From: a virus
Strand: one strand, 5' to 3'
Length of the DNA stretch: 64,000 nt
IMG/VR virus record: IMGVR_UViG_3300025131_000005
The translations under genes were made by a program, and so were the position numbers. Numbering within the stretch: the stretch's first letter is position 1; each line of letters opens with the position of its first letter. Below are positions 1 to 64,000 of this stretch, piece by piece. Under the pieces are notes generated by a model. That model saw nothing but the letters and a program-made list of their open reading frames with translations. It did not search any database and was not told where the DNA came from.

Positions 1-327
1 GAACACTATGATAATGAAATAGAAAAAATATATTTACGTGAGGACGCAATTATCCCAGGTGAAGAAATCTTTAATATTGGTGCGCCGACAGGATTGTTTT
101 CTTACAATATGGTTAATCGTTTTCGAGGGTTTTATGCAGGAAATATTGCTCTAGGAGATGCAAATAATTTAAAAAATGTTTTTAATTTTCCAGCAGTTGA
201 GGGAAGTTCCGGGTCTCCAATATTTGACGATGAGGGATTATTGATAGGTATTGTTTCAATGTTCTCAAAAGACTTTAACTATATAATCCTTTCACCAACC
301 ATACCAGAGCTGAGAAAAAGGCTATAG
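1..327 (+). CDS. Trypsin-like (S1) serine protease, 5'-truncated by window edge
   Basis: Frame 1 is open from base 1; catalytic-Ser motif EGSSGSPIFD followed by LIGIV. Confidence 0.8.
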   Translation, partial: EHYDNEIEKIYLREDAIIPGEEIFNIGAPTGLFSYNMVNRFRGFYAGNIALGDANNLKNVFNFPAVEGSSGSPIFDDEGLLIGIVSMFSKDFNYIILSPTIPELRKRL

Positions 328-787
328 ACTGAATTAGCCCTATAGGATCAAACTTATTTTTATCTTTGAGAGCTATAGCATCTTTTGCTGCTTTAAGAAA
401 ATTTGGAGTGATCGGATATTTTTCTTTTTGTACTTGATCGAGTGTTAATAATTTATATTCCGAATGCTCAAAACTTAATTTTATATTTTTTACCTTGTCG
501 GATGATAATTTAGAGTAATAATAAGTTATATCATCTTCATGACGAAATATTGTGGGATTTTTAATACTTAAACCTGTTTCTTCTTTGACTTCTCGCTTTA
601 AAGCAACAATAAGATCTTCACCATGGTGCACGTGTCCCCCTGGTAAATCTAGATTACCTTTAAATCTTTCGATATCGCTTATAAGAAATAATATTTTATC
701 GCCTACAAATAAAATAATTTTTGCAACGTATCTACTATCTTCACTTTTCTTAAGATATTTGCACCATTTCTTAATATTGTATTTCAT
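275..787 (-). CDS. Nudix hydrolase
   Basis: Nudix box PGGHVHHGEDLIVALKREVKEETG; N-terminus KKWCKYLKKSE resembles the shared leader. Confidence 0.85.
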   Translation of the reverse strand: MKYNIKKWCKYLKKSEDSRYVAKIILFVGDKILFLISDIERFKGNLDLPGGHVHHGEDLIVALKREVKEETGLSIKNPTIFRHEDDITYYYSKLSSDKVKNIKLSFEHSEYKLLTLDQVQKEKYPITPNFLKAAKDAIALKDKNKFDPIGLIQSIAFFSALVWLVKGLYS

Positions 788-790
788 ATT

Positions 791-1111
791 TCAAGTATTG
801 TCAGTTTTTGTTTTTATAACTGATTCTACAGGACTAGGTGGCGCGGCTTCTTCTGGTGCTGGAGCAAAATCAGAAACATCATCTAGAATATTTCCACATT
901 CTAAACATCTTAGAGTTTGTACCGGTGCCATCTGCTCTTGTCCATTAGGAGACATAAGAGCACTTACCCTTTTCACCTTAAAAACATTTTCAAAATAGAC
1001 GCCTTGACATTTGCCGCAATGAGCATCGGGCGCGGTCATGATTTGTTGCCTCATTTGAGCTGCAGCGGCAGCTTGTGCTACCTGTGCGTTGTTATTTTCC
1101 ATTCCGTTCAT
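791..1111 (-). CDS. Small zinc-ribbon protein
   Basis: CGKC...CLEC pair; abuts neighbouring genes. Confidence 0.6.
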   Translation of the reverse strand: MNGMENNNAQVAQAAAAAQMRQQIMTAPDAHCGKCQGVYFENVFKVKRVSALMSPNGQEQMAPVQTLRCLECGNILDDVSDFAPAPEEAAPPSPVESVIKTKTDNT

Positions 1112-1694
1112 AATAATCCTTCTCCAATTTAGTTAATGTGCTAATTGTTTTAGCAACTGATGTATGTAATATCGCAATACCTCCACTTTTTTCCCAAGCT
1201 TCGGTATAAATCTCGAAATCATCAATCAAAATACAGGGTTTTCCGTTTTTATCGGTAGCCCATTTTTCTTTTTCCCCGTCCAGTGGTAATAGTATATCAT
1301 ACTTTTCAGGATTTGGAAACAAATATTTTTGAATCCAGTACTTTTTTCCTTCTATGCACTCTTCATCCATTGGATGTGAGAGGATTTTGGGGGTTGAAAT
1401 GAATGCTAAGTGTCTCCAAAGTCTAAAAGTCCCCGGAAGAGGCTTTAAGGAAGCCCAAAATTCGTAATCATTCGATAGCAAGTTCTTTACCCAATCAATT
1501 GCAGCTTGTATGCCTCTGTTTTTGACGGGCTCAGTCCAATCTAGACGCCTTTTGAATACTTTTTTAACATTTTTTAGCATTTTTGGGTCTTTTGCGCATG
1601 GGTATATACCATTTTCAAATAAATCTACCAGTACGCCATCCATATCACAGTAAATTTCATATGGAAAGTCATTTTTTTTGGATTTTGCAATCAT
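1092..1694 (-). CDS. HAD-family 5'(3')-deoxyribonucleotidase-like protein
   Basis: HAD motif I YCDMDGVL and motif IV ILIDD; ATG at 1694 preferred to TTG at 1703 because the promoter -10 lies at 1704-1709. Confidence 0.8.
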   Translation of the reverse strand: MIAKSKKNDFPYEIYCDMDGVLVDLFENGIYPCAKDPKMLKNVKKVFKRRLDWTEPVKNRGIQAAIDWVKNLLSNDYEFWASLKPLPGTFRLWRHLAFISTPKILSHPMDEECIEGKKYWIQKYLFPNPEKYDILLPLDGEKEKWATDKNGKPCILIDDFEIYTEAWEKSGGIAILHTSVAKTISTLTKLEKDYYERNGK

Positions 1695-1703
1695 AATGAG
1701 CAA

Positions 1704-1732
1704 ATAATATCAACATTTGGCTCTTTTGTCAA
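1704..1732 (-). promoter_or_regulatory. Sigma70-type (early) promoter
   Basis: Minus strand reads TTGACA-17 nt-TATTAT, with A/T tracts upstream, directly before the nucleotidase gene. Confidence 0.75.
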
Positions 1733-1782
1733 GAAAAAAGGTGTTTTTTGCTAAAAAAAGGCTATTTTTAGTGTTTTTTAGC

Positions 1783-2340
1783 CTATTTTCGAACATTTAT
1801 GCGATCGGAGACCATTAAAATTTCGGGGTATTTATCTCCCAAAAGTGCCACAATATCGACATTTTGTTGAGAATCATCTAAAAATAACACATCATCAGCC
1901 CCTGATTTGATGCGATCTTCGATCCAATTGGCTTTTTCTTGTGGATTTGGGTCCTCTAGTCCCACAATTTTTATTTTTGAGGTATCAATACCAATACTTT
2001 TCAACCAGCCTCTGATTGCCGGTGCTGCTTTTTGTGATCTAGCAGTCAAAATAACGATTTCTCGTTCTCCTTCTGCCTCAACAGCGCCTCGTAAGCGCTT
2101 TACAACCGATTTTATCTGCACAGGGTTGATAACTTCATCAAATTGGCTAAAATCATATTCATTTTCATACGGTTTGTACTCATGATCGGCAAATTCTTCT
2201 GGAGTAAACTCTTCTGAGGTATTGTCCGGATAAACAACTACTACTTTCGAATCAGAGACAGCTAATGTATCATCAAAATCAAAAACACGAAGCTTTGATT
2301 CATTTATATACTCTCGCCAATTTTCAAATAGAAGTTTCAT
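1783..2340 (-). CDS. HAD-superfamily phosphatase with MKLLFENWREYINE leader
   Basis: RVFDFDDTL (DxDxT), ILTAR, K, FLDD motifs. Confidence 0.75.
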   Translation of the reverse strand: MKLLFENWREYINESKLRVFDFDDTLAVSDSKVVVVYPDNTSEEFTPEEFADHEYKPYENEYDFSQFDEVINPVQIKSVVKRLRGAVEAEGEREIVILTARSQKAAPAIRGWLKSIGIDTSKIKIVGLEDPNPQEKANWIEDRIKSGADDVLFLDDSQQNVDIVALLGDKYPEILMVSDRINVRK

Positions 2341-2345
2341 TCCTC
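2308..2345 (-). repeat. Leader repeat A, copy 1
   Basis: 37/38 nt identical to 2882-2919; spans GAGGA-ATG and the codons for MKLLFENWREY. Confidence 0.95.
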
Positions 2346-2543
2346 ATCTTCCGTAGTTTTAAACGTCTTACATTCACAAATAGTTCTACCATCATCAGTT
2401 CTTGCGTAGTCTAAATCGATATTTTCAGCGTAACAGAACTTGTTTTTGTTAAAAATGCAATCTACGCACAAACAAGAGCAAGTCACTTGCGGTAATTCTT
2501 CTTCAGAAATTAAATCTCGCCATTTTTCAAGTAATAGTTTCAT
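2337..2543 (-). CDS. Small Cys-rich protein (DUF1540-like) with MKLLLEKWR leader
   Basis: CSCLCVDCIFNKNKFCYAENI pattern; ATGA overlap with the next gene. Confidence 0.6.
   Translation of the reverse strand: MKLLLEKWRDLISEEELPQVTCSCLCVDCIFNKNKFCYAENIDLDYARTDDGRTICECKTFKTTEDEE
2517..2543 (-). repeat. Leader repeat B, copy 1
   Basis: 27/27 nt identical to 3151-3177 (ATGAAACTATTACTTGAAAAATGGCGA). Confidence 0.95.
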
Positions 2544-2545
2544 CT

Positions 2546-2914
2546 TTAAGCCTCCAAAGGTGTTAAATATACTGGGAATTCTTTTATTCCTAGCTTTTTA
2601 GCTGCTTCTAATCGATGGTGACCATTTAGAACAAAATAAACTGGTTCTGATATACCTGATTTCGCCGCTTTTGGCTGATCATCGATTCTGTGTGGGTTAA
2701 CTGGCGCTTGATTACAAACTTCTAGAGGCTCTAGAATTCCTTGTTGTATTTGTTGCATTTTATCTTGAACAATGTTTTCGCACTCTTGACTTGGACAATC
2801 ATGATCTTTTCCATGGCCCATTTCCTCAGAAGGAACTAATAAATTAACGTCGACATAAAAAACTTTCTTATTTTCTTTCACATACTCTCGCCAATTTTCA
2901 AATAGGAGTTTCAT
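2546..2914 (-). CDS. ParB/sulfiredoxin-like domain protein with MKLLFENWREY leader
   Basis: VLNGHHRLEAAKKLG is the ParB/Srx GHxR motif. Confidence 0.75.
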   Translation of the reverse strand: MKLLFENWREYVKENKKVFYVDVNLLVPSEEMGHGKDHDCPSQECENIVQDKMQQIQQGILEPLEVCNQAPVNPHRIDDQPKAAKSGISEPVYFVLNGHHRLEAAKKLGIKEFPVYLTPLEA

Positions 2915-2919
2915 TCCTC
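2882..2919 (-). repeat. Leader repeat A, copy 2
   Basis: 37/38 nt identical to 2308-2345. Confidence 0.95.
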
Positions 2920-3177
2920 TTCCGCCGAAGGGAATAATACATTCAACATTTCATCGATTTCGTTAAATGCTTCAAATTGTTCTGGGGGCCAATCGTCGGC
3001 GGATCCATATACTTCTTTCATACGTTCACTAATGAATTTTTCGATATCGTTTGCTATTACCCCATTTTTTATTAAAAACATTCTATGGGATTTCTTTTCC
3101 TCCGCGCTTTTCCACGGACCTCGAACAACATCCCCTTCTTTTAGGCGTTTTCGCCATTTTTCAAGTAATAGTTTCAT
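2911..3177 (-). CDS. Hypothetical protein with MKLLLEKWR leader
   Basis: Start placed at the leader ATG (3177) rather than the ORF-track 3204; ends EEE* overlapping the next ATG. Confidence 0.65.
   Translation of the reverse strand: MKLLLEKWRKRLKEGDVVRGPWKSAEEKKSHRMFLIKNGVIANDIEKFISERMKEVYGSADDWPPEQFEAFNEIDEMLNVLFPSAEEE
3151..3177 (-). repeat. Leader repeat B, copy 2
   Basis: 27/27 nt identical to 2517-2543. Confidence 0.95.
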
Positions 3178-3187
3178 TTTATATTTC

Positions 3188-4246
3188 CTATCGAGGTAAG
3201 CCACCTAATAATGTAATTGCGATTAAGCCTGGTGCCCCCGGCTTTACATAAACACCAGAAAATAACGTTTCTGTGCGCCCACCAACATAAGAAATAGCAG
3301 CATCTAAATGTTGGCTGATGGCTGGATCGTTTGCCATTTCCGGAGGCATCACCAAGAGCATTGCTCCAATTTTTGATTTACCAACAGTTGTGGGACATGG
3401 AGATCTTTTTACACAATTTTGAAGTATTTTTGCTCCAAGATCTGGAATATTGGGATCTTTAATCAGTGTCGTGCCAATAAGCATTCTCTTTTCTGCCTCC
3501 AGGCATCTTTCTAGATCTTTTGAGTCAAATGACTGAATTGAGGACTTTTCTGAAGCCAATTTAAGAGTTTGGCTGAACAACTTTGCAAAAGCAGTATTTG
3601 CTGTTGGAAGCATATTAACCAATCCTACTTTACCTCGAAGAAACTTGATTTGTCTCTCATTATCTAAGATAATATGGGGAGAATCCATAACATCATTTGC
3701 CAATACCATAGCATTTTTTGCTATAGTGCCGTTTAATAGCTCCTGAGCGTTCGGGAAGGTCATAATGTAGAATACCTTGCCTTCTGCCCCAACTGCTCTT
3801 AAATAGCGCTTAAACACGTCGTCTAGGGCAAAACATGCACTACCCGTGCCTCCACCCCCGCCTGCGAGGACAAAAAGCCAATCAACCTTACCAAGTTTTG
3901 TTCTGAGGGCATCTTCGACAACAGCGCTGTTCTGGCTGAAGGCACTTTTCCCAACTTCAACGTTTTTGGCAACTCCGTCAGCGTCTGGAATAAGAACCAT
4001 GTTTTTAGGATCAACATTTTCCGGTTGATCTTTGGGAGTTGTATTGATCAGAAGAGTTTTGTTAAAGCCGAGATCCAAAAATGCTTTGGCCAATTTGCCG
4101 CCTCCTCCACCAACACCAATAAAAGCGCAATTTAGGGCGCACTCCACAGTATTGTCTTCTAACATATCTTCATTTTTGATTTCTTCAGAATCATCGTAAT
4201 GATCTACAAAATCAAAATCATCAAATTCATTTTCATCGTTATTCAT
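3188..4246 (-). CDS. Tubulin/FtsZ-superfamily GTPase (phage tubulin, PhuZ/TubZ-like role possible)
   Basis: T1 loop FIGVGGGGGK, INT, signature-like AGGGGGTGS, TFP..E, LDNE, T7-like SFDSKD; acidic N-terminal extension; no FtsZ-type C-terminal linker. Confidence 0.9.
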   Translation of the reverse strand: MNNDENEFDDFDFVDHYDDSEEIKNEDMLEDNTVECALNCAFIGVGGGGGKLAKAFLDLGFNKTLLINTTPKDQPENVDPKNMVLIPDADGVAKNVEVGKSAFSQNSAVVEDALRTKLGKVDWLFVLAGGGGGTGSACFALDDVFKRYLRAVGAEGKVFYIMTFPNAQELLNGTIAKNAMVLANDVMDSPHIILDNERQIKFLRGKVGLVNMLPTANTAFAKLFSQTLKLASEKSSIQSFDSKDLERCLEAEKRMLIGTTLIKDPNIPDLGAKILQNCVKRSPCPTTVGKSKIGAMLLVMPPEMANDPAISQHLDAAISYVGGRTETLFSGVYVKPGAPGLIAITLLGGLPR

Positions 4247-4526
4247 CTTTATCTCCTTTTGTTGATGTATATTTTTTAAGAGGGTCGCGGGCGGTGTTTC
4301 TTACAAGCGCATCAAAATCCTTCTTTAGTTGTTCAAGATCCGGATTATACGTTTGTTTATAAACTTTTTTACGCGGATTCTTTGCTCGTTTAGTCTGCAA
4401 GACTAGTTTTTTCATTGTCGATTTATTGGGATACTCTTTTTCTTCAGCTGCTTCCTGCATGATAGCATAGGTATTCTTAATTTCTTCTTCAATAATCTCT
4501 TTCAATTTTTGTTTTGTAATCTTCAT
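4239..4526 (-). CDS. Hypothetical protein with MKITKQKLKEIIEEE leader
   Basis: ATG at 4526 overlaps the upstream stop (ATGA). Confidence 0.6.
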   Translation of the reverse strand: MKITKQKLKEIIEEEIKNTYAIMQEAAEEKEYPNKSTMKKLVLQTKRAKNPRKKVYKQTYNPDLEQLKKDFDALVRNTARDPLKKYTSTKGDKDE

Positions 4527-6772
4527 TTGAACATATTTCCCCATTTCGTAAATAATTTTAGATTTTCTTTAGATTCTGACATCAAATCGGATAATTCTTC
4601 TACATCTTTCATATCTTTTCTTATTTGAGGAACAATCACTTTTTGTATTTTGTTATTAACTAGACCTTCGAGAAGCTCGCGAGTATACTCTAAAAACTTT
4701 GGTTTGTCGAGGATTTTTATAAATCTTTCAATAGCATTTACTTCTTCTTCAGTATTTTCCCTTACTTGAATATCTAGAGCGTAGCCAAAAGTTAAATGAT
4801 CGGATATCTTATGGGGAAACGCCGGTCCGCCGCCTTTGGGCATCGATCCACCTTTATCTGTTGTTAGCCACAAAGTTACATTGTTTACAGGTACTTGGAC
4901 GCCTTCTTCTTCTGAAAGGGGGAGTTCCATTTGTTTAGTGGCTGCTTGATATACTTTTTCAAATACTCCTTGGAGGTGTTTAAGGAATTCATTTTTTATT
5001 TCAAGGTTTATATGTTTGCCGATCTGTATCATTATCTTATTATAAAATGCTTTTTCTTCGTCAGTGGGGGCGCTTTTTGATGCATCGATGATTTCTGGTG
5101 GGAGCAAGATCTGAATGGGTAGTTGCGTGCTTAACTCAACCTCTGTACCTTCTGGTGTAACCTCAAAATGATCTAGCTCTAAGTCCTCAAAGCGTTTTGA
5201 CATATCTTTGATGGTTTGCCCCACTATCAAACCTGATTCTCTGAATGCTTCTAAAATTTCTTCGTATATTGCTTCGTATTTTTCTTCTAGTGTAACATTT
5301 TCCTCAACAAAGGAACGGAACTCATCCATTGTTGATCCACCGTAAGTGTAAGTGTCGGAAGGAGTAAAGTTAGCGGACACCTCAACTGAACCTCTCCAAT
5401 CGTTAACATCAAGTTCCTCTGGATAAAAATAGTTGTTGTCTAATGCTTTCTCAATGATATCTTTCATATCATCAGTATCTGGATCTTCTACCATATCGTC
5501 AACATCAGAAAAATCAAATGATGTTGAGGAGTTAAAATAATATTTACCCTCATCATATTCGTCGACATTGATGTGAACGCGTGACCATTCATATTCATCT
5601 ATAATATTTTGGAATTCTTCTAGGGTGGGACCGGCTGGATTTTCTTCAAAGTGACCTCCAGCGTATCCCGTTATTTCGCTCAACTCTTCCGATACTTTTT
5701 CATCAAACGTTTCGATAGCGATCTGTATTTGCTGTTCTGGGCTCAAATCTTCATCGGGCTCAGCCTCAATACCCAATGCTTCAAAGGCAACTTTTACATC
5801 TCTGGGAATTTCTAAGGTGTCTTGATTGTAGAACTCAGTACGCCATGTATCAAAATGAGTTTGAAGTTGCTCCTTTCCTGTTTTAAAGTAGCTAGTCTTT
5901 TTATCGCCTTTAAGTTTTTTGCCGACATCAGCAAGACTGGAATCCATAAATCCTTTCGCCAACAGGTTCTCTTTGATTGCTTCTTCTAAACCACCGTATC
6001 CAACTTCATCATCTGCAGCATCATATATTTCTTCTGGTTCATAATCACTTCCTGGACCGTATACCAAAGCCATTTTTTTATTATCGCTATCTTGCGGGAG
6101 ATGCTTGAAGAGGGCCATATAAAAAGCTTTTCCTTCGCCTGAGTACTGGTTAAAGTAATTTTGTGAGGTTGTAGACGAGATACACCACTTCGTGCCTCTG
6201 CCGTAATAACAAGAGCCTTCTGGGCTATAGGGGCGTACCATCATAACATCATCAGTATCCATTACTACTTCGCTGGTTTCTTTTGCGCCCTTTTCTAATT
6301 TGCGCATCGTTTCTCTTTCATTAAATTCTTTTTCTGCATTATATACTTGATGCTCGAAGTCGCCCAAATCTTTAAACTTATCAATATTTTTATCAATCAA
6401 GTTCATAGAAGCAAATTTGTGATACTTGGGTAAGGTGCTTGCTATTCTTCTCGTATAGTGTCTTATATTATCTTCTATATCGCGGACATCTACCTCTCTA
6501 TCATACTCTTTAGCCTCGCCCTCTGCATTTTTTATATACTGCATCACTCTGGAGTTGAGGCGACGAGCAGCCCATCCTAAATATTTTTGATTGCCCGAGG
6601 GATCAGCTTCTATGATAGTATCAAGAAGTTTTTCCAATTCTTTTGCAACCTGCTCGTATTTAACATTTTTTACAACGGCTTTTTTAGCGTCTTCTTTACG
6701 ACCTTCAATGAGAAGCACTTCCTCATCTTCGGATAAAAACTTGCGCCATCTTTCAAATAATAGCTTACTCAT
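4523..6772 (-). CDS. Large acidic hypothetical protein with MSKLLFERWRKFLSE leader
   Basis: 749-codon ORF from ATG 6772; DPSGNQKY and SCYYGRGTKWCIS motifs; function not recognised. Confidence 0.7.
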   Translation of the reverse strand: MSKLLFERWRKFLSEDEEVLLIEGRKEDAKKAVVKNVKYEQVAKELEKLLDTIIEADPSGNQKYLGWAARRLNSRVMQYIKNAEGEAKEYDREVDVRDIEDNIRHYTRRIASTLPKYHKFASMNLIDKNIDKFKDLGDFEHQVYNAEKEFNERETMRKLEKGAKETSEVVMDTDDVMMVRPYSPEGSCYYGRGTKWCISSTTSQNYFNQYSGEGKAFYMALFKHLPQDSDNKKMALVYGPGSDYEPEEIYDAADDEVGYGGLEEAIKENLLAKGFMDSSLADVGKKLKGDKKTSYFKTGKEQLQTHFDTWRTEFYNQDTLEIPRDVKVAFEALGIEAEPDEDLSPEQQIQIAIETFDEKVSEELSEITGYAGGHFEENPAGPTLEEFQNIIDEYEWSRVHINVDEYDEGKYYFNSSTSFDFSDVDDMVEDPDTDDMKDIIEKALDNNYFYPEELDVNDWRGSVEVSANFTPSDTYTYGGSTMDEFRSFVEENVTLEEKYEAIYEEILEAFRESGLIVGQTIKDMSKRFEDLELDHFEVTPEGTEVELSTQLPIQILLPPEIIDASKSAPTDEEKAFYNKIMIQIGKHINLEIKNEFLKHLQGVFEKVYQAATKQMELPLSEEEGVQVPVNNVTLWLTTDKGGSMPKGGGPAFPHKISDHLTFGYALDIQVRENTEEEVNAIERFIKILDKPKFLEYTRELLEGLVNNKIQKVIVPQIRKDMKDVEELSDLMSESKENLKLFTKWGNMFK

Positions 6773-6808
6773 ACAAAACTCCAATTGGAATGAAACGATT
6801 AATCATCA

Positions 6809-6816
6809 TAAATAGT
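6809..6816 (-). promoter_or_regulatory. Candidate late-promoter motif ACTATTTA
   Basis: Intergenic, about 37 nt before ATG 6772; the same octamer precedes the gp25-like gene at 59590. Confidence 0.45.
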
Positions 6817-6821
6817 AAGAT

Positions 6822-7469
6822 TTAAAGAGAAAATACCCTTATCATGCCTTTTGTTACATCAATCATTCTAGTGTGAGCCGGCGTCCATCCGTGATATTTA
6901 GGACCTTCGTGGTCTGGGTCTCCATGTCCTTGGCGAGTTTGTGCACGAATAGCTAAATGAACCAGTTCGTGGATAAATGCTGTCTCTGATATTTCTTCCT
7001 TTTCTCCCTTATAAACCCATATTGTTGTCGGACCCATAACACGACCAATAATATTGTGGTTTGTAAATTTCTTACCGTCGAGAAAGAAACCTCGCTTCGA
7101 AACTTTAACCTTTTCGCCCCATTCGATCATAACTTTACGGAGAAGTTCTTTTACAGAATAATCATAGTCACCAAAATTCTCCACCCAATTATAATAAAAT
7201 AATGTCATAGCAAGAGACACTCTATGATTAGGATATATATCACATCGGGTTACAATCTGTGTGGCATATTTAAAATAAGGTATCATTATCATTTGAGGAA
7301 AGGGCTTACTAGAATCACACTGTGATAAAATCTTTCGCACCTTTTCAAAGGTAGCATTAGTAGAGGGGGGCATATTAACTCCATGACCCGAACAAGTTAG
7401 AGTGATTAACGATAAAAACAACACTATCAACACCTTTCTCACCTTGTTTCTTCTCCCACCTATTTGCAA
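6822..7469 (-). CDS. Putative lipoprotein with zincin HExxH motif
   Basis: RKVLIVLFLSLITLTC signal/lipobox-like segment; FIHELVH followed by GHGDPDHE. Confidence 0.6.
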   Translation of the reverse strand: MQIGGRRNKVRKVLIVLFLSLITLTCSGHGVNMPPSTNATFEKVRKILSQCDSSKPFPQMIMIPYFKYATQIVTRCDIYPNHRVSLAMTLFYYNWVENFGDYDYSVKELLRKVMIEWGEKVKVSKRGFFLDGKKFTNHNIIGRVMGPTTIWVYKGEKEEISETAFIHELVHLAIRAQTRQGHGDPDHEGPKYHGWTPAHTRMIDVTKGMIRVFSL

Positions 7470-9475
7470 ATCTCATTAAATATTTCCATTAAATTGTTAT
7501 ACATATCAGTCGGATTGCTAGTGAGCATATAATTCTTTCCATTTCCTGCATCCGATAAATCGGTCCATGATTGTATTGTATTTTTTGAAAACGTGTATAG
7601 TTTAAGTTGGGGGGTGCCGCCAATTGCGGTGATAACATCTTGCTCAGTTAACTGAGGCACTAAGTAACTCTGAGGGGGTTCATCACTAAAAACGATTACA
7701 ATACGATCAGCTCCTGCGCGCCAACTAACTTTAAAATCTTGTAAAGGAGGTATTGATTCTTTAACTCCCCATGGTTGAGTACTGTATACTCCGCTTTCTC
7801 CTTTCCATACCATATCACTAATATTATAGTTAATAGTGGCGCTAATATTACGAAGCGATAAGTATACAGCGTCTAGAATCATCTCATAAGAAGTTTGCAT
7901 CGCTGCCCAATTGGTACCTAACTGTCCCATAGAAGTAAGGAATTCAGTAAACCCGACCAGATTTTGGTGCAATTCTAAACGTTCATCTTGAGATCCGAAT
8001 GTTTCGAAAACATCCAATGGTCCACGAATTAAAGCCCAATTAATAACTTCTTCATCGCTAAAATTAGCAGCAAATTGATTTAACGCTATCATAACGGCGT
8101 CGATTTCATCAGCCATTGAACCGGACCAATCTACAATGAAAAGAATATCTGTATCGGGTATTTCTTCACCCCAATCCGTTTCACCGTCACAATCATCGTC
8201 TAGACCGTTGCAAAGTTCTTCTTGAGGAGTTACTTCTTCTTTACAATAATAAGGAATAAAAGCGCCTTCTTCAGAATCATTACCCCAAATACCTTTATCA
8301 CAATACATTTCTCCAGGTTTGCATTCTCCGGCGTATAAGGTCCCTTCGGGTCCTGTATAACATCCAGAAAACAAATCTTCATCAATTAGTTGATTGCAGT
8401 TATCATCAAAATTATTACACTCTTCCTTTTCTAGTTCCATTCCTATGAGCGGATCACATACAGTTTGAGGATTCGGGGGGAAATGATGACAAATAGCATA
8501 GCAGGGAGTTGTTATAATTGTTTTGCATTCAGGATCTAAACATTCGCAAGTTTTATATCCTTGACCACATAGGAGAGGCGATTCTTGACATGGAAATAGA
8601 GATCCTACATCTTGTATAGTACAAATACATTCAAGACCTTCGTCGACTTGTCCATTGCAGTTATTATCTAGTCCATCGCAAATTTCATCTAATTCTGGTG
8701 GGGCCGTACAAGATATCCAATTACCACTTTCACATATTTCTACCCCATTTCCACAAGCAGTAGCACATGGTTGAAAAAGCTCTTCATCTGTTAATCCATC
8801 GCAATCATCATCATAAGCGTTGCACTCTTCTGAGGGGATGGTTCCGCATTCATTACAATCATTTAATTGTTCTTCATCTGTAAATCCATCGCAGTCATCA
8901 TCAAGTTCGTTACAGGTTTCTTCTGGGATTTCTTCACAATCATTACAAGCATTTAAAACACCTTCATCTATTTCACCATCGCAGTCATTGTCAATATAAT
9001 CGCAAGTTTCTTCTACACAATCTGTAATACAATCTGTATATTGAATTTTTCCTTTATTACAAACTTTTTCTACAACGCCAGCGTATCCATCATCAGTTGT
9101 GCATTCTAAAAAGTCAATATGATATTGTGATGGGTCACATTCCATATATTCTTCACATTCACCTTCGGAATGCAATGTGGGGGGATTATCACACATGTTT
9201 AAACAAATTTCTTTTTGCCATATAGCATCTAGAGGTGGACAAAAATACCATTTGCACTCGACACATTCTTCAAGAGGAGGAGAAATATCTTCTTCTACCC
9301 ATGGAGTCCAACGTACTGCATCATCAGAAAAAATATCTTCTTGTTCGGTGTAGGTATTTTCGTCAGAAAAAAAAGATCCATCGCTGCCGGAGGTATTAGA
9401 ACAATTAACAGCCGATGCGCCGATAAAAATTATCAACAGTGTCAGTCGCGTGATTGTTTTAATATTGTTTTTCAT
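7460..9475 (-). CDS. Putative lipoprotein with Cys/Asp 'CDGxDNDCDGxxDE' repeats and C-terminal vWA domain
   Basis: Signal ending AVNC; six repeats such as CDYIDNDCDGEIDEG and CDGLDNNCNGQVDEG; MIDAS motif IVDWSGSM; VFSDE. Confidence 0.8.
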   Translation of the reverse strand: MKNNIKTITRLTLLIIFIGASAVNCSNTSGSDGSFFSDENTYTEQEDIFSDDAVRWTPWVEEDISPPLEECVECKWYFCPPLDAIWQKEICLNMCDNPPTLHSEGECEEYMECDPSQYHIDFLECTTDDGYAGVVEKVCNKGKIQYTDCITDCVEETCDYIDNDCDGEIDEGVLNACNDCEEIPEETCNELDDDCDGFTDEEQLNDCNECGTIPSEECNAYDDDCDGLTDEELFQPCATACGNGVEICESGNWISCTAPPELDEICDGLDNNCNGQVDEGLECICTIQDVGSLFPCQESPLLCGQGYKTCECLDPECKTIITTPCYAICHHFPPNPQTVCDPLIGMELEKEECNNFDDNCNQLIDEDLFSGCYTGPEGTLYAGECKPGEMYCDKGIWGNDSEEGAFIPYYCKEEVTPQEELCNGLDDDCDGETDWGEEIPDTDILFIVDWSGSMADEIDAVMIALNQFAANFSDEEVINWALIRGPLDVFETFGSQDERLELHQNLVGFTEFLTSMGQLGTNWAAMQTSYEMILDAVYLSLRNISATINYNISDMVWKGESGVYSTQPWGVKESIPPLQDFKVSWRAGADRIVIVFSDEPPQSYLVPQLTEQDVITAIGGTPQLKLYTFSKNTIQSWTDLSDAGNGKNYMLTSNPTDMYNNLMEIFNEICK

Positions 9476-9505
9476 TCTTGTTTATTAAAGAAAGTTCCCA
9501 CAATA

Positions 9506-9515
9506 TAACTAGTTA
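9506..9515. promoter_or_regulatory. Palindromic TAACTAGTTA between divergent transcription units
   Basis: Perfect palindrome reading ACTAGTTA on both strands, at the minus/plus strand switch. Confidence 0.4.
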
Positions 9516-9553
9516 AAAACCTACACTATATATATTATAATATTTAACTGTCA

Positions 9554-9844
9554 TTGGAGTACAAAACTACTTATTATATTATGAGCACAAAAAGATGTGA
9601 TTTGTCAAGGAAAAACATGTGTTACTTGACTTTTATTCTCTCAATCGTATTTTTTATTACGTCGATGGTGTTTTTTGTTTCTGTTGGTGGTGTTGCCTCG
9701 AAAGAAAAACTCATTAATCATGATAAAATTCATCATGCGCAGCAACGAAAAATAATTGATAAACTCAAGCTTCTTGAAAATAAAGTTCATAAAAATAAAA
9801 ATAAATTAAATAGATTAAAGAAAAGAAGAAAGGATAATAATTGA
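9554..9844 (+). CDS. Small membrane protein (one TM helix plus basic coiled coil)
   Basis: YLTFILSIVFFITSMVFFVSVG hydrophobic segment. Confidence 0.55.
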   Translation: MEYKTTYYIMSTKRCDLSRKNMCYLTFILSIVFFITSMVFFVSVGGVASKEKLINHDKIHHAQQRKIIDKLKLLENKVHKNKNKLNRLKKRRKDNN

Positions 9845-10089
9845 TGTCGACCGGTGAAGCCAAAATATCTCTTAGCAGTTTAAGAGATTATATTTTATTA
9901 GGCGTTGCTATAGTGAGCGCCATTGCTGGGATTATTTTTTGGGTGCAGGGCTCTAATGATGAAAAAATATCCAGATTGGAACACGATATTGAATTAGTCC
10001 AATTGGATATCGATAAAATAAGAGAAAATAATACCGAAATACTAAGAGTTATAGGACGTCTTGAAGGCAAGCTGGATAATTTAAAATGA
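9841..10089 (+). CDS. Small membrane protein (TM plus coiled coil; holin-like architecture possible)
   Basis: YILLGVAIVSAIAGIIFWV, then heptad LEHDIELVQLDIDKI; TGATG overlap. Confidence 0.6.
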   Translation: MMSTGEAKISLSSLRDYILLGVAIVSAIAGIIFWVQGSNDEKISRLEHDIELVQLDIDKIRENNTEILRVIGRLEGKLDNLK

Positions 10090-11072
10090 TTAAAAATCTT
10101 TGGGAAGAATATGTCCGAGAAAACGAGATTGATTTACAATCTTTAATACCAAAGGATAATTTACAACCAAGTTTTTGGAATAATAAATTAGAACTTAAAA
10201 AATCTATAGCTGATAAATTAATGGAAATTGCTAAAGATTTTCTTGAATCTATTAATTTAGATACGGAAATCGAACTTAAAGATGTAACCATAACAGGCTC
10301 AATAGCTAGCTATAATTGGTCAAAATATTCTGATGTAGATCTTCATTTAATAATTGATTATAAAGATGTAGATGAAAATGAAGATTTGGTAAAAGAATAT
10401 TTTTCTGGAAAGATATTTGTGTGGAATACTAAACATGAAATCATGATGAACGATCATGAAGTCGAAGTATACGTACAAAATGAATCAGAGACGCATGTTT
10501 CTGGCGGCGTCTATTCAGTGATGCATAATAAATGGTTACAAAAACCAAAGAAGGAAGATGTTATAATAAATCTTGCAGTGGTAGAAAAAAAAGTACTTGG
10601 ATTAATCGATCATATCGAAAGATCTTTTGATTTATTTGAGCAAAAAAAATATCATCCCGCAATGGTTACTGCCAAAAGTATAAAAGAAAAAATTAAACTC
10701 TTAAGACGCTCTGGGTTATCTAAAGAAGGCATATATTCAATTGAAAATCTAGCTTTTAAGTTACTTCGAAGATCAGGGCATTTAAAACTTATTAATGATA
10801 TTATCACTAAGTCATATGATAGAGTTATGTCTTTACATAAAGATTTGCGAGGATCTTTGAAAGTTTTTATTGGAAGTACTGAGTCTGAGGCTAATGAATC
10901 TTATGATGCTCTTTTAGAAGAAGAAGGATATCAACGTCGGGTAAAACAGAGACATTATCTTATGAAAAAGAAATTAATTGGTCTTGGAGGAGAGAAAAAT
11001 ACCTCCCCTTATGTAAAGAAACCTAGTTATAAGAGATCAAAATCTGCTCCTGCTGGATTGGGGGGAAGTTAA
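10086..11072 (+). CDS. Pol-beta-superfamily nucleotidyltransferase
   Basis: TGSIASYNWSKYSDVDLHL (GS...DxD) plus EVEVYV; leader-like MIKNLWEEYVRE. Confidence 0.75.
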   Translation: MIKNLWEEYVRENEIDLQSLIPKDNLQPSFWNNKLELKKSIADKLMEIAKDFLESINLDTEIELKDVTITGSIASYNWSKYSDVDLHLIIDYKDVDENEDLVKEYFSGKIFVWNTKHEIMMNDHEVEVYVQNESETHVSGGVYSVMHNKWLQKPKKEDVIINLAVVEKKVLGLIDHIERSFDLFEQKKYHPAMVTAKSIKEKIKLLRRSGLSKEGIYSIENLAFKLLRRSGHLKLINDIITKSYDRVMSLHKDLRGSLKVFIGSTESEANESYDALLEEEGYQRRVKQRHYLMKKKLIGLGGEKNTSPYVKKPSYKRSKSAPAGLGGS

Positions 11073-13960
11073 TGAAATTAAAAGTTATATTAAAAGAAAA
11101 AAAGAACTTAAACGAAGTTGATACGGCCAAAGTAGCAGAATTAAGAAGAAGGATGAATAAGCCATCAGCTATTGAAAGAGAATTAGAAGTAGCATTTAAA
11201 AAAGCAGAAAAAAGTCCGCAAGAATTCTTTAATGTAATGCAACAAGTGATACAAAGAACAAAAAAGGATTTACAAAAATTAGCCAGTATATTTCCCACAA
11301 TGCCGCGTTTTTTAGAAACTATTAATAAAATTACAATTGGGGCAGCCGAAGACGCAGAAGATATAGAAGATTTTGGTGATGATATAGAAGACGCGCTTAG
11401 AAGTGATGAAAAAGAATCCGGAGAAGAAGAAGACGCGTTCGATAATATTGAATTAGAGGAAGCAGAAAAAGATATAGATTATGAAAAACTTTTCCAATTT
11501 GTAAAATCTCGGGAAGACGACGAAGAGAAAAGCAAAAAGTTGGGAAAAGTATTAGATACTCTTAATTTTTCCAGTATTGCCAAATTAATAGGAAATACAC
11601 CTTTTGAAGATCTTATTAAAAGTTATCAAAAGGATTTAGCAGAAGGATTAAAAGCAATTGCTAAAAAAGGCACAGATCCTGTAAATTATTTTATTAATAA
11701 TCCACAATTAGCCATGGATCTTCGAGGTGTCTATCAAATTATTAATCTATCTTTTGAATTTTCAAAAGTGATATTAAAAGTTCGCTCTAGAATGGCTGGT
11801 TTATATAAAAAAGGACGCGAAGATCCCGAATCTATAATTAATGCAATTGAAAAAAATCCAGATATTTTATTAAATAATTTTAAAGAAGAATTTAAGCATT
11901 TGAAAATATCTCCCATGTTAGCTAAGGGACAACAAACGTTTAATAACTTTTTTATAGGTCAAATATTCCAAGCTAGCGACGTTGCAACGGGTGGTGGATA
12001 TGCTAAGCAAGTAGCTGCTGTAGGAAGAGCTGGTAGTCGGTTAGATCGTCTTAAAAAAGCGGGAGCAGTTCGAGAAGAGGTATTAGGAGAACAAGATGCA
12101 GATGTCGATGCTGCAATGAAGGACCTACAATCAGATCCTCTTACACAAACGTTTGATGAATATGAAAAACAGGCTAAGGCCGAACTTAAATCTGCAGCAT
12201 CGAAAGAAAAAATAGATGAATTAACTGAATTAGCTAATAAGATTGTGACTGCTTTCGCTTCAAAACATAGGATGAGAGATGCACAGCATCGAGATTTTAA
12301 AGTAAAATTTATAAATTTAATTAATAATAATTTTGATAAAGCTGCTGGACAGTTAGAACGTATAATGGATTTCTTTAAAGAAGATATTGATAATATACTG
12401 GATGGTGCGATCGAGCCTCAAATTAAACGATGGATAAAATTAAGGCAAAGAGTCAAAAAAGCAAATATATCTCCGGAAAGGGCTGCAGCCTATATTGAGG
12501 AACTTAATAATACGATTAAATATTTAAATAAATTAAGAAAAGACTACGGTTTAAAACATTTGGATACTATTAATAAAAATCCTGCTAACTATGCTGAATT
12601 TCTAGAAGATGTTGAAGCTGCATTATCTAAAGAATTTCCTAATATAGAAAAACAATTAGGCGCAAAATTCAAAAGCATTAAACAGGGAAATGGTGCACCA
12701 GGCGAAGATAAAAAAGAAGATGAAAAAGAAAAAGAACCTGGGGATCCCAATTCTCTAAAGAATTTAAGTACTGGAAAAATTAACGTTGCGCTTAACCAAC
12801 TTAGAAATAAAGGACTAGGCGCAGATCAAATAACTAAACAAATAAATAATATAGCAAATGATATTAGTAAAAATGCAGGCCCCCAAAGAGATAATTTTAT
12901 AAATAAAGATTTACCAGTTATTAATAAAATTAAAGATGAAATAAGTAAAATACTTAAGGGAGATTTTACTAATTTAGTTAAAGAATCTAATAACTTAGTT
13001 TATATACATCCTATAACTTATGATTTACTTAAAAGATTAAGTATTAAATTTAAATCTAAAATAGATTATAATATTAAAGCTTTAAATGAAAATACATTAA
13101 ATATTAATAAATATAATTTGATTGTATCACAAATTTCTAATTTAGTAAAGAGCTATTCTGAAAAAGATAAAAAGAAACTTTTAAACTTTAATGAAAACAA
13201 ATACTTACAAGTCAACTCAAAATTAAGTCCGGAAGCGATTCGAGTAATAATCGATGCGTTTCATAGCTCCAAAGACACAATAGTACCATTAAAAGAAGAA
13301 TGTGTCATTAAAAATCACTCAGATAGAGACATGTCTCATTTAGAAGATATATTAACTCAGTTTTATCCATATGCCAAAAAAAAACTTGACTTTGAAGAAC
13401 CTGTAAATATTAATTTAGTTTCAGATGCAGAAAATTCTAAAGATCCATTTGGAAAAACTGCTTATTATAATCCAGAAGCAATGGAAATTTCTATATTTGT
13501 AGATGAAAGACATCCCAAAGATATGTTAAGATCAATTGCACACGAATTGGTGCATCATGCACAAAATTGTCGAGGCGAATTTGATAACGTCGGTAGTACA
13601 GAACCGGGTTATGCTCAAAAAGATTCTCATTTGAGAAATTTGGAAGGAGAAGCTTATTTATTAGGAAATGGATTTTTGGTTAGAGATTACGAGGATTTAC
13701 TTAAACTTAATTCAAAGGAGAAAAAAGAAGTGAAGAAATTAACTAAAGAAAGATTAGAAGCTGTCTTAACAAGAGTAGTTTCAGAAATTGTTGCAGAAGA
13801 AGGAGAAACAACTGTTTACAACAGAGATGAGGATGAAGAGTCCGCTTGTGTTGAAGAAGCAGAAGCTTCTACTCTTACTGAAGATATGGTTGAGGAATTA
13901 TTCAGAGTTCGTAAAGATGCTCTTATAAATGAAGCATTGAAAAAGAAATGGTGTAAGTAA
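11072..13960 (+). CDS. Large mosaic protein with C-terminal zincin-like HExxH domain; probable virion head-associated protein
   Basis: RHPKDMLRSIAHELVHHAQ; several L-x-E motifs; very AT-rich internal block near 12960-13200. Confidence 0.65.
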   Translation: MKLKVILKEKKNLNEVDTAKVAELRRRMNKPSAIERELEVAFKKAEKSPQEFFNVMQQVIQRTKKDLQKLASIFPTMPRFLETINKITIGAAEDAEDIEDFGDDIEDALRSDEKESGEEEDAFDNIELEEAEKDIDYEKLFQFVKSREDDEEKSKKLGKVLDTLNFSSIAKLIGNTPFEDLIKSYQKDLAEGLKAIAKKGTDPVNYFINNPQLAMDLRGVYQIINLSFEFSKVILKVRSRMAGLYKKGREDPESIINAIEKNPDILLNNFKEEFKHLKISPMLAKGQQTFNNFFIGQIFQASDVATGGGYAKQVAAVGRAGSRLDRLKKAGAVREEVLGEQDADVDAAMKDLQSDPLTQTFDEYEKQAKAELKSAASKEKIDELTELANKIVTAFASKHRMRDAQHRDFKVKFINLINNNFDKAAGQLERIMDFFKEDIDNILDGAIEPQIKRWIKLRQRVKKANISPERAAAYIEELNNTIKYLNKLRKDYGLKHLDTINKNPANYAEFLEDVEAALSKEFPNIEKQLGAKFKSIKQGNGAPGEDKKEDEKEKEPGDPNSLKNLSTGKINVALNQLRNKGLGADQITKQINNIANDISKNAGPQRDNFINKDLPVINKIKDEISKILKGDFTNLVKESNNLVYIHPITYDLLKRLSIKFKSKIDYNIKALNENTLNINKYNLIVSQISNLVKSYSEKDKKKLLNFNENKYLQVNSKLSPEAIRVIIDAFHSSKDTIVPLKEECVIKNHSDRDMSHLEDILTQFYPYAKKKLDFEEPVNINLVSDAENSKDPFGKTAYYNPEAMEISIFVDERHPKDMLRSIAHELVHHAQNCRGEFDNVGSTEPGYAQKDSHLRNLEGEAYLLGNGFLVRDYEDLLKLNSKEKKEVKKLTKERLEAVLTRVVSEIVAEEGETTVYNRDEDEESACVEEAEASTLTEDMVEELFRVRKDALINEALKKKWCK

Positions 13961-13971
13961 GGAGTTAAATT

Positions 13972-16860
13972 ATGGGTGGTTTTTATGGACATATGTCACA
14001 CTTGTACGATAATCCAAATCTGAAATTCTCCCAGATGATGGATATCTTTAAAAAAGCTGCCGATGGAGAACTAGAAGGCACCGAGAAAACTGATGGTCAA
14101 AATTTATATGTAGCTTATAATACCGCAGAAGGCAAAGCAAAGGCAGTCCGCAATAAGTCTAATATATCCGGCTATTATCGTGAAAAAAACGAAGAAACCG
14201 GTAAAACAGAACTGGTTAAAAAACACGAACCAGGAGGAATGGATGCAGCTGCTATAGCGAAAACGTTTGCAAAACGAGGATCCGTTGAGAAAGCTTTTGT
14301 GGAAGCATTTGAATCGTTCGAAGCAATTGCGCGATCTTTCCCAAAAGAAAAACAAACACAGATATTTGGCGATGGAGTTAATTCAATTGTATTCTATAGT
14401 GCTGAGATCCAGGATCCTAAGAACCCTAATGTAGTTAATTATGATTCGAGAGTATTCAATATTCACAGAGTTGAACCAGCTGTTGTTGATATAAAAACTG
14501 GAAAAGCTTTGGAAGATAGTGATATCAAAGGTAACGTACAAGAATTAGGAAAAGTATTAAATCAAGTTCAAAAAATGACCGGTGATCAAAAATTTAAAGT
14601 TCAGGTTAATGCTATTAGGCAGCTTGAAGGACTTTCTGATGGTGATCAATTAGACAGATACTTGGAGCGCTTAAACAATGTTATTAGCGATGCTGGTATA
14701 TCTGATGAACAAACAGTAGGTGAATATTTAATTGCTCGTTTATTGCCAATGATTAGTAATCAAGTTTCTTTGACACCAGAAAAAGAAGACTTGATTATTA
14801 AAAAGATGCTTGGAGTCAAAGGAATCAACATAAGAGAGATTAAAAAAGATTTAAATCCAACACAAGTAGAGACAATTAATATGCTTTTAGGCAATTCAAA
14901 AGCTTTAGTTCAAAATGCCATTCAGCCACTGGAGGACATAGTACACGATTTTTCAGTAGAAATGATCAAGAATCTAGAATCAGTTTTTGTTTTAGACAGA
15001 GGAAAGGAAGTAGCGCGCTTAAGAAAAGAACTTAGAACGGCAAAACTAGCAATAGAAAAATCCGGTCATGATGCCGCGATAGAAATATTAAAAAAACAAA
15101 TGGGGAAAATTAAAGATATAGAAAAAAATATTTCTACTGCCGCTGAAGGATTTGTTTTTGACTACGACGGACACACTTATAAACTTACTGGTAATTTTGC
15201 TCCAATGAATCAACTATTGGGCTTATTTAAGTATGGTAGAGGTAAAATCCCAGCAATGCAAAAGCTTTCGGAAGAGCTAGAAGATTCCATTGCATTAGTA
15301 CCTGGAGGTTTCAAACCCCCTCATGCTGGGCACTATCAACTAGCAGCTTGGGCCGGCAACCATCCAGGAGTCGACAAGGCAATTGTTCTTGTATCGCCAA
15401 AACCACGTGGTATAATTGGTCCGGAACAATCTAAACAAATTTGGGAAATCTATAGAGATAGGTTAGGTGGGAATTTTGATGTTCAAATTAGTGGTGAGAA
15501 TTCACCCGTAGGCGCAACTTATGAATTTGTCGACAATGACGCTCAGCCTGGACAGACTATCTATGTTATCAAAGGGGAAAAAGATCGTGGCGATGAAAGA
15601 TTTAAAGCCATGAGTGGAAGAAAAGAAGGTGTCGAGGTTAAAGAATTAGTATCTCCATCATTTGCAGGAGGCATAAGTGGGACTGTAATGAGAGATGAGT
15701 TTATTAAAAAAGGAAACAAAGAAGGTTTTCAAGCAGCATTGCCAAAAGATTTACCTCAAGAAGATAAAGATAAGATTTGGGATATTGTCTCCATTAAAGA
15801 AAGAGAAGAGACATTGAATGAAGGCGAGGAGGTAAAGAGCTTGCCGCTCGGTATATTTCTTGGGATAATCGAAGAAGTGGTTAGAGAAATGACTTCTGAA
15901 ACAGAAGAAGAACTATTTACTGAAGAAGAGTTAGAAGAAATTTCATCAATGGCTGGAGGATCTGTTACTGGCTATTCATTGCCATTAGGAGCTAAACCTC
16001 CTCACGGTAAGAAAAAGAAAAAAAGGACATATGAACAAATGGATCGTATTAAAGTTTATGAAGAAATTAAATTAAGAAACTTAATTCGCGAAGGAATTCA
16101 AAAGGTTTCACAAAAAATTGAAAAAGAAAAAGAACAAAATCTTGTAGAAGAAAAGAGGCTTAGGACTGTAATTCGAAAACTTATTCTTTCAGAAGGGACA
16201 ACAACTGGAGATAGCGACCCTGCTCCTCATGAATCAACCGGTATTAACTTTTTAGAAGATTTACTTAAGCAGATTATTCCTGTATTAGAACAATCGTATA
16301 AAAGACTCACTACTTCAAAGGATCAGAGAATATCTTTTCGTGAACATATCTTGAAGGCTATTGAGGATACGATTGTTCCATTGCAAGTAACTGATCAAGT
16401 TAACTTGCAAGAACAATTCGAAGAGGAAGAAGATATCACCGTAAGTGTAGAAGACGATCCGGATTTTATTGATATTCGTTCTGATAAAGAAGTAGAAAAT
16501 GATGAGAAAGAAGCGAATGGAGAACCTTTATCTGGCGAAGAAGAAATAGAGCAATTTGCAATTGAAGGAGAGGATGAAGTAGGAAGAAGTTCTGCTTTTG
16601 AGACGTTTAAGTCGATTTCGAAACAAATTGTTAATTTTTATGAAGAACTTTCTGGAAGCCCTGAAGATCAAAAGCTTTTTTATGAATATTTGTTGACAAA
16701 TCTAAAACTTTATTTTGATAAATTTGAAAATGACATGTCCTCAGTAGAGGAACCAAAGAGTCCTGATTATGGAAGCAGCCAATTGGATACAGGTGGTGAA
16801 GAAATAACCCCTTCTTCGGAAACAATGGGGCAAGAACAAGAATTAGGTTTAGGAGCTTAA
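13972..16860 (+). CDS. Fusion of ligase-like covalent nucleotidyltransferase, HxGH (cytidylyltransferase-like) domain and acidic C-terminal region
   Basis: Motif I EKTDG, III SAEI, IV AEGFVF, V YKLTG; second domain LVPGGFKPPHAGH ... ISGTVMR. Confidence 0.75.
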   Translation: MGGFYGHMSHLYDNPNLKFSQMMDIFKKAADGELEGTEKTDGQNLYVAYNTAEGKAKAVRNKSNISGYYREKNEETGKTELVKKHEPGGMDAAAIAKTFAKRGSVEKAFVEAFESFEAIARSFPKEKQTQIFGDGVNSIVFYSAEIQDPKNPNVVNYDSRVFNIHRVEPAVVDIKTGKALEDSDIKGNVQELGKVLNQVQKMTGDQKFKVQVNAIRQLEGLSDGDQLDRYLERLNNVISDAGISDEQTVGEYLIARLLPMISNQVSLTPEKEDLIIKKMLGVKGINIREIKKDLNPTQVETINMLLGNSKALVQNAIQPLEDIVHDFSVEMIKNLESVFVLDRGKEVARLRKELRTAKLAIEKSGHDAAIEILKKQMGKIKDIEKNISTAAEGFVFDYDGHTYKLTGNFAPMNQLLGLFKYGRGKIPAMQKLSEELEDSIALVPGGFKPPHAGHYQLAAWAGNHPGVDKAIVLVSPKPRGIIGPEQSKQIWEIYRDRLGGNFDVQISGENSPVGATYEFVDNDAQPGQTIYVIKGEKDRGDERFKAMSGRKEGVEVKELVSPSFAGGISGTVMRDEFIKKGNKEGFQAALPKDLPQEDKDKIWDIVSIKEREETLNEGEEVKSLPLGIFLGIIEEVVREMTSETEEELFTEEELEEISSMAGGSVTGYSLPLGAKPPHGKKKKKRTYEQMDRIKVYEEIKLRNLIREGIQKVSQKIEKEKEQNLVEEKRLRTVIRKLILSEGTTTGDSDPAPHESTGINFLEDLLKQIIPVLEQSYKRLTTSKDQRISFREHILKAIEDTIVPLQVTDQVNLQEQFEEEEDITVSVEDDPDFIDIRSDKEVENDEKEANGEPLSGEEEIEQFAIEGEDEVGRSSAFETFKSISKQIVNFYEELSGSPEDQKLFYEYLLTNLKLYFDKFENDMSSVEEPKSPDYGSSQLDTGGEEITPSSETMGQEQELGLGA

Positions 16861-16862
16861 AA

Positions 16863-18494
16863 ATGAAGAAAAAAAAACAACTCTTAAAACTTTCTCGAAA
16901 AAACTTAGAAAGAATTGTTAGCAAGGAGCTTAATTCTACTCAAAGAAAAAATACTGCTTTGCTTAAATTACAGCTTGAAAATATACAAAAAGCGATAGAT
17001 GTGGTCGCAGAAGAAAACGATTCAGATCTCCGTGAACATTTTTTAGAACATCAAAATAATATATTTATTCCCATACTCGACGAGGCAACCGGCGAAAAAA
17101 TCTATGAAGCTAAAAATCTTGATGAATATCTTGCTGAATTTAAAGATAATTATGATTTATACGACGAGGTTTATCAGAGACTTGAAGAGTCTATTGATTA
17201 CGAACGTTCTCTTTATTTTGAAGAAAACGAAAATGATGTTTTAGCCGAGGTCGATTGGGCGAAAAGAGCTGCTGAAATTGAAGCGGGCGGCGAAGCTGAA
17301 GAATATGATGCTGAAGGCAGAAAGAAAGACATGCTTCAGAGAGGAAAAGAAAAAGTTAAAGGCGCAGTAGAGAAAGTAAAAAGTGCTTATAAAAAAGGGG
17401 CGCTTTATTTCTTTCTTAAGACAGTTCAGATGGGCTTAAAGGCTGCACTGGCAGCATCAAAAGGTATTTTCTCTTTAATTAAAAAAGTTATGTTACAAGC
17501 AGTATTTAAAGCAATTAAATCATGGGCAACTAGCAAAAAGAAAGTACAAGACGCTTTCAAAGAAGTCAAGGAGGGTGCACTCCAAGGCGGTTTTATGAAA
17601 CTCATGAGCAAAATTATGAAGCCCTTTATGTGGATTGCGAGCAAGCTTACAAAGGATGTAGAAAAACAAAAAGAGCTAGCACCGATTATTTTGAGCATCG
17701 TCGCATCATCTCTTATGTTGGCCTTTTTGTGGGCTATGGGCGGTATAAGTATATTTGGCGAAGCAACTACGGGTATGTCAAAAGCGATGACGGAGGTTGT
17801 TGAAGGCATGCCTTCCGAAGAAGCTGCTATGATGTGTATAACAGAGGGAATTAATTATAAAAATCGTGATCCTAAAAAGCAATTTCTTCTGGAGGGGTGT
17901 GGAATAATCTTACAGAACGGTGAAGAACTATCTAATGCCATGGCAAAAGCAGTAATGAAAGATCTTCTGGAAAGAGATATTGTGGGTAAAATAAATGAAG
18001 CAACCCAAACGGTACGTACCCAAGTTCAAGAGGTTATAAATGACAAACTAGTTCAGGATATTGATACATTTACTGGTTATGCTCAAACTAGTTTTGATCA
18101 ATCTCAGGAAGTGATTGCACTTATGCAGGGCGCTATCACACGCGGATCTGCGCATGGTATGGGTTTGGACTTAACCGAGAGCGGATGGTCATCGTTCGTA
18201 AACAAGAAGATTGCTGGATCAATAGCTCGCATCACTGCCCAAGCGCATGAAGCCCTTCCCGATGTACCTACGAGCGAACTTAAGGCGGTTGCAGATGGCA
18301 TCAAATGGACACATGCAATTGAATCCGTCGACGAGTTTGTTGATAGCCAGCATGTAGTAAATGATGTTCTCAAACATACTCGCGAATTTGCAAGCATGGT
18401 TTCGAAATCACAAATTGTCGGTGTTGATACCGGGGGTTTGACTAATGAACAAGTCTTAAGATTTAGAAAGCTTAGTGGTTTGTTGAAGAGCTAA
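16863..18494 (+). CDS. Hypothetical protein with hydrophobic segment and terminal RFRKLSGLL motif
   Basis: LKLSRKNLERIVSKE leader-like start; LAPIILSIVASSLMLAFLWAMGG. Confidence 0.65.
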   Translation: MKKKKQLLKLSRKNLERIVSKELNSTQRKNTALLKLQLENIQKAIDVVAEENDSDLREHFLEHQNNIFIPILDEATGEKIYEAKNLDEYLAEFKDNYDLYDEVYQRLEESIDYERSLYFEENENDVLAEVDWAKRAAEIEAGGEAEEYDAEGRKKDMLQRGKEKVKGAVEKVKSAYKKGALYFFLKTVQMGLKAALAASKGIFSLIKKVMLQAVFKAIKSWATSKKKVQDAFKEVKEGALQGGFMKLMSKIMKPFMWIASKLTKDVEKQKELAPIILSIVASSLMLAFLWAMGGISIFGEATTGMSKAMTEVVEGMPSEEAAMMCITEGINYKNRDPKKQFLLEGCGIILQNGEELSNAMAKAVMKDLLERDIVGKINEATQTVRTQVQEVINDKLVQDIDTFTGYAQTSFDQSQEVIALMQGAITRGSAHGMGLDLTESGWSSFVNKKIAGSIARITAQAHEALPDVPTSELKAVADGIKWTHAIESVDEFVDSQHVVNDVLKHTREFASMVSKSQIVGVDTGGLTNEQVLRFRKLSGLLKS

Positions 18495-18495
18495 A

Positions 18496-18855
18496 GTGTG
18501 GGAAATGAAACGAAAGAAGTATTCGAAACCTGATCAAGAATATTATTCTATTTCCAATAAATTAAAGTCCGAGGGTAAAATCAATACTGATTTCGAGATC
18601 ATGCTTTCTTCTTTAACCCTTGAAGAGATTATTGCTTTAAGGCTTGAATTAGCAGCGAACGCAGTTAATGGAAAGCTTTATGGGTTGAATTTATGGAAGG
18701 AAATACCTAATATAGCTAGAGACGCTGTATTAAAATATGCTCATAGTGCCACTAGAACAAAAAATGAGGCAGCTGCGATGCTGGGAATTAACAAATCTGA
18801 ATTTCGAAAATTATTAAAGAAATTTAATATTACAAATTGGTTTAATAAAGATTAA
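18496..18855 (+). CDS. Fis-type helix-turn-helix protein
   Basis: C-terminal TKNEAAAMLGINKSEFRKLLKKF; likely start at ATG 18505. Confidence 0.65.
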   Translation: MWEMKRKKYSKPDQEYYSISNKLKSEGKINTDFEIMLSSLTLEEIIALRLELAANAVNGKLYGLNLWKEIPNIARDAVLKYAHSATRTKNEAAAMLGINKSEFRKLLKKFNITNWFNKD

Positions 18856-18903
18856 CATTTGTAAAATAATATGATACTATTACTTTTAAGAGGAGGTCGA
18901 AAA

Positions 18904-19083
18904 ATGACTGAAAATGAATTAACAAAATTGGTAGAACAACAGCAAGAGACTATTGCCCATTTAACCGGGCGTATGAGTTCATTAACCGATGAACTGGCTG
19001 TTTTCAAAGGTGATATCGAAACATTTAGAGGAAATGTAGCTAACGATATACATCGTCTGATTGAAATGATTAGAAATAAGTAA
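18904..19083 (+). CDS. Small coiled-coil protein
   Basis: AGGAGG RBS before ATG 18904; heptad pattern. Confidence 0.6.
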   Translation: MTENELTKLVEQQQETIAHLTGRMSSLTDELAVFKGDIETFRGNVANDIHRLIEMIRNK

Positions 19084-19089
19084 TACAAA

Positions 19090-19404
19090 ATGTCAGACGA
19101 GCAAGAAATTAATGTTGTTAAGCATGGTAGCCCTTGGACTAATAATTCATTTCATCCTTCTTTTCAAGAAGCTAATGAAAAACGAACTACACTATTATCG
19201 ATATGGGAAGACGATAATTCTCATAAAGGAATGCAAGTAAAGGTCAAATTTATGCCGTCAAAGAATCAGTTTGTAGTAAAAACACGTCTACATCCAGATT
19301 TTGTGAAACCAAAGAAAAGTAAGAAGAAAAATGTCAAACGAGGAAAAAGAAAAAATAAAAGCTCTTTTGAAAAAAGAGAAAACGACTCTCAAAAAGTTAA
19401 TTGA
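19090..19404 (+). CDS. Hypothetical protein
   Basis: Co-oriented ORF abutting neighbours. Confidence 0.55.
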   Translation: MSDEQEINVVKHGSPWTNNSFHPSFQEANEKRTTLLSIWEDDNSHKGMQVKVKFMPSKNQFVVKTRLHPDFVKPKKSKKKNVKRGKRKNKSSFEKRENDSQKVN

Positions 19405-19504
19405 GAAATATCCTCATTTGACGGAAGTGTACTTAGAAGATCTTCTCGCACAAGATGATCTACAAGAAAAAAAGGACAACACTAAGAAGTTGTTATTGGA
19501 CTGA
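19331..19504 (+). CDS. 57-aa hypothetical protein not in the ORF track
   Basis: Hand translation MSNEEKEKIK...TKKLLLD*; fills the gap to ATG 19509 and overlaps the upstream gene by 74 nt. Confidence 0.5.
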   Translation: MSNEEKEKIKALLKKEKTTLKKLIEKYPHLTEVYLEDLLAQDDLQEKKDNTKKLLLD

Positions 19505-19508
19505 GAAA

Positions 19509-19709
19509 ATGCTTAGACAGAAACTTTATTTTTTTACTTTTAGTGACCAATCGACTAAAAGAGTTGAAACCCTGCAAGTAAAAGCTGCGTCGTTTGCAGA
19601 GGCATTACCGGAAGCTTTTATACACCGCCAGAATTTAAATAAACGACATAATAAAAGTAACTGGGATGTTATATCGATAGAAGATAAAAATTTCTACAAT
19701 GAGCGCTAA
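19509..19709 (+). CDS. Hypothetical protein
   Basis: Likely start MLRQK just after the stop at 19504. Confidence 0.5.
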   Translation: MLRQKLYFFTFSDQSTKRVETLQVKAASFAEALPEAFIHRQNLNKRHNKSNWDVISIEDKNFYNER

Positions 19710-20022
19710 AGACACCGATAAGATCAAGAAGATCGTCGCGGAAGAAGTCTTAGAAGCAATAATAAATTATAATGTAGAATTCGAATTTGATCATATCTGT
19801 TCTCATGTACAGATTGTGTATGTTCGCGAACTTCGTTCATCTCCGGAACCCGTAGAATATCACATGTTAGAGAATCTGTCTAAGCGAATATCTGAAATTA
19901 ATCCGAGATATAAAATAGGAATTATTTTTGAAGATCTCTCAATGATACCTATATCTGAAGATTTTGAACAGATCCAAAAAGAAATAGATAGGTTAGATCG
20001 TGAAAATAGTAAGCTTAAATAA
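19699..20022 (+). CDS. Hypothetical protein
   Basis: Co-oriented ORF overlapping the previous stop. Confidence 0.55.
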   Translation: MSAKDTDKIKKIVAEEVLEAIINYNVEFEFDHICSHVQIVYVRELRSSPEPVEYHMLENLSKRISEINPRYKIGIIFEDLSMIPISEDFEQIQKEIDRLDRENSKLK

Positions 20023-20034
20023 TCTACTTATAGA

Positions 20035-20250
20035 ATGGAAGAGAATTTAATAACCATTATCGAGTGCCCTCATTGCTCGGATAAAAAGACCACTAAAACA
20101 TATAAAGGCAATTGTAAGTGTGGTAATCTATCTATTGACTCTCTTACGCCGAAGACAAAATGTAAATTTAAATATTTTACAACTGTTAGCTATAAACATG
20201 AACCACCAAATATATATGAAATCTCCTCATCGCTGGAGAAATTTCCATAA
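20035..20250 (+). CDS. Small zinc-finger protein
   Basis: CPHC...CKCG. Confidence 0.5.
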   Translation: MEENLITIIECPHCSDKKTTKTYKGNCKCGNLSIDSLTPKTKCKFKYFTTVSYKHEPPNIYEISSSLEKFP

Positions 20251-20961
20251 ATCTTCGAAAGTAGCTGAAACTGAAACATGGTGGAAGAAAGCATATACAG
20301 AATGTGTAACACCTACTATTTCACCTTTTCTATTTATTAAAGGAGATCCACTTGAACCACCCATTGCCGGAATACTATAAAAAGCGCGGCTATCAAGAAT
20401 ACCTAAAAATCTTCCCTCAAAAATAGGTATTACACCATTTTCAGCCAATCCACCCGGAGAGGCGATAGTAAATATTTTTTCTCCGTAGGTTGGCTTTTTA
20501 TTTGAGATTTTTAATGCTGGTCCTTCCAATTCATTACCTTTCATCATACAAATATCATTTTCGTCATCTAGTTTGAAAGGAACTACTTCATACTTATCCC
20601 AATCATTACCTTCTACACTAACAATATAATCATATTGAATATCGTCTCCTAATAATGTTGCCATGTGATCCAATTGCATTTGACGACATACATGTGCGAC
20701 AGTAAGAATAACTTTATTTCCTTTATTCAAGATTATTGATCCGGATCCCCATGCTCCACCAAGCTTGTTTTTTATGCACTCTGTGACACCATCTTCAAGA
20801 GTTTGGCATGCAGTACCCCATACGGAAACTTCTATTTTAACAAAAGATCTTTTTGCTTTTTTAAGTAAGTTTTGTGTATTATTAATATGTTGATTGATAC
20901 CACAACTTGATAAAAATAAGATTAGAAAACAAAAAAATATTTTTTTTATGTAAGACATCAT
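20227..20961 (-). CDS. Trypsin-like (S1) serine protease, putative lipoprotein
   Basis: Lipobox FLSSC; LTVAHV (His), NDIC (Asp), GGSSGSP (Ser). Confidence 0.85.
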   Translation of the reverse strand: MMSYIKKIFFCFLILFLSSCGINQHINNTQNLLKKAKRSFVKIEVSVWGTACQTLEDGVTECIKNKLGGAWGSGSIILNKGNKVILTVAHVCRQMQLDHMATLLGDDIQYDYIVSVEGNDWDKYEVVPFKLDDENDICMMKGNELEGPALKISNKKPTYGEKIFTIASPGGLAENGVIPIFEGRFLGILDSRAFYSIPAMGGSSGSPLINRKGEIVGVTHSVYAFFHHVSVSATFEDLWKFLQR

Positions 20962-20990
20962 ATTAGTAAATACTTATATTGTAAGGAAAA

Positions 20991-22304
20991 TTGATGAAAA
21001 AAACATACGTCTTAGATACCAACGTCCTTCTAACAGAAGCTAACTCTATATTTTCATTTAAAAATAACGATATAATAATTCCTTTAAAAGTTTTAGAAGA
21101 AATCGATAAACACAAGAAAAGACAGGATGGCGTTGGACAAAACGCTCGTAAATCGATACGTATTCTAGATGGACTCCGTACAAAAGGAAATTTACATAAT
21201 GGTATTCGTTTAGAGAAACGAAAAGGAATTTTATATGTTCGGATGTACGATCCATCTTTAATGCCAATCGGTTTAGACGCGTCAGATGCAGATAACCAAA
21301 TTATCACTACAGCAATCACTGAAAAACAAAAAAATCCGAAACGTAAAGTATCTGTTGTTTCGCGTGATATTAATATGCGTATTAAATGTGACGCATTACA
21401 AATATTAGCAGAAGATTATGATAGAGGTAAAATTGTTTCTACTATCGATGAACTTTACGACGGTTTTACCGCTCATTTAGTAGATACTCAAATAATAGAT
21501 AGATTTTATGAAGGTGAAGAGATAAGCGCCTCGATGATTGAGGGAAGATTTAGTCCAAATGAGTTTGTTATGCTGATTTCAAATTCTAATTCAAAACATA
21601 CCGCATTGGCCAAGTATGGAGGCGCTGTTGATAAATTAATAGCTATTAATGAATATAAAAATAACGGTATCTGGGGTTTACGTTCTAGAAATAAAGAACA
21701 AATGTTTGCTTTAGATCTTCTTATGGATGAAAGTATTCCTATTATTACTATTACAGGAAAAGCCGGATGTGGTAAGACTTTGCTAACATTAGCTGCGGGT
21801 TTAAATCAAGTACTGGATCAAGATAAATATAAAAAACTTGTTGTTTCGCGCCCCGTACAGCCAATTGGCAGAGATCTTGGATATTTGCCTGGTACTCTAG
21901 AAGAAAAAATGCATCCATGGCTCAAACCAATTGGAGATAATTTAGAATTTTTAATGGGTGATAAAAAAGATACAATGGAACTTTTAATAGAGCAGGGAAC
22001 AATTGAAGTTGAAGCTTTAACATATATTCGAGGCAGATCGATATCGAATGCTTTTGTAATTATTGATGAAGCTCAGAATCTTTCAGTTCACGAACTTAAA
22101 ACTATTGTTACAAGAATTGGTGAAAATTCTAAAATTGTTCTAACGGGAGATATTGAACAAATAGATAACACATATTTAGATTCAACATCTAATGGGCTTT
22201 CCTATGCTATTGAAAAGTTTAAAACCGAAGAAATAGCGGGTCATATAACACTTAAAAAGGGTGAAAGGTCTGAGGTTGCAACATTGGCGTCAAAAATACT
22301 TTAA
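20991..22304 (+). CDS. phoH: PIN-domain plus PhoH-family ATPase
   Basis: YVLDTNVL PIN start; GKAGCGKT Walker A; GYLPG; YIRGRS; IIDEAQN; GDIEQID. Confidence 0.92.
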   Translation: MMKKTYVLDTNVLLTEANSIFSFKNNDIIIPLKVLEEIDKHKKRQDGVGQNARKSIRILDGLRTKGNLHNGIRLEKRKGILYVRMYDPSLMPIGLDASDADNQIITTAITEKQKNPKRKVSVVSRDINMRIKCDALQILAEDYDRGKIVSTIDELYDGFTAHLVDTQIIDRFYEGEEISASMIEGRFSPNEFVMLISNSNSKHTALAKYGGAVDKLIAINEYKNNGIWGLRSRNKEQMFALDLLMDESIPIITITGKAGCGKTLLTLAAGLNQVLDQDKYKKLVVSRPVQPIGRDLGYLPGTLEEKMHPWLKPIGDNLEFLMGDKKDTMELLIEQGTIEVEALTYIRGRSISNAFVIIDEAQNLSVHELKTIVTRIGENSKIVLTGDIEQIDNTYLDSTSNGLSYAIEKFKTEEIAGHITLKKGERSEVATLASKIL

Positions 22305-22346
22305 TAATATATAGCTATATGCTATACTGTATACAAGGAGCTAATT

Positions 22347-22619
22347 ATGAAAAATGTTACACCACCAGAAGAATATGATACAAATCCAGACCTAGAGCAG
22401 TTAGTTGAACCAGATACGGATTTAAAAAATTGGCTTGTTGAATATGTTGGCTCACAGTTGAATCCTGATAACATGGATGTTACTGTTGAGATGATCATCG
22501 AAGTTGTGGCATCTGAATTTCCTGAGTTTTTATTGGCCGTAGCCGAAGAGAACTTTATTAGAGGATATGAACAGGCGTTAGATGATTTAAATGAAGCCGA
22601 AAAAATACAAAATGAATAA
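22347..22619 (+). CDS. Hypothetical acidic protein
   Basis: AAGGAG RBS; FIRGYEQAL. Confidence 0.65.
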   Translation: MKNVTPPEEYDTNPDLEQLVEPDTDLKNWLVEYVGSQLNPDNMDVTVEMIIEVVASEFPEFLLAVAEENFIRGYEQALDDLNEAEKIQNE

Positions 22620-23286
22620 TTTCGTCAAAGAAGGTTTAAGAAATACAAAAGAGTTTGTAATTTTTAATAGAGTCCCGGTTCATCTAGATGCACCCCTTAT
22701 AAATAATGATATTATTCTAAGCGATATTTTAAAACAGATTGAGAACCTAACTCATCGAAACTATTTTCAAGGTATTAATCGAATCCGCATCGGAGACTAT
22801 AAGTTTTTGAATGATAGGGACATTAATGCTGCTTTTCATGAGGGAACCATATATCTTTCCAATATCCAAGATGATGATGACGACATTATCGATGATATAC
22901 TACATGAAGTAGCCCATAACTTGGAAAGATTATATGATGACGAAATTTATGATGATAGAAAACTTGAAGATGAATTTCTTCTCAAAAGATCAAAATTAAA
23001 AAGAATTTTACAGGATTTGGATTTTAATGTTGACAAACACAACTTCTTTGAGGTAGAATATAACAAAGAATTTGATCGATTTTTATATAAAGACGTTACA
23101 TATTCTTCGCTTAAGCAACTAGCCGTAAATTTGTTTTGTTCAGTTTACGGTGCAACGTCACTAAGTGAATATTATGCTACAGGTGTACAACAATATTTGA
23201 TGGACGACCGCAAATGTCTATCAGAATTAAGTCCGGTACTTTATAAAAAGATTGATAAATTGAATCATTTATTAACTGAAAAATAA
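22612..23286 (+). CDS. Zincin-like metallopeptidase-domain protein
   Basis: ILHEVAH plus downstream SEYYA; likely start MNNFVK. Confidence 0.6.
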   Translation: MNNFVKEGLRNTKEFVIFNRVPVHLDAPLINNDIILSDILKQIENLTHRNYFQGINRIRIGDYKFLNDRDINAAFHEGTIYLSNIQDDDDDIIDDILHEVAHNLERLYDDEIYDDRKLEDEFLLKRSKLKRILQDLDFNVDKHNFFEVEYNKEFDRFLYKDVTYSSLKQLAVNLFCSVYGATSLSEYYATGVQQYLMDDRKCLSELSPVLYKKIDKLNHLLTEK

Positions 23287-23291
23287 AAATT

Positions 23292-24065
23292 ATGAAAAAA
23301 CCTCATATCTCTTTTTCCGAATTAAAAATTTGGAGTGAATGCCCACACAGACATAAACTAGATTATATTGACAAACTTAGGGTTTTCAAAGGAAACGAAT
23401 ACACAGCATTTGGCAAAGCCATCCACGCTGTGGGAGAAAAGTTTGTCTTCGAAGCCGATGGCGACGAAATGGAAGAGTTTGAGTCCAACTTCTTATATGA
23501 ATTAAAACTCCTCAAAGAGGAAGATAAAGATATATCCTTTAACGACAAGTTAATACAAGAAATGCGACCCCAAGGAGCCAAAATAGCTCCCAAAATGATT
23601 CCAGCGTTGAAAGACCACTTTGGACCCTACGAAGTAGTATCCGCAGAAGAGGAGTTATATGAGCCTCTAACGCATCCTGGCGTCAAGTTCAAGGGATTCA
23701 TCGATTTGGTCATCAAAGTCGATCAGACGTACCATATCCTGGACTGGAAGAGCTGCACGTGGGGTTGGGACACAAGAAAGAAATCAGATCGTATTATTTC
23801 TTATCAATTAACCCTATATAAACATTTTTATGCAGCAAAACATAATATCGATCCTGCAGATATACGAACTCACTTTGCATTACTTAAAAGAACTGCAAAA
23901 GCAAAACCTGTTGAAATCTTTGAAATAAAGTGTGGAACAAAAAAAACCAATAATGCACTTAAATTATTAAACACTTTCATGTATAATGTTGAAAAAGGAA
24001 TTCACATTAAGAATAGATTATCATGTAAATACTGTCCTTATACGAAAACCGAACATTGTACATAA
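23292..24065 (+). CDS. PD-(D/E)XK nuclease (RecB/Cas4-like)
   Basis: ISFSEL..W.ECP, GKAIH, FKGFIDLV, ILDWKS, QLTLY, C-terminal CKYCPY..HC. Confidence 0.85.
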   Translation: MKKPHISFSELKIWSECPHRHKLDYIDKLRVFKGNEYTAFGKAIHAVGEKFVFEADGDEMEEFESNFLYELKLLKEEDKDISFNDKLIQEMRPQGAKIAPKMIPALKDHFGPYEVVSAEEELYEPLTHPGVKFKGFIDLVIKVDQTYHILDWKSCTWGWDTRKKSDRIISYQLTLYKHFYAAKHNIDPADIRTHFALLKRTAKAKPVEIFEIKCGTKKTNNALKLLNTFMYNVEKGIHIKNRLSCKYCPYTKTEHCT

Positions 24066-24078
24066 AAGTGATTTAAAA

Positions 24079-25338
24079 ATGAATAAAAAGATTAAAGTAT
24101 TAGTTTTAAGTGATCATCCATTTTCACCTTCTGGTGTTGGGACTCAAACAAGATATGTGATAGAAGCCTGTTTAAAAACAGGTAGATATTCATTTGTTTG
24201 TCTCGCAGGTGCTATTAAGCACGAAAAGTACGAACCAATCAAAACGGAGGAATGGGGAGAAGATTTAATTATTTATCCTGTCGATGGTTATGGTACTCAT
24301 GATATAGTACGTTCCATGTTAAGAAATCATAAACCGGATATTGTTTGGTTTATGACGGACCCCCGTTTCTGGGGATGGTTGTGGGAAATAGAAAACGAAA
24401 TTAGACCAGTCGCCCCTATGGTTTATTACCACGTGTGGGATAATTATCCTTATCCTAAATTTAATGAGGTATATTACAGATCTTGCGATAAAATTCTCAC
24501 TATATCGAAAGTAACTGACGACTTAGTACGTACTGTTGCTCCGGATGTAGAAGTAGAATATTTACCCCATGCCGTAAATCAAGATATTTTTAAACCTCTC
24601 CCTAAAGAAGCTTCTGATAAATTCATTTTACAATCTATTCCGCATATGGAAGGAAAAATAATGTTTTTTTGGAACAATAGAAATGCTAGGCGTAAACAAA
24701 GTGGTTCTATTATCTGGTGGTTTGCCGAATTCGCAGAGAAAGTGGGTAGGGAAAATGTGGGTCTTCTTATGCATACAGATCCAAAAGACGAAAATGGCCA
24801 AGATTTACAAGCAATTATTCATGAACTAGGTTTAGATGATGGCACTGTTATATTTTCTACCACCCCTGTAATTCCACAGGTATTAGCTGAGTTATATAAT
24901 TATGCATCCTGTACCATCAATATTTCTGATGCCGAAGGGTTTGGTTTGTCTACATTAGAATCTTTGGCTTGTGGAACACCTATCATTGTAAATATGACCG
25001 GGGGACTTCAAGAACAAGTAACAGATGGCAAAAATTGGTTTGGAATAGGGATAGAACCAAGTTCCAAAGCTATTATAGGATCCCAACTAGTACCCTATAT
25101 CCAGGAAGACAGGCTTAATAAAAATGATTTTATTAATGCATTAACTAAAATATATGAAATGTCTCAAGAGGAACGCGATGCTCTGGGAAATGGTGGGCTA
25201 GAACATGTAACCAAAAATTATAATTTTAAGAACTTTGAAAAACGATGGGTAGAAACGCTAGATGGGGTATATGAGAAACATGGTTCTTGGGAGACACGAA
25301 AGAATTATAAATCTTGGTTTCTTCAAGAGGTGGTTTGA
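24079..25338 (+). CDS. Glycosyltransferase, GT-B fold (GT4-like)
   Basis: SGVGTQ; NRNARRK; EGFGLSTLESLACGTP. Confidence 0.88.
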   Translation: MNKKIKVLVLSDHPFSPSGVGTQTRYVIEACLKTGRYSFVCLAGAIKHEKYEPIKTEEWGEDLIIYPVDGYGTHDIVRSMLRNHKPDIVWFMTDPRFWGWLWEIENEIRPVAPMVYYHVWDNYPYPKFNEVYYRSCDKILTISKVTDDLVRTVAPDVEVEYLPHAVNQDIFKPLPKEASDKFILQSIPHMEGKIMFFWNNRNARRKQSGSIIWWFAEFAEKVGRENVGLLMHTDPKDENGQDLQAIIHELGLDDGTVIFSTTPVIPQVLAELYNYASCTINISDAEGFGLSTLESLACGTPIIVNMTGGLQEQVTDGKNWFGIGIEPSSKAIIGSQLVPYIQEDRLNKNDFINALTKIYEMSQEERDALGNGGLEHVTKNYNFKNFEKRWVETLDGVYEKHGSWETRKNYKSWFLQEVV

Positions 25339-26621
25339 TGAAGAAAATTTTGATTAGAGGTCCGGTCTTAACACGGAGTGGATATGGCGAACATGTAAGA
25401 TTTATTTTACGAGCTTTGAGACAATTAGAAGATAAATTAGATATCTATCTCATACCAGTTAATTGGGGAAATACTGGGTGGATTTATGATGATGATGAAG
25501 AAAGAATTTGGATCGACTCACTTATTAATAAAACGGCTGCTCTCAAGCACAACGCTGCTCTTTCGCAAGAGCCACCAAATTTTGATTTGAGTATCCAAGT
25601 TAGTATACCAAATGAGTGGGAGAAATTGGCACCAATTAATATTGGGGTTACGGCAGGTATTGAAACTACAAAAGTAGCTCCCCAGTGGGTGGAGAAAGGT
25701 AATATGGTGGATTTGATTATAGTTCCCTCTCATCACTCAAAACATGTTTACGAAAATACTAATTACAACATGACAGTACAACAAACAGGACAAGTTGTGC
25801 CTAATTACAAATGTACTACTCCAATCGAGGTTCTTTCTTATCCGGTAAAAGATTTTTCAGTATGCGATCTGGGTATTGATTTTGAAACAGATTTTAATTT
25901 TCTCAATATTGCGCAATGGTCCTCTCGAAAAGATGTAGAGAATTGTATTAAATGGTTTGTTGAAGAATTTATCGATCAAGAAGTCGGATTAATTTTAAAG
26001 CTGAATATAGCTAAGAACTGTTTAATGGATAGAAGAATGAGTGAAAGTAAAATTAAATTTCTTTTATCTGATGAAAAATACACTGATAGAAAATGTAAAA
26101 TATATCTTCTTCATGGTGATATGACTGATCAAGAGATACATCAATTATATCGTCATTCTAAAATTAAAGCTTTTGTGACAACAACCCATGGCGAAGGTTT
26201 TGGCTTGCCAATGTTCGAAGCTGCCTACGAAGGCATGCCACTGATTGCTCCGGATTGGAGTGGTTATATGGATTTTCTTTATATGCCCGTTGCGGATAAA
26301 AAGGGTAAAACCAAAAATAAAGCTAAGTTTGCGAAAGTGGGCTATACTTTGCAACCTATTGCTCCCGATGTAGTGTGGGATGGTGTACTTCAAAAAGATT
26401 CGATGTGGGCGTATGCTGATCAAGGGTCTTTTAAAATGCGTATGCGAGAGGTTTATAGAGATCATGGTAGATTCAAGAAGCAAGCCAAAGAACTTCAAGG
26501 ATGGATTAGAGAAAATTTTTCACTTCATCAACAATATAAAAAATGTTTATATATGTTAGAGAATTTTTTATTAGATGAAGAGGAAATAGATGATTTTTCT
26601 TTTTTTGAGAGAGAAAATTAA
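25338..26621 (+). CDS. Glycosyltransferase, GT-B fold (GT4-like)
   Basis: SGYG; SSRK; GEGFGLPMFEAA. Confidence 0.88.
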   Translation: MKKILIRGPVLTRSGYGEHVRFILRALRQLEDKLDIYLIPVNWGNTGWIYDDDEERIWIDSLINKTAALKHNAALSQEPPNFDLSIQVSIPNEWEKLAPINIGVTAGIETTKVAPQWVEKGNMVDLIIVPSHHSKHVYENTNYNMTVQQTGQVVPNYKCTTPIEVLSYPVKDFSVCDLGIDFETDFNFLNIAQWSSRKDVENCIKWFVEEFIDQEVGLILKLNIAKNCLMDRRMSESKIKFLLSDEKYTDRKCKIYLLHGDMTDQEIHQLYRHSKIKAFVTTTHGEGFGLPMFEAAYEGMPLIAPDWSGYMDFLYMPVADKKGKTKNKAKFAKVGYTLQPIAPDVVWDGVLQKDSMWAYADQGSFKMRMREVYRDHGRFKKQAKELQGWIRENFSLHQQYKKCLYMLENFLLDEEEIDDFSFFEREN

Positions 26622-27466
26622 TGTCAAAAAAAGCGCTTTTAATCCAACCGGGAAAGCTTGGAGATCTTGTTATTACGACTCCTATAGCAAAACATTATCA
26701 TGATATGGGCTATGAAGTACACTGGCCAGTCTTTGATAATTTTGCTAATTATTTTAAAGCGTTTGATCATATAAATTCATTTTGTTTTGGTGCAAAAATG
26801 AACCCTTCGGCATATTATAGAAATGAACGTCTAGATCGACATACACCTGAAGTATTTTTAAAAGCAGGAGGACAATTCTTTACTCATTTGAATAAATTCA
26901 TTAATGACAATAATGACTATGAAATAGTTGATTTCTGCTTTACTTTTCCGGGCCATTTTAATAATTACAATAATCGTTTAACAAAAACCTTCGAAGCGGA
27001 AAATAGAAACTGGATTGATTTAAAATATCATTTAGCTGAAGTTCCTTTGAAAAAAAGATGGGAATATGAGTGGAATAGAGATGAAGAAAAAGAAGATAAA
27101 TTATTAGAATTTATAACTAATTTTACAAAGAAAAAATATGGGTCAGAAAAATATTCAATAGTACATGAATATCGAGGAGGTACCCCATTAAAAGAAATAA
27201 AAACAGAAAATCCAATTAATTTTTCATATATAAAAGGATATGAAATTTATGATTGGTATAAAGTATTGTTAAATGCACAATCAATTGTGTGCGTCGATTC
27301 ATGTTTAGCAAATTTTGTAGAAGTAATACCAGCTTTCAAGAATATAAAAAAACATTATTTGGGAAGTGAGGAGCCTCATTTTCACCCATATATGAGAAAT
27401 ATACTTTTAAATAATTGGATTGATCATTCCGATAGCGATACTGCTTATAATGGCTTTCAATTATGA
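26621..27466 (+). CDS. GT9 (heptosyltransferase)-like glycosyltransferase
   Basis: N-terminal PGKLGDLVITTP and C-terminal VCVDSCL. Confidence 0.55.
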   Translation: MSKKALLIQPGKLGDLVITTPIAKHYHDMGYEVHWPVFDNFANYFKAFDHINSFCFGAKMNPSAYYRNERLDRHTPEVFLKAGGQFFTHLNKFINDNNDYEIVDFCFTFPGHFNNYNNRLTKTFEAENRNWIDLKYHLAEVPLKKRWEYEWNRDEEKEDKLLEFITNFTKKKYGSEKYSIVHEYRGGTPLKEIKTENPINFSYIKGYEIYDWYKVLLNAQSIVCVDSCLANFVEVIPAFKNIKKHYLGSEEPHFHPYMRNILLNNWIDHSDSDTAYNGFQL

Positions 27467-27864
27467 GAAAAATAGGATTTGTAAATGGATGTTTTGATAT
27501 TCTTCATATCGGACATTTGAAATTATTTGAATTTTGTAGAAGCCAATGTGATTATTTAGTTGTAGGAATTGATTCGGATTCAATGGTAAAAAAAGCTAAG
27601 GGAGAATCAAGACCATATAACAATGAAGCGGATAGAAAATATTTTTTAGAAAATATAAAAGCCGTCGACAAAGTTTTTATTTTTAATTCTCATTCTTTTT
27701 TAGAAAATAAATTAAGCACACTAAGCCCGGATATCATGTTTGTGGGTTCTGATTATAGAGATAGGAAAGTCATTGGCAGCCAATTTGCCAAAGAATTAAA
27801 ATTTTTTGAGAAAATAAATGGGCACTCAACAACAAAACTCATACAAGATATTACTTTTGGGTGA
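27463..27864 (+). CDS. hldC: HldE/RfaE domain II-like sugar-phosphate nucleotidyltransferase
   Basis: GCFDILHIGH, VGIDSD, RPYN, VGSDY, GHSTT. Confidence 0.8.
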   Translation: MRKIGFVNGCFDILHIGHLKLFEFCRSQCDYLVVGIDSDSMVKKAKGESRPYNNEADRKYFLENIKAVDKVFIFNSHSFLENKLSTLSPDIMFVGSDYRDRKVIGSQFAKELKFFEKINGHSTTKLIQDITFG

Positions 27865-28615
27865 TGGATGCATTGACAAATATCATTTTGGTCAATGCGA
27901 AAGACTATCACCAGAAGCACCGGTACCAGTTTTCAAATTGATGAGAACCAAACCAATGCCAGGAATGGCTTTGAATGTAGAGAAGAATTTGTCTGCTTTT
28001 GGTATTAATGTAGATACCATCAGTAATGAGGGTAAACTGATTACAAAAGAAAGATTCATCGATGAAAAATCCGGGCAACAACTTTTGCGTTTAGATACCG
28101 GTGAAAATGAATTATTAGATCCTATAGATGTAGAGGATATTGACTTAAATCTATACGACTGTGTTGTGGTTTCGGATTACAATAAGGGTATTTTAGATTA
28201 TCACAATTGTTCTCTCTTGGCGAAGAAGTGTATACAAGAAAATAAATTTTTATTTGTGGATAGCAAGAAAAAGGATTTAAGTTGTTTCGAGGGAGCAATA
28301 ATAAAAATTAATAAAAGAGAAAAGGAATTAGTTGAAAATTTTCCTATTAAATATGATATAATTATAACTCATGGAGAGCAGGGTGCTACATGGGATGGTT
28401 TACATTTCCCCTCGGATCCTACCGAAGTATTTGATGTATCTGGAGCGGGAGATACTTTCTTTGCCGCTCTTGTAAGCGAGTATTTGGTATCTAAAAATAT
28501 AGCTACTTCTATAGTATTTGCTAATAAATGCGCGGCCCTTACCGTCAAAAAAATTGGAGTATATTCACCAACACAGACAGAAATAAAGGATATTAAAAAT
28601 GGTTTATGTGGTTGA
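27818..28615 (+). CDS. hldA: HldE/RfaE domain I-like PfkB sugar kinase
   Basis: RLSPEAPVPV, SDYNKG, DVSGAGDT. Confidence 0.85.
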   Translation: MGTQQQNSYKILLLGDGCIDKYHFGQCERLSPEAPVPVFKLMRTKPMPGMALNVEKNLSAFGINVDTISNEGKLITKERFIDEKSGQQLLRLDTGENELLDPIDVEDIDLNLYDCVVVSDYNKGILDYHNCSLLAKKCIQENKFLFVDSKKKDLSCFEGAIIKINKREKELVENFPIKYDIIITHGEQGATWDGLHFPSDPTEVFDVSGAGDTFFAALVSEYLVSKNIATSIVFANKCAALTVKKIGVYSPTQTEIKDIKNGLCG

Positions 28616-28940
28616 TATCGATGGTACTATATGTACTTTGAGTAAAGATTTAACTTATACAGATTCGAAACCTCTTAAAGAGAGAATTGAAAAACTTAAT
28701 AAACTACACGACGAGGGTCATACTATAATTTACCACACAGCTCGTGGGATGGGTCGTAACAACAATATACGCTCCTTGGCTGAAGCTAAGTTTTATCTTT
28801 TTACCGTTAAACAACTTAAAGGATGGGGATGCAAGTATCACCGAATCTTTTTAGGCAAACCTGCTGGCGATATTTATATTGATGATAAAGCAATGAAAGA
28901 TGGAGAGTTTTTTGAAGATCGCGATGACATTTGTCCCTAA
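28599..28940 (+). CDS. Minimal HAD phosphatase
   Basis: VDIDGTIC, HTARG, GKP..DIYIDD. Confidence 0.8.
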   Translation: MVYVVDIDGTICTLSKDLTYTDSKPLKERIEKLNKLHDEGHTIIYHTARGMGRNNNIRSLAEAKFYLFTVKQLKGWGCKYHRIFLGKPAGDIYIDDKAMKDGEFFEDRDDICP

Positions 28941-29265
28941 AGGATGGGGATTTGAAAAATGGATTGTTAACTGTGACAAATATTGTGGAAAATTACTTTA
29001 TTTCGTAAAAGGAAAAAAGTGTTCATGGCATTATCATAAAATAAAAGATGAAGTTTTTTATGTACAAAGCGGTAAAATTATGGTAAAGTATTCGTATAAT
29101 GATGATCTTTCCAAGGCACGCAAAATTATTCTTGAAGCGGGAGATAATTTTCATGTTGCCGTGGGCATGAGACACCAAATGATAGCACTACAAGATACTG
29201 AATTATTTGAGTTTTCTACTCAACATTTTGATGAAGATAGCTATCGGATTGTGAAAGGAGACTGA
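28924..29265 (+). CDS. Cupin protein (sugar isomerase/epimerase-like)
   Basis: PKGWGFE, HYHKIKDE.FYV.SG, RHQM. Confidence 0.8.
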   Translation: MTFVPKGWGFEKWIVNCDKYCGKLLYFVKGKKCSWHYHKIKDEVFYVQSGKIMVKYSYNDDLSKARKIILEAGDNFHVAVGMRHQMIALQDTELFEFSTQHFDEDSYRIVKGD

Positions 29266-30042
29266 ATGAGTGAGAGAGAGTTCGAATTTGTACACAAGAA
29301 CCCAAAGTCTTTTATAACAACCGGGGATATGGGAGACGTTATATATCACCTTCTCTTCATAAAGAAACTAGGGGGCACCAAATATCATATCGATCCATCT
29401 CCTACCAGCTATGAGAGAAATGGATACATTCGAGTTGGGGACGGTAACCCAGGAAAATTTAATTTAACTAAGGCGCTTTTTCTGTTGCCGTTAATTAAGA
29501 AACAATCTTATCTGGAAGATGTAGATCTCTATAATAGTGAGCCCTCACGAGCTTGGCAGTATTATGATGTCCATACAGGGGAATACCACAAGGATGATCT
29601 AGGCATGCAAAATTTAGTTCAGTTTCATGCTAAGAAGTATGGCTTGCCCCTCGACGAGCTAAATGAGCCATGGCTAGAGGTTAAGTCAGCGAGAAGAGTC
29701 GATCCCAACCGCGACACGGTAATTAGCCGAACGCTAAGATATCGAGGAAATGATAATTATTATTACTTTAATAGAGAGCGTCTTAACCAGAGGGGAGTTT
29801 TTGTTGGACTTGGCGAGGAATATACAGATTTTGTGCAGAGATTTGGTTGCGTTAATGTACCTCTCCGCCGCGTAGATACCGCCTTGGAGATGGCAGAAGT
29901 CATTAATGGACATCAACACTTTGTAGGTAACGGCTCTTTGGTAGCGTCAATTGCTTTAGGTTTGGGATTAGAGATAGAATATGAGTTTTGTCCAGCTGCT
30001 GCTCATTATTTATTCAAAAGAGATAATATTAATATATTTTAA
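29266..30042 (+). CDS. GT9-like glycosyltransferase
   Basis: GDMGDVI; C-terminal FVGNGS..ASIALG. Confidence 0.55.
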   Translation: MSEREFEFVHKNPKSFITTGDMGDVIYHLLFIKKLGGTKYHIDPSPTSYERNGYIRVGDGNPGKFNLTKALFLLPLIKKQSYLEDVDLYNSEPSRAWQYYDVHTGEYHKDDLGMQNLVQFHAKKYGLPLDELNEPWLEVKSARRVDPNRDTVISRTLRYRGNDNYYYFNRERLNQRGVFVGLGEEYTDFVQRFGCVNVPLRRVDTALEMAEVINGHQHFVGNGSLVASIALGLGLEIEYEFCPAAAHYLFKRDNINIF

Positions 30043-30059
30043 TAAAAAAGGAAACACAC

Positions 30060-30860
30060 ATGAAAATTGCATTTATATCATATATTTTTGGCAACGACCA
30101 CGCCGTTGTTAATTTTGGAACCTTCAAGATGATGAGTTCTTTCAAACGTTTTCATCCGGATATTCCTCTCTATATGCTTACAGAGAAAGAGATTAACAAA
30201 GAGGCACAAACAGTAGTTCCGATGAGTATGACTTATTTAAATCCTCTAATGACGCGTACAATCGCTGATGATTATGACCTTGTGGTTCATATCGATACCG
30301 ATGTTGTGGTAACGGATCGCTTAGATGAAATTCTAGAGGGCGATTATGATGTTGCGGTGGGACGCAATAATGCGGATCAAAGAACTGCAGGATGTGGCAC
30401 TCCTCACACTCTAAATGGAGAAGTAGACGTTTTTAAATATGCAAATGCGGGAATTGTAGCATCTACTAAAAAGGAATTTTGGGATGATTGGGTTGAATTA
30501 AATCAAAAGAATTTTAATAAATATCCTATGCATGAACAAGACAATTTAAATATTTTGATTAATTCAGGTAAATATAAAGTTAAATGGTTAGATCCACCGG
30601 AAAAATCGCTATATTATAATATTGCTAGTGCCTATGGAGATCCCAAGTGGAATGGTCAGTGGGACAAACACTGGGAAAGTTGGGAAAGAATTGAACTTAA
30701 AGATGATAAATTGTGGCTCGATGGAAAACTGATAAAGATGTTACATTATGCCGGGGGGAATACGCCCGATAAATTTAATCTTACGAGGCATTTTTCTGAT
30801 GAAGTCACAGAGCATATTAAAAAGCTTTGTAATATACCAAAGAAATTTAAAGGAGAATAA
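30060..30860 (+). CDS. GT-A glycosyltransferase (GT8-like)
   Basis: HIDTD (DxD), NAGIV, EQDNLN, LHYAG. Confidence 0.8.
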   Translation: MKIAFISYIFGNDHAVVNFGTFKMMSSFKRFHPDIPLYMLTEKEINKEAQTVVPMSMTYLNPLMTRTIADDYDLVVHIDTDVVVTDRLDEILEGDYDVAVGRNNADQRTAGCGTPHTLNGEVDVFKYANAGIVASTKKEFWDDWVELNQKNFNKYPMHEQDNLNILINSGKYKVKWLDPPEKSLYYNIASAYGDPKWNGQWDKHWESWERIELKDDKLWLDGKLIKMLHYAGGNTPDKFNLTRHFSDEVTEHIKKLCNIPKKFKGE

Positions 30861-30862
30861 AA
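30659..30862 (+). repeat. 204-bp perfect direct repeat, copy 1 (3' end of GT8 gene plus RBS)
   Basis: Identical by eye to 31914-32117 (offset 1255). Confidence 0.95.
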
Positions 30863-30864
30863 AG

Positions 30865-31806
30865 ATGACTGTTTATGATTTCTGTCCATTTTTAGACGAA
30901 AACGATCTATATGAACTTAGGTTAAACCAGCATTGGAATTTTGTTGATAAATTTATTGTAGTGGAAGCTTCAGAAACACACACTGGACACGCAAAACCTT
31001 TTAACTTTGATCAAAAAAGATTTGAAAAATATTCTGAAAAACTCATATATGTTCAAATTGATTTTCATGACGCGTTCACGAGTAACGATTTTTTAGATAG
31101 TTTTACAAATTTTGATGAAAGACCACCTGAGTGGATTAGAGATAACTATCAAGGAAATTATTTTACTAAAATTTTAAAAGATTTAGGCGCGCAAGATGAC
31201 GATATAATTTATGCTAGTTCTTTAGATGAGATAATTAGAGAAGAAGCTTTTTATGAATCTTTGCGTATTTTTAAAAACACAAAAAATATCAAATTTGCAT
31301 TGCAAACCCCTCCTAATCACCCGCCCCATCTTGTGCAATATTGGCATCATAATCAAAATGTTTTTTTTCCAAACAAGGTAAGTCGTCCTATAATGGGCTT
31401 TCATATGGAGTGGTTTGTATATAAGTTTAATTTAACATCTCACATACGTTGCCCCATGGGCAATATTACAGAATATTCAACTTATAAACAAATCTTACCA
31501 GCAACGATGAGACACATGGCTCTTTCGACACACCCGCCAATTGGCACAACTGAAAAGCCTGCAGGGTGGCATTTTACTTTTTTAGATGACACAAATGGAG
31601 ATAAAATTATAAAAAAACTAGATTCTTATGCGCATCATGTCGATTATATGCCCGAGTATTTAAACCTCGATAAACACGATGTAACACTAAAGATGCTTAG
31701 AAAACACAGAGCAAAGAAAAAACCGCTGACATTTCCTGATTTTCCATCTTATTTAATTGACAACTTAGATAAATTTAAAAATTATATCTTCGAAGGCAGC
31801 ACTTAA
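30865..31806 (+). CDS. GT17-like glycosyltransferase, paralog a
   Basis: MTVYDFCPF..E...ELRL, VEASETHTG, RDNYQ, GWHFTF; AGGAG RBS. Confidence 0.8.
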   Translation: MTVYDFCPFLDENDLYELRLNQHWNFVDKFIVVEASETHTGHAKPFNFDQKRFEKYSEKLIYVQIDFHDAFTSNDFLDSFTNFDERPPEWIRDNYQGNYFTKILKDLGAQDDDIIYASSLDEIIREEAFYESLRIFKNTKNIKFALQTPPNHPPHLVQYWHHNQNVFFPNKVSRPIMGFHMEWFVYKFNLTSHIRCPMGNITEYSTYKQILPATMRHMALSTHPPIGTTEKPAGWHFTFLDDTNGDKIIKKLDSYAHHVDYMPEYLNLDKHDVTLKMLRKHRAKKKPLTFPDFPSYLIDNLDKFKNYIFEGST

Positions 31807-31807
31807 A

Positions 31808-31987
31808 ATGGCTGTTTACGATTGCTTTCCTTTTTTCAACGAAAATGATTTATTAGAACTAAGGTTAAATCAACATTGGAATTACGTAGACAAATTTATT
31901 ATCACTGAAGCCGGTGGGACAAACACTGGGAAAGTTGGGAAAGAATTGAACTTAAAGATGATAAATTGTGGCTCGATGGAAAACTGA
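31808..31987 (+). pseudogene. Truncated GT17-like paralog b fused out of frame to the duplicated GT8 segment
   Basis: 36 codons MAVYDCFPFFNENDLLELRLNQHWNYVDKFIITEAG run into repeat copy 2 and stop at 31985-31987. Confidence 0.85.
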
Positions 31988-32117
31988 TAAAGATGTTACA
32001 TTATGCCGGGGGGAATACGCCCGATAAATTTAATCTTACGAGGCATTTTTCTGATGAAGTCACAGAGCATATTAAAAAGCTTTGTAATATACCAAAGAAA
32101 TTTAAAGGAGAATAAAA
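31914..32117 (+). repeat. 204-bp perfect direct repeat, copy 2
   Basis: Identical by eye to 30659-30862. Confidence 0.95.
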
Positions 32118-32818
32118 TGAAGGTACAGAAACAAATGGAGAGTATTAATTATGAATTTGGAGGTGATTTATTTATTGACGTCGGCGCTAACGTCGGCATG
32201 TGGGTTAAGGAGCTGGGGTATCTTTATGGCAGAATCATATGTATAGAGCCGAGTCAAGAGGCTTTTAAACTACTCAGATCTGCAACGGAATACAAATATG
32301 GAGATAAGACAACTTATATAAATAAAGCTGGTTGGTCCGAGAGTAATTTAAGATTAGATTTAGCAGCTGGGGGACACGATACTGGAAATTTTACAGTTTT
32401 TGGAGAAAAATTGATAAAACCAGAAAATATAATCAAACGTGATACATGCACTACCATGACTATAGATGAATTACTTGACGAGGTGAAGGACGAAGAAAAA
32501 GATATTCTAATTAAAATAGATACAGAGGGAGCAGATTGGGAAATCCTTGACGGCGCGAGAGATTTTATCAAGGCACACAGGCCAACGATTGCTTTGGAGA
32601 ATCATTTTCATATGCATTATGATAAAGAAAAATATTATTCATTGATTTCTTTTTTTCATGAACAAAATTATAATATAATTGAATTTAAGAATACCGACTA
32701 TCTTGAGTCCTACAATCACCAACGAATTTTTGGCGGTGACCGGGATTATACGGGAGCAGAGATGTATGACAAACATTACCAAATGATATTTGAACCAAAA
32801 AAGTTTTTAGGTGAGTAG
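32117..32818 (+). CDS. FkbM-family SAM-dependent methyltransferase
   Basis: FIDVGANVG, IEP, TIDE, IKIDTEGADWEIL; uses the RBS supplied by repeat copy 2. Confidence 0.85.
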   Translation: MKVQKQMESINYEFGGDLFIDVGANVGMWVKELGYLYGRIICIEPSQEAFKLLRSATEYKYGDKTTYINKAGWSESNLRLDLAAGGHDTGNFTVFGEKLIKPENIIKRDTCTTMTIDELLDEVKDEEKDILIKIDTEGADWEILDGARDFIKAHRPTIALENHFHMHYDKEKYYSLISFFHEQNYNIIEFKNTDYLESYNHQRIFGGDRDYTGAEMYDKHYQMIFEPKKFLGE

Positions 32819-32825
32819 GTGAATA

Positions 32826-33755
32826 ATGGCAGTATATGATTGTTTCCCCTTCTTTAACGAAAATGATTTACTTGAGATAAGATTAAATCAACATTGGGAT
32901 TATGTAGATAAATTTATTGTTACAGAGGCAGGAGAGACCCATACCGGCTTGAAGAAACCATTTAATTTTGATCATGAACGATTCAAAAAGTATGACTCAA
33001 AAATAATTTACCATCAAATTAAAGATTTTAGAAAAGAAATTCAAGAAGTTGGCGCGGAGGTATTAGATAATTATAGCCTTCGTGACCGCAGCCAAAATGG
33101 GCAGTTTACAGATGATTGGGTAAGAGATCATTTTCAAGGAAACTATCCAGTAAAAATCTTAAAAGAATTAGGAGCCAAAGATACGGATATAACTTATTTC
33201 AGTGCTGTAGATGAAATTTTGAGTGATCAAGGTTTTAAAGAAGGAATAGCTCGTTTTGTAAACAAAGATGAGATGTACGAACTAAAAAGTGGTGGTGAAA
33301 AGGTACATAGTCAAAATAATCAACCTGTACTTATAAGACCAACTTTTGGATTTTTTTTGGATACGTATGTGTACAAATTCAATTTATTTTGTAAGAAAAT
33401 TTCTGTGGCACAAATGACTGAATTTTCTGTTCTTAAGCAAATGTTACCATCAACTATGAGAGGCATGTCTATGGGTACACATCCTAGTGTTGATAATGCC
33501 GGGTGGCATTTTACTTTTATGGATAATACGGATGGTGATAGGGTCCTTCAAAAACAAAAAAGCTGGGCACACTCCAGAGATGTCATTCCCGGTCAAAAAG
33601 TTAAGTTTACACATACAACAAAAAAAGAGGCGTTGGAGAGACTATTTGAGGATCTTAAAGTCACCAAAGTCCCTATAACTGAACAATCACATCCCAAATA
33701 TTTGATTGATAATTTAGAGAAATACAAAGACTACATATGTGAAGAAAAAGGTTGA
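32826..33755 (+). CDS. GT17-like glycosyltransferase, paralog c
   Basis: MAVYDCFPFFNE, TEAGETHTG, RDHFQ, GWHFTF. Confidence 0.8.
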   Translation: MAVYDCFPFFNENDLLEIRLNQHWDYVDKFIVTEAGETHTGLKKPFNFDHERFKKYDSKIIYHQIKDFRKEIQEVGAEVLDNYSLRDRSQNGQFTDDWVRDHFQGNYPVKILKELGAKDTDITYFSAVDEILSDQGFKEGIARFVNKDEMYELKSGGEKVHSQNNQPVLIRPTFGFFLDTYVYKFNLFCKKISVAQMTEFSVLKQMLPSTMRGMSMGTHPSVDNAGWHFTFMDNTDGDRVLQKQKSWAHSRDVIPGQKVKFTHTTKKEALERLFEDLKVTKVPITEQSHPKYLIDNLEKYKDYICEEKG

Positions 33756-33780
33756 TTTTTAGTTTTATTTGTGGTATCGT
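33752..33780 (+). promoter_or_regulatory. Sigma70-type promoter candidate
   Basis: TTGATT-17 nt-TATCGT with extended TG, 22 nt upstream of the neuB-like gene. Confidence 0.5.
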
Positions 33781-33802
33781 TGTGTTATGAATTTCTAACA
33801 AT

Positions 33803-35323
33803 ATGGAGAAACAAATGACAAGAATGTTTGAGAAATTATTTATTTTTGAGTTTGCTAATAATCATATGGGTGATGTTGAACATGGACTCAAGATGATACG
33901 TGAATTCGCTAAGGTGAAAGAACCATACAAAGAATTTGATTTTGCAGTAAAATTTCAATTTCGTAATATAGACACGTTTATTCATCCGGATTATAAAGAT
34001 CGTATGGATTTAAAATACGTAAAAAGATTTTCTGAAACTCGTCTTACATCTGAAGAATTTGCTTTATTGAAAACAGAAGCAGAAAAACATGGTTTTATTT
34101 CAATGTGCACAGGTTTCGATGAAGACTCTATTTCTTTAATTGAAGATATGGATTTTTCAATCATCAAGATTGCCAGCTGTTCTTTTACTGATTGGCCACT
34201 CCTTAACAGGATTGCTGAGACCGACATGCCAATTATTGCTTCAACTGCTGGCTCTTCTTTAGAAGATATTGATAACGTGGTCTCATTTTTTACGCATCGC
34301 AAGAAGGATTTGACCATTATGCATTGCGTTGGCGAATATCCAACAGCAACAACAAATTTACAACTTAATCAAATTTCTCTTTTGAAAAATAGATATCCTA
34401 ATATTCGAATAGGTTATTCTACTCATGAGGATCCAGGTAATCCAAACATTATACCTCTAGCTATAGCACAGGGCGCTGAAGTTTTTGAAAAACATGTAGC
34501 GGTTGAAACAGAAGAGTATGCGAAAAATGCTTATTCTTCAACCCCTGGTCAAGTAAAATCCTGGCTGCACTCCGCTAGGACAGCTTACGAAATTTCGGGT
34601 GATATTGCTGGACGACCACCAGCATCCGAAAAAGAGCTTGCCGATTTGAGGAGATTCAAGCGTGGAGTTTTCGCGAAAAGAGACATTAAGAAGAATGAAG
34701 TAGTAGAAAGAAAGGATGTCTTTTATGCTTTTCCTTGTGAAGAAGGACAAGTTTTAGCAAATGACATGTCTAAATACACACAATTCACAGCAGAAAAGGA
34801 TTTTAAGATTAATGAATCTATTTCTTTTAACAATGTACAACAAAATAATTTAAGAGAAGGGGTATATGATATTGTACAAAATGTAAAATCATTTTTATCG
34901 GAATCAAATGTTGTATATCCTGGAGAAGCAGAGTTAGAAATTTCTCATCATTATGGAATCGATCACTTCTACGAGGTTGGGATCACAATGATCACCGTAG
35001 TAAACCGTGAATATTGTAAGAAATTAATTATCGCTTTACCGGGACAATCTCATCCGGAGCAATACCATGAAAAGAAGGGAGAAACGTTTGTTATTCTTTA
35101 TGGTGATGTTGATCTTTCTTTGGACGGAGAATCGCAACGTCTTGTAAAGGGAGATGTTGTGACGATTGAACCAGGAGTTAGGCATAAATTTAAGACTTTG
35201 AATGGTTGTGTTATTGAAGAGGTTTCATCAACACACTATAAAGATGATTCTTTTTATACAGATAAAGAAATCACTAACAATAAGAATCGAAAAACTTTTA
35301 TTACACATTGGATAGGAGCATAG
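33803..35323 (+). CDS. neuB: NeuB/SpsE-family nonulosonic acid synthase with SAF domain and C-terminal cupin
   Basis: FEFANNHMG, AVKFQ, IKIAS, MHCVGEYP, GYSTHE, FEKH; C-terminal HPEQYHEKKGETF...RH. Confidence 0.88.
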   Translation: MEKQMTRMFEKLFIFEFANNHMGDVEHGLKMIREFAKVKEPYKEFDFAVKFQFRNIDTFIHPDYKDRMDLKYVKRFSETRLTSEEFALLKTEAEKHGFISMCTGFDEDSISLIEDMDFSIIKIASCSFTDWPLLNRIAETDMPIIASTAGSSLEDIDNVVSFFTHRKKDLTIMHCVGEYPTATTNLQLNQISLLKNRYPNIRIGYSTHEDPGNPNIIPLAIAQGAEVFEKHVAVETEEYAKNAYSSTPGQVKSWLHSARTAYEISGDIAGRPPASEKELADLRRFKRGVFAKRDIKKNEVVERKDVFYAFPCEEGQVLANDMSKYTQFTAEKDFKINESISFNNVQQNNLREGVYDIVQNVKSFLSESNVVYPGEAELEISHHYGIDHFYEVGITMITVVNREYCKKLIIALPGQSHPEQYHEKKGETFVILYGDVDLSLDGESQRLVKGDVVTIEPGVRHKFKTLNGCVIEEVSSTHYKDDSFYTDKEITNNKNRKTFITHWIGA

Positions 35324-35325
35324 AA

Positions 35326-35844
35326 ATGAGTGAAGAAACGATTACAGAAAGTGGACTAAAGATAACTGTTTTACAAGAAGGCACAGGCGAGGCTCCCAAA
35401 AGCGGGCAAACTGTACTAATGCATTATGAGCTTTGGGCATCCCCCGGCGCGACATCTTCAGATTATGATTATGAAAATAAAAAGTACATCGATAGTATTT
35501 CTTATAGCACTTATGATGAGAGAAATCCTTTTAGCGGTCCAATCCAAATTACTATCGGTAAGCAGACTCCAAAAGATGAAATATATTCCAAAGGAGACTC
35601 GATTGGGGGTCTAGACGAAGCACTTCTTTCGATGAAGGTGGGTGCCAAGTGTTCTCTTTTAATTCCACCACATTTGGGATATGGTCCAGAAGGAGCAAGT
35701 AGCTTTCATTCATTTCATGGTTTTGTGACACCTCCAAGTCAACCTGTGCGTTGTAATATAGAATTGGTGAGTATAATTGATGCTCAAGAGTCAAATAAAA
35801 GATCGATAGAGGATCAGCCTGAAAATGTAGCCTACGAGGGTTAA
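35326..35844 (+). CDS. FKBP-type peptidyl-prolyl isomerase with loop insertion
   Basis: EGTG..PKSGQTV..HY, IGGLDEALLSMKVG, LIPPHLGYG, IEL. Confidence 0.8.
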   Translation: MSEETITESGLKITVLQEGTGEAPKSGQTVLMHYELWASPGATSSDYDYENKKYIDSISYSTYDERNPFSGPIQITIGKQTPKDEIYSKGDSIGGLDEALLSMKVGAKCSLLIPPHLGYGPEGASSFHSFHGFVTPPSQPVRCNIELVSIIDAQESNKRSIEDQPENVAYEG

Positions 35845-37626
35845 ATGAAAGTAGTCGAATATGTTGCATCTTTCTTGGAAGATCGCGGCATTAAAAATAT
35901 TTTTATGCTTTCGGGTGGATTCTGTTTGCCCCTGGTTGACGCTATAGCAGATAGTAATATTAATTATGTCTGTAATTTGCACGAACAAGCAGCTGCAATC
36001 TGTGCAGAAGCCCATGCACAATATACAAATTTACCTGGAGTCTGTATAGTTACTGCCGGTCCTGGAAGCACTAATACACTTACAGGCGTTGCTTCCGCAT
36101 GGTTGGATTCAATTCCAATGATTATCTTATCCGGACAAGTTCAGCGTAAAGATATCAAAGGAACCAGAAAGGTAAGACAAATAGGATTCCAAGAAATAGA
36201 TATAGTTTCGGTAGTTAAAAACATAACAAAATGTGCATTAACTGTACTCGATCCACAAAATATCAAATGTATTATGGAATCTGCATGGCATGAAGCCACA
36301 ACTGGTCGCCCTGGTCCTGTTTGGATTGATATACCGCTTGATATACAATCGGCTCAAATTAATGTAGAAAATTTGAGATCTTTTAAGCCAGAATTAAAAA
36401 CTGATAAAAGTGTAGAATTAAAGGAAAAAGTTGCACAATTTTATGAATTAATCAACGCTTCAAAAAGACCGATTTTGTTAGTAGGAAATGGTGTTAGATT
36501 AGCTAATTCTAAAGACAAGTTTTTAAAATTAATCGAGAAGCTAAATATACCTATTTTGACAACTTGGAAATCGATTGATTTTTTGAGTGAGGATCATCCT
36601 CTTTACGCGGGCAGACCAGGATTGATTGGCCAACGAGGTGCAAATTTTTCACAGCAGAATTCGGATCTCTTTATCTCCATCGGCGCACGCCTCGATTTTG
36701 GTCAAACGGCTTTTAACCATAAAAACTTCGCCAGAAAAGCTAAAAAAATTATTATCGATATTGATGAAGCCGAAATCGATAAAATGGAATTCGATATTGA
36801 CTGTCCAATTAATTTTGATGCGAAAGAATTTTTAGAAGAAGCCCTTAACCAGATTGATAAAAAAGAAAAGGACTTTCCGGAATGGTTATCAATCTGCAAA
36901 AATTGGCATGAGCGATATCCTGTTATCTTGAAAGAGTATTGGGAGCAAAAAGAATGTGTCAATAATTACGTTCTAATCGACGCGCTATCACAAACCATGG
37001 TATCGGGAGACTTACTGATCCCTGGCTCTTCAGGAGCCTCTAGCGAGGTCACTATGCAGGCTTTTAAAGTAAAGGACGGTACCCGAATCTTTAACAGTGA
37101 GGGGTTAGGATCGATGGGTTTTGGTGTACCTGCAGCCATTGGGGGATGTATTGCTAGTGATCGCCGCAGAACCGTCTGTGTTGACGGTGATGGAGGCTTT
37201 ATAATGAATATACAGGAATTGGAGACCGTCAGGAGACTTAATTTGCCGATTAAATATTTTGTACTTAATAATGGGGGCTACGCTTCAATTCGAAATTCGC
37301 AAGGCAGGCATTTTGACAAAGAGGTCGCAAGTGGAGAAAATAGTGGTGTAACGCTGCCTGATATTGAAAAAATTAGTCATTCCTATGGAATAAAATATCA
37401 TAAGTTATCAGATCACAAAAATATAGTCGCAAATGTTCAAACAATTTTAGATGAACCAGGACCGGCAATATGTGAGGTGGTGATGCTCCATACTCATGAG
37501 AGTATGCCAAGAAACTCTACCTACAAAAAAGAAGACGGTACTTTTGTCTCACTTCCTATGGAAGATCTGCTTCCTCTCTTGCCACGGGATGAGTTTGAGG
37601 CAAATATGAGCGTTAGTGATGACTAA
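35845..37626 (+). CDS. ThDP-dependent acetolactate-synthase-like enzyme (YerE-like candidate)
   Basis: LHEQAA..AEA, TAGPG.TN, GRPGPV..DIP, GSMGFG, DGDGGF...NN. Confidence 0.88.
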   Translation: MKVVEYVASFLEDRGIKNIFMLSGGFCLPLVDAIADSNINYVCNLHEQAAAICAEAHAQYTNLPGVCIVTAGPGSTNTLTGVASAWLDSIPMIILSGQVQRKDIKGTRKVRQIGFQEIDIVSVVKNITKCALTVLDPQNIKCIMESAWHEATTGRPGPVWIDIPLDIQSAQINVENLRSFKPELKTDKSVELKEKVAQFYELINASKRPILLVGNGVRLANSKDKFLKLIEKLNIPILTTWKSIDFLSEDHPLYAGRPGLIGQRGANFSQQNSDLFISIGARLDFGQTAFNHKNFARKAKKIIIDIDEAEIDKMEFDIDCPINFDAKEFLEEALNQIDKKEKDFPEWLSICKNWHERYPVILKEYWEQKECVNNYVLIDALSQTMVSGDLLIPGSSGASSEVTMQAFKVKDGTRIFNSEGLGSMGFGVPAAIGGCIASDRRRTVCVDGDGGFIMNIQELETVRRLNLPIKYFVLNNGGYASIRNSQGRHFDKEVASGENSGVTLPDIEKISHSYGIKYHKLSDHKNIVANVQTILDEPGPAICEVVMLHTHESMPRNSTYKKEDGTFVSLPMEDLLPLLPRDEFEANMSVSDD

Positions 37627-38521
37627 GAAAATCCTCATTACGGGAGGAAATGGTTTCATAGGCAGAAGCTTGTATGAATTTCTAAGTGACCAATATTTCT
37701 TTCCTCTTGGCAAGAATATTTATTGTCTAGGACGACAAGAATTGGATTTGCTCGATAGTCAGAAAGTGTATGATTTTATCCGAGAACATAAATTTGACGT
37801 AGTGATCCATGCTGCAACTTACGATGCGGTACCTGAATTTACCACCAAAGACACGACAAAAGTTTTGGAATACAATTTAAAGATGTTTTTCAATATTGCG
37901 CGCTGCAAAGAATATTTTGGTAAAATGATATATTTTGGCTCTGGTTCCGAAGCAGGGCGAGAGAATTTCATACCAACTATGACGGAAGAATATATTGAGA
38001 GGAACGTTCCGGAAGACCAGTATGCTTTTTCTAAGCATGTTTCTAATGAATACGCTCAGCTTAGCGACAACATCTATAATTTAAGAATTTTTGGATTATT
38101 TGGTAAATATGATGACTGGAGGTATCGCTTTATCTCCAATGCTTGCTGTAAAGCTGTACTAAACAAGCCTGTTATCATAAATCAGGACGTCATGTTTGAT
38201 TATGTCTATATAAATGATTTTGCAGAGATTGTTAGATGGTTTATAGAAAACAGTCCGGAACGCAAATCTTTTAATATTTGTTCTGGACACCGCTGCAGTT
38301 ATTATTCATTAGCCAAGAAGATTGTTTCGGCATCTTCAAAGGATCTTGAGATCATAACAAAGAAAGAGGGACTACGTAAAGAATATAGTGGCAACAATAT
38401 GCTTTTGAAAAATACGATAAAAGATTTCAAGTTTACGTCCACAAAAGATGCGATAAAAGAGCTTTACAACTGGTATGACGATCATAGAGATCTTATCGAT
38501 GAAGATCTTTTGCTTTACTAA
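37616..38521 (+). CDS. Extended SDR NDP-sugar epimerase/reductase
   Basis: ITGGNGFIG, YAFSK (YxxxK). Confidence 0.85.
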   Translation: MMTKKILITGGNGFIGRSLYEFLSDQYFFPLGKNIYCLGRQELDLLDSQKVYDFIREHKFDVVIHAATYDAVPEFTTKDTTKVLEYNLKMFFNIARCKEYFGKMIYFGSGSEAGRENFIPTMTEEYIERNVPEDQYAFSKHVSNEYAQLSDNIYNLRIFGLFGKYDDWRYRFISNACCKAVLNKPVIINQDVMFDYVYINDFAEIVRWFIENSPERKSFNICSGHRCSYYSLAKKIVSASSKDLEIITKKEGLRKEYSGNNMLLKNTIKDFKFTSTKDAIKELYNWYDDHRDLIDEDLLLY

Positions 38522-38532
38522 CAGAGATTATT

Positions 38533-39039
38533 ATGAGAGAGGAATCATTAAAAGTTTTAGAGAAAGAAATTTCTCTCTACAGAGACAGGTTTCCGGATAA
38601 TGGATTGCCGGAAGATATATTTTTTTTCACTAGCAGGATTACCCCTATTGTCAATGTAGACCTTCTGATACAGGACGAAGACAAAAGAACGCTTCTGGCC
38701 TGGAGGAATAGTTTTGAGTGGGAAGGAGAAGGGTGGCACATACCTGGCGGGATTGTGAGGTACAAGGAAGGGTTTGAAGATCGTTTACTTAAGGTATCTG
38801 AAATGGAAATTGGTACTCAAGTTGAGTTTGAAAAGGCACCCATTGCCCTTAATGAGGTGATATTACCACAAGAGACACGAGGACATTTTGTATCAATCTT
38901 ATACAAATGTTTTCTCAGCCGCGATTTCGTTCTCAGCAATAGCGGAGTTAATTGCCACCAAGAGGGATACTTGAAATGGCACGAAGGGGCACCCACAAAT
39001 CTGCTGAAGTGCCAAGATATATATAGGAAGCATTTTTAA
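38533..39039 (+). CDS. Nudix hydrolase, GDP-mannose mannosyl hydrolase-like
   Basis: VDLLIQD, WHIPGGIV..E, degenerate Nudix box. Confidence 0.7.
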   Translation: MREESLKVLEKEISLYRDRFPDNGLPEDIFFFTSRITPIVNVDLLIQDEDKRTLLAWRNSFEWEGEGWHIPGGIVRYKEGFEDRLLKVSEMEIGTQVEFEKAPIALNEVILPQETRGHFVSILYKCFLSRDFVLSNSGVNCHQEGYLKWHEGAPTNLLKCQDIYRKHF

Positions 39040-39049
39040 GGAAATAATT

Positions 39050-40183
39050 ATGTCCATTGATAGATGCCGAGTTTGTGGTAATAAATTGGAATTACTATTA
39101 TCATACGAAAATATGCCCAAAGCCGCTCAACATATGCCTAATATGCTCGAAAGACTTGCAGAAAGGGGGGTGGATTTAGAAGTCCATCAATGTAAGGGTT
39201 GTGGACTAGCTCAATTAAATAATGAGCCGGTTCCGTATTATAAAGAAGTCATTAGGGCTGCAGCTTTTTCCGAGGAAATGAGAAGCTTCAGAATTAAACA
39301 ATTTGAAAATTTTGTTAACAAGTACTCTCTTCAAGATAAGAAAGTTATCGAGATAGGATGCGGCAAAGGAGAATTTCTTTCCTTGATGAAAGACGCCGGT
39401 ACCAATGCGTATGGTATAGAGTATGCTGATGATTCGGTAAATCTCTGTAATGATAATGGATTGGAGGTGTCAAAGTTTTATATTGATAGCGAAGATGATA
39501 TTTTACCAGCTGCTCCTTACGATTGTTTTTTTATAATGAATTTCTTTGAGCATTTACCGGATCCAAATACGACTCTTAGGGCTCTACATACTAATTTAGC
39601 GGACGACGGTATTGGTATTATTGAGGTGCCGAATTTTGATATGATAATAAAGAAAAAACTATTTTCTGAATTCATCGGTGATCATCTATTTTATTTCACT
39701 AAAGAGACCTTATGTAATACTTTAGCGAAGAATGGTTTTGAAGTATTAGAGTGTAGTGAAATATGGTATGATTATATAATTTCCGTGGTTGTGAGAAAGA
39801 GAGAAAAATTAGATATAACGAATTTCTACGATCATCAAGTAAAGATAAAAAAGGAAATAGAGGATTTTATCAACCACCACGCCGGGTTTGTGGCTATATA
39901 TGGAGCTGGACACCAATCATTTGCTGTTATCTCGATGACCAAAATCGCAAATAAAATAAAATATGTTGTTGATGATGCTCCATTCAAGCAAGGAAAATAC
40001 ACTCCAGCAACTCATATACCAATAGTTTCCAATAAACATTTAAAAAACGATCCAGTGGATGCTATAATCGTTATGGCTGCTAGCTATTCAGACGAAGTGG
40101 CTAGAAAGATAAAACAGAATTTCAATGAAGACATATCTATAGCTATATTGAGAGATTTTGGATTAGAGGAAATTAATGAGTAA
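39050..40183 (+). CDS. NDP-sugar C-methyltransferase-like SAM-dependent protein
   Basis: N-terminal CRVCG...CKGCG..QL, VIEIGCGKG, FEH, IEVPN, IYGAG, VVDDAP.KQG. Confidence 0.8.
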   Translation: MSIDRCRVCGNKLELLLSYENMPKAAQHMPNMLERLAERGVDLEVHQCKGCGLAQLNNEPVPYYKEVIRAAAFSEEMRSFRIKQFENFVNKYSLQDKKVIEIGCGKGEFLSLMKDAGTNAYGIEYADDSVNLCNDNGLEVSKFYIDSEDDILPAAPYDCFFIMNFFEHLPDPNTTLRALHTNLADDGIGIIEVPNFDMIIKKKLFSEFIGDHLFYFTKETLCNTLAKNGFEVLECSEIWYDYIISVVVRKREKLDITNFYDHQVKIKKEIEDFINHHAGFVAIYGAGHQSFAVISMTKIANKIKYVVDDAPFKQGKYTPATHIPIVSNKHLKNDPVDAIIVMAASYSDEVARKIKQNFNEDISIAILRDFGLEEINE

Positions 40184-40592
40184 AAAGAAGAAAGAATTTG
40201 TATCAAATGTTACTGGTGAAGAATGGTTCAAACACAATTCACAAAAATGGGATAGGGTTATTAAGCAGATTGGACTAACTATAGAAGATGAAGTTCATCA
40301 GGGAAAAAAGGGCACAACGGTAACTTTGAAAAAAGGGAGTAAGGTAATTATTGATGATATTAGGGGAAGAATTAAACCTCAATATAGAGTAAGAGATATT
40401 AACGGAAAGATATGGTTTGTGTCGGCTTTAAATGTACAGATTTTAGAAGATGAAGGTGGTAAACCAGATATAACTAAACATAAATATCGAGGAGGTGTCC
40501 GCCATGACGGAAGTAAGGCGTCACCATATCGATATGAAGTTGAAAAAACAACTGAAGAAGAACTAGAAGATATAAGGAGTAACAATGGCTAA
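40176..40592 (+). CDS. Hypothetical protein (small beta-barrel possible)
   Basis: Co-oriented ORF overlapping both neighbours. Confidence 0.55.
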   Translation: MSKKKKEFVSNVTGEEWFKHNSQKWDRVIKQIGLTIEDEVHQGKKGTTVTLKKGSKVIIDDIRGRIKPQYRVRDINGKIWFVSALNVQILEDEGGKPDITKHKYRGGVRHDGSKASPYRYEVEKTTEEELEDIRSNNG

Positions 40593-41916
40593 TTCACACG
40601 ATACAATGTTTCAAACCCCTCTGGAAGGAAACAAACATGACCACACATTACCTTGGAACGAAGAGCAATTAAGGGCTCTCGCAGAAGGTAAGATAATGCA
40701 GAGTACCACAGTTAAAGATGAAAATCTACGCCAAAATTGGCTGAAATCACATAAGCCTCTGGTATATGATAAAATGATGAGATACCCAGAAAAAATTGCA
40801 ATGGGAGAAAGCATAGCAATTATACAATTTCAATATGATTATTTATGTAATTTTGATTGCGAACACTGCTGCATCGACAAATTTTATGTTCCCAAAGCTT
40901 GGGAAAAGGCGTCCGGACGACGAAAATTTGAGTTAGAAGACGTAAGGCGTCTTTCTCAAGAAGCCGATGCAATGGGCTTGGCTAATTTTGTTATCACCGG
41001 AGGAGAGCCTCTTCTACTAAAAGAATATGATAAATTAGTAGAAGCCATTGACCCCAGTAAGTTTTATTTAGTTACGGATTCAAATGGATGGTTTCTGGAC
41101 AAGAAGAGGGCCAAGCATTTAAAGGCAATTGGTGTGGATAAGGTTCAATTGAGTCTAGATGGTGCCGATGCAGAAAGTCATGACACGTTCCGTCGAGCCC
41201 CCGGTTCATTTGATCGTGTAATGAAAGCGATTGATGCTTGTAAAGAAGCTGATCTCCATGTTATTTTGTCTACTGTCATCTGGAAAGATAGAATTTATAC
41301 TGAAGAGTGGAGAACTTTCTTAGATCATGCCAAAGAAAAACAAGTTGGAACATACATTGTATATGCTAAACCCGTGGGTGCCTATGAAGGTGTTACCGAA
41401 CAGATGATGACAGAGAAAGAAGGAAAGATACTGCAGCAGTTTGAGGAAGAATATGATATTTTCACTCATATGACACCTTCATATGGTAGAGATATCGGGT
41501 GTATCGCAGTTAAGAGAATGGTACCTATTTCCCGCTATGGAGATGTTATGCCATGTCCTTACCAGCATGTTTCTCTTGGAAACTTTTTCGAAGAACCACT
41601 CGCAGATATTATTGGCAGAGGTCTTAATATTAAATGGTTTGATCCTAAAAAGAATATGCCCTGTATCTGTGGTGTCGATAAAGGTTTTATTGAAGATGTC
41701 ATTTCAGAATCTTATGGTGACTCAGAAGTACCGGTGAGATATGATAAGGTTTTTACTTCCGATGATTTTATCAAGAAAGATAACATGGGTGATGTGAGAG
41801 CCAATAGCGGCACCGGCAAGGAAGTGGAGACGTGGAAAAACTCTCCTTTGATCACTATCAAGGGTAAGGATCTTAAAGAATTTGATCCTATAGCAGATTC
41901 CATTAAAGGTGCTTAG
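40585..41916 (+). CDS. Radical SAM protein with SPASM/twitch-like C-terminus
   Basis: CNFDCEHC, ITGGEPLL, QLSLDG, H..FR, DVMPCP, C..C. Confidence 0.88.
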   Translation: MANSHDTMFQTPLEGNKHDHTLPWNEEQLRALAEGKIMQSTTVKDENLRQNWLKSHKPLVYDKMMRYPEKIAMGESIAIIQFQYDYLCNFDCEHCCIDKFYVPKAWEKASGRRKFELEDVRRLSQEADAMGLANFVITGGEPLLLKEYDKLVEAIDPSKFYLVTDSNGWFLDKKRAKHLKAIGVDKVQLSLDGADAESHDTFRRAPGSFDRVMKAIDACKEADLHVILSTVIWKDRIYTEEWRTFLDHAKEKQVGTYIVYAKPVGAYEGVTEQMMTEKEGKILQQFEEEYDIFTHMTPSYGRDIGCIAVKRMVPISRYGDVMPCPYQHVSLGNFFEEPLADIIGRGLNIKWFDPKKNMPCICGVDKGFIEDVISESYGDSEVPVRYDKVFTSDDFIKKDNMGDVRANSGTGKEVETWKNSPLITIKGKDLKEFDPIADSIKGA

Positions 41917-42300
41917 GTGATTACCATCACTAAAAGTGCTTTAAAGAGATTTAAAGAAGTTGCTGATTCTAATGATTTTATTAGAATAGGCGTCGTCGGC
42001 GGCGGCTGCGCCGGACTTACTTATAATATTGAAATAGAAGAGAGAGCTGACGAAGATGATATTTTGATCGAATTAGAAGGTGTCAATATATGTATTGATC
42101 GGAATAGCTCCTTTATGTTGAGTGAAACGACTGTAAACTATATAGAAACAATGCAACAATCTGGTTTTAGGTTTGATAATCCTCAAGCCGCCAGTAGTTG
42201 TGGTTGTGGAACATCTTTTAGTCCGAAGGAAGATCCTTCTATCGATTCTTCTATCCCTCTCGCGGGAGGCTGTTCAACTGGTGGTTGCCCCTCTAGTTGA
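41917..42300 (+). CDS. iscA: HesB/IscA/ErpA A-type Fe-S carrier
   Basis: GGCAGLTY, NP, SCGCGTSF; extra C-terminal GGCSTGGC. Confidence 0.88.
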   Translation: MITITKSALKRFKEVADSNDFIRIGVVGGGCAGLTYNIEIEERADEDDILIELEGVNICIDRNSSFMLSETTVNYIETMQQSGFRFDNPQAASSCGCGTSFSPKEDPSIDSSIPLAGGCSTGGCPSS

Positions 42301-42401
42301 CACTACCGCAGATATTAAAAAATTTTCTTAAAAATACTCTAGAATGATGATATAGTAAGGTATATTATCATGTGGTATATTTTAAGGATCAGAGGTACAT
42401 A

Positions 42402-43553
42402 ATGGCTAGAAAGAAGGTTTGGTATGCCCCTAATGGTTTCGAGGCATATGGCGAAGAAGAAATCAAGGCTGTCGAAGAATGTCTAAGGGACGGCTGGCTC
42501 GCCGGCTTTGGTAAGAGGACCGTAGAATTTGAAGAAAAAGTTGCCAAGCTTTTTGGCAAGAAGCATGGAGTCTTTGTGAATTCTGGATCTTCTGCTAACT
42601 TAATAGCACTCGGCAGCTTGGCTCTTCCACGCGGCAGTGAGGTTGTAACTCCTGCGTGTACCTTCTCTACAACCGTTGCCCCTATACTACAATTGGGCTG
42701 TGTTCCTGTCTTTTGCGATGTTGAGCTTGATAAATATGTACCGAGTGTACGAAGTGTATTGGAAAAGATCACCTCCAAAACCAGAGTTATTATGCTTCCT
42801 AATTTGGTGGGTAATAAACCCGATTGGGCCCGACTTAAGCAGGAATTAGGTAACATTGGAAGAACCGATATTGTTTTAATTGAAGATTCTTGTGATACCA
42901 TAACTTTCACTGGCGAAACCGACATATCGACGACTAGTTTTTATGCCAGCCATATAATCACTGCTGGAGGCTCTGGCGGAATGGCTATGTTCAACAGTGG
43001 GGAACAGCTTGATATTGCACTTCAGCTTAGAGATTGGGGACGTATTGGCAATAATTCTGAGTTTATTGATGAGCGCTTCAACCATCAAGTTGATGGGATA
43101 TTATACGATTTCAAATTTCTATACGGGGTAGTGGGCTATAATTTTAAATCTTCGGAAATGAATTCAGCATTTGGTTTAGCTCAATTAAAAAAGTTTGATA
43201 AATTCCGTAAAATAAGAAGGGAAAACATAGAAAGATATTTGCATAACTTGGAAGATATTGAAGAAATTGTATTACCGGATGATAGTATTAAGCCGAATTG
43301 GTTGGCAATCCCCCTTCAGACGGAGAATAGATTAGATCTTTTGAGATTTTTAGAGAAAAACGATATTCAAACAAGAGTTACTTTTGCTGGAAATATCACC
43401 CGTCATCCTGCTTATAGAGAATATCTACAAGAGTTTTCTAATTCTGATATCATTATGAGAGATGGGTTTTTATTGGGAGCACACCATGGTATGACGCTGG
43501 AAGATGTAGATTACGTATGTAATAAAATAAAAGGATTTTTCGGAAGGTATTAA
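42402..43553 (+). CDS. PMP-dependent NDP-4-keto-6-deoxyhexose 3-dehydratase (RfbH/ColD-like; DegT fold)
   Basis: VNSGSSANL, EDSCD, and SFYASHIIT with His at the site where aminotransferases have Lys. Confidence 0.8.
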   Translation: MARKKVWYAPNGFEAYGEEEIKAVEECLRDGWLAGFGKRTVEFEEKVAKLFGKKHGVFVNSGSSANLIALGSLALPRGSEVVTPACTFSTTVAPILQLGCVPVFCDVELDKYVPSVRSVLEKITSKTRVIMLPNLVGNKPDWARLKQELGNIGRTDIVLIEDSCDTITFTGETDISTTSFYASHIITAGGSGGMAMFNSGEQLDIALQLRDWGRIGNNSEFIDERFNHQVDGILYDFKFLYGVVGYNFKSSEMNSAFGLAQLKKFDKFRKIRRENIERYLHNLEDIEEIVLPDDSIKPNWLAIPLQTENRLDLLRFLEKNDIQTRVTFAGNITRHPAYREYLQEFSNSDIIMRDGFLLGAHHGMTLEDVDYVCNKIKGFFGRY

Positions 43554-44503
43554 TGAAAATTGTTATTATAACAGGTTGTTTGGGATTTATGGGTTCTTAT
43601 TTGACGCGTAAAGCATTGAAACTAGGATGGCAAGTGCGAGGAATTGATAAATTAACGTATGCTGCGAATCCCGATCTTTTAACAGAATTTAATGAATATG
43701 AAAATTTTCATTTCGAACGCCGCGATATTAAAAATGTTAAACGTCTTTATGATTGTGACTATATTATAAATTTTGCCGCTGAATCACATGTAGGTAATAG
43801 TATTATCAACAGTGATGAGTTTATTAATAGTAATATATTGGGGGTTAAAAATCTTTTAGATTTGACGAGATTTAAACCTGTTAATTGCAATGAGAAGCCA
43901 GTAATGTTTCATATCAGTACAGATGAAGTTTATGGTGATATTACAAAAGGTGCACATAAGGAATCAGATATTTTGAAACCTAGTAATCCTTATTCGGCTG
44001 CAAAAGCGGGAGGTGATATGCTTATTCATGCATGGGCTAGAACTTATGGTATTAAATATATTATTTTGCGCCCAACGAATAATTATGGTATTGGACAATA
44101 TCCAGAAAAACTCATTCCTCTGGCAGTGAAGAATTTGACTAGGGGTAGAGAGATCAAGCTTCACGATGGAGGTATTCCTACACGCAATTGGTTGCATGCA
44201 GCTGATACGGCTGAAGCAGTGATTTCTATTATTGATTCTGGCAATGTTAACCAAATTTATAATGTAGCCGGAGGATTTGAGCAATCGAACGCAGAAACTG
44301 TAAGAAAGATCATAGAGGCATACTATGGTACCGATGACAATTGGGAACAATATGTGGACTTTGACACTTTTCGCAAAGGACAAGATATTCGCTATGCCTT
44401 AAATGATAGAAAATTAAAGAATCTTGGTTGGAAACCAAAAAAGAATTTTGATAAAGAAATAAAGAATATTGTAGAATATTACAAGAATAATTTTATATGG
44501 TAA
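43553..44503 (+). CDS. rfbB: NDP-glucose 4,6-dehydratase (RmlB-like)
   Basis: DKLTYA, FAAESHV, ISTDEVYG, PSNPYSAAK, NNYG..QYPEKLIP. Confidence 0.88.
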   Translation: MKIVIITGCLGFMGSYLTRKALKLGWQVRGIDKLTYAANPDLLTEFNEYENFHFERRDIKNVKRLYDCDYIINFAAESHVGNSIINSDEFINSNILGVKNLLDLTRFKPVNCNEKPVMFHISTDEVYGDITKGAHKESDILKPSNPYSAAKAGGDMLIHAWARTYGIKYIILRPTNNYGIGQYPEKLIPLAVKNLTRGREIKLHDGGIPTRNWLHAADTAEAVISIIDSGNVNQIYNVAGGFEQSNAETVRKIIEAYYGTDDNWEQYVDFDTFRKGQDIRYALNDRKLKNLGWKPKKNFDKEIKNIVEYYKNNFIW

Positions 44504-44517
44504 GAAAGGAGAATATA

Positions 44518-44727
44518 ATGAAATTATCAGATGAAGCACTTGGTGCGATAATGATGGCCTTACAGAAGTCCCTTATGGAACAAAGCGATATTGTTCCCGT
44601 CTTGAAGGGATTTAAGTTTGAAGCCAACGAAAAGGAAGAACTTATGGTCATGAATCCTCCTCTTGTTAAGATGAATAATGATGATTATGATACACTGACT
44701 TCGATAGAAGATTCATCGGATGCCTAA
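44518..44727 (+). CDS. Hypothetical protein
   Basis: AAGGAG RBS before MKLSDEALG. Confidence 0.6.
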   Translation: MKLSDEALGAIMMALQKSLMEQSDIVPVLKGFKFEANEKEELMVMNPPLVKMNNDDYDTLTSIEDSSDA

Positions 44728-45010
44728 GTATTCTTATAAATGTGAAAATTGCAATCATCAATTTGTTATTTTCCATGGAATACAAGAAAATCCCTCTAAT
44801 TGTCCCGAATGCGAAAGTAGCGACGATTTAACAAAGATGGTCAACATGGTGTATATTAAGAAGACTCCGACAGAGAAAACAAATTCATCTTTTAAGAAAG
44901 TTGGTGAATTAACTAAAGAAGCTATAGAAGATAATAAAGAAATTTTAAAGGATATAAAGGAGCAAACGAAAAATTTAAATTATGTTGATATTACAAATAT
45001 TTCTGATTAG
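44720..45010 (+). CDS. FmdB-like zinc-ribbon protein
   Basis: MPKYSYKCENC...CPEC. Confidence 0.75.
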   Translation: MPKYSYKCENCNHQFVIFHGIQENPSNCPECESSDDLTKMVNMVYIKKTPTEKTNSSFKKVGELTKEAIEDNKEILKDIKEQTKNLNYVDITNISD

Positions 45011-45419
45011 TTCTTTAATACTCAATTCTTTTTTGTTGATTTATTTGTTTGGATTACTTCCTTTTTTATTATTTTTGTCTGTGTTATTCAATGTCGTTAG
45101 TGTAGTTTATATGTATTTTTTACTACATGAGAGAATAAATGTTCAAAATGATTTTTCTTCACTTTTGTTGAGGAGTGAAAATTTTCTCGACCACGTGAAG
45201 AGCATTTACGAATTAGAGATGTTTTACGGAGATGAGACATTGGAATCTCTTATTATTCATTCGAAAGAATTAGTTAATGATTTTTATGAACATGAGGATA
45301 AACACTACACTCCGGAAACAGAAGACCCCCAGGAAGAATATGATAATGATAGAACAGAAAACCAAGAAGAGCCGCTCGACGACTCGCAAGAAAAACCAAT
45401 ATTTCACCAAAGTTCATGA
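44982..45419 (+). CDS. Membrane protein
   Basis: Two N-terminal hydrophobic helices and an acidic tail. Confidence 0.6.
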   Translation: MLILQIFLISSLILNSFLLIYLFGLLPFLLFLSVLFNVVSVVYMYFLLHERINVQNDFSSLLLRSENFLDHVKSIYELEMFYGDETLESLIIHSKELVNDFYEHEDKHYTPETEDPQEEYDNDRTENQEEPLDDSQEKPIFHQSS

Positions 45420-46056
45420 AGAAGCAATAATAGAATATGCTTTAACAGATTCTCGAAAAATTCGCACAGATCTTTATGTGAATTTTATTGGACCGGCTTT
45501 TGATGAAATGGTGGATAAAATTGTATACACTTATAAGTTTACTACTCTTCCAAATATTGATTATTTGAAAGATGATTGCAAGATTTGGCTTACAACGATA
45601 TTGGATAAGTACGACCCCAATAGGAAATCTAAAGCTTTTTCATATTTTAGTGTTATAACAAAAAACTGGTTTATCCACAAAGTAAAGAAAAATTCTAAAA
45701 AACTTCAAAGAGAATATTGCATAGATGATTTTAAAGCCGATAGTGCTAACGAGAACTTAGTTGTAGAGAATGATTATCTTGAGAGAAGAGAACAAGCGGA
45801 ATTTTTAGGTTTTTTATTTCAAGAGATAGAAAGATGGGAAGAATTTGATCTTAAAGAAAATGAAAGAAAAGTATTAGAATCAATTAAGATATTATTTGAG
45901 TCCGCAGATGACATTGATATTTTTAACAAAAAAGCTATTTACTTATACATTCGGGAAATTACAGGTTTAAACACTAAACAAGTTGTTAACAACCTGAATA
46001 AGATTCGACTTAAATATAGGGCTTTTAAAAATCGATGGGAAAAGGACGAACTATAA
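45340..46056 (+). CDS. T4 gp55-like late sigma factor
   Basis: YFT..HEEAI; DKYDPNRKSKAFSYFSVITKNWF resembles gp55 region 2; C-terminal helix-turn-helix-like YLYIREITG. Confidence 0.65.
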   Translation: MIMIEQKTKKSRSTTRKKNQYFTKVHEEAIIEYALTDSRKIRTDLYVNFIGPAFDEMVDKIVYTYKFTTLPNIDYLKDDCKIWLTTILDKYDPNRKSKAFSYFSVITKNWFIHKVKKNSKKLQREYCIDDFKADSANENLVVENDYLERREQAEFLGFLFQEIERWEEFDLKENERKVLESIKILFESADDIDIFNKKAIYLYIREITGLNTKQVVNNLNKIRLKYRAFKNRWEKDEL

Positions 46057-46343
46057 AAAATGTTGATTCTCTTATAGAAGAATCATTAGAAAATATAAGA
46101 GAAGATCGGGCAATGGCTTCTACTCTTTTGATTGATTTGATGGCACACCTCAAGGGTGATAAACTTCAACATCAATTGACGGGACAGGTAGCGGCAAAAT
46201 ATTTAGAGACTCTGCAGCGTTCAAATGAACAGATGGTTAAAATAAGTGCTCTTCTACATAAAAAGAATTCTGTGTCTTCTGGTTTATCAGAGATGGATAA
46301 AAATGAGATTTATGATATTATAGGAAAAGAACAAGATGGCTGA
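46035..46343 (+). CDS. Small helical protein (small-terminase-like possible)
   Basis: Amphipathic helices; weak resemblance only. Confidence 0.5.
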   Translation: MGKGRTIKNVDSLIEESLENIREDRAMASTLLIDLMAHLKGDKLQHQLTGQVAAKYLETLQRSNEQMVKISALLHKKNSVSSGLSEMDKNEIYDIIGKEQDG

Positions 46344-49200
46344 TAATATTCTCACTCAAAAAGGATTTGCATATGGGCAATTAAATGCCGTAGAGCGTAA
46401 AAAAGATAAGTTAATATATAATAATCTGATCGATCCTATCGATGTCCTTCGTGGAAATGTGCGCTCTGCTTTTTCAGCTGAGAGTGTGAAGGGTGTTACT
46501 CAATTTAAAGCAATCGTGCTGAGAATCGAGGAAGATGATTCTACTCCAAGTTTTTGGGATAATTTAACTAATTTTTTTGATTCCGAACCGTCCGAGTCAA
46601 AAATAGTAAAATTTAAAGGTATGATACCGGAGATTCATGGTTCGATATTACCTTCTCCTACCACTTTAGGTAACGAAAATAGTGTAGGTGCCGATGATTC
46701 CGCCATTGACAAATTTCCTACTTTCGCAGCTAAAACCACAAATATGCAAGTACCCAAAGTGGGAGACATTGTATGGGTTACTTTTGAGAATGTCGATAAT
46801 CTAGAGGGTGGTATTTACGCTGGCCCCACGGACACAGTATTACCTCCCAACCCAGGTGCTGCATCCAGCAAAGGTGCTGCTGGTTTCCACCCGTGTGGAA
46901 AATTATTGGCTAGTGGGGGCAAAGGTGGTTCGTTATCTACTGATGTTGCTAGAATAGTTGCTAATTTTCCTGATTTTAAAAATCACAGAACGCCGGTTGA
47001 TCCCATGAGAGATCGCGGTGAACTTCCTTTAGGTAAGGGACTTTTTACGAATATGTATGCAAATCTTAAAAATTTTCCAGTTGCTAAAGCGGTTGATATG
47101 GGATTAGACTGGATTGCTACTTTGGGAATGTGGCAAGGATCCGACAAGAAAGGTACCAAAACGGCACCTTTTGAAAAAGTTAAAGAAATGGTCGATGCTT
47201 ACCATAATGCCGGTATAAGAGTATATTTGTGGGGTTTTCCCCGTCTCGATAAAATTGATGAATGGGTGAATTATATGTTTGGTACAGCAAATGATGCAGG
47301 TTGTATTGGTGTTATATCGGATCCAGAAGCTGGTATGATTAATTATGGATCGATTGGATCATGGTCCATCCAGAAAAAGAGACAAAAAACACGTGAATTT
47401 ACTGATAAATGCAATGAATATGCGAATATGACGAAACTGTGCTATGGGGTGACTTCTTATGAGATTCCCGGATATCAGGCAGCCAAAAATTTTGCTTTTG
47501 CGGAATTGGCACCTGCCGATTTTGCTATTCCTCAATCATATCGTGCATATCCCCAATATGGTATAAAAAGAATGGTGGGGGGACTCAAATCTTATCATGA
47601 CGTCGGTTTCAAAAATATTCTAGCTATGAGTGGATTATATGGAAAAGAGTGGAAACCAGCCTATCCCCAATACAATAGCAATAAAAAACCTCCAGAGGAA
47701 GTTATAAAGAGAACTGGGTGGCTGTTGGGAGACGCAGCTCAAAAATATATTTCTTATCCAGATGCATTTATATATTGGAAATGGGTGAATCTGACTGTTA
47801 AGCAGCCTGCAGCATGGCCGCAGAATTTGATGACTACATTTACAAATATAAGTGAATATTTAAAATCCACTCCGGAGGTAGCTACTTCTACAGGAGGAGC
47901 CCTGAAGAAAATATCGGATGCATCCACCCAAGAGAAGACTGTTAAAAATGATAAAGTAACCTCTGACTTAAAGAAATCCGAAGGTGGGGGTACTGCTGAC
48001 GGCACTCAAGACTCTAATTGGGTTCTTGCCGACGCGTCCAAAACCGTTAAAGAAAAATCAGTAGAAGCTGACGTCGCAAAAGATCCAAATGCAAAACCCA
48101 AGCTATCTAAAGCTCAACAAGCAACGTTAGATGCTGCAAATCAGGATGTGGCAATTCAGAAAGCAAAAGTTGAAGAATTGGATGGGCAAATTGAAGGACT
48201 TGAGAGTACATCTTTAAAAGGGAGTCCGTCGCAAGCTGAAGCCAAGATTAAACGCGTCGAGCTTAAACAAGCACAGAAAAAGCTCATTGCAGCTGAAAAA
48301 ACTTTAAGGGCTCTTCAAAAGGAATATGGTATTAGGATTAATACAGCAGGCGCTAAGCCTCCCGCTGCTTCTGCTGCGCCATCTCAATATGGCGGCAAAT
48401 GCGCTAGAAATTCAGGCGGCGGAAGCTCCGGAGCAGCTCTTTCACAAACTTCTGGTATTGGCGACTTGCCCCCCTATCAATATGATAATACAGAAGTTTC
48501 CATTATTCCAGCTACTCCATGGATTCACAACAATCGCGTAAGGTGGGGAAATTACCCTATTGGCTCTTTAGATCCGAGTCTTATAGTTGATTGTTATAAT
48601 AGAAAGGTACACAAATTGGCGGCTAAAAGAATTATTATGTTGAATGAAGCGTGGGTCAAAGAAACAGGAAGAAAACCTTTTACAAGTTTGTCATGTGCAC
48701 TTGGTAGCGCTCCTGAAAAGCGTTATAGAAAACTTCTGTACAGTTGGGGAGATAAATTTCCGAGGGTTAAAGAAGCTAAACAACGAGGCGAACGAAGACT
48801 TCGAACTTTGTGGGATCTTATGTTAATAGACGAGTATAAGAGCGTGAAAGAAGGGTTAAAATGGAGAGCTTGGACCGGTCCTCACGAAACCGGGCTAGCC
48901 TTTGATTTTTATTATTTTGATGCGGCAACAAAAGTTTGGGTTCGGGCAATATCAAAAACTAACAAGGAGCAGAAACAAACACAATTTTACAAATGGGTAA
49001 AAAAGAATGCTCATAGATTTGGAATAGCTCCTTATAGAAAAGAAGCATGGCATTGGGAAGTTCAATTGACAAGAAAAGCTTGGTATACCGGAGAAGATTT
49101 TGTAACAGATGGAAATTATGCTGTAACTGTTCGTGAAAAAAGTACTAAAACCGGTTTATTAACCAGCGATAAAGCTTGGCGTGGGACATTGTTTGAATAA
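46336..49200 (+). CDS. Baseplate hub/tail-associated lysin: gp5-like OB-fold, GH25-like domain, coiled coil, M15 peptidase
   Basis: VPKVGDIVWVTF (gp5/VgrG OB); VYLWGF...ISDPE; PHETGLAFD and EAWHWE (VanY/M15). Confidence 0.7.
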   Translation: MADNILTQKGFAYGQLNAVERKKDKLIYNNLIDPIDVLRGNVRSAFSAESVKGVTQFKAIVLRIEEDDSTPSFWDNLTNFFDSEPSESKIVKFKGMIPEIHGSILPSPTTLGNENSVGADDSAIDKFPTFAAKTTNMQVPKVGDIVWVTFENVDNLEGGIYAGPTDTVLPPNPGAASSKGAAGFHPCGKLLASGGKGGSLSTDVARIVANFPDFKNHRTPVDPMRDRGELPLGKGLFTNMYANLKNFPVAKAVDMGLDWIATLGMWQGSDKKGTKTAPFEKVKEMVDAYHNAGIRVYLWGFPRLDKIDEWVNYMFGTANDAGCIGVISDPEAGMINYGSIGSWSIQKKRQKTREFTDKCNEYANMTKLCYGVTSYEIPGYQAAKNFAFAELAPADFAIPQSYRAYPQYGIKRMVGGLKSYHDVGFKNILAMSGLYGKEWKPAYPQYNSNKKPPEEVIKRTGWLLGDAAQKYISYPDAFIYWKWVNLTVKQPAAWPQNLMTTFTNISEYLKSTPEVATSTGGALKKISDASTQEKTVKNDKVTSDLKKSEGGGTADGTQDSNWVLADASKTVKEKSVEADVAKDPNAKPKLSKAQQATLDAANQDVAIQKAKVEELDGQIEGLESTSLKGSPSQAEAKIKRVELKQAQKKLIAAEKTLRALQKEYGIRINTAGAKPPAASAAPSQYGGKCARNSGGGSSGAALSQTSGIGDLPPYQYDNTEVSIIPATPWIHNNRVRWGNYPIGSLDPSLIVDCYNRKVHKLAAKRIIMLNEAWVKETGRKPFTSLSCALGSAPEKRYRKLLYSWGDKFPRVKEAKQRGERRLRTLWDLMLIDEYKSVKEGLKWRAWTGPHETGLAFDFYYFDAATKVWVRAISKTNKEQKQTQFYKWVKKNAHRFGIAPYRKEAWHWEVQLTRKAWYTGEDFVTDGNYAVTVREKSTKTGLLTSDKAWRGTLFE

Positions 49201-50123
49201 TGGGAAAGTTAGCTGTACAGTTAAAAGGATTAAGCAAATCCAAAATAAAATTTTTATCTGCGACCGCCAATACAACGGAAGGACGTGGAATCGCATGCGC
49301 GAGCCTTGTTGAGCCGCTCCCTAATTTCATAGCCGCTGAATGTGAGACAGTATACGAAGGAAAAAATAATACTTTTATAATTTTGGGTCGCGATAGACCT
49401 TCAACGAGGGATAGTGGTTACGGTGGTTTGGGAGATACTCAATCTGGAATGATTGATATAGTTGCCGGTCGAATAGGTTCAGAAGTTAGAGAAGTAAATG
49501 AAAATAATGAAAAAATATTTGTGGATCCTGACTTAAGGCGCGATGCTGCAAGGATTTTTATATCACAAAAGACAGATATCGATGAGTATTTTAAATTAGC
49601 TGATGGTTTAGTCGGAAACGCAGTTGCAAAATCTGCAATTGCTATAAAAGCAGATAATGTACGCCTTATTTCTCGCGAGGGTATGAAATTGGTCACAGGC
49701 ACCGATCCTATGAATTCACAAGGTGGTTCGGTAATGTCAGTGGGAGGTATCGACCTTATTGCTGGAAATAACGATAAAGATATGCAACCATTTGTAAAAG
49801 GTGATAATTTAACCGATTGCTTGCAAGAGGTAATAACCAAAATATCCCAATTAGATGGAACGTTGATTAATTTTATTAATTATCAACTTAGATTTAACTT
49901 TTCTGTTATGAATCATTATCATTATAGTCCATTTTTTGGTATACCTACGAGCATGGATATAGATATTATGCCTCAAGAAGGATTGGGACAGATAATAAAA
50001 ATGCTCACAAATTCAGTTCCAGCTCTGGTTAATCACAAAATGAATTTAAAGACTTTAGGACACAATTACTTGAAACTCACAGGTAAGAAATATATAAATT
50101 CTAGGTATAATAGCACAAATTAA
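49200..50123 (+). CDS. gp5 C-terminal spike (beta-helix)-like protein
   Basis: DAARIFISQKTDID, SAIAIKADNVRLISR, QPFVKGDNL; lies between the hub gene and gp25. Confidence 0.55.
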   Translation: MGKLAVQLKGLSKSKIKFLSATANTTEGRGIACASLVEPLPNFIAAECETVYEGKNNTFIILGRDRPSTRDSGYGGLGDTQSGMIDIVAGRIGSEVREVNENNEKIFVDPDLRRDAARIFISQKTDIDEYFKLADGLVGNAVAKSAIAIKADNVRLISREGMKLVTGTDPMNSQGGSVMSVGGIDLIAGNNDKDMQPFVKGDNLTDCLQEVITKISQLDGTLINFINYQLRFNFSVMNHYHYSPFFGIPTSMDIDIMPQEGLGQIIKMLTNSVPALVNHKMNLKTLGHNYLKLTGKKYINSRYNSTN

Positions 50124-50137
50124 CAAAAGAGATTTTT

Positions 50138-53100
50138 ATGGCAGATATTATAGGACTAACAGATGAGGGGCTTCTGACTTCTGACGCTTTTGATTTTTGG
50201 GATCAGCCAAAAGCTGCAGCTCTTTTTCAGAAAATCAGCGGGCCGCCACCAGATGGCGCTGGCGCACATGCTTATAATCCAGAAACCAGCCAACTTCTAA
50301 TTAGTGATTCCGCAGATTTTAATGAGATTTCTACTCTAACAATCCCATTAGATGAAGAAGGAAAAGTTAATGTATATTTGGGTATCGTGGAGGGCAACCA
50401 TACCGTTGAAGAGTCTTTATATGATAATGATGCTTTTAAAAATCCCGCTACTCACTCTCCTGCTTTCAAAAATAATGGATTTCTAACACTTTATTATTTG
50501 GTACGTACCACAGTCGATATGGGTGTACCCTTTAATACGGAAAATGTCTTAAAAAGCGTATTGGGGGATAAATATGAACAATTTACAACAACATCTATAA
50601 CTGATGCATCTTCTGCAACTCTAAGTTTTGAAATAGATATTTCAACAATTTCAGTGAATTTCGAGCCTATCGATGAACCGGACATCCCCGCACCTCGTAC
50701 AATCTCTCATTTGGATTTTGTAGCTTTCATCTCGAAATATCCACACGTATATACTTTGGGGCAAGATAGGATAAACGCCCTTCAATTGCTCACGGAGAAT
50801 GATGGTCCACCTAACAGCACTACCTTAATAACAGTAGAGTCCGACGAATTCAAACCATCAGAAGTCTCGCGCTGGCAACCTATTCAGAAATCCCAAGCTA
50901 CCCATTATGTATATTTTGGCACACCCGGTACTCCAGATGTAGATGATAAATATGCGACAATGCGAACTGGCTATATTAAAACAACCAACAATAATAGCTC
51001 TATAACGAAAAAACAGGATATTTTCGAAGCTAGTACTGGAAATTATGCGATTTTTAAGGGCGCACCCATAATAGGTCGTCTTCCAAATGGGGCACAGGTT
51101 CAAGTAGTAAGGGAGGGTTTTGGTAAAGGAGCTTTATTTTCTCAATTTAAACTCAAGTATTATCCAAAGAATCATGAACATACTTTTATAAAGTCAGGAT
51201 ATCCTAAATTTATTGACTCTCGTACTTTAATGCCATTTGGAAATGTTTCGGAGAAGACTAATGAAGAATTTGACTTTTTAACTATACCAAAAATTGAAGT
51301 ACCAGAACCTGATCCTAATTTTATAGAACCTGATTGGACTCAGAAAGATGATTGTGAACCATGGCTGAATGAAAAGACAAATGAATATTGTATTATGTAC
51401 GAACATCGAGGCAAAAATCTTCCTGGTACGTCTGACAAGGAGATGATTAGAAGGAAAGGAGTTATCAGGCTCTTGTCATACTACGACAAAAAAAGATCTC
51501 CTGGATTTGTTGACAAACTTCTTGAACTTAACAATGGTCTATTCGCCAGAATAGTTGAGGAATCTTCTAGTTCTAGAAAAGACAAAACTTATAAATTTCT
51601 AATAGGAATTCCTCGAACTTATTTTGAGCATCCATTTTTGGATGTTAATCCTTATCGTATTGATAATCCAAGCCTAGAGAAACTATCCACTGAACACAAG
51701 AAAATAGATTATTGGTGGGTGATTAAAACAAACAAGATAGAAAAATGGATCGATGATACAATAAGAGTTGTTTCTAGAGATTTCAAAAAACGACTTTCTA
51801 AAGCTAATTCGCAATTAGATCCAAAATTTATTGTCAATATGGAAGTGGAGAACTTAAAAAAATTCCTTCCTGCCTTAAAAGAATTTATGTTTCTTAATGA
51901 TGCAACATTGCAAACCGATAGAGCGGATGGTTTGATATTTGGTTTTGATTTCAGACATAGGCTTAAAATGGTGTTATATCAGCAGACAAATTATGAGCCA
52001 CCAAATAAGAAACTTGTTGTAATGTCGAAAAAGAAGAGTAAAAGTGGACGACAAAAAACACAAGAAGGTCCATCGCGCTATTTGGGCATAAGTCTTCCTT
52101 GTTTTCGTAATCCTAATAAAAATCCTGGTTGCTCCCCACGTACTCTTGCTTATTTGCGTTTTGGACAAGATATGCAATCAGCAGTAGAGTCTGACAAATA
52201 TCCTGGCTTAGAGCTTGTATTGAAGTATACAATAGGTCCAGAAATCAGCTTATTCCCTTCAGCACCGAAAAAACAAGAAGAAGGACTATCCTCCGAAGAA
52301 ATAAGTGATAAAGTACAAACCATATTTGATAACAAGCCAAAAAGTGGCGATAAAACAATTAAAACAGAAAAAGAGCTAAAAGAAGAAACTAAAAAATTAA
52401 TCAATCCCGCAAAAAGAGCGAAGACCTATAATAGCAGGAAAGATGTTAGAATAAATAATTTTGATACTGCATTATCTGAGATGGAAAAGATATTCGATGG
52501 CGCTGTTGATTCGAAAGGTTATTATAAGCGCATCCTTAATATAATTGATATTAAAAATCTTATTTCTGTTGCTTATACATGCTTAGGTAAAGTATTGCCT
52601 GTTAACGATCTTAAGGCACTTATTCGTAAAAATGTTTTAAAAACAATTGGTTATGAAAATCTTAAAGCTTTTGTAGAAATTCTTGCAGAGAAAAAGTATT
52701 TGGAAGAAGTGTGCCCGAACTTGATTCCCTTTGGTGTTGATCCTAACACCACCACCGCAGCTTCCGCTAATTTTGGAGAAGAAGGGACTCCTCCACCGGG
52801 GTTAACCGATACTAAAGTTAGTGAGGATGATGAAGAAGCTGCAGCGCCCAAAGGATTGATGGAGGTAGTAAACGATGCTATAAAAAGTATAGAGGATGAT
52901 TATCTTTGCTATTCTAATGGAGAAATAAAGTCTGCTTTGGGTCCGGATTTTTCTAAGTCAATTGAATCATTAGATAATATTCCCGCCGACTTAAAAAATG
53001 CAAATATTTATGCAGCTGCAAAGCAAGATGCTGATTTCAGAACAAAACAACAAGAAAAACTTTTGCAAGAATTAAATGTAAGATTAGTTGATAAATTAGA

Positions 53101-56100
53101 TCACGAAGGCGTCTTAAATTGTATACTGAAGATTTTGGATAAGTATCGTGATGAACTCGAAGAAACATTAATAGCAATTTTGTCACCGCCTGTTCCCGCT
53201 ATTCTTATTAGAAAGTTACTTCATCCTGAAGATTTTTTAAATGATATTCTGGGACAAATTCGTCTTTTCGATCCGGAAGGAACAATTCATCGTATTGAAA
53301 ATTATACTCCCACTTTCGAAATCCCAGAAGCTCCACGTGGGCATGATGATCCGCTGGCTCAACTTGATCGGGCTCTTGACCAAGCATTCTTATTAATTGC
53401 TAGTACCATAGGTGGTTTAGTAAAAACAGTAATAGATGAATTTTTAAAATTATGTGAGGGAGCGAATATTGTTGCAGCGATAGAATCACTTACAGAGAAA
53501 GATAATATAGAAAATTCTATAAAACCTGGCTTAGGCACACTACCAGAATCGACATTAGATATGTCACCATGGCAACTTAAAAAATTGAAGATTTTTGACC
53601 GAATTGGTTCTGCCCCATCTAGTCTTTCTGGTTTGCAATCTAATCACCCTGGTGAATTAAATATATATGACTTGCTAAGTGATCCGTCTATCGACGGAGA
53701 GATATTCTTCAATATTCTTGAAAAAATGGGCAAATTACCTACTAGTGAATTGATGGGTGAATCACTAAATTTGTTGGACGAATTGTCAAGAATTCTGAAA
53801 CCATCTGAAATTTGTTCTATAATGCTGGGTGAAGCAAATGAAGTAATTTACAAATTAATATTTAAAGTTATACAGGCTACTGATTTGGATGGAGTATCTC
53901 CATCCGGATATGTTTATCCAAATTTGAGAACAGTATTCGATTATACAACTGAAGTTAAGACATTTTTTCTTTTATTAGGAAGTTATATTGATTTGACATT
54001 TTGTTCGAGTGTTGTCTCCAATATCGGAGTTATTATAGGTTCTTGTGAAAGAAATCTGGAAGATGATTGGTATTGTGAACAATTAAAACAAAAAGGCTAT
54101 AGCGAAGAGGATTGCAAATCGATTTTAGCTAGTAAACTCAATAGAGATAGAAAACGCTTAGAACATTTGGGAGATTTGTTAATGGCTTCCGATATGACGG
54201 ATTTGCTTGGCATACCTCCACTCGTTTCGTCATTTGGGCGGAAAGGTATCATTTCTGAAACCCCTCCTTATGTACAAGAAATTACTGATAAAGCAACTGA
54301 TTCTCTATTAGACATGGCTCGCGCCCGATTTGATTTAGAATCTCGGGGATTAAAAGGTATCTTTGTCGACGAAGTTTTTATTGAAGGAGGCGATACAGAT
54401 CCAGAACATAAGAGAATGCCAGAAGAGGGACGGGACTATATAGGCGAAAGTTGGGCCGCCATCTACGGTCAAGTTATGTGTGGGGACAACTACTGCAACT
54501 CAAATGTACCTACATCCCACCCGGATGCTATGAAATATTATAATAATACTTGGGTCAGTAAAGGCTATAAAATCACGGATTCGTCCACATGGCCCCAGAG
54601 AGATATAACTGTAAGAAAAGTTGCTGAATCTTTAAAACTTAATTTATTATTAGATAATTCAAATATTCAAAGATATGGACCGGTGAATATATATCCGAAC
54701 CATTTTAATGGTATTGAGGAGAATGAGCATAATACAACTTTGGAAGCTTCAAATGTACCAGCAAAAGAACATTACACCATTATCAATTATCATAAAATGT
54801 TGGAAAGTCCGTTTGTCCGGTATAAAACAGTTCCCGCTATTGGCTATCATTCTATTTCTTGGGAGGAGCATGAGGCGTGGTATACATCACAAGATATCAC
54901 GTGGTATACAGATAACACCCCGGCTGGATTCAATGTTATCTCATCCACCGACCCATACGCATTTATGTCGATGGAGGCGTTCATGACAGAGACAACAGCA
55001 ATAATGGATTTTATTGGTTATGATTATGATAATTCTACTACTTTTAATGAGTCTTTTTTGAGATATGGTTATGAAGTGGTGGTACCGGTAATTTCTTCTG
55101 CGTCATTAGCTCCTCTTCAACAATTTAAGTCTAAATTTCCGAAGTCTACTGCTAAATTAATTGAGTTTGCATATCCGAAGTATATTCAAATCAAGGCACA
55201 GGATTTTATTACTAAAATTCCAGATCTTCCTATTCCTTTTGAAATTGCTACTAGCATAAGCAACTACCCAATTGATATTATGGAATTGCGTATATATGAT
55301 CGTTCGTCTGAATTTACTAATTTGAACACACAATTAGCGCAAAGCAGCGATGATACGGGAGATTATCCTACTTTTTCGATACCATTAGAAAATATCACAG
55401 GCGATCAAAATACAGTTAATCTCACTGAAGCCGCCGACCAACTTAGAGATGAAATATTGGGTAGCGATGAAGGGGTACTGGATATAACAGATATCGACAC
55501 AGCAAAAATTCTCAGTTATCAGCAATGGTTGTTTTCTGCTTTGTTTACCGATTCTTTCGGATCCCTTATTCATGAATTTGATGATATTGGCGATTCGACC
55601 ATAAATCGCAGAAGAAAATTTATGAAATCATGTATGAAAATATACGATTTAGCATTTACAAACGGAGTTACCAATATTTTAACTCAAGTGTCCACTTCGC
55701 CTATGTTCAATATTGATGTATTCGATAGATTGATTTTGTCTGGTAAAGCATCTTTGAGAGAGCTGGAGGATATTATATGCAATGAATTTAGTACTAGCGC
55801 ATCGACTCCTCCTACTTTAAGTGATTTACTAAACACTGATTCTCTTAAAGATTTAGCGCGCCTCATGACACGGGATCAAGAGTGTGTCGAAGGCGCATTT
55901 GAAAAGGCTTTAGAGAGAATTGCAGTACTGGCATATATCCGTGTGGTTTTATTAGAAAACATTCTCAGAGGACTATTAATTTTTACTGCGGTACGACCTG
56001 TAGATTTATTAAAAGATAATTTAATATTTTTAAAATATATGGTTTATTCCATTAAAAGCAGTACGATGAGACACTCAGATATCTATTTTGAGAAGATTCT

Positions 56101-59100
56101 TAATATATGTTTAGACATGGTGCTCTTCGATATAGGGTGTTCGTTTGGGAGTACACCGATTACCGTATTAGATAAAACTATAGTATTTGAAGATATTAAC
56201 GATATCTATGATTATGAAACAGATATTAAAGTTAACAAGAAATATAATTTACAGTGGGTGTTGGAAGACCCTGTTGGTAAAAATTACCTTCCAGAATTAA
56301 AGGAAACTTGTCTTATATACATTATACAACAACAAATTGAAGAAATCGATGGTCCTGTATCAGAGATTTTAAAAATTTCAGGAATTGATTATGAAAAGCT
56401 CGAACTTAAAAATGCAATATTGAGCATGCAGCGAGAAACTAATGGAAAATTATTAGAAGATTATTGGTATTCTGACTTACCTTTGAATCTGATTGATTAT
56501 GATTTTTATAAACCGAATAATCTTGTTTATGAAGAAGTCAAGTATAATGTCGATGTCCCCACCTATATAGAGGAGCTTTTTGGCGTTCCTTGGGAAGAAG
56601 ACGGTGAATCTGGGTTTTCAGGTCCATATGTTATGAACCCAGCTACGGAAGAAAATACATATTTTCCCGCTAAACTCTATCATACTTTTCCTCTTCTCCA
56701 TGAAGTTAATGAAGAAATAGACGAACAAGATCAACTAGGCTCTACTGTTGATATTAATATAGATGCTTTAGATTCCTTATTTGATCGTTATGAAGAATTA
56801 AATATTAATTGGGAAGAGGATTTAATAATTGGTGATAATAAAATTAATGCTGGCGCATTTCGAAGTTCTATACGAAAACAAAATCGATCAAATTTTTATA
56901 AAGAACCCCCCGCTACTAGTGTTCAAGGGAACCAAGACACACAGACAGAAACGGGCGTCCAGTACAGTTATATAACGTGGGCACAGTTAGCTACTTTTCT
57001 TGACCCCATTATCCAGACTGCAGCTGCAGAGGGTATAATAGAACCGCTGGAAGAGAATGATTGGGGTCCAGGAGGAGTTGGAGGTATGATATCGCTAACC
57101 AAATGGAGGGATCATCATTTCGGTGATTGGGGGACATTTGTGGCAGCATTCGGTTTAGCTTCTCTTGGTGCGGCTCCCTATGATTTTCCTCCACCCGACG
57201 AAACCCTCCCTGGAATAAAAATACCCACAGCGATTTGGGAGCAGAACAGTGGGGTATTATTTGCTAAAAATATAGGGGATCCGGATCCATCATTCGCTGA
57301 CGGTGATGATTTTATTGAACAATTATTGGGATATAATAAAGCATTCTCTAATAAATTAACTCCTTTGGGAGCCGCCACAAAAAATGGTGGATTTGTTATT
57401 CAGCGATATTTGAAGCTTAAATTAAATAAAAACAAAGAAACATTTCTATTTCATTTTACTGATGAAACTGGAGATGAATCATGGCTTAATTGGAAATTGG
57501 CTTTTAATTTCGGCTTCGATGGCGGCACCCAGTATAATATTAATCCCGCTAAATCAGTGCTATCATTAGAAGGGCTCGCGGATCCAAATGCTGAAGGAGG
57601 TGCACTTTTTTTATCACCCCAATCTCAAGAAATTTTCAATAGCGGAGCTACACAAATAGTATCAGATTATTATGAAGTATGGTACAGCCAAGGCCATTCA
57701 TATTTTAGTACCAAAGCACTTGATTATGCTATGCTTAATAGTGTTTTGTTTTCAATGATCCACCTTTCAGGGGAGAATATCACCGATTCTACTTTAGGAA
57801 CAGCATACGGTGATTTTATTACGGCTCCATGTATTACTGGAATCATCAATCCTCCGGATGAAGCGAACAGCGGCGGCGGCCCAGGTGGCGATGAAAGTGA
57901 GACAGAGTGGTGCGCGGAGTGGAGCGCCGACCCTACTTATGGTTTTTTTGATCATGTTAAAGCTGGTACATACGCTAATCGTCCTTTGTCAGATTGGTTT
58001 GAGGATATTACTATTGGGCAAAGATTGGTATATGTTTTTCCCCATGATTTAGATGTTACGAAATCTCCTCTTGATCAACTTCCTCCTGAAATTGCGGTGT
58101 TGGTCGAATCTGAAGGACTTTTTAATATTTTAGAGACAGAAGATACTTTGGTTCATGAACAAGAAGCAGTCCTTGAAAGTTGGCAAATTGTATCTGATGC
58201 GCAAGGCAATGGGGCAGATATTTTAAACACGACCTACGAGATGGGTCCGAATCATCCCGGCTCATTTGCTAAAATTTTAAGAAAGAATTTAACAGCTGAA
58301 GCTGAAGGTATCTATAGTGGCGACTCGGAAAATCCTTACAAATTTGGTACCGCAGGGGAATCTCTAAAAGAAGAAATGTTTTCCTCGCGCTATTTGCGTC
58401 AGCAAGAGATGGTTATAGAGCCCAATACAAGTAATATTGGACTAAAAAGGATTTATTCTTTACCAATAAAAGGATGCTTTGCAGAATATAGTGCCAAAGA
58501 GCTTCTCGACACAACTTATGGTCAGTTTGTTAAATATTACGCGGAAAAACAAGGAGAAATTGAAAAAATCCAAATCGAGGCAGGTGCTACCCCCGAAAAG
58601 CCCTACTCCTTTTGGACAGGTTTGCAAGATAAAGTTGCTTTAGAAAAGCTCTGTAAAGATTATGTTACACAAGATGTGTTAGAAGTACTTCTTGAAGAAC
58701 CGCCTCCGGGGACATACGGAACCCAGGAACAGCAGGACCTTTATAAAGATTGTTTAGGTAAAATAGCAATGATCAAAATGAAACAAATCCCAGGATTTGT
58801 TGATAATTTTTGCAAAATAACAGAAATGATTATGCCAAGTTCGTTAGGAGCCGACACTAAACTAGGAACTCTTGATGAGTATTTGACAGAACAACTTTTT
58901 AATACCGAAAAAGGAAAGCTATTAAGTAAATATATTCTTTCTGAAGATGTAATTAAAAATCTGGCCTTATTACACACCATTTTCTTTCCCGTTGAACCTG
59001 CTGTTGGGATGAATAATTTATTTGTTTCCACTAAAGAGCTTTTATATAATTTAGGAGATTCAGCTGGTCAATATATAGATGACTATTCTTATAACGGAAC

Positions 59101-59533
59101 ATCAGATTTTCAACAAAAGGGAGGCAATATTGGTATCAATAAATCAGCTTTGGATAGAATATCAACTTCGAAAGCAGATAATGCAATTGTGTCCTTTTTT
59201 CAAAATTTGACACCAAAATTAATTTTAAAAGGATTCGTGCAGACGACAGATCCGGCATGGAAACGAGCCTTTCAGATTCAGGGTCTAACGGGAGTAAGTG
59301 ATAAATATTTACCGGGAATTATGGCGGCTATTCGCCCCATTCCTCTTATACCACCTCCATTTGGCGATCCGTCTGCCCCTATTACACCTTTTGGGATGGT
59401 TTATTTAGGACTGAGTGCACTGGAGCCTCTTAGCGAAAATCACAATGCCAACAACCCCATCATTCCAGATACTGGTATCGATGTGACTGTGTGCGAATCC
59501 GACGATCCACAAGATTCGGCAGACGAAAGTTAA
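50138..59533 (+). CDS. Giant (3131 aa) hypothetical protein in the tail/baseplate module
   Basis: Uninterrupted ORF; SH3-like IIGRLPNGAQVQVVREG near the N-terminus; otherwise unrecognised. Confidence 0.75.
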   Translation: MADIIGLTDEGLLTSDAFDFWDQPKAAALFQKISGPPPDGAGAHAYNPETSQLLISDSADFNEISTLTIPLDEEGKVNVYLGIVEGNHTVEESLYDNDAFKNPATHSPAFKNNGFLTLYYLVRTTVDMGVPFNTENVLKSVLGDKYEQFTTTSITDASSATLSFEIDISTISVNFEPIDEPDIPAPRTISHLDFVAFISKYPHVYTLGQDRINALQLLTENDGPPNSTTLITVESDEFKPSEVSRWQPIQKSQATHYVYFGTPGTPDVDDKYATMRTGYIKTTNNNSSITKKQDIFEASTGNYAIFKGAPIIGRLPNGAQVQVVREGFGKGALFSQFKLKYYPKNHEHTFIKSGYPKFIDSRTLMPFGNVSEKTNEEFDFLTIPKIEVPEPDPNFIEPDWTQKDDCEPWLNEKTNEYCIMYEHRGKNLPGTSDKEMIRRKGVIRLLSYYDKKRSPGFVDKLLELNNGLFARIVEESSSSRKDKTYKFLIGIPRTYFEHPFLDVNPYRIDNPSLEKLSTEHKKIDYWWVIKTNKIEKWIDDTIRVVSRDFKKRLSKANSQLDPKFIVNMEVENLKKFLPALKEFMFLNDATLQTDRADGLIFGFDFRHRLKMVLYQQTNYEPPNKKLVVMSKKKSKSGRQKTQEGPSRYLGISLPCFRNPNKNPGCSPRTLAYLRFGQDMQSAVESDKYPGLELVLKYTIGPEISLFPSAPKKQEEGLSSEEISDKVQTIFDNKPKSGDKTIKTEKELKEETKKLINPAKRAKTYNSRKDVRINNFDTALSEMEKIFDGAVDSKGYYKRILNIIDIKNLISVAYTCLGKVLPVNDLKALIRKNVLKTIGYENLKAFVEILAEKKYLEEVCPNLIPFGVDPNTTTAASANFGEEGTPPPGLTDTKVSEDDEEAAAPKGLMEVVNDAIKSIEDDYLCYSNGEIKSALGPDFSKSIESLDNIPADLKNANIYAAAKQDADFRTKQQEKLLQELNVRLVDKLDHEGVLNCILKILDKYRDELEETLIAILSPPVPAILIRKLLHPEDFLNDILGQIRLFDPEGTIHRIENYTPTFEIPEAPRGHDDPLAQLDRALDQAFLLIASTIGGLVKTVIDEFLKLCEGANIVAAIESLTEKDNIENSIKPGLGTLPESTLDMSPWQLKKLKIFDRIGSAPSSLSGLQSNHPGELNIYDLLSDPSIDGEIFFNILEKMGKLPTSELMGESLNLLDELSRILKPSEICSIMLGEANEVIYKLIFKVIQATDLDGVSPSGYVYPNLRTVFDYTTEVKTFFLLLGSYIDLTFCSSVVSNIGVIIGSCERNLEDDWYCEQLKQKGYSEEDCKSILASKLNRDRKRLEHLGDLLMASDMTDLLGIPPLVSSFGRKGIISETPPYVQEITDKATDSLLDMARARFDLESRGLKGIFVDEVFIEGGDTDPEHKRMPEEGRDYIGESWAAIYGQVMCGDNYCNSNVPTSHPDAMKYYNNTWVSKGYKITDSSTWPQRDITVRKVAESLKLNLLLDNSNIQRYGPVNIYPNHFNGIEENEHNTTLEASNVPAKEHYTIINYHKMLESPFVRYKTVPAIGYHSISWEEHEAWYTSQDITWYTDNTPAGFNVISSTDPYAFMSMEAFMTETTAIMDFIGYDYDNSTTFNESFLRYGYEVVVPVISSASLAPLQQFKSKFPKSTAKLIEFAYPKYIQIKAQDFITKIPDLPIPFEIATSISNYPIDIMELRIYDRSSEFTNLNTQLAQSSDDTGDYPTFSIPLENITGDQNTVNLTEAADQLRDEILGSDEGVLDITDIDTAKILSYQQWLFSALFTDSFGSLIHEFDDIGDSTINRRRKFMKSCMKIYDLAFTNGVTNILTQVSTSPMFNIDVFDRLILSGKASLRELEDIICNEFSTSASTPPTLSDLLNTDSLKDLARLMTRDQECVEGAFEKALERIAVLAYIRVVLLENILRGLLIFTAVRPVDLLKDNLIFLKYMVYSIKSSTMRHSDIYFEKILNICLDMVLFDIGCSFGSTPITVLDKTIVFEDINDIYDYETDIKVNKKYNLQWVLEDPVGKNYLPELKETCLIYIIQQQIEEIDGPVSEILKISGIDYEKLELKNAILSMQRETNGKLLEDYWYSDLPLNLIDYDFYKPNNLVYEEVKYNVDVPTYIEELFGVPWEEDGESGFSGPYVMNPATEENTYFPAKLYHTFPLLHEVNEEIDEQDQLGSTVDINIDALDSLFDRYEELNINWEEDLIIGDNKINAGAFRSSIRKQNRSNFYKEPPATSVQGNQDTQTETGVQYSYITWAQLATFLDPIIQTAAAEGIIEPLEENDWGPGGVGGMISLTKWRDHHFGDWGTFVAAFGLASLGAAPYDFPPPDETLPGIKIPTAIWEQNSGVLFAKNIGDPDPSFADGDDFIEQLLGYNKAFSNKLTPLGAATKNGGFVIQRYLKLKLNKNKETFLFHFTDETGDESWLNWKLAFNFGFDGGTQYNINPAKSVLSLEGLADPNAEGGALFLSPQSQEIFNSGATQIVSDYYEVWYSQGHSYFSTKALDYAMLNSVLFSMIHLSGENITDSTLGTAYGDFITAPCITGIINPPDEANSGGGPGGDESETEWCAEWSADPTYGFFDHVKAGTYANRPLSDWFEDITIGQRLVYVFPHDLDVTKSPLDQLPPEIAVLVESEGLFNILETEDTLVHEQEAVLESWQIVSDAQGNGADILNTTYEMGPNHPGSFAKILRKNLTAEAEGIYSGDSENPYKFGTAGESLKEEMFSSRYLRQQEMVIEPNTSNIGLKRIYSLPIKGCFAEYSAKELLDTTYGQFVKYYAEKQGEIEKIQIEAGATPEKPYSFWTGLQDKVALEKLCKDYVTQDVLEVLLEEPPPGTYGTQEQQDLYKDCLGKIAMIKMKQIPGFVDNFCKITEMIMPSSLGADTKLGTLDEYLTEQLFNTEKGKLLSKYILSEDVIKNLALLHTIFFPVEPAVGMNNLFVSTKELLYNLGDSAGQYIDDYSYNGTSDFQQKGGNIGINKSALDRISTSKADNAIVSFFQNLTPKLILKGFVQTTDPAWKRAFQIQGLTGVSDKYLPGIMAAIRPIPLIPPPFGDPSAPITPFGMVYLGLSALEPLSENHNANNPIIPDTGIDVTVCESDDPQDSADES

Positions 59534-59589
59534 TTATAAAAGCGTAATGGTTAAATTTAAAGGTTAAAATTTATTTAGAATAAGTAATT

Positions 59590-59597
59590 ACTATTTA
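59590..59597 (+). promoter_or_regulatory. Candidate late-promoter motif ACTATTTA
   Basis: Directly before the GGAG RBS of the gp25-like gene. Confidence 0.5.
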
Positions 59598-59608
59598 GGA
59601 GATTAGAA

Positions 59609-59989
59609 ATGTATGGGATTGGTGCTAAATTACCACTATCAGTTGATAATGTTGATGGACATTTCGTTTTAATAAAAACATTAGTCGACGAAATAAAACA
59701 AAATCTATTTCATCTTATAATGACAAGTCCTGGCGAAAGAATAATGGATATTGATTTTGGTGTTGGTATAAGAAATTTTCTGTTTGAGCAGATGGTATCC
59801 CAAACAGAAGGAAGAATTGAATCCCGAATTTTAAGCCAAGTGGGGAAGTATATACCATTTATTGTGATAAATGATATACGTTTTGATTCAAATGACTATG
59901 AAAACTTATTAGGTATTGCAATTGTTTATCGAATTCCCAATCTTGGAAAGAGTGATACATTGAGATTGGATTTCGCTGAAAATAACTAA
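59609..59989 (+). CDS. Baseplate wedge protein, T4 gp25-like
   Basis: IKQNL..LIMTSPGERIMD.DFGVGI..FLFE. Confidence 0.9.
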   Translation: MYGIGAKLPLSVDNVDGHFVLIKTLVDEIKQNLFHLIMTSPGERIMDIDFGVGIRNFLFEQMVSQTEGRIESRILSQVGKYIPFIVINDIRFDSNDYENLLGIAIVYRIPNLGKSDTLRLDFAENN

Positions 59990-59992
59990 TTA
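59985..59992 (+). promoter_or_regulatory. Candidate late-promoter motif ACTAATTA
   Basis: About 20 nt before the gp6-like start and its GAGGT RBS. Confidence 0.4.
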
Positions 59993-60011
59993 ATATTGTT
60001 GAGGTATTAAC

Positions 60012-61817
60012 ATGGCAGTCAAAAAAACCGAAGAACTAGCAATCGACTATACTGCAAGAGACTTTACGTCGATTAGAAACGAATTAACAAGCTATGTCAA
60101 AAGATATTACGCAGATTCGTATAAAGATTTTAATGAAGCTTCCTTTGGTTCAATGATGCTCGATCTTGTTTCTTATGTGGGAGATATGTTATCTTTTTAT
60201 CTTGATTACCAAGCAAATGAATCTTTTCTTCGAACGGCTTTAGAATTTGATAATATCGTCAAGATTGCCAAGCAGATGGGATATAATTACAATGGTGTTC
60301 CTACATCTCATGGAGAAGTATCCTTTTTTATATTGGTACCAGCTAATTCTGTGGGCAGCGGTCCCGATACTAGATATTGCCCAGTTTTAAAAAGAGGATC
60401 GATAGTAGGTGCACCGGGGGGCTCAGTTTTTACCTTGGCACAAGATGTCAATTTTGCATCTAGTACAAATATTGTTGTCGGTACAGTTGATAATAGTACA
60501 GGAATTCCATTAACTTATGCTATCAAACAAACTGGTAGAGTTATTTCTGGTGAATTAGATGCGTATGAAACAACAATTGGAATTTACGAGAAGTTTTTGA
60601 GGGTGGAAGTACCGGGTGGGCGTATAATATCAGAAATTATTTCTGTCCATGATTCGAATGGTAACCAATATTTTGAAGTAGATTATTTGTCACAAGATGT
60701 TATCTATAAAGAGATAAGAAATCCAAATACGACATCTTCGGATTTAGCACCCTCAATATTTAAACCCGCTGCGGTACCTCGTCGATTTGTGGTCGATAGA
60801 ACCCCTAATCAACTATTTTTACAATTTGGTCATGGCAGCGAATCAGAAATAAAAACAGATCCAATAGCTGAACCAAGTAAAACTATTTTAAATTTACATG
60901 GTAGAGATTTTACCACTGATTTAACTTTTGATCCCTCTAATCTTATTAGTAGTGATAAATTGGGAGTTTCTCCTGCTAACACAACCCTGACAGTTATTTA
61001 TCGAAAGAGCACGGCCCAGACGTTGAATGCACCTGTTGGGACTATAACCCAAATTATCGATCCAAGAATAGAGTTTCAAAATCGTTTTAATCTAAATACA
61101 TCGCTAATTTCTAGTACTGAAAGTAGTTTGGAATGTTTGAATGAAGATTCTTTGGTAGGAGATAATGTTAATATAACTTCGGAAGAAGTTAAACAACGAG
61201 CTTACGGTGCATTTCATAATCAAAATAGAGCTGTTACTAAGCAAGATTACAAGACGTTGATTTATTCAATGCCGGAAAGATTTGGCAGTATATCACGATG
61301 CTCAATAGTGAGAGATAATGATTCTTTTAAGAGAAATTTAAATTTATTTATTTTATCTAAAGATAAGAATGGTGATTTCACTACATCTAATCAGACTATT
61401 AAACAAAATTTAAAATTCTGGTTAAATAAATATAGAATGATAAATGATTCTATTGATATATTAAATGGACGAATTATTAATTTTGGGGTAGAGTTTGAAG
61501 TTTTAAGTGAAAATAACGTTAATAATTATACTGTCTTACAGCGATGTTATTCTGCATTACAAGATTTATTCTCCACCAAAGCAAGTATGGGTGAACACTT
61601 AGTCATAACCACAATATATAAAAAGCTTAATGCAGTGGTTGGTGTAGCAGATACTACCGATGTTAAGATAGTGCGTAAATTGGGAACAAATTATTCTAGT
61701 TCTGCATATGATATCGCGAGCAATATTTCGGCAGATAAAAGGTATCTAAAATTACCCATTGACGCAGTGTATGAATTTAAATTTCCAAATTCAGATTTCA
61801 AGGGCGTTGTTTTATAA
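60012..61817 (+). CDS. Baseplate wedge protein, T4 gp6/baseplate-J-like
   Basis: DYTARDF.SIR..L, DFNEAS.G.M.LDL.SYVGD, NES, QNRAVT..DY. Confidence 0.9.
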   Translation: MAVKKTEELAIDYTARDFTSIRNELTSYVKRYYADSYKDFNEASFGSMMLDLVSYVGDMLSFYLDYQANESFLRTALEFDNIVKIAKQMGYNYNGVPTSHGEVSFFILVPANSVGSGPDTRYCPVLKRGSIVGAPGGSVFTLAQDVNFASSTNIVVGTVDNSTGIPLTYAIKQTGRVISGELDAYETTIGIYEKFLRVEVPGGRIISEIISVHDSNGNQYFEVDYLSQDVIYKEIRNPNTTSSDLAPSIFKPAAVPRRFVVDRTPNQLFLQFGHGSESEIKTDPIAEPSKTILNLHGRDFTTDLTFDPSNLISSDKLGVSPANTTLTVIYRKSTAQTLNAPVGTITQIIDPRIEFQNRFNLNTSLISSTESSLECLNEDSLVGDNVNITSEEVKQRAYGAFHNQNRAVTKQDYKTLIYSMPERFGSISRCSIVRDNDSFKRNLNLFILSKDKNGDFTTSNQTIKQNLKFWLNKYRMINDSIDILNGRIINFGVEFEVLSENNVNNYTVLQRCYSALQDLFSTKASMGEHLVITTIYKKLNAVVGVADTTDVKIVRKLGTNYSSSAYDIASNISADKRYLKLPIDAVYEFKFPNSDFKGVVL

Positions 61818-63475
61818 TGGCAATAAAAAAATATATAGCAACTAAAGATACCACCATAACAAATGCTTTTGATCCAAATCTCCGGACTAGGGCGACTGGA
61901 GCCAACATGGGAGCTTCTGATGTGATGGAGGTTTTTTCCATATATGGGCAGATGATTTCTTCTGGTTCCACTATCGGTTTTTCTAAGACACAAGAATTAT
62001 CTAGGATTTTGGTTCAATTTGATAGTGCCCAAATGAGAACTGATAGAACCACCGTGCTTCCGGAATCCGGCAGTGTAAAATTTTATTTACGTCTTTTTAA
62101 TGCCAAACATGGTCAAACAACTCCTGAAGATCCCAAATATGTTGTTACTCCGCTAAGCCGCACTTGGGAAGAAGGCTATGGGATGGATATAGATGATTAC
62201 ACGGATTTAACTAAGGATGGCGTGGGCGCAAATTGGATAAAAAGTGCGGGGACTACTAGTTGGACAAATATTGGCGGTGATTATTTAAATGCATATGAAA
62301 AGACTCAGACCTTAACGAAAGCTAATCAAGATATTGAATTAGATATCACCGATATTGTTGAAAAATGGATTACTGGCTCAAGCGGCGGCGGCTTTTCAAA
62401 TTATGGACTTGGGATCCATTTAACATCAAGTCAAGAAGCGTTTTTTTCCAGTTCTCTTGGTGTTGATTTAAGTTCTTCGATTCAAAATCCAGATGGAGCT
62501 AAAAGATCTTACTATACTAAGAAATTCTTTGCACGTAAAACACAATTTTTCTTTAAACGTCCTGTAGTCGAAGCAAGGTGGGATTCTTCTCTTAAAGATG
62601 ACCGGGCAAAGACTTTTTATAGTAGTAGCCTTCTTCCAGCGACGGATAATCTTAATAAATTCTTCGTGTATAATTATGTCAATGGGCAACTTAAAACTTT
62701 TGGTGATCCATGGGGATATAAACAAGGTGCTATGGTACCGCCTGTTTTTGTTCAATTATTTTCCGGCTCTACTGATAATACGAAACCGTCTGGTTCTGCA
62801 TTAAACGTTGTTACGAGTGTTTCAAATGTTTCTGAGGATACCCCAACTGTAATTAGTGGTGGTTTTGTATTAGCTAATAAACAATCATTGCCTGATACTA
62901 TGGGTATATATTCGGCGTCATTCGCCATTACGGCGTCTTCTCCGGCACTTACACGAATATTTGATGTCTGGTACCTAAATGAGTCCGGAGTACCAGGAAC
63001 AGTCATTTACACGGGTTCTTTCGCTCCATCAACTTATGGGTTATCTAGTGTTTCCACACAGCCTGAATATGTCTTTAATATAACTAATCTTAAAGATTCA
63101 TATTTGAACAATGAAAAAGCACGCTTTGAACTTTTTGCAAGACGAAAGGATTGGAATCCATCAATCTACACTGTAGCTAATGCAGATCCACAGAATTTTA
63201 TTTTGGAAGATATTTATTATAGAGTTACGAGAATAATTGATGGTACACTGGCAATATCCTTTGGTACTGGAAGCTCCACTCCGCAGAGTAATGGTTCTGC
63301 TGGTTCATATACAAGATTATCTTATGACGCCTCTGGCTCTTATTTCGATTTAGATATGTCACTTCTTGAGCCTGGATATGGCTATAAGCTAGAATTTGTT
63401 TATTTTAATAACAATAACTATGCAAATGTAAGAGACGAGTTTAAATTTAGAGTCGAGGAAGATTTAGATGGCTAA
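61817..63475 (+). CDS. Probable virion structural protein
   Basis: KDTTI...N.G..D..E start, SR.L.QFD, W..G.D, DITDIV..W, RP..EARWD; follows gp6. Confidence 0.65.
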   Translation: MAIKKYIATKDTTITNAFDPNLRTRATGANMGASDVMEVFSIYGQMISSGSTIGFSKTQELSRILVQFDSAQMRTDRTTVLPESGSVKFYLRLFNAKHGQTTPEDPKYVVTPLSRTWEEGYGMDIDDYTDLTKDGVGANWIKSAGTTSWTNIGGDYLNAYEKTQTLTKANQDIELDITDIVEKWITGSSGGGFSNYGLGIHLTSSQEAFFSSSLGVDLSSSIQNPDGAKRSYYTKKFFARKTQFFFKRPVVEARWDSSLKDDRAKTFYSSSLLPATDNLNKFFVYNYVNGQLKTFGDPWGYKQGAMVPPVFVQLFSGSTDNTKPSGSALNVVTSVSNVSEDTPTVISGGFVLANKQSLPDTMGIYSASFAITASSPALTRIFDVWYLNESGVPGTVIYTGSFAPSTYGLSSVSTQPEYVFNITNLKDSYLNNEKARFELFARRKDWNPSIYTVANADPQNFILEDIYYRVTRIIDGTLAISFGTGSSTPQSNGSAGSYTRLSYDASGSYFDLDMSLLEPGYGYKLEFVYFNNNNYANVRDEFKFRVEEDLDG

Positions 63476-64000
63476 ATTTAGTAAAACGATAGGTGGATAC
63501 AAGCCAAACCCCGGAGCAGCCGGGAGTGGAGACACCACTGCGTATGATTCGACACTCACTAGTGCTGAATTCCCCGGCCAAAAATCTATCTTTAGTGGTA
63601 GTACTCCAAATTCAATTACAGCAGATGCAGAATCTGTAGAATACCTCGAAGTACTTAATACTAAAGAAGATAGGTTTATTCCTCATATAAATTTTGCTAC
63701 GGCTTCGAATTTTGCAAAGTTTGGATCTGCAAAAAAGTATTATGGAGACGCTTTTGTACGCATTCATAATTTTTATCCCTATGATGGTTCTAAGAAAGAG
63801 GCAGTTCAATGGGAATTATCATCTTCTTATTTAGATAGATATATTTTTAAAAATGAATACCCCCGAACGACTGGTTATATTACGGTGGGAAGTTCTCGCA
63901 GAGCCGCTGGGATAATTGCTGCACCCCCGTTTAATTTTTTTAGCTCCAGCAATCCTGAATATGTATATTTTAAAGGAGGTCCCAATCCGGATCCATTTGG
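63468..64000 (+). CDS. Probable large virion protein, 3'-truncated by window edge
   Basis: Hand translation from ATG 63468 (MAKFSKTIGG...NFAKFGSAKKYY...YPYDGS...EYPRTTGYI) is open to base 64000. Confidence 0.75.
   Translation, partial: MAKFSKTIGGYKPNPGAAGSGDTTAYDSTLTSAEFPGQKSIFSGSTPNSITADAESVEYLEVLNTKEDRFIPHINFATASNFAKFGSAKKYYGDAFVRIHNFYPYDGSKKEAVQWELSSSYLDRYIFKNEYPRTTGYITVGSSRRAAGIIAAPPFNFFSSSNPEYVYFKGGPNPDPF

Follow-up and report, generated by a model that had tools for sequence, protein, structure and literature searches.

What allows a series of unrelated viral proteins to begin with one and the same peptide? The question is posed by a window of 64,000 nt from the viral record IMGVR_UViG_3300025131_000005, the whole stretch of DNA analysed here, which stems from an uncultured marine T4-like phage. 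The original prediction, read from the letters of this window, was that a leader of about 14 residues targets enzymes to the capsid for delivery at infection, in analogy to the internal proteins of T4 and possibly against host defences. From our comparison of the window with related viral sequences, the peptide MKLL[LF]ENWRx[YF][LI]xE (the ENWR leader) is probably a detachable N-terminal head-loading tag of uncultured T4-like marine myoviruses with genomes of ~185-205 kb, and most likely a variant of the T4 capsid targeting sequence (CTS) that is longer, is put to heavy use and is placed on a much larger set of enzymes.

Results

Leaders and cargo in the window

Six-frame regex and PSSM/HMM scans detect exactly five leaders in the 64-kb window, all on the minus strand and at the N-termini of ORFs, with gene starts at 2340, 2543, 2914, 3177 and 6772 and the shared pattern MKLL[FL]E[NKR]WR..[LIV].E. 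The leader HMM scores the five genes at 20-34 bits (independent E-values of 4e-10 to 1e-5), with everything else at 7 bits or below, the next-best match (7 bits) being a spurious ORF; the common leader on unrelated proteins is therewith confirmed. In all five it occupies the extreme N-terminus right behind the initiator Met (the gene starting at 6772 reads MSKLL...), and the leaders end in INE, ISE, VKE, LKE and LSE, in keeping with an L/I-x-Glu ending. Twin 962-aa ORFs were also considered as paralogues, a reading that was rejected.

The first cargo is a HAD-type phosphatase of 185 aa (1783-2340, minus strand; leader MKLLFENWREYINE, coded by 2299-2340; 34 bits), for which a Foldseek search returns the HAD phosphatases MDP-1 and T4 Pnkp as top matches, and 15 of its homologues bear the leader. 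In its AlphaFold model, residues 1-12 are helical with pLDDT <50 and the core sets in with the strand of residues 16-20 at pLDDT 76-95, so that the leader is predicted to form a helix undocked from the confident core. The second, a Cys-rich protein of 68 aa (2337-2543, minus; leader MKLLLEKWRDLISE, coded by 2502-2543; 20 bits), has no Pfam or PHROG match and in BLAST resembles other cargo in the leader alone. The third is a ParB/Srx-like protein of 122 aa (2546-2914, minus; leader MKLLFENWREYVKE, coded by 2873-2914; 30 bits) with a weak PHROG ParB-like match. Over residues 15-121 it shares 73% identity with residues 130-236 of a longer protein that also bears the leader. Each of its 66 homologues in the database has the leader or a variant of it, about ten reading ...ENWREYQEGP; the window's own ParB-like protein is entered there on a contig of 183,977 bases. 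The fourth, 88 aa long (2911-3177, minus; leader MKLLLEKWRKRLKE, coded by 3136-3177; 24 bits), starts at an internal ATG of the ORF 2911-3204. The fifth and largest, of 749 aa (4523-6772, minus; leader MSKLLFERWRKFLSE, coded by 6728-6772; 20 bits), has two leader-bearing homologues by BLAST (L007:5728-7785 and L034:8684-10279); a separate search of viral contigs for its relatives found none. Its PHROG matches are families of unknown function, and a protein-atlas comparison yielded a sub-threshold PcfJ-like lead and nothing else. Neither this protein nor the HAD cargo has a tblastn match in sequenced phages.

The recognisable domain was expected to begin straight after the final Glu, and for two of the cargo proteins it does: ParB homology starts at residue 15 and the first HAD core strand spans residues 16-20. 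The proposed domain labels hold as well, firmly for Nudix, by fold search for HAD, and weakly for the ParB-like protein and the nucleotidyltransferase, both of which are backed by homologues.

Two further proteins had been put forward as weaker examples: a Nudix hydrolase of 170 aa (275-787, minus; Pfam NUDIX 4e-14; N-terminal peptide MKYNIKKWCKYLKKSE, coded by 740-787) and a nucleotidyltransferase-like protein of 328 aa (10086-11072, plus; truncated peptide MIKNLWEEYVRE, coded by 10086-10121). The HMM misses both, with about -2 bits for the first and no match for the second, but they match homologues with full leaders position by position. The Nudix protein aligns from residue 1 with the leader-bearing Nudix protein L067:11721-12236, keeping M1, K2, W8, Y11, L12 and K13 (BLAST and global alignment). 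For the nucleotidyltransferase-like protein the counterpart is L089:3066-3857, a protein with the leader that scores above the Pfam NTP_transf_2 threshold; the two share 41% identity, and the W-x-x-Y-[VI]-x-E of the leader is retained, here as W-x-x-Y-V-x-E. Because of these residue-for-residue alignments, the two N-termini are best read as decayed leaders.

The converse is seen in a neighbouring NT5C-type 5'-nucleotidase of 203 aa (1092-1703, minus; PHROG 5'-3' deoxyribonucleotidase, 1e-17), which lacks a leader in the window and has five homologues with the ENWR leader, homology setting in at residues 15-20. The leader is thus gained or lost on homologous cargo, as with this nucleotidase, and precedes a ParB domain that begins at residue 15. 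Such natural gain, loss and swapping lends indirect support to portability, and to portability only.

A second leader class

A protein of 95 aa (4239-4526, minus) begins with a different peptide, MKITKQKLKEIIEE (coded by 4485-4526), matching the regex MK[IL]TK..L..II.E. The same regex retrieves 41 other unique N-termini in related loci. This class-2 leader, of the form MK[IL]TKSQLKQIIKE, likewise comprises 14 residues; by their cargo, the 40 class-2 proteins of full length form 35 unrelated clusters. Two cargo domains are found behind either leader class, and the class-2 leader resembles the N-terminus of a small cleavage-site-rich protein encoded beside the head protease of the lineage. Equal to the ENWR tag in length and pattern, it appears to do the same job for smaller proteins. 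This second class, the leader's gain and loss on homologous cargo and the DNA-level codon signature described below are new in this analysis.

The leader in viral and cellular sequence

Across the window and its viral relatives, the kind of leader scan that had been suggested as a check places leaders at the N-termini of unrelated genes. A Met directly precedes 247 of the 261 peptide matches from viral contigs, and in the complete genome G001 all nine leaders are N-terminal, with zero internal matches. Each genome uses the leader on 1-9 genes. The 195 unique leader proteins form 90 unrelated cargo clusters, whose mean column identity beyond residue 16 is 5%. The motif might have turned out to belong mainly to cellular proteins, which would have spoken against the prediction; instead, 596 Gb of cellular genomes hold only five full leaders, each of them on a short MAG contig, with bins assigned to unrelated taxa, and we regard the leader as viral and essentially absent from cellular genomes. 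Microcystis phage Mel-JY01 and Flavobacterium phage immuto, the closest isolates, do not carry the ENWR leader (best HMM score ~3 bits). Our literature search found no published description of the motif, its strings being matched spuriously only.

Positions 10-14 lay outside the search pattern and were hence free to vary in the conservation counts. Among these unsearched positions, Y/F11 (92%), L/I/V12 (89%) and E14 (80%) are constrained, and 10 and 13 are free; the information content, 2.25 bits at position 14, then drops to 0.46 at the next residue, position 15. Substitutions conserve the character of the peptide (Y/F, L/I/V, L/F/M), and synonymous sites vary too. That amino acids are conserved in this way points to selection at the peptide level.

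Cleavage motif and head protease

In T4, the prohead protease gp21 cuts after L/I-X-E (PMC9026906), and within the 10-residue CTS, residues 4 and 7 serve targeting, residues 8 and 10 processing (PMC9026906, PMC5694885). The T4 CTS MKTYQEFIAE, named as comparator in the original prediction, is indeed present in the T4 record, where cleavage sites read MKTYQEFIAE/A, ITE/A and FLTE/A (the slash marking the cut). An [LIVM]-x-E with its Glu at position 14 is found in 76-79% of leaders, against a background of 1.7%. Among the 22 cargo families without it, eight have the site shifted to positions 13-18, against 9% in the background, and 14 of 90 families (~16%) have no [LIVM]-x-E near position 14. 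The residue after the presumptive cut (P1') is mostly Glu or Asp; at the T4 sites examined it is Ala, Ser or Leu.

The protease and head genes described here are those of relatives, the window's own head module lying beyond its borders; the baseplate protein of the window is 46-49% identical to those of the complete relatives. Peptidase_S77, the gp21-type protease, is encoded in all five complete relatives and in two more distant isolates, and its catalytic residues (His85, Ser140 and an Asp) are invariant. The capsid propeptide of the lineage aligns with that of T4 gp23 and ends in ELLRE, like T4 gp24; a scaffold candidate begins ...SLRE/A, and the protease itself M.K.LLRE. By their sequences, the capsid, scaffold and protease propeptides of the lineage all carry L-R-E sites, where scaffold and core are assigned by position, composition and site density only; the genes that adjoin those of protease and capsid had no PHROG match. 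The leader HMM scores neither the capsid propeptide (MARLLENQAKELLRE), nor the N-terminus of T4 gp21 (QLLIETW), nor that of the lineage protease, and we treat the leader's likeness to these N-termini as suggestive and do not count it as evidence. Nor does the leader have significant homology to MKTYQEFIAE: the agreement is at the level of pattern, an MK start and an aromatic-[LI]-x-E end, in a peptide too short and divergent for more.

Signals in the leader-coding DNA

Leader codons differ from those of gene bodies in a position-specific manner: CTC makes up 48% at Leu3 (9% in gene bodies), CTA 58% at Leu4 (13%), CTT 93% at Leu5 (26%) and CGA 43% at Arg9 (16%). The bias persists across unrelated cargo families, and identical 23-mers recur within and between genomes. 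Such strong bias shows that something acts at the DNA level too. As for the late promoter TATAAATA, it is enriched neither ahead of leader genes nor in G001, and it does not stand before the head genes of G001 either.

Discussion

What can be concluded about the purpose of the leader? The tag is strictly N-terminal, virus-specific and modular, and is gained and lost; its conservation stops at a Glu, the lineage possesses the matching protease, and its head proteins have sites of the same type. The predicted capsid-targeting role is supported in part: each of its sequence-level expectations that was examined was borne out, namely a detachable, N-terminal-only peptide on unrelated cargo, viral and not cellular, ending in L/I-x-E, in T4-like viruses with a gp21-family protease. 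It fits less well with a mostly acidic cargo and with the ~16% of leader families that have no cleavage motif nearby.

These two points also speak for the foremost alternative, in which the tag docks proteins to some other shared partner or controls them without loading into the capsid, as a degron that times their turnover, as a chaperone or assembly-factory tag, or as an inhibitory propeptide whose removal in the infected cell activates the enzymes. An acidic, enzyme-rich cargo (median pI 5.1) would suit cytoplasmic roles as well, and the AlphaFold model, in which the leader is an amphipathic helix undocked on its own cargo, would be compatible with another binding partner. Such a role would nevertheless leave unexplained why conservation stops exactly at a Glu with [LIV] at P3, just as the lineage's head protease would require, why the same motif recurs at the capsid, scaffold and protease propeptides, and why the class-2 leader resembles the small protein beside the protease; we consider it rather unlikely. 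One specific version, an import role connected with tubulin and a phage nucleus, was rejected because only one of five leader-bearing genomes has a tubulin-like gene.

The departure of leader codons from those of gene bodies, the recurring 23-mers and the gain and loss of the leader on homologous cargo would also be expected if the ~40-bp leader-coding stretch were a homology cassette by which cargo genes are shuffled through recombination within and between phage genomes, the peptide being a mere passenger. T4-like phages are known to have shuffling cassettes (PMC2839356, PMC4122927). A passenger peptide, however, would neither keep a cleavage-type motif nor relocate it when shifted, and would hardly show peptide-conservative substitutions at varying synonymous sites, with positions 11, 12 and 14 constrained and 10 and 13 free. 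As the primary function, we hold this improbable; cassette shuffling probably contributes to the spread of the tag but is not its purpose. We give still less credence to an RNA element around the start codon, be it a hairpin sequestering the ribosome-binding site or a repressor operator. The first nine codons do show bias, and the CUCCU that arises from CTC-CTA could pair with a Shine-Dalgarno sequence. Real initiation regions, however, are slightly less stable in their fold (-6.69 kcal/mol) than versions recoded synonymously (-7.21 kcal/mol; p=0.01), and the Shine-Dalgarno zone does not pair with the coding part differently from controls (p=0.32); this folding test rejects the hairpin, and the selection on the peptide speaks against any such element. 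That the leader directs secretion or membrane insertion, or that it simply opens a single conserved domain, as its N-terminal position and an MK followed by leucines might suggest, is close to inconceivable and was rejected by hydropathy (charged residues throughout, a Kyte-Doolittle maximum of -0.33 over 9 residues and hence no hydrophobic core of the Sec/Tat type, and a TM-like stretch in only 4 of 90 cargo families), by the unrelatedness of the 90 cargo clusters past residue 16, and by the AlphaFold prediction of a separate low-confidence helix.

A head-loading tag, our preferred reading, would work as follows. The amphipathic leader helix would bind to the scaffolding core of the assembling prohead, and whatever protein is fused to the helix would be enclosed along with it. 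Next, the prohead protease of the gp21 family would cut past the terminal [LIV]-x-Glu at Glu14, and perhaps a second time past the internal L-x-Glu6. The freed enzyme would remain in the head beside the DNA and enter the next host upon infection. For each of these steps, from core binding through cleavage and packaging to injection, we infer the part of the tag from sequence patterns and from the T4 precedent.

Extending this, we tentatively propose a scenario that may somewhat more easily prove wrong than right, in which an abundant lineage of marine T4-like phages has two interchangeable 14-residue tags, ENWR and KSQLKQII, that load a large, fast-shuffled repertoire of enzymes for co-injection, and the DNA of the tag doubles as a recombination handle by which cargo genes pass between phages. 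To this repertoire belong kinases, Nudix and HAD phosphatases, 2H phosphodiesterases, exonucleases, nucleotidyltransferases and toxin-like domains. If true, this would amount to virion-borne effector delivery with a breadth comparable to that of bacterial secretion-system effector sets. Should the tag load heads, it would provide a sequence rule that lists the injected proteins of a whole uncultured group of ocean phages, at least 90 families that mostly lack an assigned function. Capsid targeting as in T4, where it is known for a few small proteins acting against restriction, would then have expanded elsewhere into a large modular effector system. It would become possible to test directly how marine phages take over their hosts early on and counter their defences, and protein delivery by phage particles would gain a packaging tag that is natural, portable and available in two versions.

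How does the leader compare with known systems? In its codons the leader DNA is cassette-like, as are the promoter-stem-loop (PeSL) cassettes of T4-like phages, short conserved DNA that flanks variable genes and is proposed to aid modular exchange; those are intergenic and regulatory, whereas the leader is coding, selected as a peptide and devoid of a hairpin. The giant phages SPN3US, phiKZ and 201phi2-1 have long propeptides on ejection and inner-body proteins, processed by S80 prohead proteases at A/S-x-E, and their paralogues can have identical N-termini that are thought to act in targeting (PMC5694885). As is presumed for the leader, many head-internal proteins are cut there after a Glu by a gp21-related protease. 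The giant-phage propeptides, however, are mostly longer than 100 residues, have A/S at P3 and include no universal tag on unrelated enzymes, while the leader has 14 residues and L/I/V at P3.

The closest counterpart is the CTS of T4 on IPI, IPII and IPIII, together with the N-terminal propeptide of Alt, which the prohead protease gp21 removes. The leader differs from the CTS in length (14 residues versus 10), in being far more conserved and without significant homology to it, and in having a parallel second class. Each genome uses it on 1-9 genes, and its mostly acidic cargo spans at least 90 families with many recognisable enzymes, where the T4 CTS serves three small proteins and Alt, IPII and IPIII being basic. 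Yet both are short N-terminal peptides on otherwise unrelated proteins of T4-type phages, encoded by genes seated in variable regions. Both start with MK and lead through hydrophobic or aromatic positions to an [LI]-x-Glu, in the company of a gp21-family protease (for the leader, in relatives), and Y/F11, [LIV]12 and E14 of the leader correspond to F7, I8 and E10 of MKTYQEFIAE.

Results

What can be discerned from the window itself about the leader, the 14-residue N-terminal peptide MKLL[LF]ENWRx[YF][LI]xE? The window is AT-rich (G+C about 35%), with a minus-strand gene block at 275-9475 opposite a long plus-strand block. A six-frame regular-expression search for KLL[FLIVM]E[KRN]WR gave five matches in it, each opening a minus-strand ORF, with intact leader ORFs starting at 2340 (HAD), 2543 (Cys-rich), 2914 (ParB-like), 3177 (88 residues) and 6772 (749 residues). 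An HMM trained on 206 unique leaders from outside the window gave these five 20-34 bits, with independent E-values between 4e-10 and 1e-5; the runner-up in the window, a spurious ORF, reached 7 bits. When the N-termini of all ORFs in the window were compared de novo, this was the only case of unrelated proteins with a common start, the remaining clusters being true paralogs. The five DNA copies have the codons of the conserved residues in common, and their synonymous sites and immediate flanks on both sides diverge. The sharing of one leader by unrelated proteins, as put forward in the original prediction, is real and far above chance. The two weaker leaders of that prediction escape statistical detection by the HMM (Nudix at about -2 bits, below detection; NTase without a match), but align to full-leader homologs, the Nudix protein from residue 1 (MKYNIKKWCKYLKK versus MKLLFENWRRYLKE) and the NTase from residue 6 (MIKNLWEEYVRE versus MKLLFENWKKYITE), and are best read as decayed leaders. 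A neighboring NT5C-type nucleotidase (1092-1703) is leaderless, and five homologs carry the leader, with similarity beginning at residues 15-20. By these comparisons, intact, apparently decaying and lost versions of the tag lie side by side in the window.

Set among the leader genes is a tubulin/FtsZ-like protein of 352 residues (3188-4246, minus strand; GGGGGK and GGGGGTGS motifs; Pfam Tubulin 1e-5, under the family cut-off). Its ortholog (G001:111992-113032, 66% identity), again between leader genes, occurs in only one of five complete leader-bearing relatives, which makes tubulin-linked targeting by the leader unlikely. The minus strand further encodes a 671-residue protein (7460-9475) with a signal-like hydrophobic stretch at its N-terminus and numerous MopE-type repeats rich in Cys (Pfam Cu-binding_MopE 3e-12) and, next after it, a 215-residue protein (6822-7469), whose N-terminus is hydrophobic too. 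On the plus strand, the window edge truncates a trypsin-like serine peptidase to its C-terminal part (1-327; GSSGSP motif; Pfam Trypsin_2 1.6e-5), two adjacent ORFs of exactly 962 residues each (11072-13960 and 13972-16860) are mutually unrelated (BLASTP E=0.56) with no Pfam or PHROG match, and a single ORF of 3131 residues (50138-59533) closely precedes the baseplate wedge gene (60012-61817). A long plus-strand block of modification genes of the sugar and cell-surface type (23986-44503), with PhoH nearby (20991-22304), comprises two glycosyltransferases, a cupin or cysteine-dioxygenase-like protein, two nucleotide-sugar epimerases, a methyltransferase, a radical SAM protein and an aminotransferase. 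In a local plus-strand duplication (30748-33755), the ORFs starting at 30748 and 32003 have identical first 36 residues, and three paralogs (30865, 31808, 32826) open with M[TA]VYD..PF..ENDL.ELRLNQHW.

A back-translated nine-codon pattern, which fixes leader positions 1-9, matched at least 120 stretches of the viral contig collection, many holding two to five copies in the space of a few kb; among the matches listed for viral loci, 247 of 261 peptide matches directly follow Met. Bacterial and archaeal genomes totaling 596 Gb gave 18 stretches with the pattern, about 4 being the estimated chance expectation. The full leader is present in only five of these. All five are on short contigs from MAGs of unrelated taxa (a Woesearchaeota archaeon, Isosphaeraceae, a gammaproteobacterium), suggesting viral DNA binned in error. 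The motif is therefore virus-specific rather than mainly cellular, in keeping with the original prediction. Complete genomes carry one to nine leaders, invariably on the head-gene strand, and a reversed control pattern gave zero matches in them. No isolated phage with the leader was found in searches of sequenced phages or with the leader HMM on the nearest isolates, and we found no mention of it in the published literature.

Among the matches listed, 195 unique leader proteins fell into 90 clusters without mutual similarity after leader removal. Most cargo families have no Pfam match; the domains found are NUDIX, protein kinase, 2H phosphodiesterase, nucleotidyltransferase, GNAT, DUF192, PGDYG, zeta-toxin/AAA_33 kinase, RNase T, RNase H-like exonucleases and a papain-like toxin domain. 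At the level of sequence, the modularity of the tag is direct: the ParB-like domain of the window protein begins at residue 15 and matches, at 73% identity, residues 130-236 of a longer protein that likewise has the leader. All 66 database homologs of this cargo have the leader or a close variant, about ten reading ...ENWREYQEGP, without the position-14 site. In the flanking parts of the fetched loci, 42 unique N-termini belong to a second leader class, MK[IL]TKSQLKQIIKE; the window has one, starting at 4526, with the 749-residue cargo on one side and the tubulin-like gene on the other. Also 14 residues long, this class shares with the ENWR leader M1, K2, hydrophobic residues at 3, 8, 11 and 12, a basic residue at 9 and Glu14. 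The full-length proteins of the class, 40 in all, group into 35 cargo clusters; 35 of these proteins have an additional [LIVM]-x-E inside residues 16-26, and two cargo domains were found under both classes.

Among the positions left free by the search, Y/F11 (92%), L/I/V12 (89%) and Glu14 (80%) are conserved, 10 and 13 being variable; information content, 2.25 bits at position 14, is only 0.46 at 15 and about 0.2 further on, unchanged with one representative per cargo family. The motif [LIVM]-x-Glu with Glu at 14 is present in 76-79% of leaders versus 1.7% at any fixed body position. It is shifted to positions 13-18 in 8 of the 22 families lacking it at 14 (background 9%), and 14 of 90 families (about 16%) are without any nearby copy; the invariant L4-x-E6 may serve as another site. 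The leader is not a signal peptide, since it is amphipathic and not hydrophobic. AlphaFold modeled the HAD protein of the window with a mean pLDDT of 86; residues 2-13 are helical with pLDDT below 50, and the confident core, grouped by Foldseek with HAD phosphatases (among them MDP-1 and the phosphatase domain of T4 Pnkp), opens with a strand at 16-20 bearing the DxD motif. As with the ParB-like homology, the domain thus begins right behind the final Glu, as had been claimed.

Codon use in the leader departs sharply from that of the gene body, even between unrelated cargo families: CTC at Leu3 (48% versus 9%), CTA at Leu4 (58% versus 13%), CTT at Leu5 (93% versus 26%) and CGA at Arg9 (43% versus 16%). 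Identical 23-mers repeat within and between genomes. Folding revealed no selected hairpin at the leader, real sequences being slightly less stable than synonymous recodings, and ribosome-binding-site pairing equals that of the recodings. The late-promoter sequence TATAAATA, a possible guide to expression timing, is not enriched upstream of leader genes, nor used ahead of head genes in G001. We read the codon bias as an open initiation region, as spreading of the leader as a recombination cassette, or as both; this DNA-level signal is superimposed on clear peptide-level selection.

Discussion

Besides PhoH and the large sugar-modification block, the window encodes a T4-type baseplate wedge subunit. 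This protein has 46-49% identity to its counterparts in the five complete leader-bearing genomes (186-204 kb), but only about 30% to those of Microcystis phage Mel-JY01 and Flavobacterium phage immuto, the nearest isolates, neither of which has the ENWR tag. The window's ParB-like protein is on record in a 183,977-base contig, a length in line with those of the five genomes. A Peptidase_S77 (T4 gp21) prohead protease, with His85, Ser140 and an Asp invariant (T4 numbering), is encoded in all five genomes and both isolates, and a Gp23-type capsid protein in all five genomes. By phylogenetic bracketing, the window's own phage, whose head module falls outside the window, presumably has such a protease.

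T4 gp21 cleaves C-terminal to Glu in a short L/I-X-E motif (PMC9026906; see also PMC5694885, PMC3012670). Head loading needs only residues 1-10 of the internal protein IPIII; of these, 4 and 7 chiefly target, 8 and 10 direct processing, and Asp at position 10 stops cutting but leaves loading (PMC9026906). Sites in the T4 record are MKTYQEFIAE|A (ipII, ipIII), ...ITE|A (ipI), ...FLTE|A (gp23), MAKINELLRE|S (gp24) and MLKEQLIAE|A (gp22). In the leader-bearing lineage, the capsid propeptide aligns with that of T4 (ALLSKWERTGLLEGL versus ELLNKWKPLLEGEGL) and terminates in ...ELLRE directly ahead of the conserved core; [LIV]-x-E sites number 17 in an acidic protein of 392 residues, which is encoded immediately ahead of the capsid gene and opens with ...SLRE|A, and 9, versus 2.7 expected, in a small protein that follows the protease; and the protease N-terminus reads M.K.LLRE. 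Therefore, the head proteins of the lineage bear the same type of site as the leader end.

Several further features were seen around these proteases. The N-terminus of T4 gp21, QLLIETW (NC_000866 gene 21, L190:3449-4087 in the fetched T4 stretch; proposed LIE-9 site), resembles the leader core KLLLENW, and the lineage proteases open with M.K.LLRE[YF][YF], a pattern-level likeness that is non-significant by HMM. Just 3' of the protease and the small site-rich protein, G001-G005 (L121-L125) conserve a gene for a very basic protein of about 75-80 residues (39% Lys+Arg in G001), resembling ribosomal protein S21 by eye. In G001 only, a 356-residue protein beside the protease (G001:123980-125050; L132:3980-5050) has a partial, internal leader-like motif (residues 16-24, ATWRTFLNE); inserted just upstream of the G001 protease is a gene with a weak ENWR-like leader, MKLLLEHWNRYLQE (G001:122477).

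The original prediction took the leader for an analog of the T4 capsid targeting sequence (CTS), loading enzymes into the head for delivery at infection. The sequences show the peptide itself, show it to be modular and virus-specific, and show a protease and a site that fit each other, all in agreement with this, but the families without a site, the mostly acidic cargo (median pI 5.1) and the P1' residue, mostly Glu or Asp versus Ala or Ser at most T4 sites, fit less well. On balance we moderately favor a CTS variant cut after Glu14 by a gp21-family protease. The leader would then bind the core, be cleaved and take its cargo into the head for injection, where an anti-defense role may follow.

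How does this compare with known systems? Culturable phages may have minor leader systems, to judge from shared N-termini: small protein sets in immuto (MW353176.1; ORF starts 111631/25470 and 118588/1803) have common starts ending in I-T-E or L-V-E (MKKQILSEQF.RMQ.LAGIITE and MENFDLKKFLVEN), and Mel-JY01 (PP395634.1) has others (ORF starts 60276/60923/62056). The second-class core KSQLKQIIKE resembles, by eye and not statistically, KSDLKQLIKP, the N-terminus of the small site-rich protein adjoining the protease, much as the T4 CTS resembles the gp22 N-terminus. The ENWR leader is like the T4 CTS a short N-terminal peptide ending at a gp21-type [LI]-x-Glu, and it differs in being longer and far more heavily used.

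Follow-up and report, generated by a model that had tools for sequence, protein, structure and literature searches.

We found that the short direct repeats in this window (the whole stretch of viral DNA that was analysed, 64,000 nucleotides) are likely to be the coding leaders of an array of gene cassettes that recombine through these leaders, and that the leader probably also serves as a tag comparable to the capsid targeting sequence (CTS) of T4. The two copies of repeat A are identical at 37 of 38 nt and the two copies of repeat B at all 27 nt, exactly where and as the original prediction had placed them (Table 1), and dinucleotide-preserving shuffles of the window gave no matches like either repeat. 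On the minus strand, the repeats comprise the ribosome site and the first 9 to 14 codons of four genes, g4-g3-g2-g1, which follow one another closely from window position 3177 down to 1783. Specifically, g2 and g4 begin with the B form of the leader (MKLLLEKWR), g1 and g3 begin with the A form (MKLLFENWR, extended as MKLLFENWREY...), and a fifth leader copy stands at the start of the 749-aa gene. Repeat A was confirmed to cover the Glu-Glu-stop of the upstream gene, the GAGGA ribosome site and the leader codons, and it does so within an ATGA stop/start overlap. The cassette gaps measure -4, 2, -4 and 10 nt, and neither a promoter nor a terminator is present between the cassettes. Once stripped of their leaders, the payloads of g1, g2, g3 and g4 are mutually dissimilar, which bears out the earlier statement that the genes behind the repeats are unrelated. 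The same comparison led us to reject a candidate homology of g1 and g3 beyond the leader (a 105-nt, 70% repeat).

The minus-strand gene order of the region is 749-aa gene, small gene, FtsZ/tubulin-like gene, g4, g3, g2, g1, gap, 5'-nucleotidase, zinc-ribbon protein and NUDIX hydrolase. The FtsZ/tubulin-like gene matches Pfam Tubulin below the cut-off, and its best match among solved structures is a tubulin/FtsZ GTPase. Leader residues 1-14 have a pLDDT below 50 in the AF2 model of g1. They include a short helix (residues 2-10) and precede the HAD fold, which begins at residue 16, so that the leader is predicted, at low confidence, to lie outside the fold; the structural matches of this model to HAD phosphatases are weak. 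No homologue of g2 was found in Pfam and PHROG searches, and no T4 late-promoter motif was found near the array.

Table 1. Features of the cassette region in window coordinates; L129, L130 and L131 are related metagenome contigs.
Feature	Coordinates	Strand	Description
749-aa gene	4523..6772	-	type-1 leader variant MSKLLFERWRKFLSE; family tagged in nearly all relatives
Small type-2-leader gene	4239..4544	-	starts MKITKQKLKEIIEEEI; payload 4264-4476 replaced in L129
FtsZ/tubulin-like gene	3188..4246	-	conserved left anchor of the variable slot
g4	2911..3177	-	88 aa; B leader and payload without assigned function; start is the ATG at 3177 with ribosome site
Repeat B2	3151..3177	-	g4 codons 1-9; homology of L130 and L131 to the window stops within it
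g3	2546..2914	-	122 aa; type-1 leader and ParB/sulfiredoxin-like domain
Repeat A2	2882..2919	-	g4 end, GAGGA and g3 leader
26-nt leader within repeat A2	2889..2914		brackets the 399-aa cassette indel of L129
g2	2337..2543	-	68 aa; B leader and Cys-rich payload
Repeat B1	2517..2543	-	g2 codons 1-9 (MKLLLEKWR)
g1	1783..2340	-	185 aa; type-1 leader and HAD-type phosphatase (DxDxT motif); Pfam and PHROG matches
Repeat A1	2308..2345	-	g2 end (Glu-Glu-stop), GAGGA ribosome site and g1 leader codons 1-11
Intergenic gap	1704..1782	-	sole real gap; weak stem-loop with T-run, then sigma-70-like promoter; closing end of the array
Sigma-70-like promoter	1732-1704		TTGACA-17-TATTAT
5'(3')-deoxyribonucleotidase (NT5C-like)	1092..1694	-	conserved right anchor; untagged here, tagged in other phages
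NUDIX hydrolase	275..787	-	decayed leader MKYNIKKWCKYLKK; homologues elsewhere with full leader

The window also encodes PhoH, sugar-synthesis genes, a 3131-aa protein and a gp6-like baseplate wedge. A head protease and a capsid gene are both missing from its 64 kb, and we therefore infer T4-type head maturation from its relatives. In distant relatives that bear the tubulin-like gene, this gene is placed in a T4-type head module that consists of large terminase, portal, Peptidase_S77, a 145-aa protein, the tubulin-like gene, a 347-aa protein and a gp23-like capsid protein. Neither a DNA search with the locus nor tblastn with the 749-aa and tubulin-like proteins gave a match among cultured phages. 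Among cultured phages, the capsid proteins most like that of the lineage come from Flavobacterium phage immuto, Microcystis phage Mel-JY01 and Rhodothermus phage RM378, at about 45% identity, which places the lineage as far-T4-type marine, and the type-1 leader is absent from the nearest isolate by capsid, Flavobacterium phage immuto (45%). The source appears to be an uncultured marine far-T4-type myophage, with the array lying in a hyperplastic region. A dependence of the tag on its tubulin-like neighbour was considered and rejected, as three of the four complete tag-bearing genomes are without that gene.

To compare the locus among relatives, we used the tubulin-like gene as an anchor and fetched one IMG/VR relative and 44 metagenome relatives; the variants compared are metagenome assemblies. 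Between the tubulin-like and 5'-nucleotidase genes, related contigs carry two, three or four tagged genes with differing payloads. In the window, the slot after the tubulin-like gene holds g4, g3, g2 and g1, followed by NT5C. The closest relative, L129 (98% in the tubulin-like gene), reads g4, an extra 399-aa tagged gene, g3 and then the start of g2, while L130 (95%) has a different first-slot payload and L131 (90%) has a 399-like gene directly after the tubulin-like gene. Further away, L001 (80%) carries three other tagged genes and L132 (79%) two, in both cases followed by NT5C. The alternation of the repeats as B-A-B-A, to which the original prediction had given weight, is incidental and not conserved, since L129 reads B-A-A-B, and we rejected it as significant.

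The natural variants show leader-to-leader exchange of payloads. L129 3183-4557 aligns with the window as far as base 26 of the g3 leader, and L129 5727-6159 aligns onward from one base before the same g3 ATG. The 26-nt leader is present as a perfect copy at both ends of the 1.2 kb specific to L129 and once in the window, and the indel lies between flanks of 300 nt (left) and 433 nt (right) that are 99-100% identical. Such an indel is what a recent exchange between two copies of the leader leaves behind. An apparent step from 100% to 95.6% identity at the leader dissolved in a 100-nt sliding view, in which the divergence proved uneven and the DNA directly on either side of the leader was 99-100% identical. 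In the first slot, the 5' part of the leader stays with the tubulin flank and the 3' part moves with the payload, resulting in chimeric leaders, with crossovers after about base 12 in L131, about base 20 in L130 and base 26 in the indel between window and L129. Together, the indel and the crossovers inside the leader in L130 and L131 support the predicted recombination between leaders that swaps, adds and deletes payloads.

The same leaders are widespread. A degenerate DNA pattern for the A leader occurs in at least 120 IMG/VR stretches among the matches listed, and the B form in 9. The fetched loci contain 250 distinct tagged genes with unrelated payloads of 60 to more than 800 residues, and these genes cluster on one strand, with up to five close together in four complete genomes. 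A same-strand ORF ends no more than 60 nt upstream of 209 of the 248 tagged starts, and at 107 of the 248 the start overlaps the previous gene as ATGA, so that the first four bases of the leader supply the stop codon of that gene. The NT5C and NUDIX families were found tagged, untagged and with a decayed tag, which indicates that the leader comes and goes as a unit. Against a CTS-like role of the tag, some payloads (NT5C, NUDIX and HAD phosphatases) are not obvious injected proteins.

In addition, we found a second leader family, type 2 (MKITKxQLKxIIKEE), which is represented in the window by the small gene upstream of the tubulin-like gene (Table 1) and in the fetched loci by at least 85 genes, often arrayed. 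When the window is compared with L129 at this site, the homology passes through the leader and ends just after it; the payload is one 101-aa gene in the window and two genes (155 and 69 aa) in L129, and homology is back 17 nt before the tubulin start. The second family thus behaves like the type-1 leader, with the payload swapped at the leader end.

We propose that each cassette would begin with a ribosome site, continue with 9-14 leader codons (MKLL[FL]E[NK]WR-x-hydrophobic-hydrophobic-x-E) and end with an unrelated payload, and that cassettes would be butted together, commonly via ATGA, in which the leader ATG and the following A form the previous stop codon. Homologous recombination between any two leaders, in the same genome or in co-infecting relatives, would then delete, insert or replace whole payloads. 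As the leader DNA is near-uniform and always in the same frame, such exchange preserves reading frames and translational coupling. T4 recombines at homologies of 2-10 bp (PMC9391042). A general scan of 40 of the roughly 75 window ORFs gave no match to an integrase. At the protein level, the leader may form a short helix that docks the payload on the prohead core, where a gp21-type protease would trim it at [LIV]-x-E; the array would then encode an exchangeable set of proteins that travel in the head and enter the host together with the DNA.

Several features of the leader peptide point in this direction. The motif [LIVMF]-x-E, taken as a sequence motif only, occurs within 8 residues after W-R in 5 of 5 window leaders and in 234 of 250 leaders (94%) in relatives, and the cleavage rule of gp21 is [L/I]-x-E (PMC9026906). 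In the first 14 residues of 1897 distinct predicted genes, the leader core [LIV]-L-x-E-x-[WYF] recurs outside the tagged genes in a single family only, that of the prohead protease, 13 homologues of which start MSKKLLREYYEL or similar. The start of T4 gp21, MNEPQLLIETW, has the same LL-x-E-x-W pattern, and the gp21 N-terminus may itself be CTS-like (PMC9026906). A likeness of the leader to the N-terminus of the capsid protein was too loose to use. Peptidase_S77 and a gp23-like capsid protein are encoded in all four complete tag-bearing genomes that were checked (190-205 kb), and Peptidase_S77 also in the tubulin-anchored relatives of the window. Given that the leader ends in [LIV]-x-E and resembles the protease N-terminus, we lean, on balance, towards the view that it is a CTS-like capsid-targeting propeptide that is loaded into the head and cleaved, and from these motifs we infer that the tagged proteins may be packaged into the capsid.

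The leader could instead dock as a helix onto some other partner, or mark the protein for recognition by it; candidates are a modifying enzyme, a complex for replication or nucleotide metabolism, the tubulin-like filament and a degradation system. In favour of this explanation, NT5C, NUDIX and HAD enzymes, which act in the cytoplasm in T4, are among the payloads, and the array adjoins the tubulin-like gene. That gene, however, is present in only one of the four complete tag-bearing genomes. There is also no radical-SAM gene within 8 genes of the array, and the single one of the window is located 37 kb away in a sugar-synthesis cluster. The [LIV]-x-E end, the S77 protease in four out of four complete genomes and the likeness to the protease N-terminus favour the head, so we regard a different partner as rather doubtful.

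Turning to the DNA itself, the original prediction held that identity at synonymous sites exceeds what selection on the protein would maintain, and this stands in part. Using the position-specific codon use in 216 leaders, we found that full synonymous identity, as in the B pair, has P = 0.026 and that identity at all but one codon, as in the A pair, has P = 0.032, so that the evidence from each pair is weak (P of about 0.03 each). In support of the claim, 37 of 38 identical positions over 38 nt are reached by only 0.04% of between-contig leader pairs, leaders from unrelated contigs being about 78% identical over this length. Moreover, the leaders use codons that are rare in the genome: Leu4 is CTA in 62% of leaders (9.5% genome-wide), Leu3 is CTC in 44% (6% genome-wide) and Arg9 is CGA in 56% (13.5% genome-wide). 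That the family keeps such codons indicates that the leader is conserved or copied as DNA, and a leader kept alike as DNA stays a good recombination substrate. The orthologues of g1 and g3 in other phages have different leader subtypes; the leaders of g1 and g3 in the window both read REY-[IV]-x-E, which fits a possible homogenisation within the genome. The DNA-level signal is real, but it belongs partly to the whole family and not only to the A and B pairs.

Breakpoints of homology are likewise concentrated at leaders. We compared 179 related stretches (1.49 Mb) all against all at an identity of at least 88%; the loci had been selected because they carry leaders. Leader windows, which make up 1.1% of the DNA, hold 22 of the 103 internal homology ends. 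Tagged starts, 13% of all starts, account for 21 of the 41 start-proximal ends (binomial p = 5e-9), and homology ends per tagged start are about 7-fold those per untagged start. These ends are not all independent and come down to roughly ten distinct events. A single cassette, from its leader to the end of the next, is common to L081 and L082, and another to L062 and L097, in otherwise different arrays. The breakpoints at leaders could partly reflect the survival of in-frame products and not a preference of recombination.

Taken further, this would mean that purifying selection on the N-terminal peptide, together with codon bias, keeps the leaders alike, and that the recombination is illegitimate, with in-frame, leader-bounded variants being those that survive. 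The identity of about 78% that leaders from unrelated contigs already share, the modest per-pair synonymous probabilities and the fact that accessory genes vary whatever the mechanism are all compatible with this account. It is nevertheless improbable in view of the perfect 26-nt repeat that brackets an indel with flanks of 99-100% identity, the chimeric leaders with differing crossover points, the rarity of the leader codons elsewhere in the genome, which implies that the DNA itself is conserved or copied, and the enrichment of breakpoints at tagged over other gene starts.

The conserved nucleotides could also be an RNA-level element, such as the operator of a translational repressor or an initiation or ramp signal, that keeps the DNA alike. 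Rare codons are indeed kept at fixed positions across the family, in an element that overlaps the ribosome site and start codon, but Leu3, Leu4 and Arg9 are each encoded by 5-6 different codons with no change of residue, the peptide pattern persists in variants such as MRLLFENFR and MKLLMENWR, and the same core is present in the protease protein; we give this explanation little credence. A role in RNA is compatible with roles in recombination and protein sorting. Lastly, assembly artefacts arising from the repeated leaders are a very improbable source of the differences between the window and L129, L130 and L131, for although short repeats can mis-join assembly graphs and the comparators are all metagenome contigs, the exact repeats are just 26-27 nt and thus below the usual final k-mers, four independent contigs show four differing but coherent gene orders with intact reading frames, and the same pattern is seen again in unrelated contig pairs.

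A broader form of the leader-recombination reading is that one element of 27-42 nt has a dual role, as a head-loading and cleavage tag derived from the N-terminal propeptide of the protease and as an in-frame crossover site, in an integrase-free, integron-like system through which, with the second leader family, marine far-T4 phages would exchange a large library of injected effectors. We put this forward tentatively, as an idea that is possible but falls short of probable.

The nearest known parallel is the internal-protein (IP) loci of T-even phages, at which unrelated injected proteins share only the CTS and the number, order and identity of genes vary (Repoila et al., 1994, as cited in PMC2839356, PMC4122927 and PMC3012670); the capsid targeting sequence of T4 was the subject of work by Mullaney and Black (1996, as cited in PMC9026906). 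The earlier comparison of our locus with these internal proteins seems reasonable, as the lineage is T4-like and its relatives have a gp21-type protease. In both systems, unrelated proteins share a short common N-terminal propeptide, the loci vary among close relatives, and the propeptide carries an [L/I]-x-E motif; the gp21-type protease, which T-even phages possess, is known here from relatives. The T-even payloads are thought to be injected counter-defence proteins, and by analogy the payloads of the array may be too. The leader has 14 aa and a different sequence from the 10 aa of the T4 CTS (MKTYQEFIAE), and we found no homology between them, with only M-K at positions 1-2, Glu at position 6 and the terminal x-E in common. 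By these comparisons, the leader is closer to the N-terminus of gp21 than to the T4 CTS. The N-terminal propeptide of T4 gp21 (LIE-9 site; PMC9026906) resembles the leader in its LL-x-E-x-W/Y core and in a protease-type site at the extreme N-terminus, a likeness that spans just 5-6 residues and involves an N-terminus whose own role is putative. In contrast to the T-even loci, there are here at least two leader families and hundreds of tagged payloads, intact enzymes and 750-aa proteins among them, the crossover has been placed within leader codons, and the phages are uncultured marine far-T4 phages.

The shuffling of T-even loci was later ascribed to flanking promoter/stem-loop elements (PMC2839356). 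These PeSLs are intergenic modules of a terminator-like hairpin, a sigma-70-type promoter and a ribosome site (Arbiol et al., 2010, PMC2839356; Comeau et al., 2014, PMC4122927). Like the leaders of the array, they are short repeats next to ORFans in hyperplastic regions, genes are lost, gained or exchanged through recombination of adjacent copies, and no dedicated recombinase is needed; indels and replacements with breakpoints inside the repeated element, as known for PeSLs, were found at the array. The array differs in having no intergenic space and a repeat that is protein-coding and in frame. The intergenic hairpin, early promoter and ribosome site that PeSLs place beside each ORFan are absent from the array, and the only PeSL-like element of the region, the gap downstream of g1, lies outside it. 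Integrons, too, resemble the array in their promoterless, same-strand, packed genes of unrelated function, in a repeated recombination sequence and in their variation among close relatives, but no attC-type structured sites are apparent in the array, its repeat is translated and exchange presumably proceeds by general phage recombination. In full-text searches, pieces of either leader peptide turned up no phage paper. We regard the array as a case of T4-style shuffling of leader-tagged cassettes in which the crossover lies inside the coding leader.

Overall, the array suggests a design rule by which genes could be shuffled safely without a dedicated recombinase, namely that the homology lies within a shared in-frame leader that also supplies the stop codon of the previous gene. 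Provided that the tag does load proteins into the capsid, ORFans and enzymes of abundant uncultured marine phages would, in their hundreds, become predictable as injected proteins, and this would provide a ready list of candidate counter-defence factors. Should the dual-role reading hold as well, the injected proteome of uncultured phages would be readable from sequence.

The type-1 leader, the N-terminal tag that heads the genes of the cassette array, also occurs in a decayed form, and leader-only and leader-like sequences lie on related contigs (see table). In the NUDIX hydrolase of the window, W8, Y11 and L12 of the leader are retained and LL-x-E is gone; homologues of this enzyme on other contigs carry either a complete type-1 leader or none. 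On two related contigs we found leaders of 14 (L028) and 22 (L063) codons that run into a stop, with the genes downstream out of frame, and, judged by sequence, these mini-ORFs look like remnants of recombination, each a leader on its own. A leader-like motif, L-F-E-N-W-R-A-F-I-K, forms the C-terminal end of a 759-aa protein of contig L001, a homologue of the window's leader-bearing 749-aa protein, whose own C-terminal end bears a weaker form. The border of the cassette array is marked by a PeSL-like element, in which a weak hairpin with a T-run precedes a sigma-70 promoter that is near consensus and has an extended -10, immediately 5' of the nucleotidase gene.

Features of the window and of related contigs
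Feature	Sequence	Position	Strand
NUDIX hydrolase, decayed type-1 leader at N-terminus	window	275-787	-
PeSL-like element	window	1704-1782	-
FtsZ/tubulin-superfamily gene, T4-like phage	window	3188-4246	-
FtsZ/tubulin-superfamily gene	L157	7980-9038	
Type-2 leader locus	window	4239-4544	-
Type-2 leader locus	L132	1036-2752	
Type-2 leader locus	L121	2272-4578	
671-aa protein	window	7460-9475	-
207-nt perfect direct repeat	window	30659-30865 and 31914-32120	
3131-aa ORF, 5' of baseplate-wedge-like gene	window	50138-59533	+
Leader-only mini-ORF	L028	11127-11171	
Leader-only mini-ORF	L063	10890-10958	
C-terminal leader-like motif	L001	9618-9656	

A second N-terminal leader, MKITKxQLKxIIKEE (type 2), heads at least 85 unrelated small proteins, and the genes that carry it are frequently arrayed, adjoining type-1 arrays. 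We also observe that it is similar to the N-terminus (L-K-P-L-I-K-E) of a conserved 145-aa protein encoded directly after the prohead protease.

Elsewhere in the window, the direct repeat is part of a two-gene tandem duplication (30748-31987, 32003-33755) in the sugar-synthesis region. The 671-aa protein has many MopE-type metal-binding repeats, which are Cys-rich, and a hydrophobic, signal-like N-terminus, and in relatives its place beside the gene of the 749-aa protein is conserved. The window's FtsZ/tubulin-superfamily gene has no counterpart in cultured phages. In more distant relatives, the tubulin-like gene lies within the head-morphogenesis module, with the S77 protease on one side and scaffold-like and capsid genes on the other, an odd location for a cytoskeletal GTPase.

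What the first reader, a model, noticed from the sequence alone, without database searches (positions are those of the whole stretch)
3188..4246. Tubulin/FtsZ homolog in a phage with T4-type transcription and baseplate
Seen: clear tubulin-family motifs, a variant signature GGGTGSA (canonical GGGTG[S/T]G), an acidic ~30-aa N-terminal arm and almost no C-terminal tail. The window also holds gp55-, gp6- and gp25-like genes, and no chimallin or multisubunit RNAP was recognised. Established: PhuZ spindles are known from nucleus-forming jumbo phages, and PhuZ needs its C-terminal tail to polymerise. Inference: a distinct phage tubulin lineage with different filament contacts, or an inhibitor of host FtsZ.
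Basis: partly seen in the sequence, partly recalled or inferred. Interest (0 to 1): 0.72.

Follow-up and report, generated by a model that had tools for sequence, protein, structure and literature searches.

The report
Tail-less, N-armed tubulin of marine phages
An uncultured ~200-kb marine T4-like phage encodes an intact tubulin/FtsZ-type filament GTPase from a large, virus-only, apparently undescribed family whose conserved interaction peptide sits at the front of the protein instead of the back, which suggests that phages without a "phage nucleus" also build their own cytoskeleton.

Summary
Window 3188-4246 (minus strand) encodes a 352-aa tubulin/FtsZ-superfamily protein. It has complete GTP-binding loops, an intact T7 catalytic pair (D241, D244), the variant signature GGGTGSA, an acidic N-terminal arm and no C-terminal tail.

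It is neither PhuZ nor a captured FtsZ:
- BLASTP gives E>=25 to PhuZ and E 2.7 to E. coli FtsZ, and the FtsZ equivalog model scores 21 bits against a 295-bit cutoff.
- No deposited phage genome carries a relative.
- Chimallin and phiKZ-type RNA polymerase are absent from the window and from three complete relatives, although both are found in the positive controls. Those relatives carry a T4 gp23-type capsid gene.

The protein belongs to a monophyletic, long-stemmed family with more than 1000 sequence clusters in marine metagenomes and 191 IMG/VR loci. Only 5 MAG contigs among 185,579 species genomes carry it. The closest characterised proteins are plasmid/phage TubZ and archaeal CetZ, at about 18-24% identity.

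The family hallmark is an almost invariant N-terminal peptide, F-D-F-V/I-D/E-H-Y, placed a fixed 25-26 residues before the core. No gene is a constant neighbour. The same phages carry a second, degenerate tubulin-fold gene beside their DNA polymerase and SSB genes.

Best reading: a self-polymerising phage cytoskeletal GTPase that uses its N-arm in place of a tail. Its cellular role is inferred, not shown. This scan has met related tail-less phage tubulins before, on other genomes.

The parts
3188..4246 (-). Gene for the 352-aa tubulin/FtsZ-superfamily GTPase (N-armed, tail-less phage tubulin)
   Evidence: ORF; PF00091; PDB sequence hits; AF2 model and fold matches; more than 1000 homologs
4196..4222 (-). 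Codons for residues 9-17, DDFDFVDHY: the family-defining N-terminal acidic/aromatic peptide
   Evidence: F11, F13, H16 and Y17 are invariant in A1. The motif is present in 168 of 187 members, always 25-26 residues before the T1 loop. This region is disordered in the AF2 model.
4094..4117 (-). T1 (phosphate-binding) loop, G44-K51, GVGGGGGK
   Evidence: Aligns with E. coli FtsZ GVGGGGGN; present in 99.5% of the family
3836..3862 (-). T4 tubulin signature, G129-A137, GGGGGTGSA (variant: the last Gly is replaced by Ala/Ser)
   Evidence: T134/G135 align with E. coli FtsZ T108/G109; GGGTGS[AS] in 96% of members, canonical GGGTGSG in 0%
3653..3664 (-). DNER (195-198) after strand S6, resembling the tubulin-type DNE motif (the resemblance is recalled, not tested); N196 aligns with FtsZ N165
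   Evidence: DNE[RK] in 94% of the family; D-N is shared with the nearest phage lineages and c-st TubZ
3506..3529 (-). T7 (synergy/catalytic) loop, F240-R247, FDSKDLER; D241 and D244 align with E. coli FtsZ D209 and D212
   Evidence: invariant in A1 and A3; FD[ST]xDL-type motif in 97% of the family
4253..4258 (-). Shine-Dalgarno AAGGAG, 6 nt upstream of the ATG
   Evidence: Sequence read
4239..4544 (-). Upstream 101-aa basic ORF with an MKITK...IIEEE leader; its last codons and stop overlap the tubulin ATG (translational coupling). Not conserved across the family
   Evidence: no Pfam family
4523..6784 (-). 753-aa protein of unknown function heading the local gene string; shared only with the closest relatives
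2911..3204 (-). Downstream 97-aa ORF that overlaps the tubulin stop by 17 nt; found only in this window among 82 loci
2546..2914 (-). 122-aa leader-bearing protein with an NGHHRLEAAKKLG motif, a possible ParB/Srx-fold protein, two genes downstream of the tubulin
   Evidence: Motif read. Only a weak PDB hit, to free serine kinase (E 0.006), which I recall as ParB/Srx-fold (not tested). No Pfam hit. Larger DGHHRW proteins lie within 2 genes of the tubulin in about 21 of 82 loci.
45277..46056 (+). Context: weak gp55-like late sigma factor
   Evidence: phrog_234, E 1.2e-4
59609..61817 (+). Context: gp25-like and gp6-like baseplate wedge genes
   Evidence: phrog_261/phrog_43 and phrog_219

Best explanation
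The gene encodes an active, self-polymerising tubulin/FtsZ-superfamily GTPase. It belongs to a large lineage found only in viruses: marine T4-like myophages of about 185-205 kb that form no phage nucleus and appear to depend on the host RNA polymerase. Subunits should stack head to tail, with the T7 loop (D241, D244) of one subunit completing the GTP site (T1-T6 loops) of the next, so that GTP hydrolysis makes the filaments dynamic. FtsZ, TubZ and PhuZ use a C-terminal tail to bind partners or neighbouring subunits. This family has lost that tail and carries instead a short conserved acidic/aromatic peptide, F-D-F-V/I-D/E-H-Y, at a fixed distance in front of the core. That peptide is the likely tether to a partner or to the next subunit. 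The filaments most likely organise the infected cell, for example by positioning replicating phage DNA or assembly sites. Shown here: fold, motif integrity, family boundaries, virus-only distribution, and the absence of nucleus-phage hallmarks. Inferred: polymerisation, the role of the N-arm, and the cellular function.
For: Full two-domain tubulin/FtsZ fold. All nucleotide-binding loops and both T7 acidic residues align with E. coli FtsZ landmarks and are nearly invariant across 187 members. That pattern fits purifying selection on a polymerisation-coupled GTPase. The family is monophyletic (100/100) and distinct from FtsZ and PhuZ. It has more than 1000 90%-identity clusters and 191 IMG/VR loci, but only 5 MAG contigs among 185,579 species genomes. 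The nearest lineages also sit on huge-phage contigs, and the ESM Atlas neighbour clusters are 87-100% viral. The N-terminal motif occurs in 168 of 187 members at a fixed 25-26-residue spacing, and the C-tail is 0-14 residues. The nearest outgroups also carry an acidic/hydrophobic N-terminal peptide. Complete relatives have a gp23-type capsid gene but no chimallin and no RNAP beta-like gene, while the phiKZ/201phi2-1 controls are positive for the latter two.
Against: No experiment or multimer model shows polymerisation. The N-arm is low-confidence in the AF2 model (pLDDT ~30), so its docking site is unknown. No conserved partner gene lies nearby to suggest what is being moved. The signature's last Gly is replaced by Ala/Ser, and the effect on GTP binding is untested, although the 3ZID CetZ-like protein has Ser at that position. 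The host is unknown.
Confidence: 0.6

Rival explanations
1. TubZ-like genome partition. The filament segregates or positions the phage chromosome, for example during a carrier or pseudolysogenic state, through a DNA-binding adaptor that grips the N-terminal peptide. The adaptor could be the ParB/Srx-like protein often found nearby.
For: TubZ is the top structural match (Z 32.8). c-st TubZ is the only characterised reference with a BLASTP hit below E 1e-3 (24% identity, E 6e-5). The sister-group proteins hit Bacillus TubZ/RepX best. A ~320-aa DGHHRW (ParB/Srx-motif) protein lies within two genes of the tubulin in about 21 of 82 loci, while only 22 of 1176 ORFs carry the motif overall. The window has an NGHHR protein two genes downstream.
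Against: There is no TubR-like small gene or fixed operon partner in 82 loci. About three quarters of the loci lack the ParB-like neighbour. The ParB assignment is weak (Pfam ParBc_2 E 0.058; PDB E 0.006 to a serine kinase). The C-terminal tail that TubZ uses to bind TubR is absent. These look like lytic T4-type phages.
Confidence: 0.15
2. Host cell-division interference. The protein poisons, caps or replaces host FtsZ, or titrates FtsZ partners, to stop division and enlarge the infected cell.
For: Phages commonly block FtsZ with small proteins such as lambda Kil and T7 Gp0.4 (papers listed). The fold is shared with FtsZ. The protein lacks the FtsZ linker and C-terminal peptide, so it could not itself recruit the division machinery.
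Against: There is no significant sequence similarity to bacterial FtsZ, including Flavobacteriales FtsZ (E 2.7 to 91), so conserved longitudinal contacts for co-polymerisation are unlikely. Both interfaces and the catalytic T7 residues are conserved, whereas a capper needs only one face. The N-terminal motif does not resemble the C-terminal peptides of the FtsZ references examined.
Confidence: 0.1
3. Two-tubulin system. The catalytic N-armed tubulin works together with the second, degenerate tubulin-fold protein (Tub2), as a heteropolymer or as a filament-plus-nucleator pair linked to the replisome.
For: Tub2 is present in all 5 large relatives searched and, according to scan note e1-5809334, in this genome. 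Its model is a confident two-domain tubulin/FtsZ fold. It always lies between a mini-PolA and a gp32-like SSB gene.
Against: The two genes lie 36-56 kb apart in different modules (and note e1-5809334). They share no detectable sequence similarity beyond the T1 loop (hhalign probability 1.6%). Tub2's GTP signature is degenerate. Co-occurrence in 5 genomes that were selected through the first gene is weak evidence.
Confidence: 0.08

Closest known systems
TubZ / RepX (type III partition GTPases of Bacillus plasmids pBtoxis/pXO1 and Clostridium phage c-st; PDB 4EI7, 2XKA, 3V3T, 4XCQ)
   Same: Best structural match (Z 32.8, rmsd 2.4 A over 316 residues). The alignment reaches into the N-arm (from model residue 23-29), which I read as matching TubZ's N-terminal helix (recalled, not tested). 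c-st TubZ is the only characterised reference with a BLASTP hit below E 1e-3. D-N after S6 and an acidic T7 pair are shared. Both are carried on a mobile replicon.
   Different: Only 16-24% identity. There is no C-terminal tail (0 residues against 55 in c-st TubZ). No TubR gene or centromere operon was found. A conserved N-terminal peptide is present instead. In the trees c-st TubZ groups with PhuZ, not with this family.
CetZ (archaeal cell-shape tubulins; PDB 3ZID from Methanosaeta thermophila, 4B45/4B46 from Haloferax volcanii)
   Same: 3ZID is the best sequence hit and the only near full-length one (E 1e-8, 37.6 bits). It is also the top Foldseek hit. CetZ2 scores Z 31.7. The last signature Gly is replaced by Ser in 3ZID too.
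   Different: About 19-21% identity. The H. volcanii CetZ1 and CetZ2 hits are N-domain only and score below FtsZ. The genomes here are those of viruses of bacteria: Shine-Dalgarno site, gp23-type capsid, PhoH and sigma factors. No CetZ sequences could be placed in the tree.
PhuZ (spindle tubulin of nucleus-forming Chimalliviridae; phiKZ gp39, 201phi2-1 gp59)
   Same: A phage-encoded tubulin-fold GTPase in a large myovirus, and the functional analogy for intracellular positioning.
   Different: No sequence similarity (E>=25; no PhuZ entry among PDB profile hits at E<=1). Poorer fold match (TM 0.49-0.59). The acidic C-terminal tail is absent. Chimallin and multisubunit RNAP are absent from relatives and from the window.
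Bacterial FtsZ
   Same: Fold (Z ~28). The T1 loop is identical apart from its last residue (GVGGGGGK here, GVGGGGGN in E. coli FtsZ). N165, D209 and D212 equivalents are present.
   Different: TIGR00065 scores 21 bits against a 295-bit cutoff. BLASTP is not significant. There is no linker or C-terminal peptide. FtsZ forms a separate 100/100 clade on a stem of 2.2 substitutions per site.

Membership tests
Tubulin/FtsZ superfamily | Two-domain fold: a Rossmann-like GTPase domain and a C-terminal domain joined by helix H7 | tested here: met
   AF2 pLDDT 78; Foldseek E 1e-20 to 1e-17; VIA Z 28-33 over ~290-316 residues
Tubulin/FtsZ superfamily | GTP-binding loops T1-T6 with the GGGTG[ST] signature, plus a T7 loop with acidic catalytic residues | tested here: met
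   GVGGGGGK, GGGGGTGSA, N196, D241 and D244 align with E. coli FtsZ landmarks. The last signature Gly is Ala/Ser family-wide.
PhuZ (Chimalliviridae spindle tubulin) | Sequence membership in the PhuZ clade | tested here: not met
   BLASTP E>=25. PhuZ forms its own 100/100 clade elsewhere in the tree. Fold TM is only 0.49-0.59.
PhuZ (Chimalliviridae spindle tubulin) | Acidic C-terminal tail required for filament assembly | tested here: not met
   0 residues after the last strand, against 32-33 in PhuZ
PhuZ (Chimalliviridae spindle tubulin) | Genome also encodes chimallin and phiKZ-type multisubunit RNAPs | tested here: not met
   Neither was found in complete relatives G002-G004, in G001 or in the window, while the phiKZ/201phi2-1 controls are positive. 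The rest of this window's own genome could not be searched.
TubZ (type III partition) | Operon with the DNA-binding adaptor TubR and the centromere tubC | tested here: not met
   No conserved neighbour in 82 loci; the -1 ORFs are heterogeneous
TubZ (type III partition) | Long C-terminal helix and flexible tail that bind TubR and tune assembly | tested here: not met
   The chain ends at the last strand, with 8-14 residues after the PGL[IV] strand family-wide
TubZ (type III partition) | Closest structural and sequence relationship | tested here: inconclusive
   Top VIA Z (32.8) and the only characterised-reference BLASTP hit below E 1e-3, and the sister group hits 4EI7 best. But in the trees c-st TubZ does not join this family, and the deep nodes are unresolved.
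CetZ (archaeal) | Phylogenetic placement in the archaeal CetZ clade | not tested
   No CetZ sequence could be fetched as a reference. There is only a PDB profile hit to 3ZID (37.6 bits) and weaker N-domain-only hits to H. volcanii CetZ1/2.
FtsZ | Match to the FtsZ equivalog model, and a linker plus conserved C-terminal peptide | tested here: not met
   TIGR00065 scores 21.3 bits against a 295.2-bit cutoff; no C-terminal extension

The most novel reading that the evidence does not exclude
Marine T4-like phages that lack a phage nucleus run their own two-part tubulin cytoskeleton. One part is a dynamic, catalytically competent filament-former whose partner-binding peptide has moved from the C- to the N-terminus. 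The other is a degenerate tubulin-fold protein wired into the replisome module (mini-PolA/SSB). Together they would organise replication factories or DNA delivery to capsids, giving a virus-only third class of phage tubulin system beside PhuZ and TubZRC.
Probability: 0.15. Interest if true: 0.8.

Novelty: new variant of a known kind. Interest (0 to 1): 0.62.

Why it matters
The papers I could search describe phage tubulins as two kinds only. PhuZ is tied to the phage nucleus. c-st-type TubZ is tied to prophage partition. One review even correlates phage tubulin with multisubunit RNAP (PMC7824862).

This family breaks that link. It is abundant in the ocean, it is carried by T4-type phages without chimallin or their own RNAP, and no sequenced phage isolate carries it. 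Its architecture is inverted relative to FtsZ, TubZ and PhuZ: the conserved peptide sits on an N-terminal arm and there is no C-tail.

If it polymerises, it extends virus-built cytoskeletons to a major group of marine phages. It would also give a natural experiment on how tubulin-family filaments can be tethered. The nearest lineages are also phage-borne, which points to a wide and unexplored radiation of viral tubulins.

Tried and rejected
- **PhuZ membership:** rejected.
- **Recent FtsZ capture:** rejected.
- **Relatives in cultured phages:** tblastn of the protein and megablast of 25 kb of the window against 50,697 phage records found nothing.
- **Window's own whole genome:** not held. The 193-kb Tara relative (L002) is not held either, so the genome-wide hallmark searches were run on IMG/VR relatives instead.
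- **Conserved operon partner:** clustering of flanking ORFs in 82 loci, a jackhmmer search from the 753-aa upstream protein, and inspection of the -1 ORFs found none.
- **Genome scan with the broad alignment A2:** The narrower A3 found only family members, so no archaeal CetZ references could be obtained for the tree.
- **Mixture-model tree of 101 rows:** did not finish on 1 CPU. LG+G4 trees were used instead, and the deep branching stays unresolved.
- **Promoter evidence:** ACTATTTA precedes both the 753-aa gene and the gp25-like gene, but it is not enriched (3 found against 5.3 expected). The sigma-70 consensus scan was uninformative.
- **FtsZ C-terminal-peptide mimicry by the N-arm:** no convincing resemblance to the FtsZ tails examined.
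- **Core-gene test with a gp6-like marker:** it returned mostly short contigs, so the test was not possible.
- **The two adjacent 962-aa ORFs:** they are not paralogs.
- **Literature:** five searches found no description of this family. Subscription journals are not covered.
Full report
**Observation.** The ORF at 3188-4246 lies on the minus strand. It starts with ATG and encodes 352 residues. An AAGGAG Shine-Dalgarno lies 6 nt upstream. The ATG overlaps the last codons and stop of a 101-aa upstream ORF, and the next ORF downstream overlaps the tubulin stop by 17 nt, so the gene sits in a tightly coupled leftward gene string.

Pfam Tubulin matches residues 41-166 at E 1e-5, below the gathering score. 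PDB sequence searches hit the CetZ-like protein 3ZID over residues 48-347 (E 3e-8), and FtsZ entries mainly over the N-domain. An AlphaFold model built from a 15-sequence family alignment has pLDDT 78 and pTM 0.77, with residues 1-33 disordered. It matches the whole tubulin/FtsZ fold. Foldseek gives E 1e-20 for 3ZID, then TubZ, FtsZ and CetZ1/2. VIA-align gives Z 32.8 for B. cereus TubZ, 31.7 for CetZ2, 30.6 for 3ZID and about 28 for FtsZ.

In a multiple alignment with references, GVGGGGGK aligns with the FtsZ T1 loop and GGGGGTGSA with the T4 signature. N196 aligns with E. coli FtsZ N165, and D241 and D244 align with the T7 residues D209 and D212. The chain ends with the last strand, whereas PhuZ has 32-33 further residues, c-st TubZ 55 and FtsZ 66-221.

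**The family.** The big protein search returned 1020 clusters at E<=1e-3. The top 120 are 64-98% identical, and many come from Tara and other marine metagenomes, on contigs up to 193 kb. An exhaustive profile search showed that the family collapses to three full-length 50%-identity representatives (380-546 bits). The score then drops sharply to about 136 bits for the next lineages.

Across 187 non-identical members:
- the signature is GGGTGS[A/S] in 96% and never GGGTGSG;
- DNE[R/K] is present in 94%;
- the T7 motif is present in 97%;
- only 8-14 residues follow the last strand;
- an N-terminal peptide F-[D/G]-F-[V/I]-[D/E]-H-Y is present in 168.

That peptide always lies 25-26 residues before the T1 loop. 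The sequence in front of it varies from 3 to 75 residues and is strongly acidic. The N-arm is thus a conserved, positioned element, not a random acidic extension. The nearest outgroups (24-31% identity) also begin with a short acidic/hydrophobic peptide and share D-N after S6 and the FDxxDL T7 motif.

**What it is not.**
- *Cultured phages.* tblastn against 50,697 deposited phage genomes found nothing at E<=1e-3, and 25 kb of the window has no megablast match there.
- *PhuZ and FtsZ by BLASTP.* The comparison gives E>=25 for PhuZ of phiKZ and 201phi2-1, and E 2.7 to 91 for FtsZ of E. coli and of the two Flavobacteriales MAGs. The Halobacteriovorax and Hyphomonadaceae FtsZ give no hit at E<=100. 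Only c-st TubZ scores, at E 6e-5 with 24% identity over 234 residues.
- *FtsZ model.* The FtsZ equivalog model scores 21 bits against a 295-bit cutoff.
- *Predicted PhuZ structures.* They are clearly poorer fold matches, with TM 0.49-0.59.
- *Trees.* In maximum-likelihood trees (101 rows, quick; 41 rows, careful; both LG+G4) the family is monophyletic with 100/100 support on a stem of 1.1-1.5 substitutions per site. Bacterial FtsZ and PhuZ are each closed 100/100 clades on stems above 2. The order of the deep branches is unresolved.

**Genome type.** No whole genome is held for the window, so I used relatives. A scan of IMG/VR with the family alignment found 191 loci. Among them are G002 (203 kb, direct terminal repeats), G003 (203 kb) and G004 (185 kb), all rated 100% complete.
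- The RNAP beta-like family PF00562 is found in the phiKZ and 201phi2-1 controls but not in G002-G004.
- Chimallin (201phi2-1 gp105) finds phiKZ gp54 at E 5e-138 and nothing in G001-G004.
- tblastn of chimallin and four phiKZ-type RNAP subunits against the window gives only noise.
- All three complete relatives carry a T4 gp23-type major capsid gene (E 1e-58 to 1e-62), which phiKZ lacks.
- The window has gp25- and gp6-like baseplate genes, PhoH, and a weak gp55-like late sigma.

Only 5 loci were found in 185,579 species-representative genomes. All are in MAGs: three loci in two Flavobacteriales bins, one in a Halobacteriovorax bin and one in a Hyphomonadaceae bin. Four are on contigs of 2.8-8 kb and one on a 101-kb contig. 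I read these as mis-binned phage DNA and, at most, a weak hint of a Flavobacteriales host. ESM Atlas neighbour clusters are 87-100% viral.

**Nearest relatives.** In the larger tree the sister set (97% SH-aLRT) is a group of unnamed proteins. Their best PDB sequence hit is B. cereus TubZ/RepX (E 1e-14 and 5e-12), followed by 3ZID. Two that I looked up lie on phage-like contigs, one of 375 kb, beside DnaB, ThyX and an intein-bearing PolA. Another outgroup sits on an 80-kb phage-like soil contig.

The family is therefore one long branch within a wider, largely phage-borne radiation that lies between plasmid/phage TubZ and archaeal CetZ-like proteins. I could not fetch CetZ sequences for the tree, so the CetZ relation rests on PDB profile and fold scores only. 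In those, the canonical Haloferax CetZ1/2 score below FtsZ in sequence but above it in structure.

**Neighbourhood.** I called ORFs in 82 loci and clustered them. No cluster is a constant neighbour: the commonest occurs in 32 loci at variable offsets, and most of this window's immediate neighbours are unique to it or shared only with its closest relative. A jackhmmer search from the 753-aa upstream protein found only close relatives. The -1 ORFs are heterogeneous, though several divergent loci have a small MKITK...IIKEE-leader protein there. There is thus no TubR-like adaptor operon.

The one recurrent neighbour with a recognisable motif is a ~320-aa protein carrying the ParB/Srx-type DGHHRW motif. 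It lies within two genes of the tubulin in about 21 of 82 loci, while only 22 of 1176 ORFs carry the motif. Its family assignment is weak, with Pfam ParBc_2 at E 0.058. The window has a 122-aa NGHHRLEAAKKLG protein two genes downstream. Its only hit is to a free serine kinase, at E 0.006, an enzyme I recall as ParB/Srx-fold (not tested). It has no Pfam hit.

**A second tubulin fold.** A scan note (e1-5809334) reports a divergent tubulin 52.5 kb upstream in this genome. I could not read that DNA. The same gene is present in all five large relatives (E 5e-72 to 5e-182), always between a ~395-aa mini-PolA and a gp32-like SSB gene. Its model is confident (pLDDT 84, pTM 0.85) and matches FtsZ and TubZ over both domains (E ~1e-13, TM 0.60-0.66). 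Its signature is degenerate, and it shares no detectable sequence similarity with the target beyond the T1 loop (hhalign probability 1.6%).

**Mechanism.** The strict conservation of both the nucleotide face and the T7 face argues for head-to-tail self-assembly with polymerisation-coupled GTP hydrolysis. A mere capper or decoy would not need both faces.

In the known bacterial, plasmid and phage tubulins, the C-terminal tail carries the partner-binding or inter-subunit contact. I recall this for the FtsZ C-terminal peptide, for the PhuZ acidic tail (the phage-tubulin paper PMC3401054, cited) and for the TubZ tail (PMC5322520, found). Here the tail is gone and a conserved peptide sits at a fixed distance on the N-terminal side. 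I infer that this peptide took over the tail's role.

What the filament moves or organises is not shown. I rank the readings as follows:
- positioning of phage DNA or assembly sites in a nucleus-less T4-type infection: 0.6, including the generic reading of a dynamic phage cytoskeleton;
- TubZ-like partition through a ParB/Srx-like adaptor: 0.15;
- interference with host FtsZ: 0.1;
- an obligate pair with Tub2: 0.08.

**Novelty and prior sightings.** Five literature searches found only PhuZ and c-st-type TubZ described as phage tubulins. One review links phage tubulin to multisubunit RNAP. Nothing matched this family, but subscription journals are not covered.

Within this scan, related tail-less, N-acidic phage tubulins were already noted on other genomes. 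They share only 5-6 of 180 sequence words with this protein. One follow-up (e1-5829442) reached a similar reading, with TubZ/RepX as the closest known family. My tests here were run independently and agree with it. I file the finding as a new variant of a known kind.

Noticed in passing
Relatives: L119:1501-2337:+ (G003), L118:1498-2397:- (G005), L120:1507-2370:-, L121:1459-2334:-, L122:1501-2352:+. In this genome about 52.5 kb before the window start, according to note e1-5809334: A second tubulin/FtsZ-fold protein of 278-299 aa with a degenerate GTP signature. It always lies between a ~395-aa mini-PolA and a gp32-like SSB gene, and it is present in all 5 large relatives. AF2 pLDDT 84; Foldseek E ~1e-13 to FtsZ and TubZ.
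   Followed up: yes
L029:4939-5907:+, L018:7647-8639:+ and about 19 further loci; window 2546-2914 (-): A ~320-aa protein with a ParB/Srx-type DGHHRW motif lies within two genes of the tubulin in about a quarter of family loci. In L054 and L059 it is part of an 871-1041 aa protein. The window has a 122-aa NGHHR version. Database support for the ParB assignment is weak.
   Followed up: partly
window 1783-4544 (-); L009, L070, L077, L085 (-1 ORFs): The genes flanking the tubulin begin with shared leaders (MKLL.E.WR.Y..E or MKITK..L..II.EE) on otherwise unrelated proteins. The MKITK-leader ORF recurs directly upstream of the tubulin in several divergent loci. The tubulin itself has no such leader.
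   Followed up: partly
window 7460-9475 (-): A 671-aa protein that starts with a hydrophobic, signal-like stretch (my reading of the sequence) and carries many Cys-rich D-x-D-C-D-G repeats (Pfam MopE-type metal-binding motif, E 3e-12). Its C-terminal part looks vWA-like to me, but no tool confirmed that. It is shared with the closest relatives only.
   Followed up: no
window 50138-59533 (+): A single 3131-aa ORF immediately upstream of the gp25/gp6-like baseplate genes. It is presumably a giant tail or baseplate-associated protein. Not analysed.
   Followed up: no
window 6809-6816 (-) and 59590-59597 (+): ACTATTTA lies about 25 nt upstream of the 753-aa gene that heads the tubulin's gene string, and about 12 nt upstream of the gp25-like baseplate gene. 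This may be a shared late-type promoter, but the motif is not enriched in the window (3 found against 5.3 expected).
   Followed up: partly
A2 alignment (P0150, P0155, P0158, P0162, P0175, P0176, P0185, P0187, P0199): The nearest phage-borne tubulin lineages start with short acidic/hydrophobic peptides containing D-[IL]-P (for example DLDIPDL, NDIPDIP) and end in short basic tails. The D-I-P core resembles the E. coli FtsZ C-terminal peptide DIPAFL. I also recall a similar D-D-D-I-P-F tip on bacterial SSB. None of this was tested.
   Followed up: no
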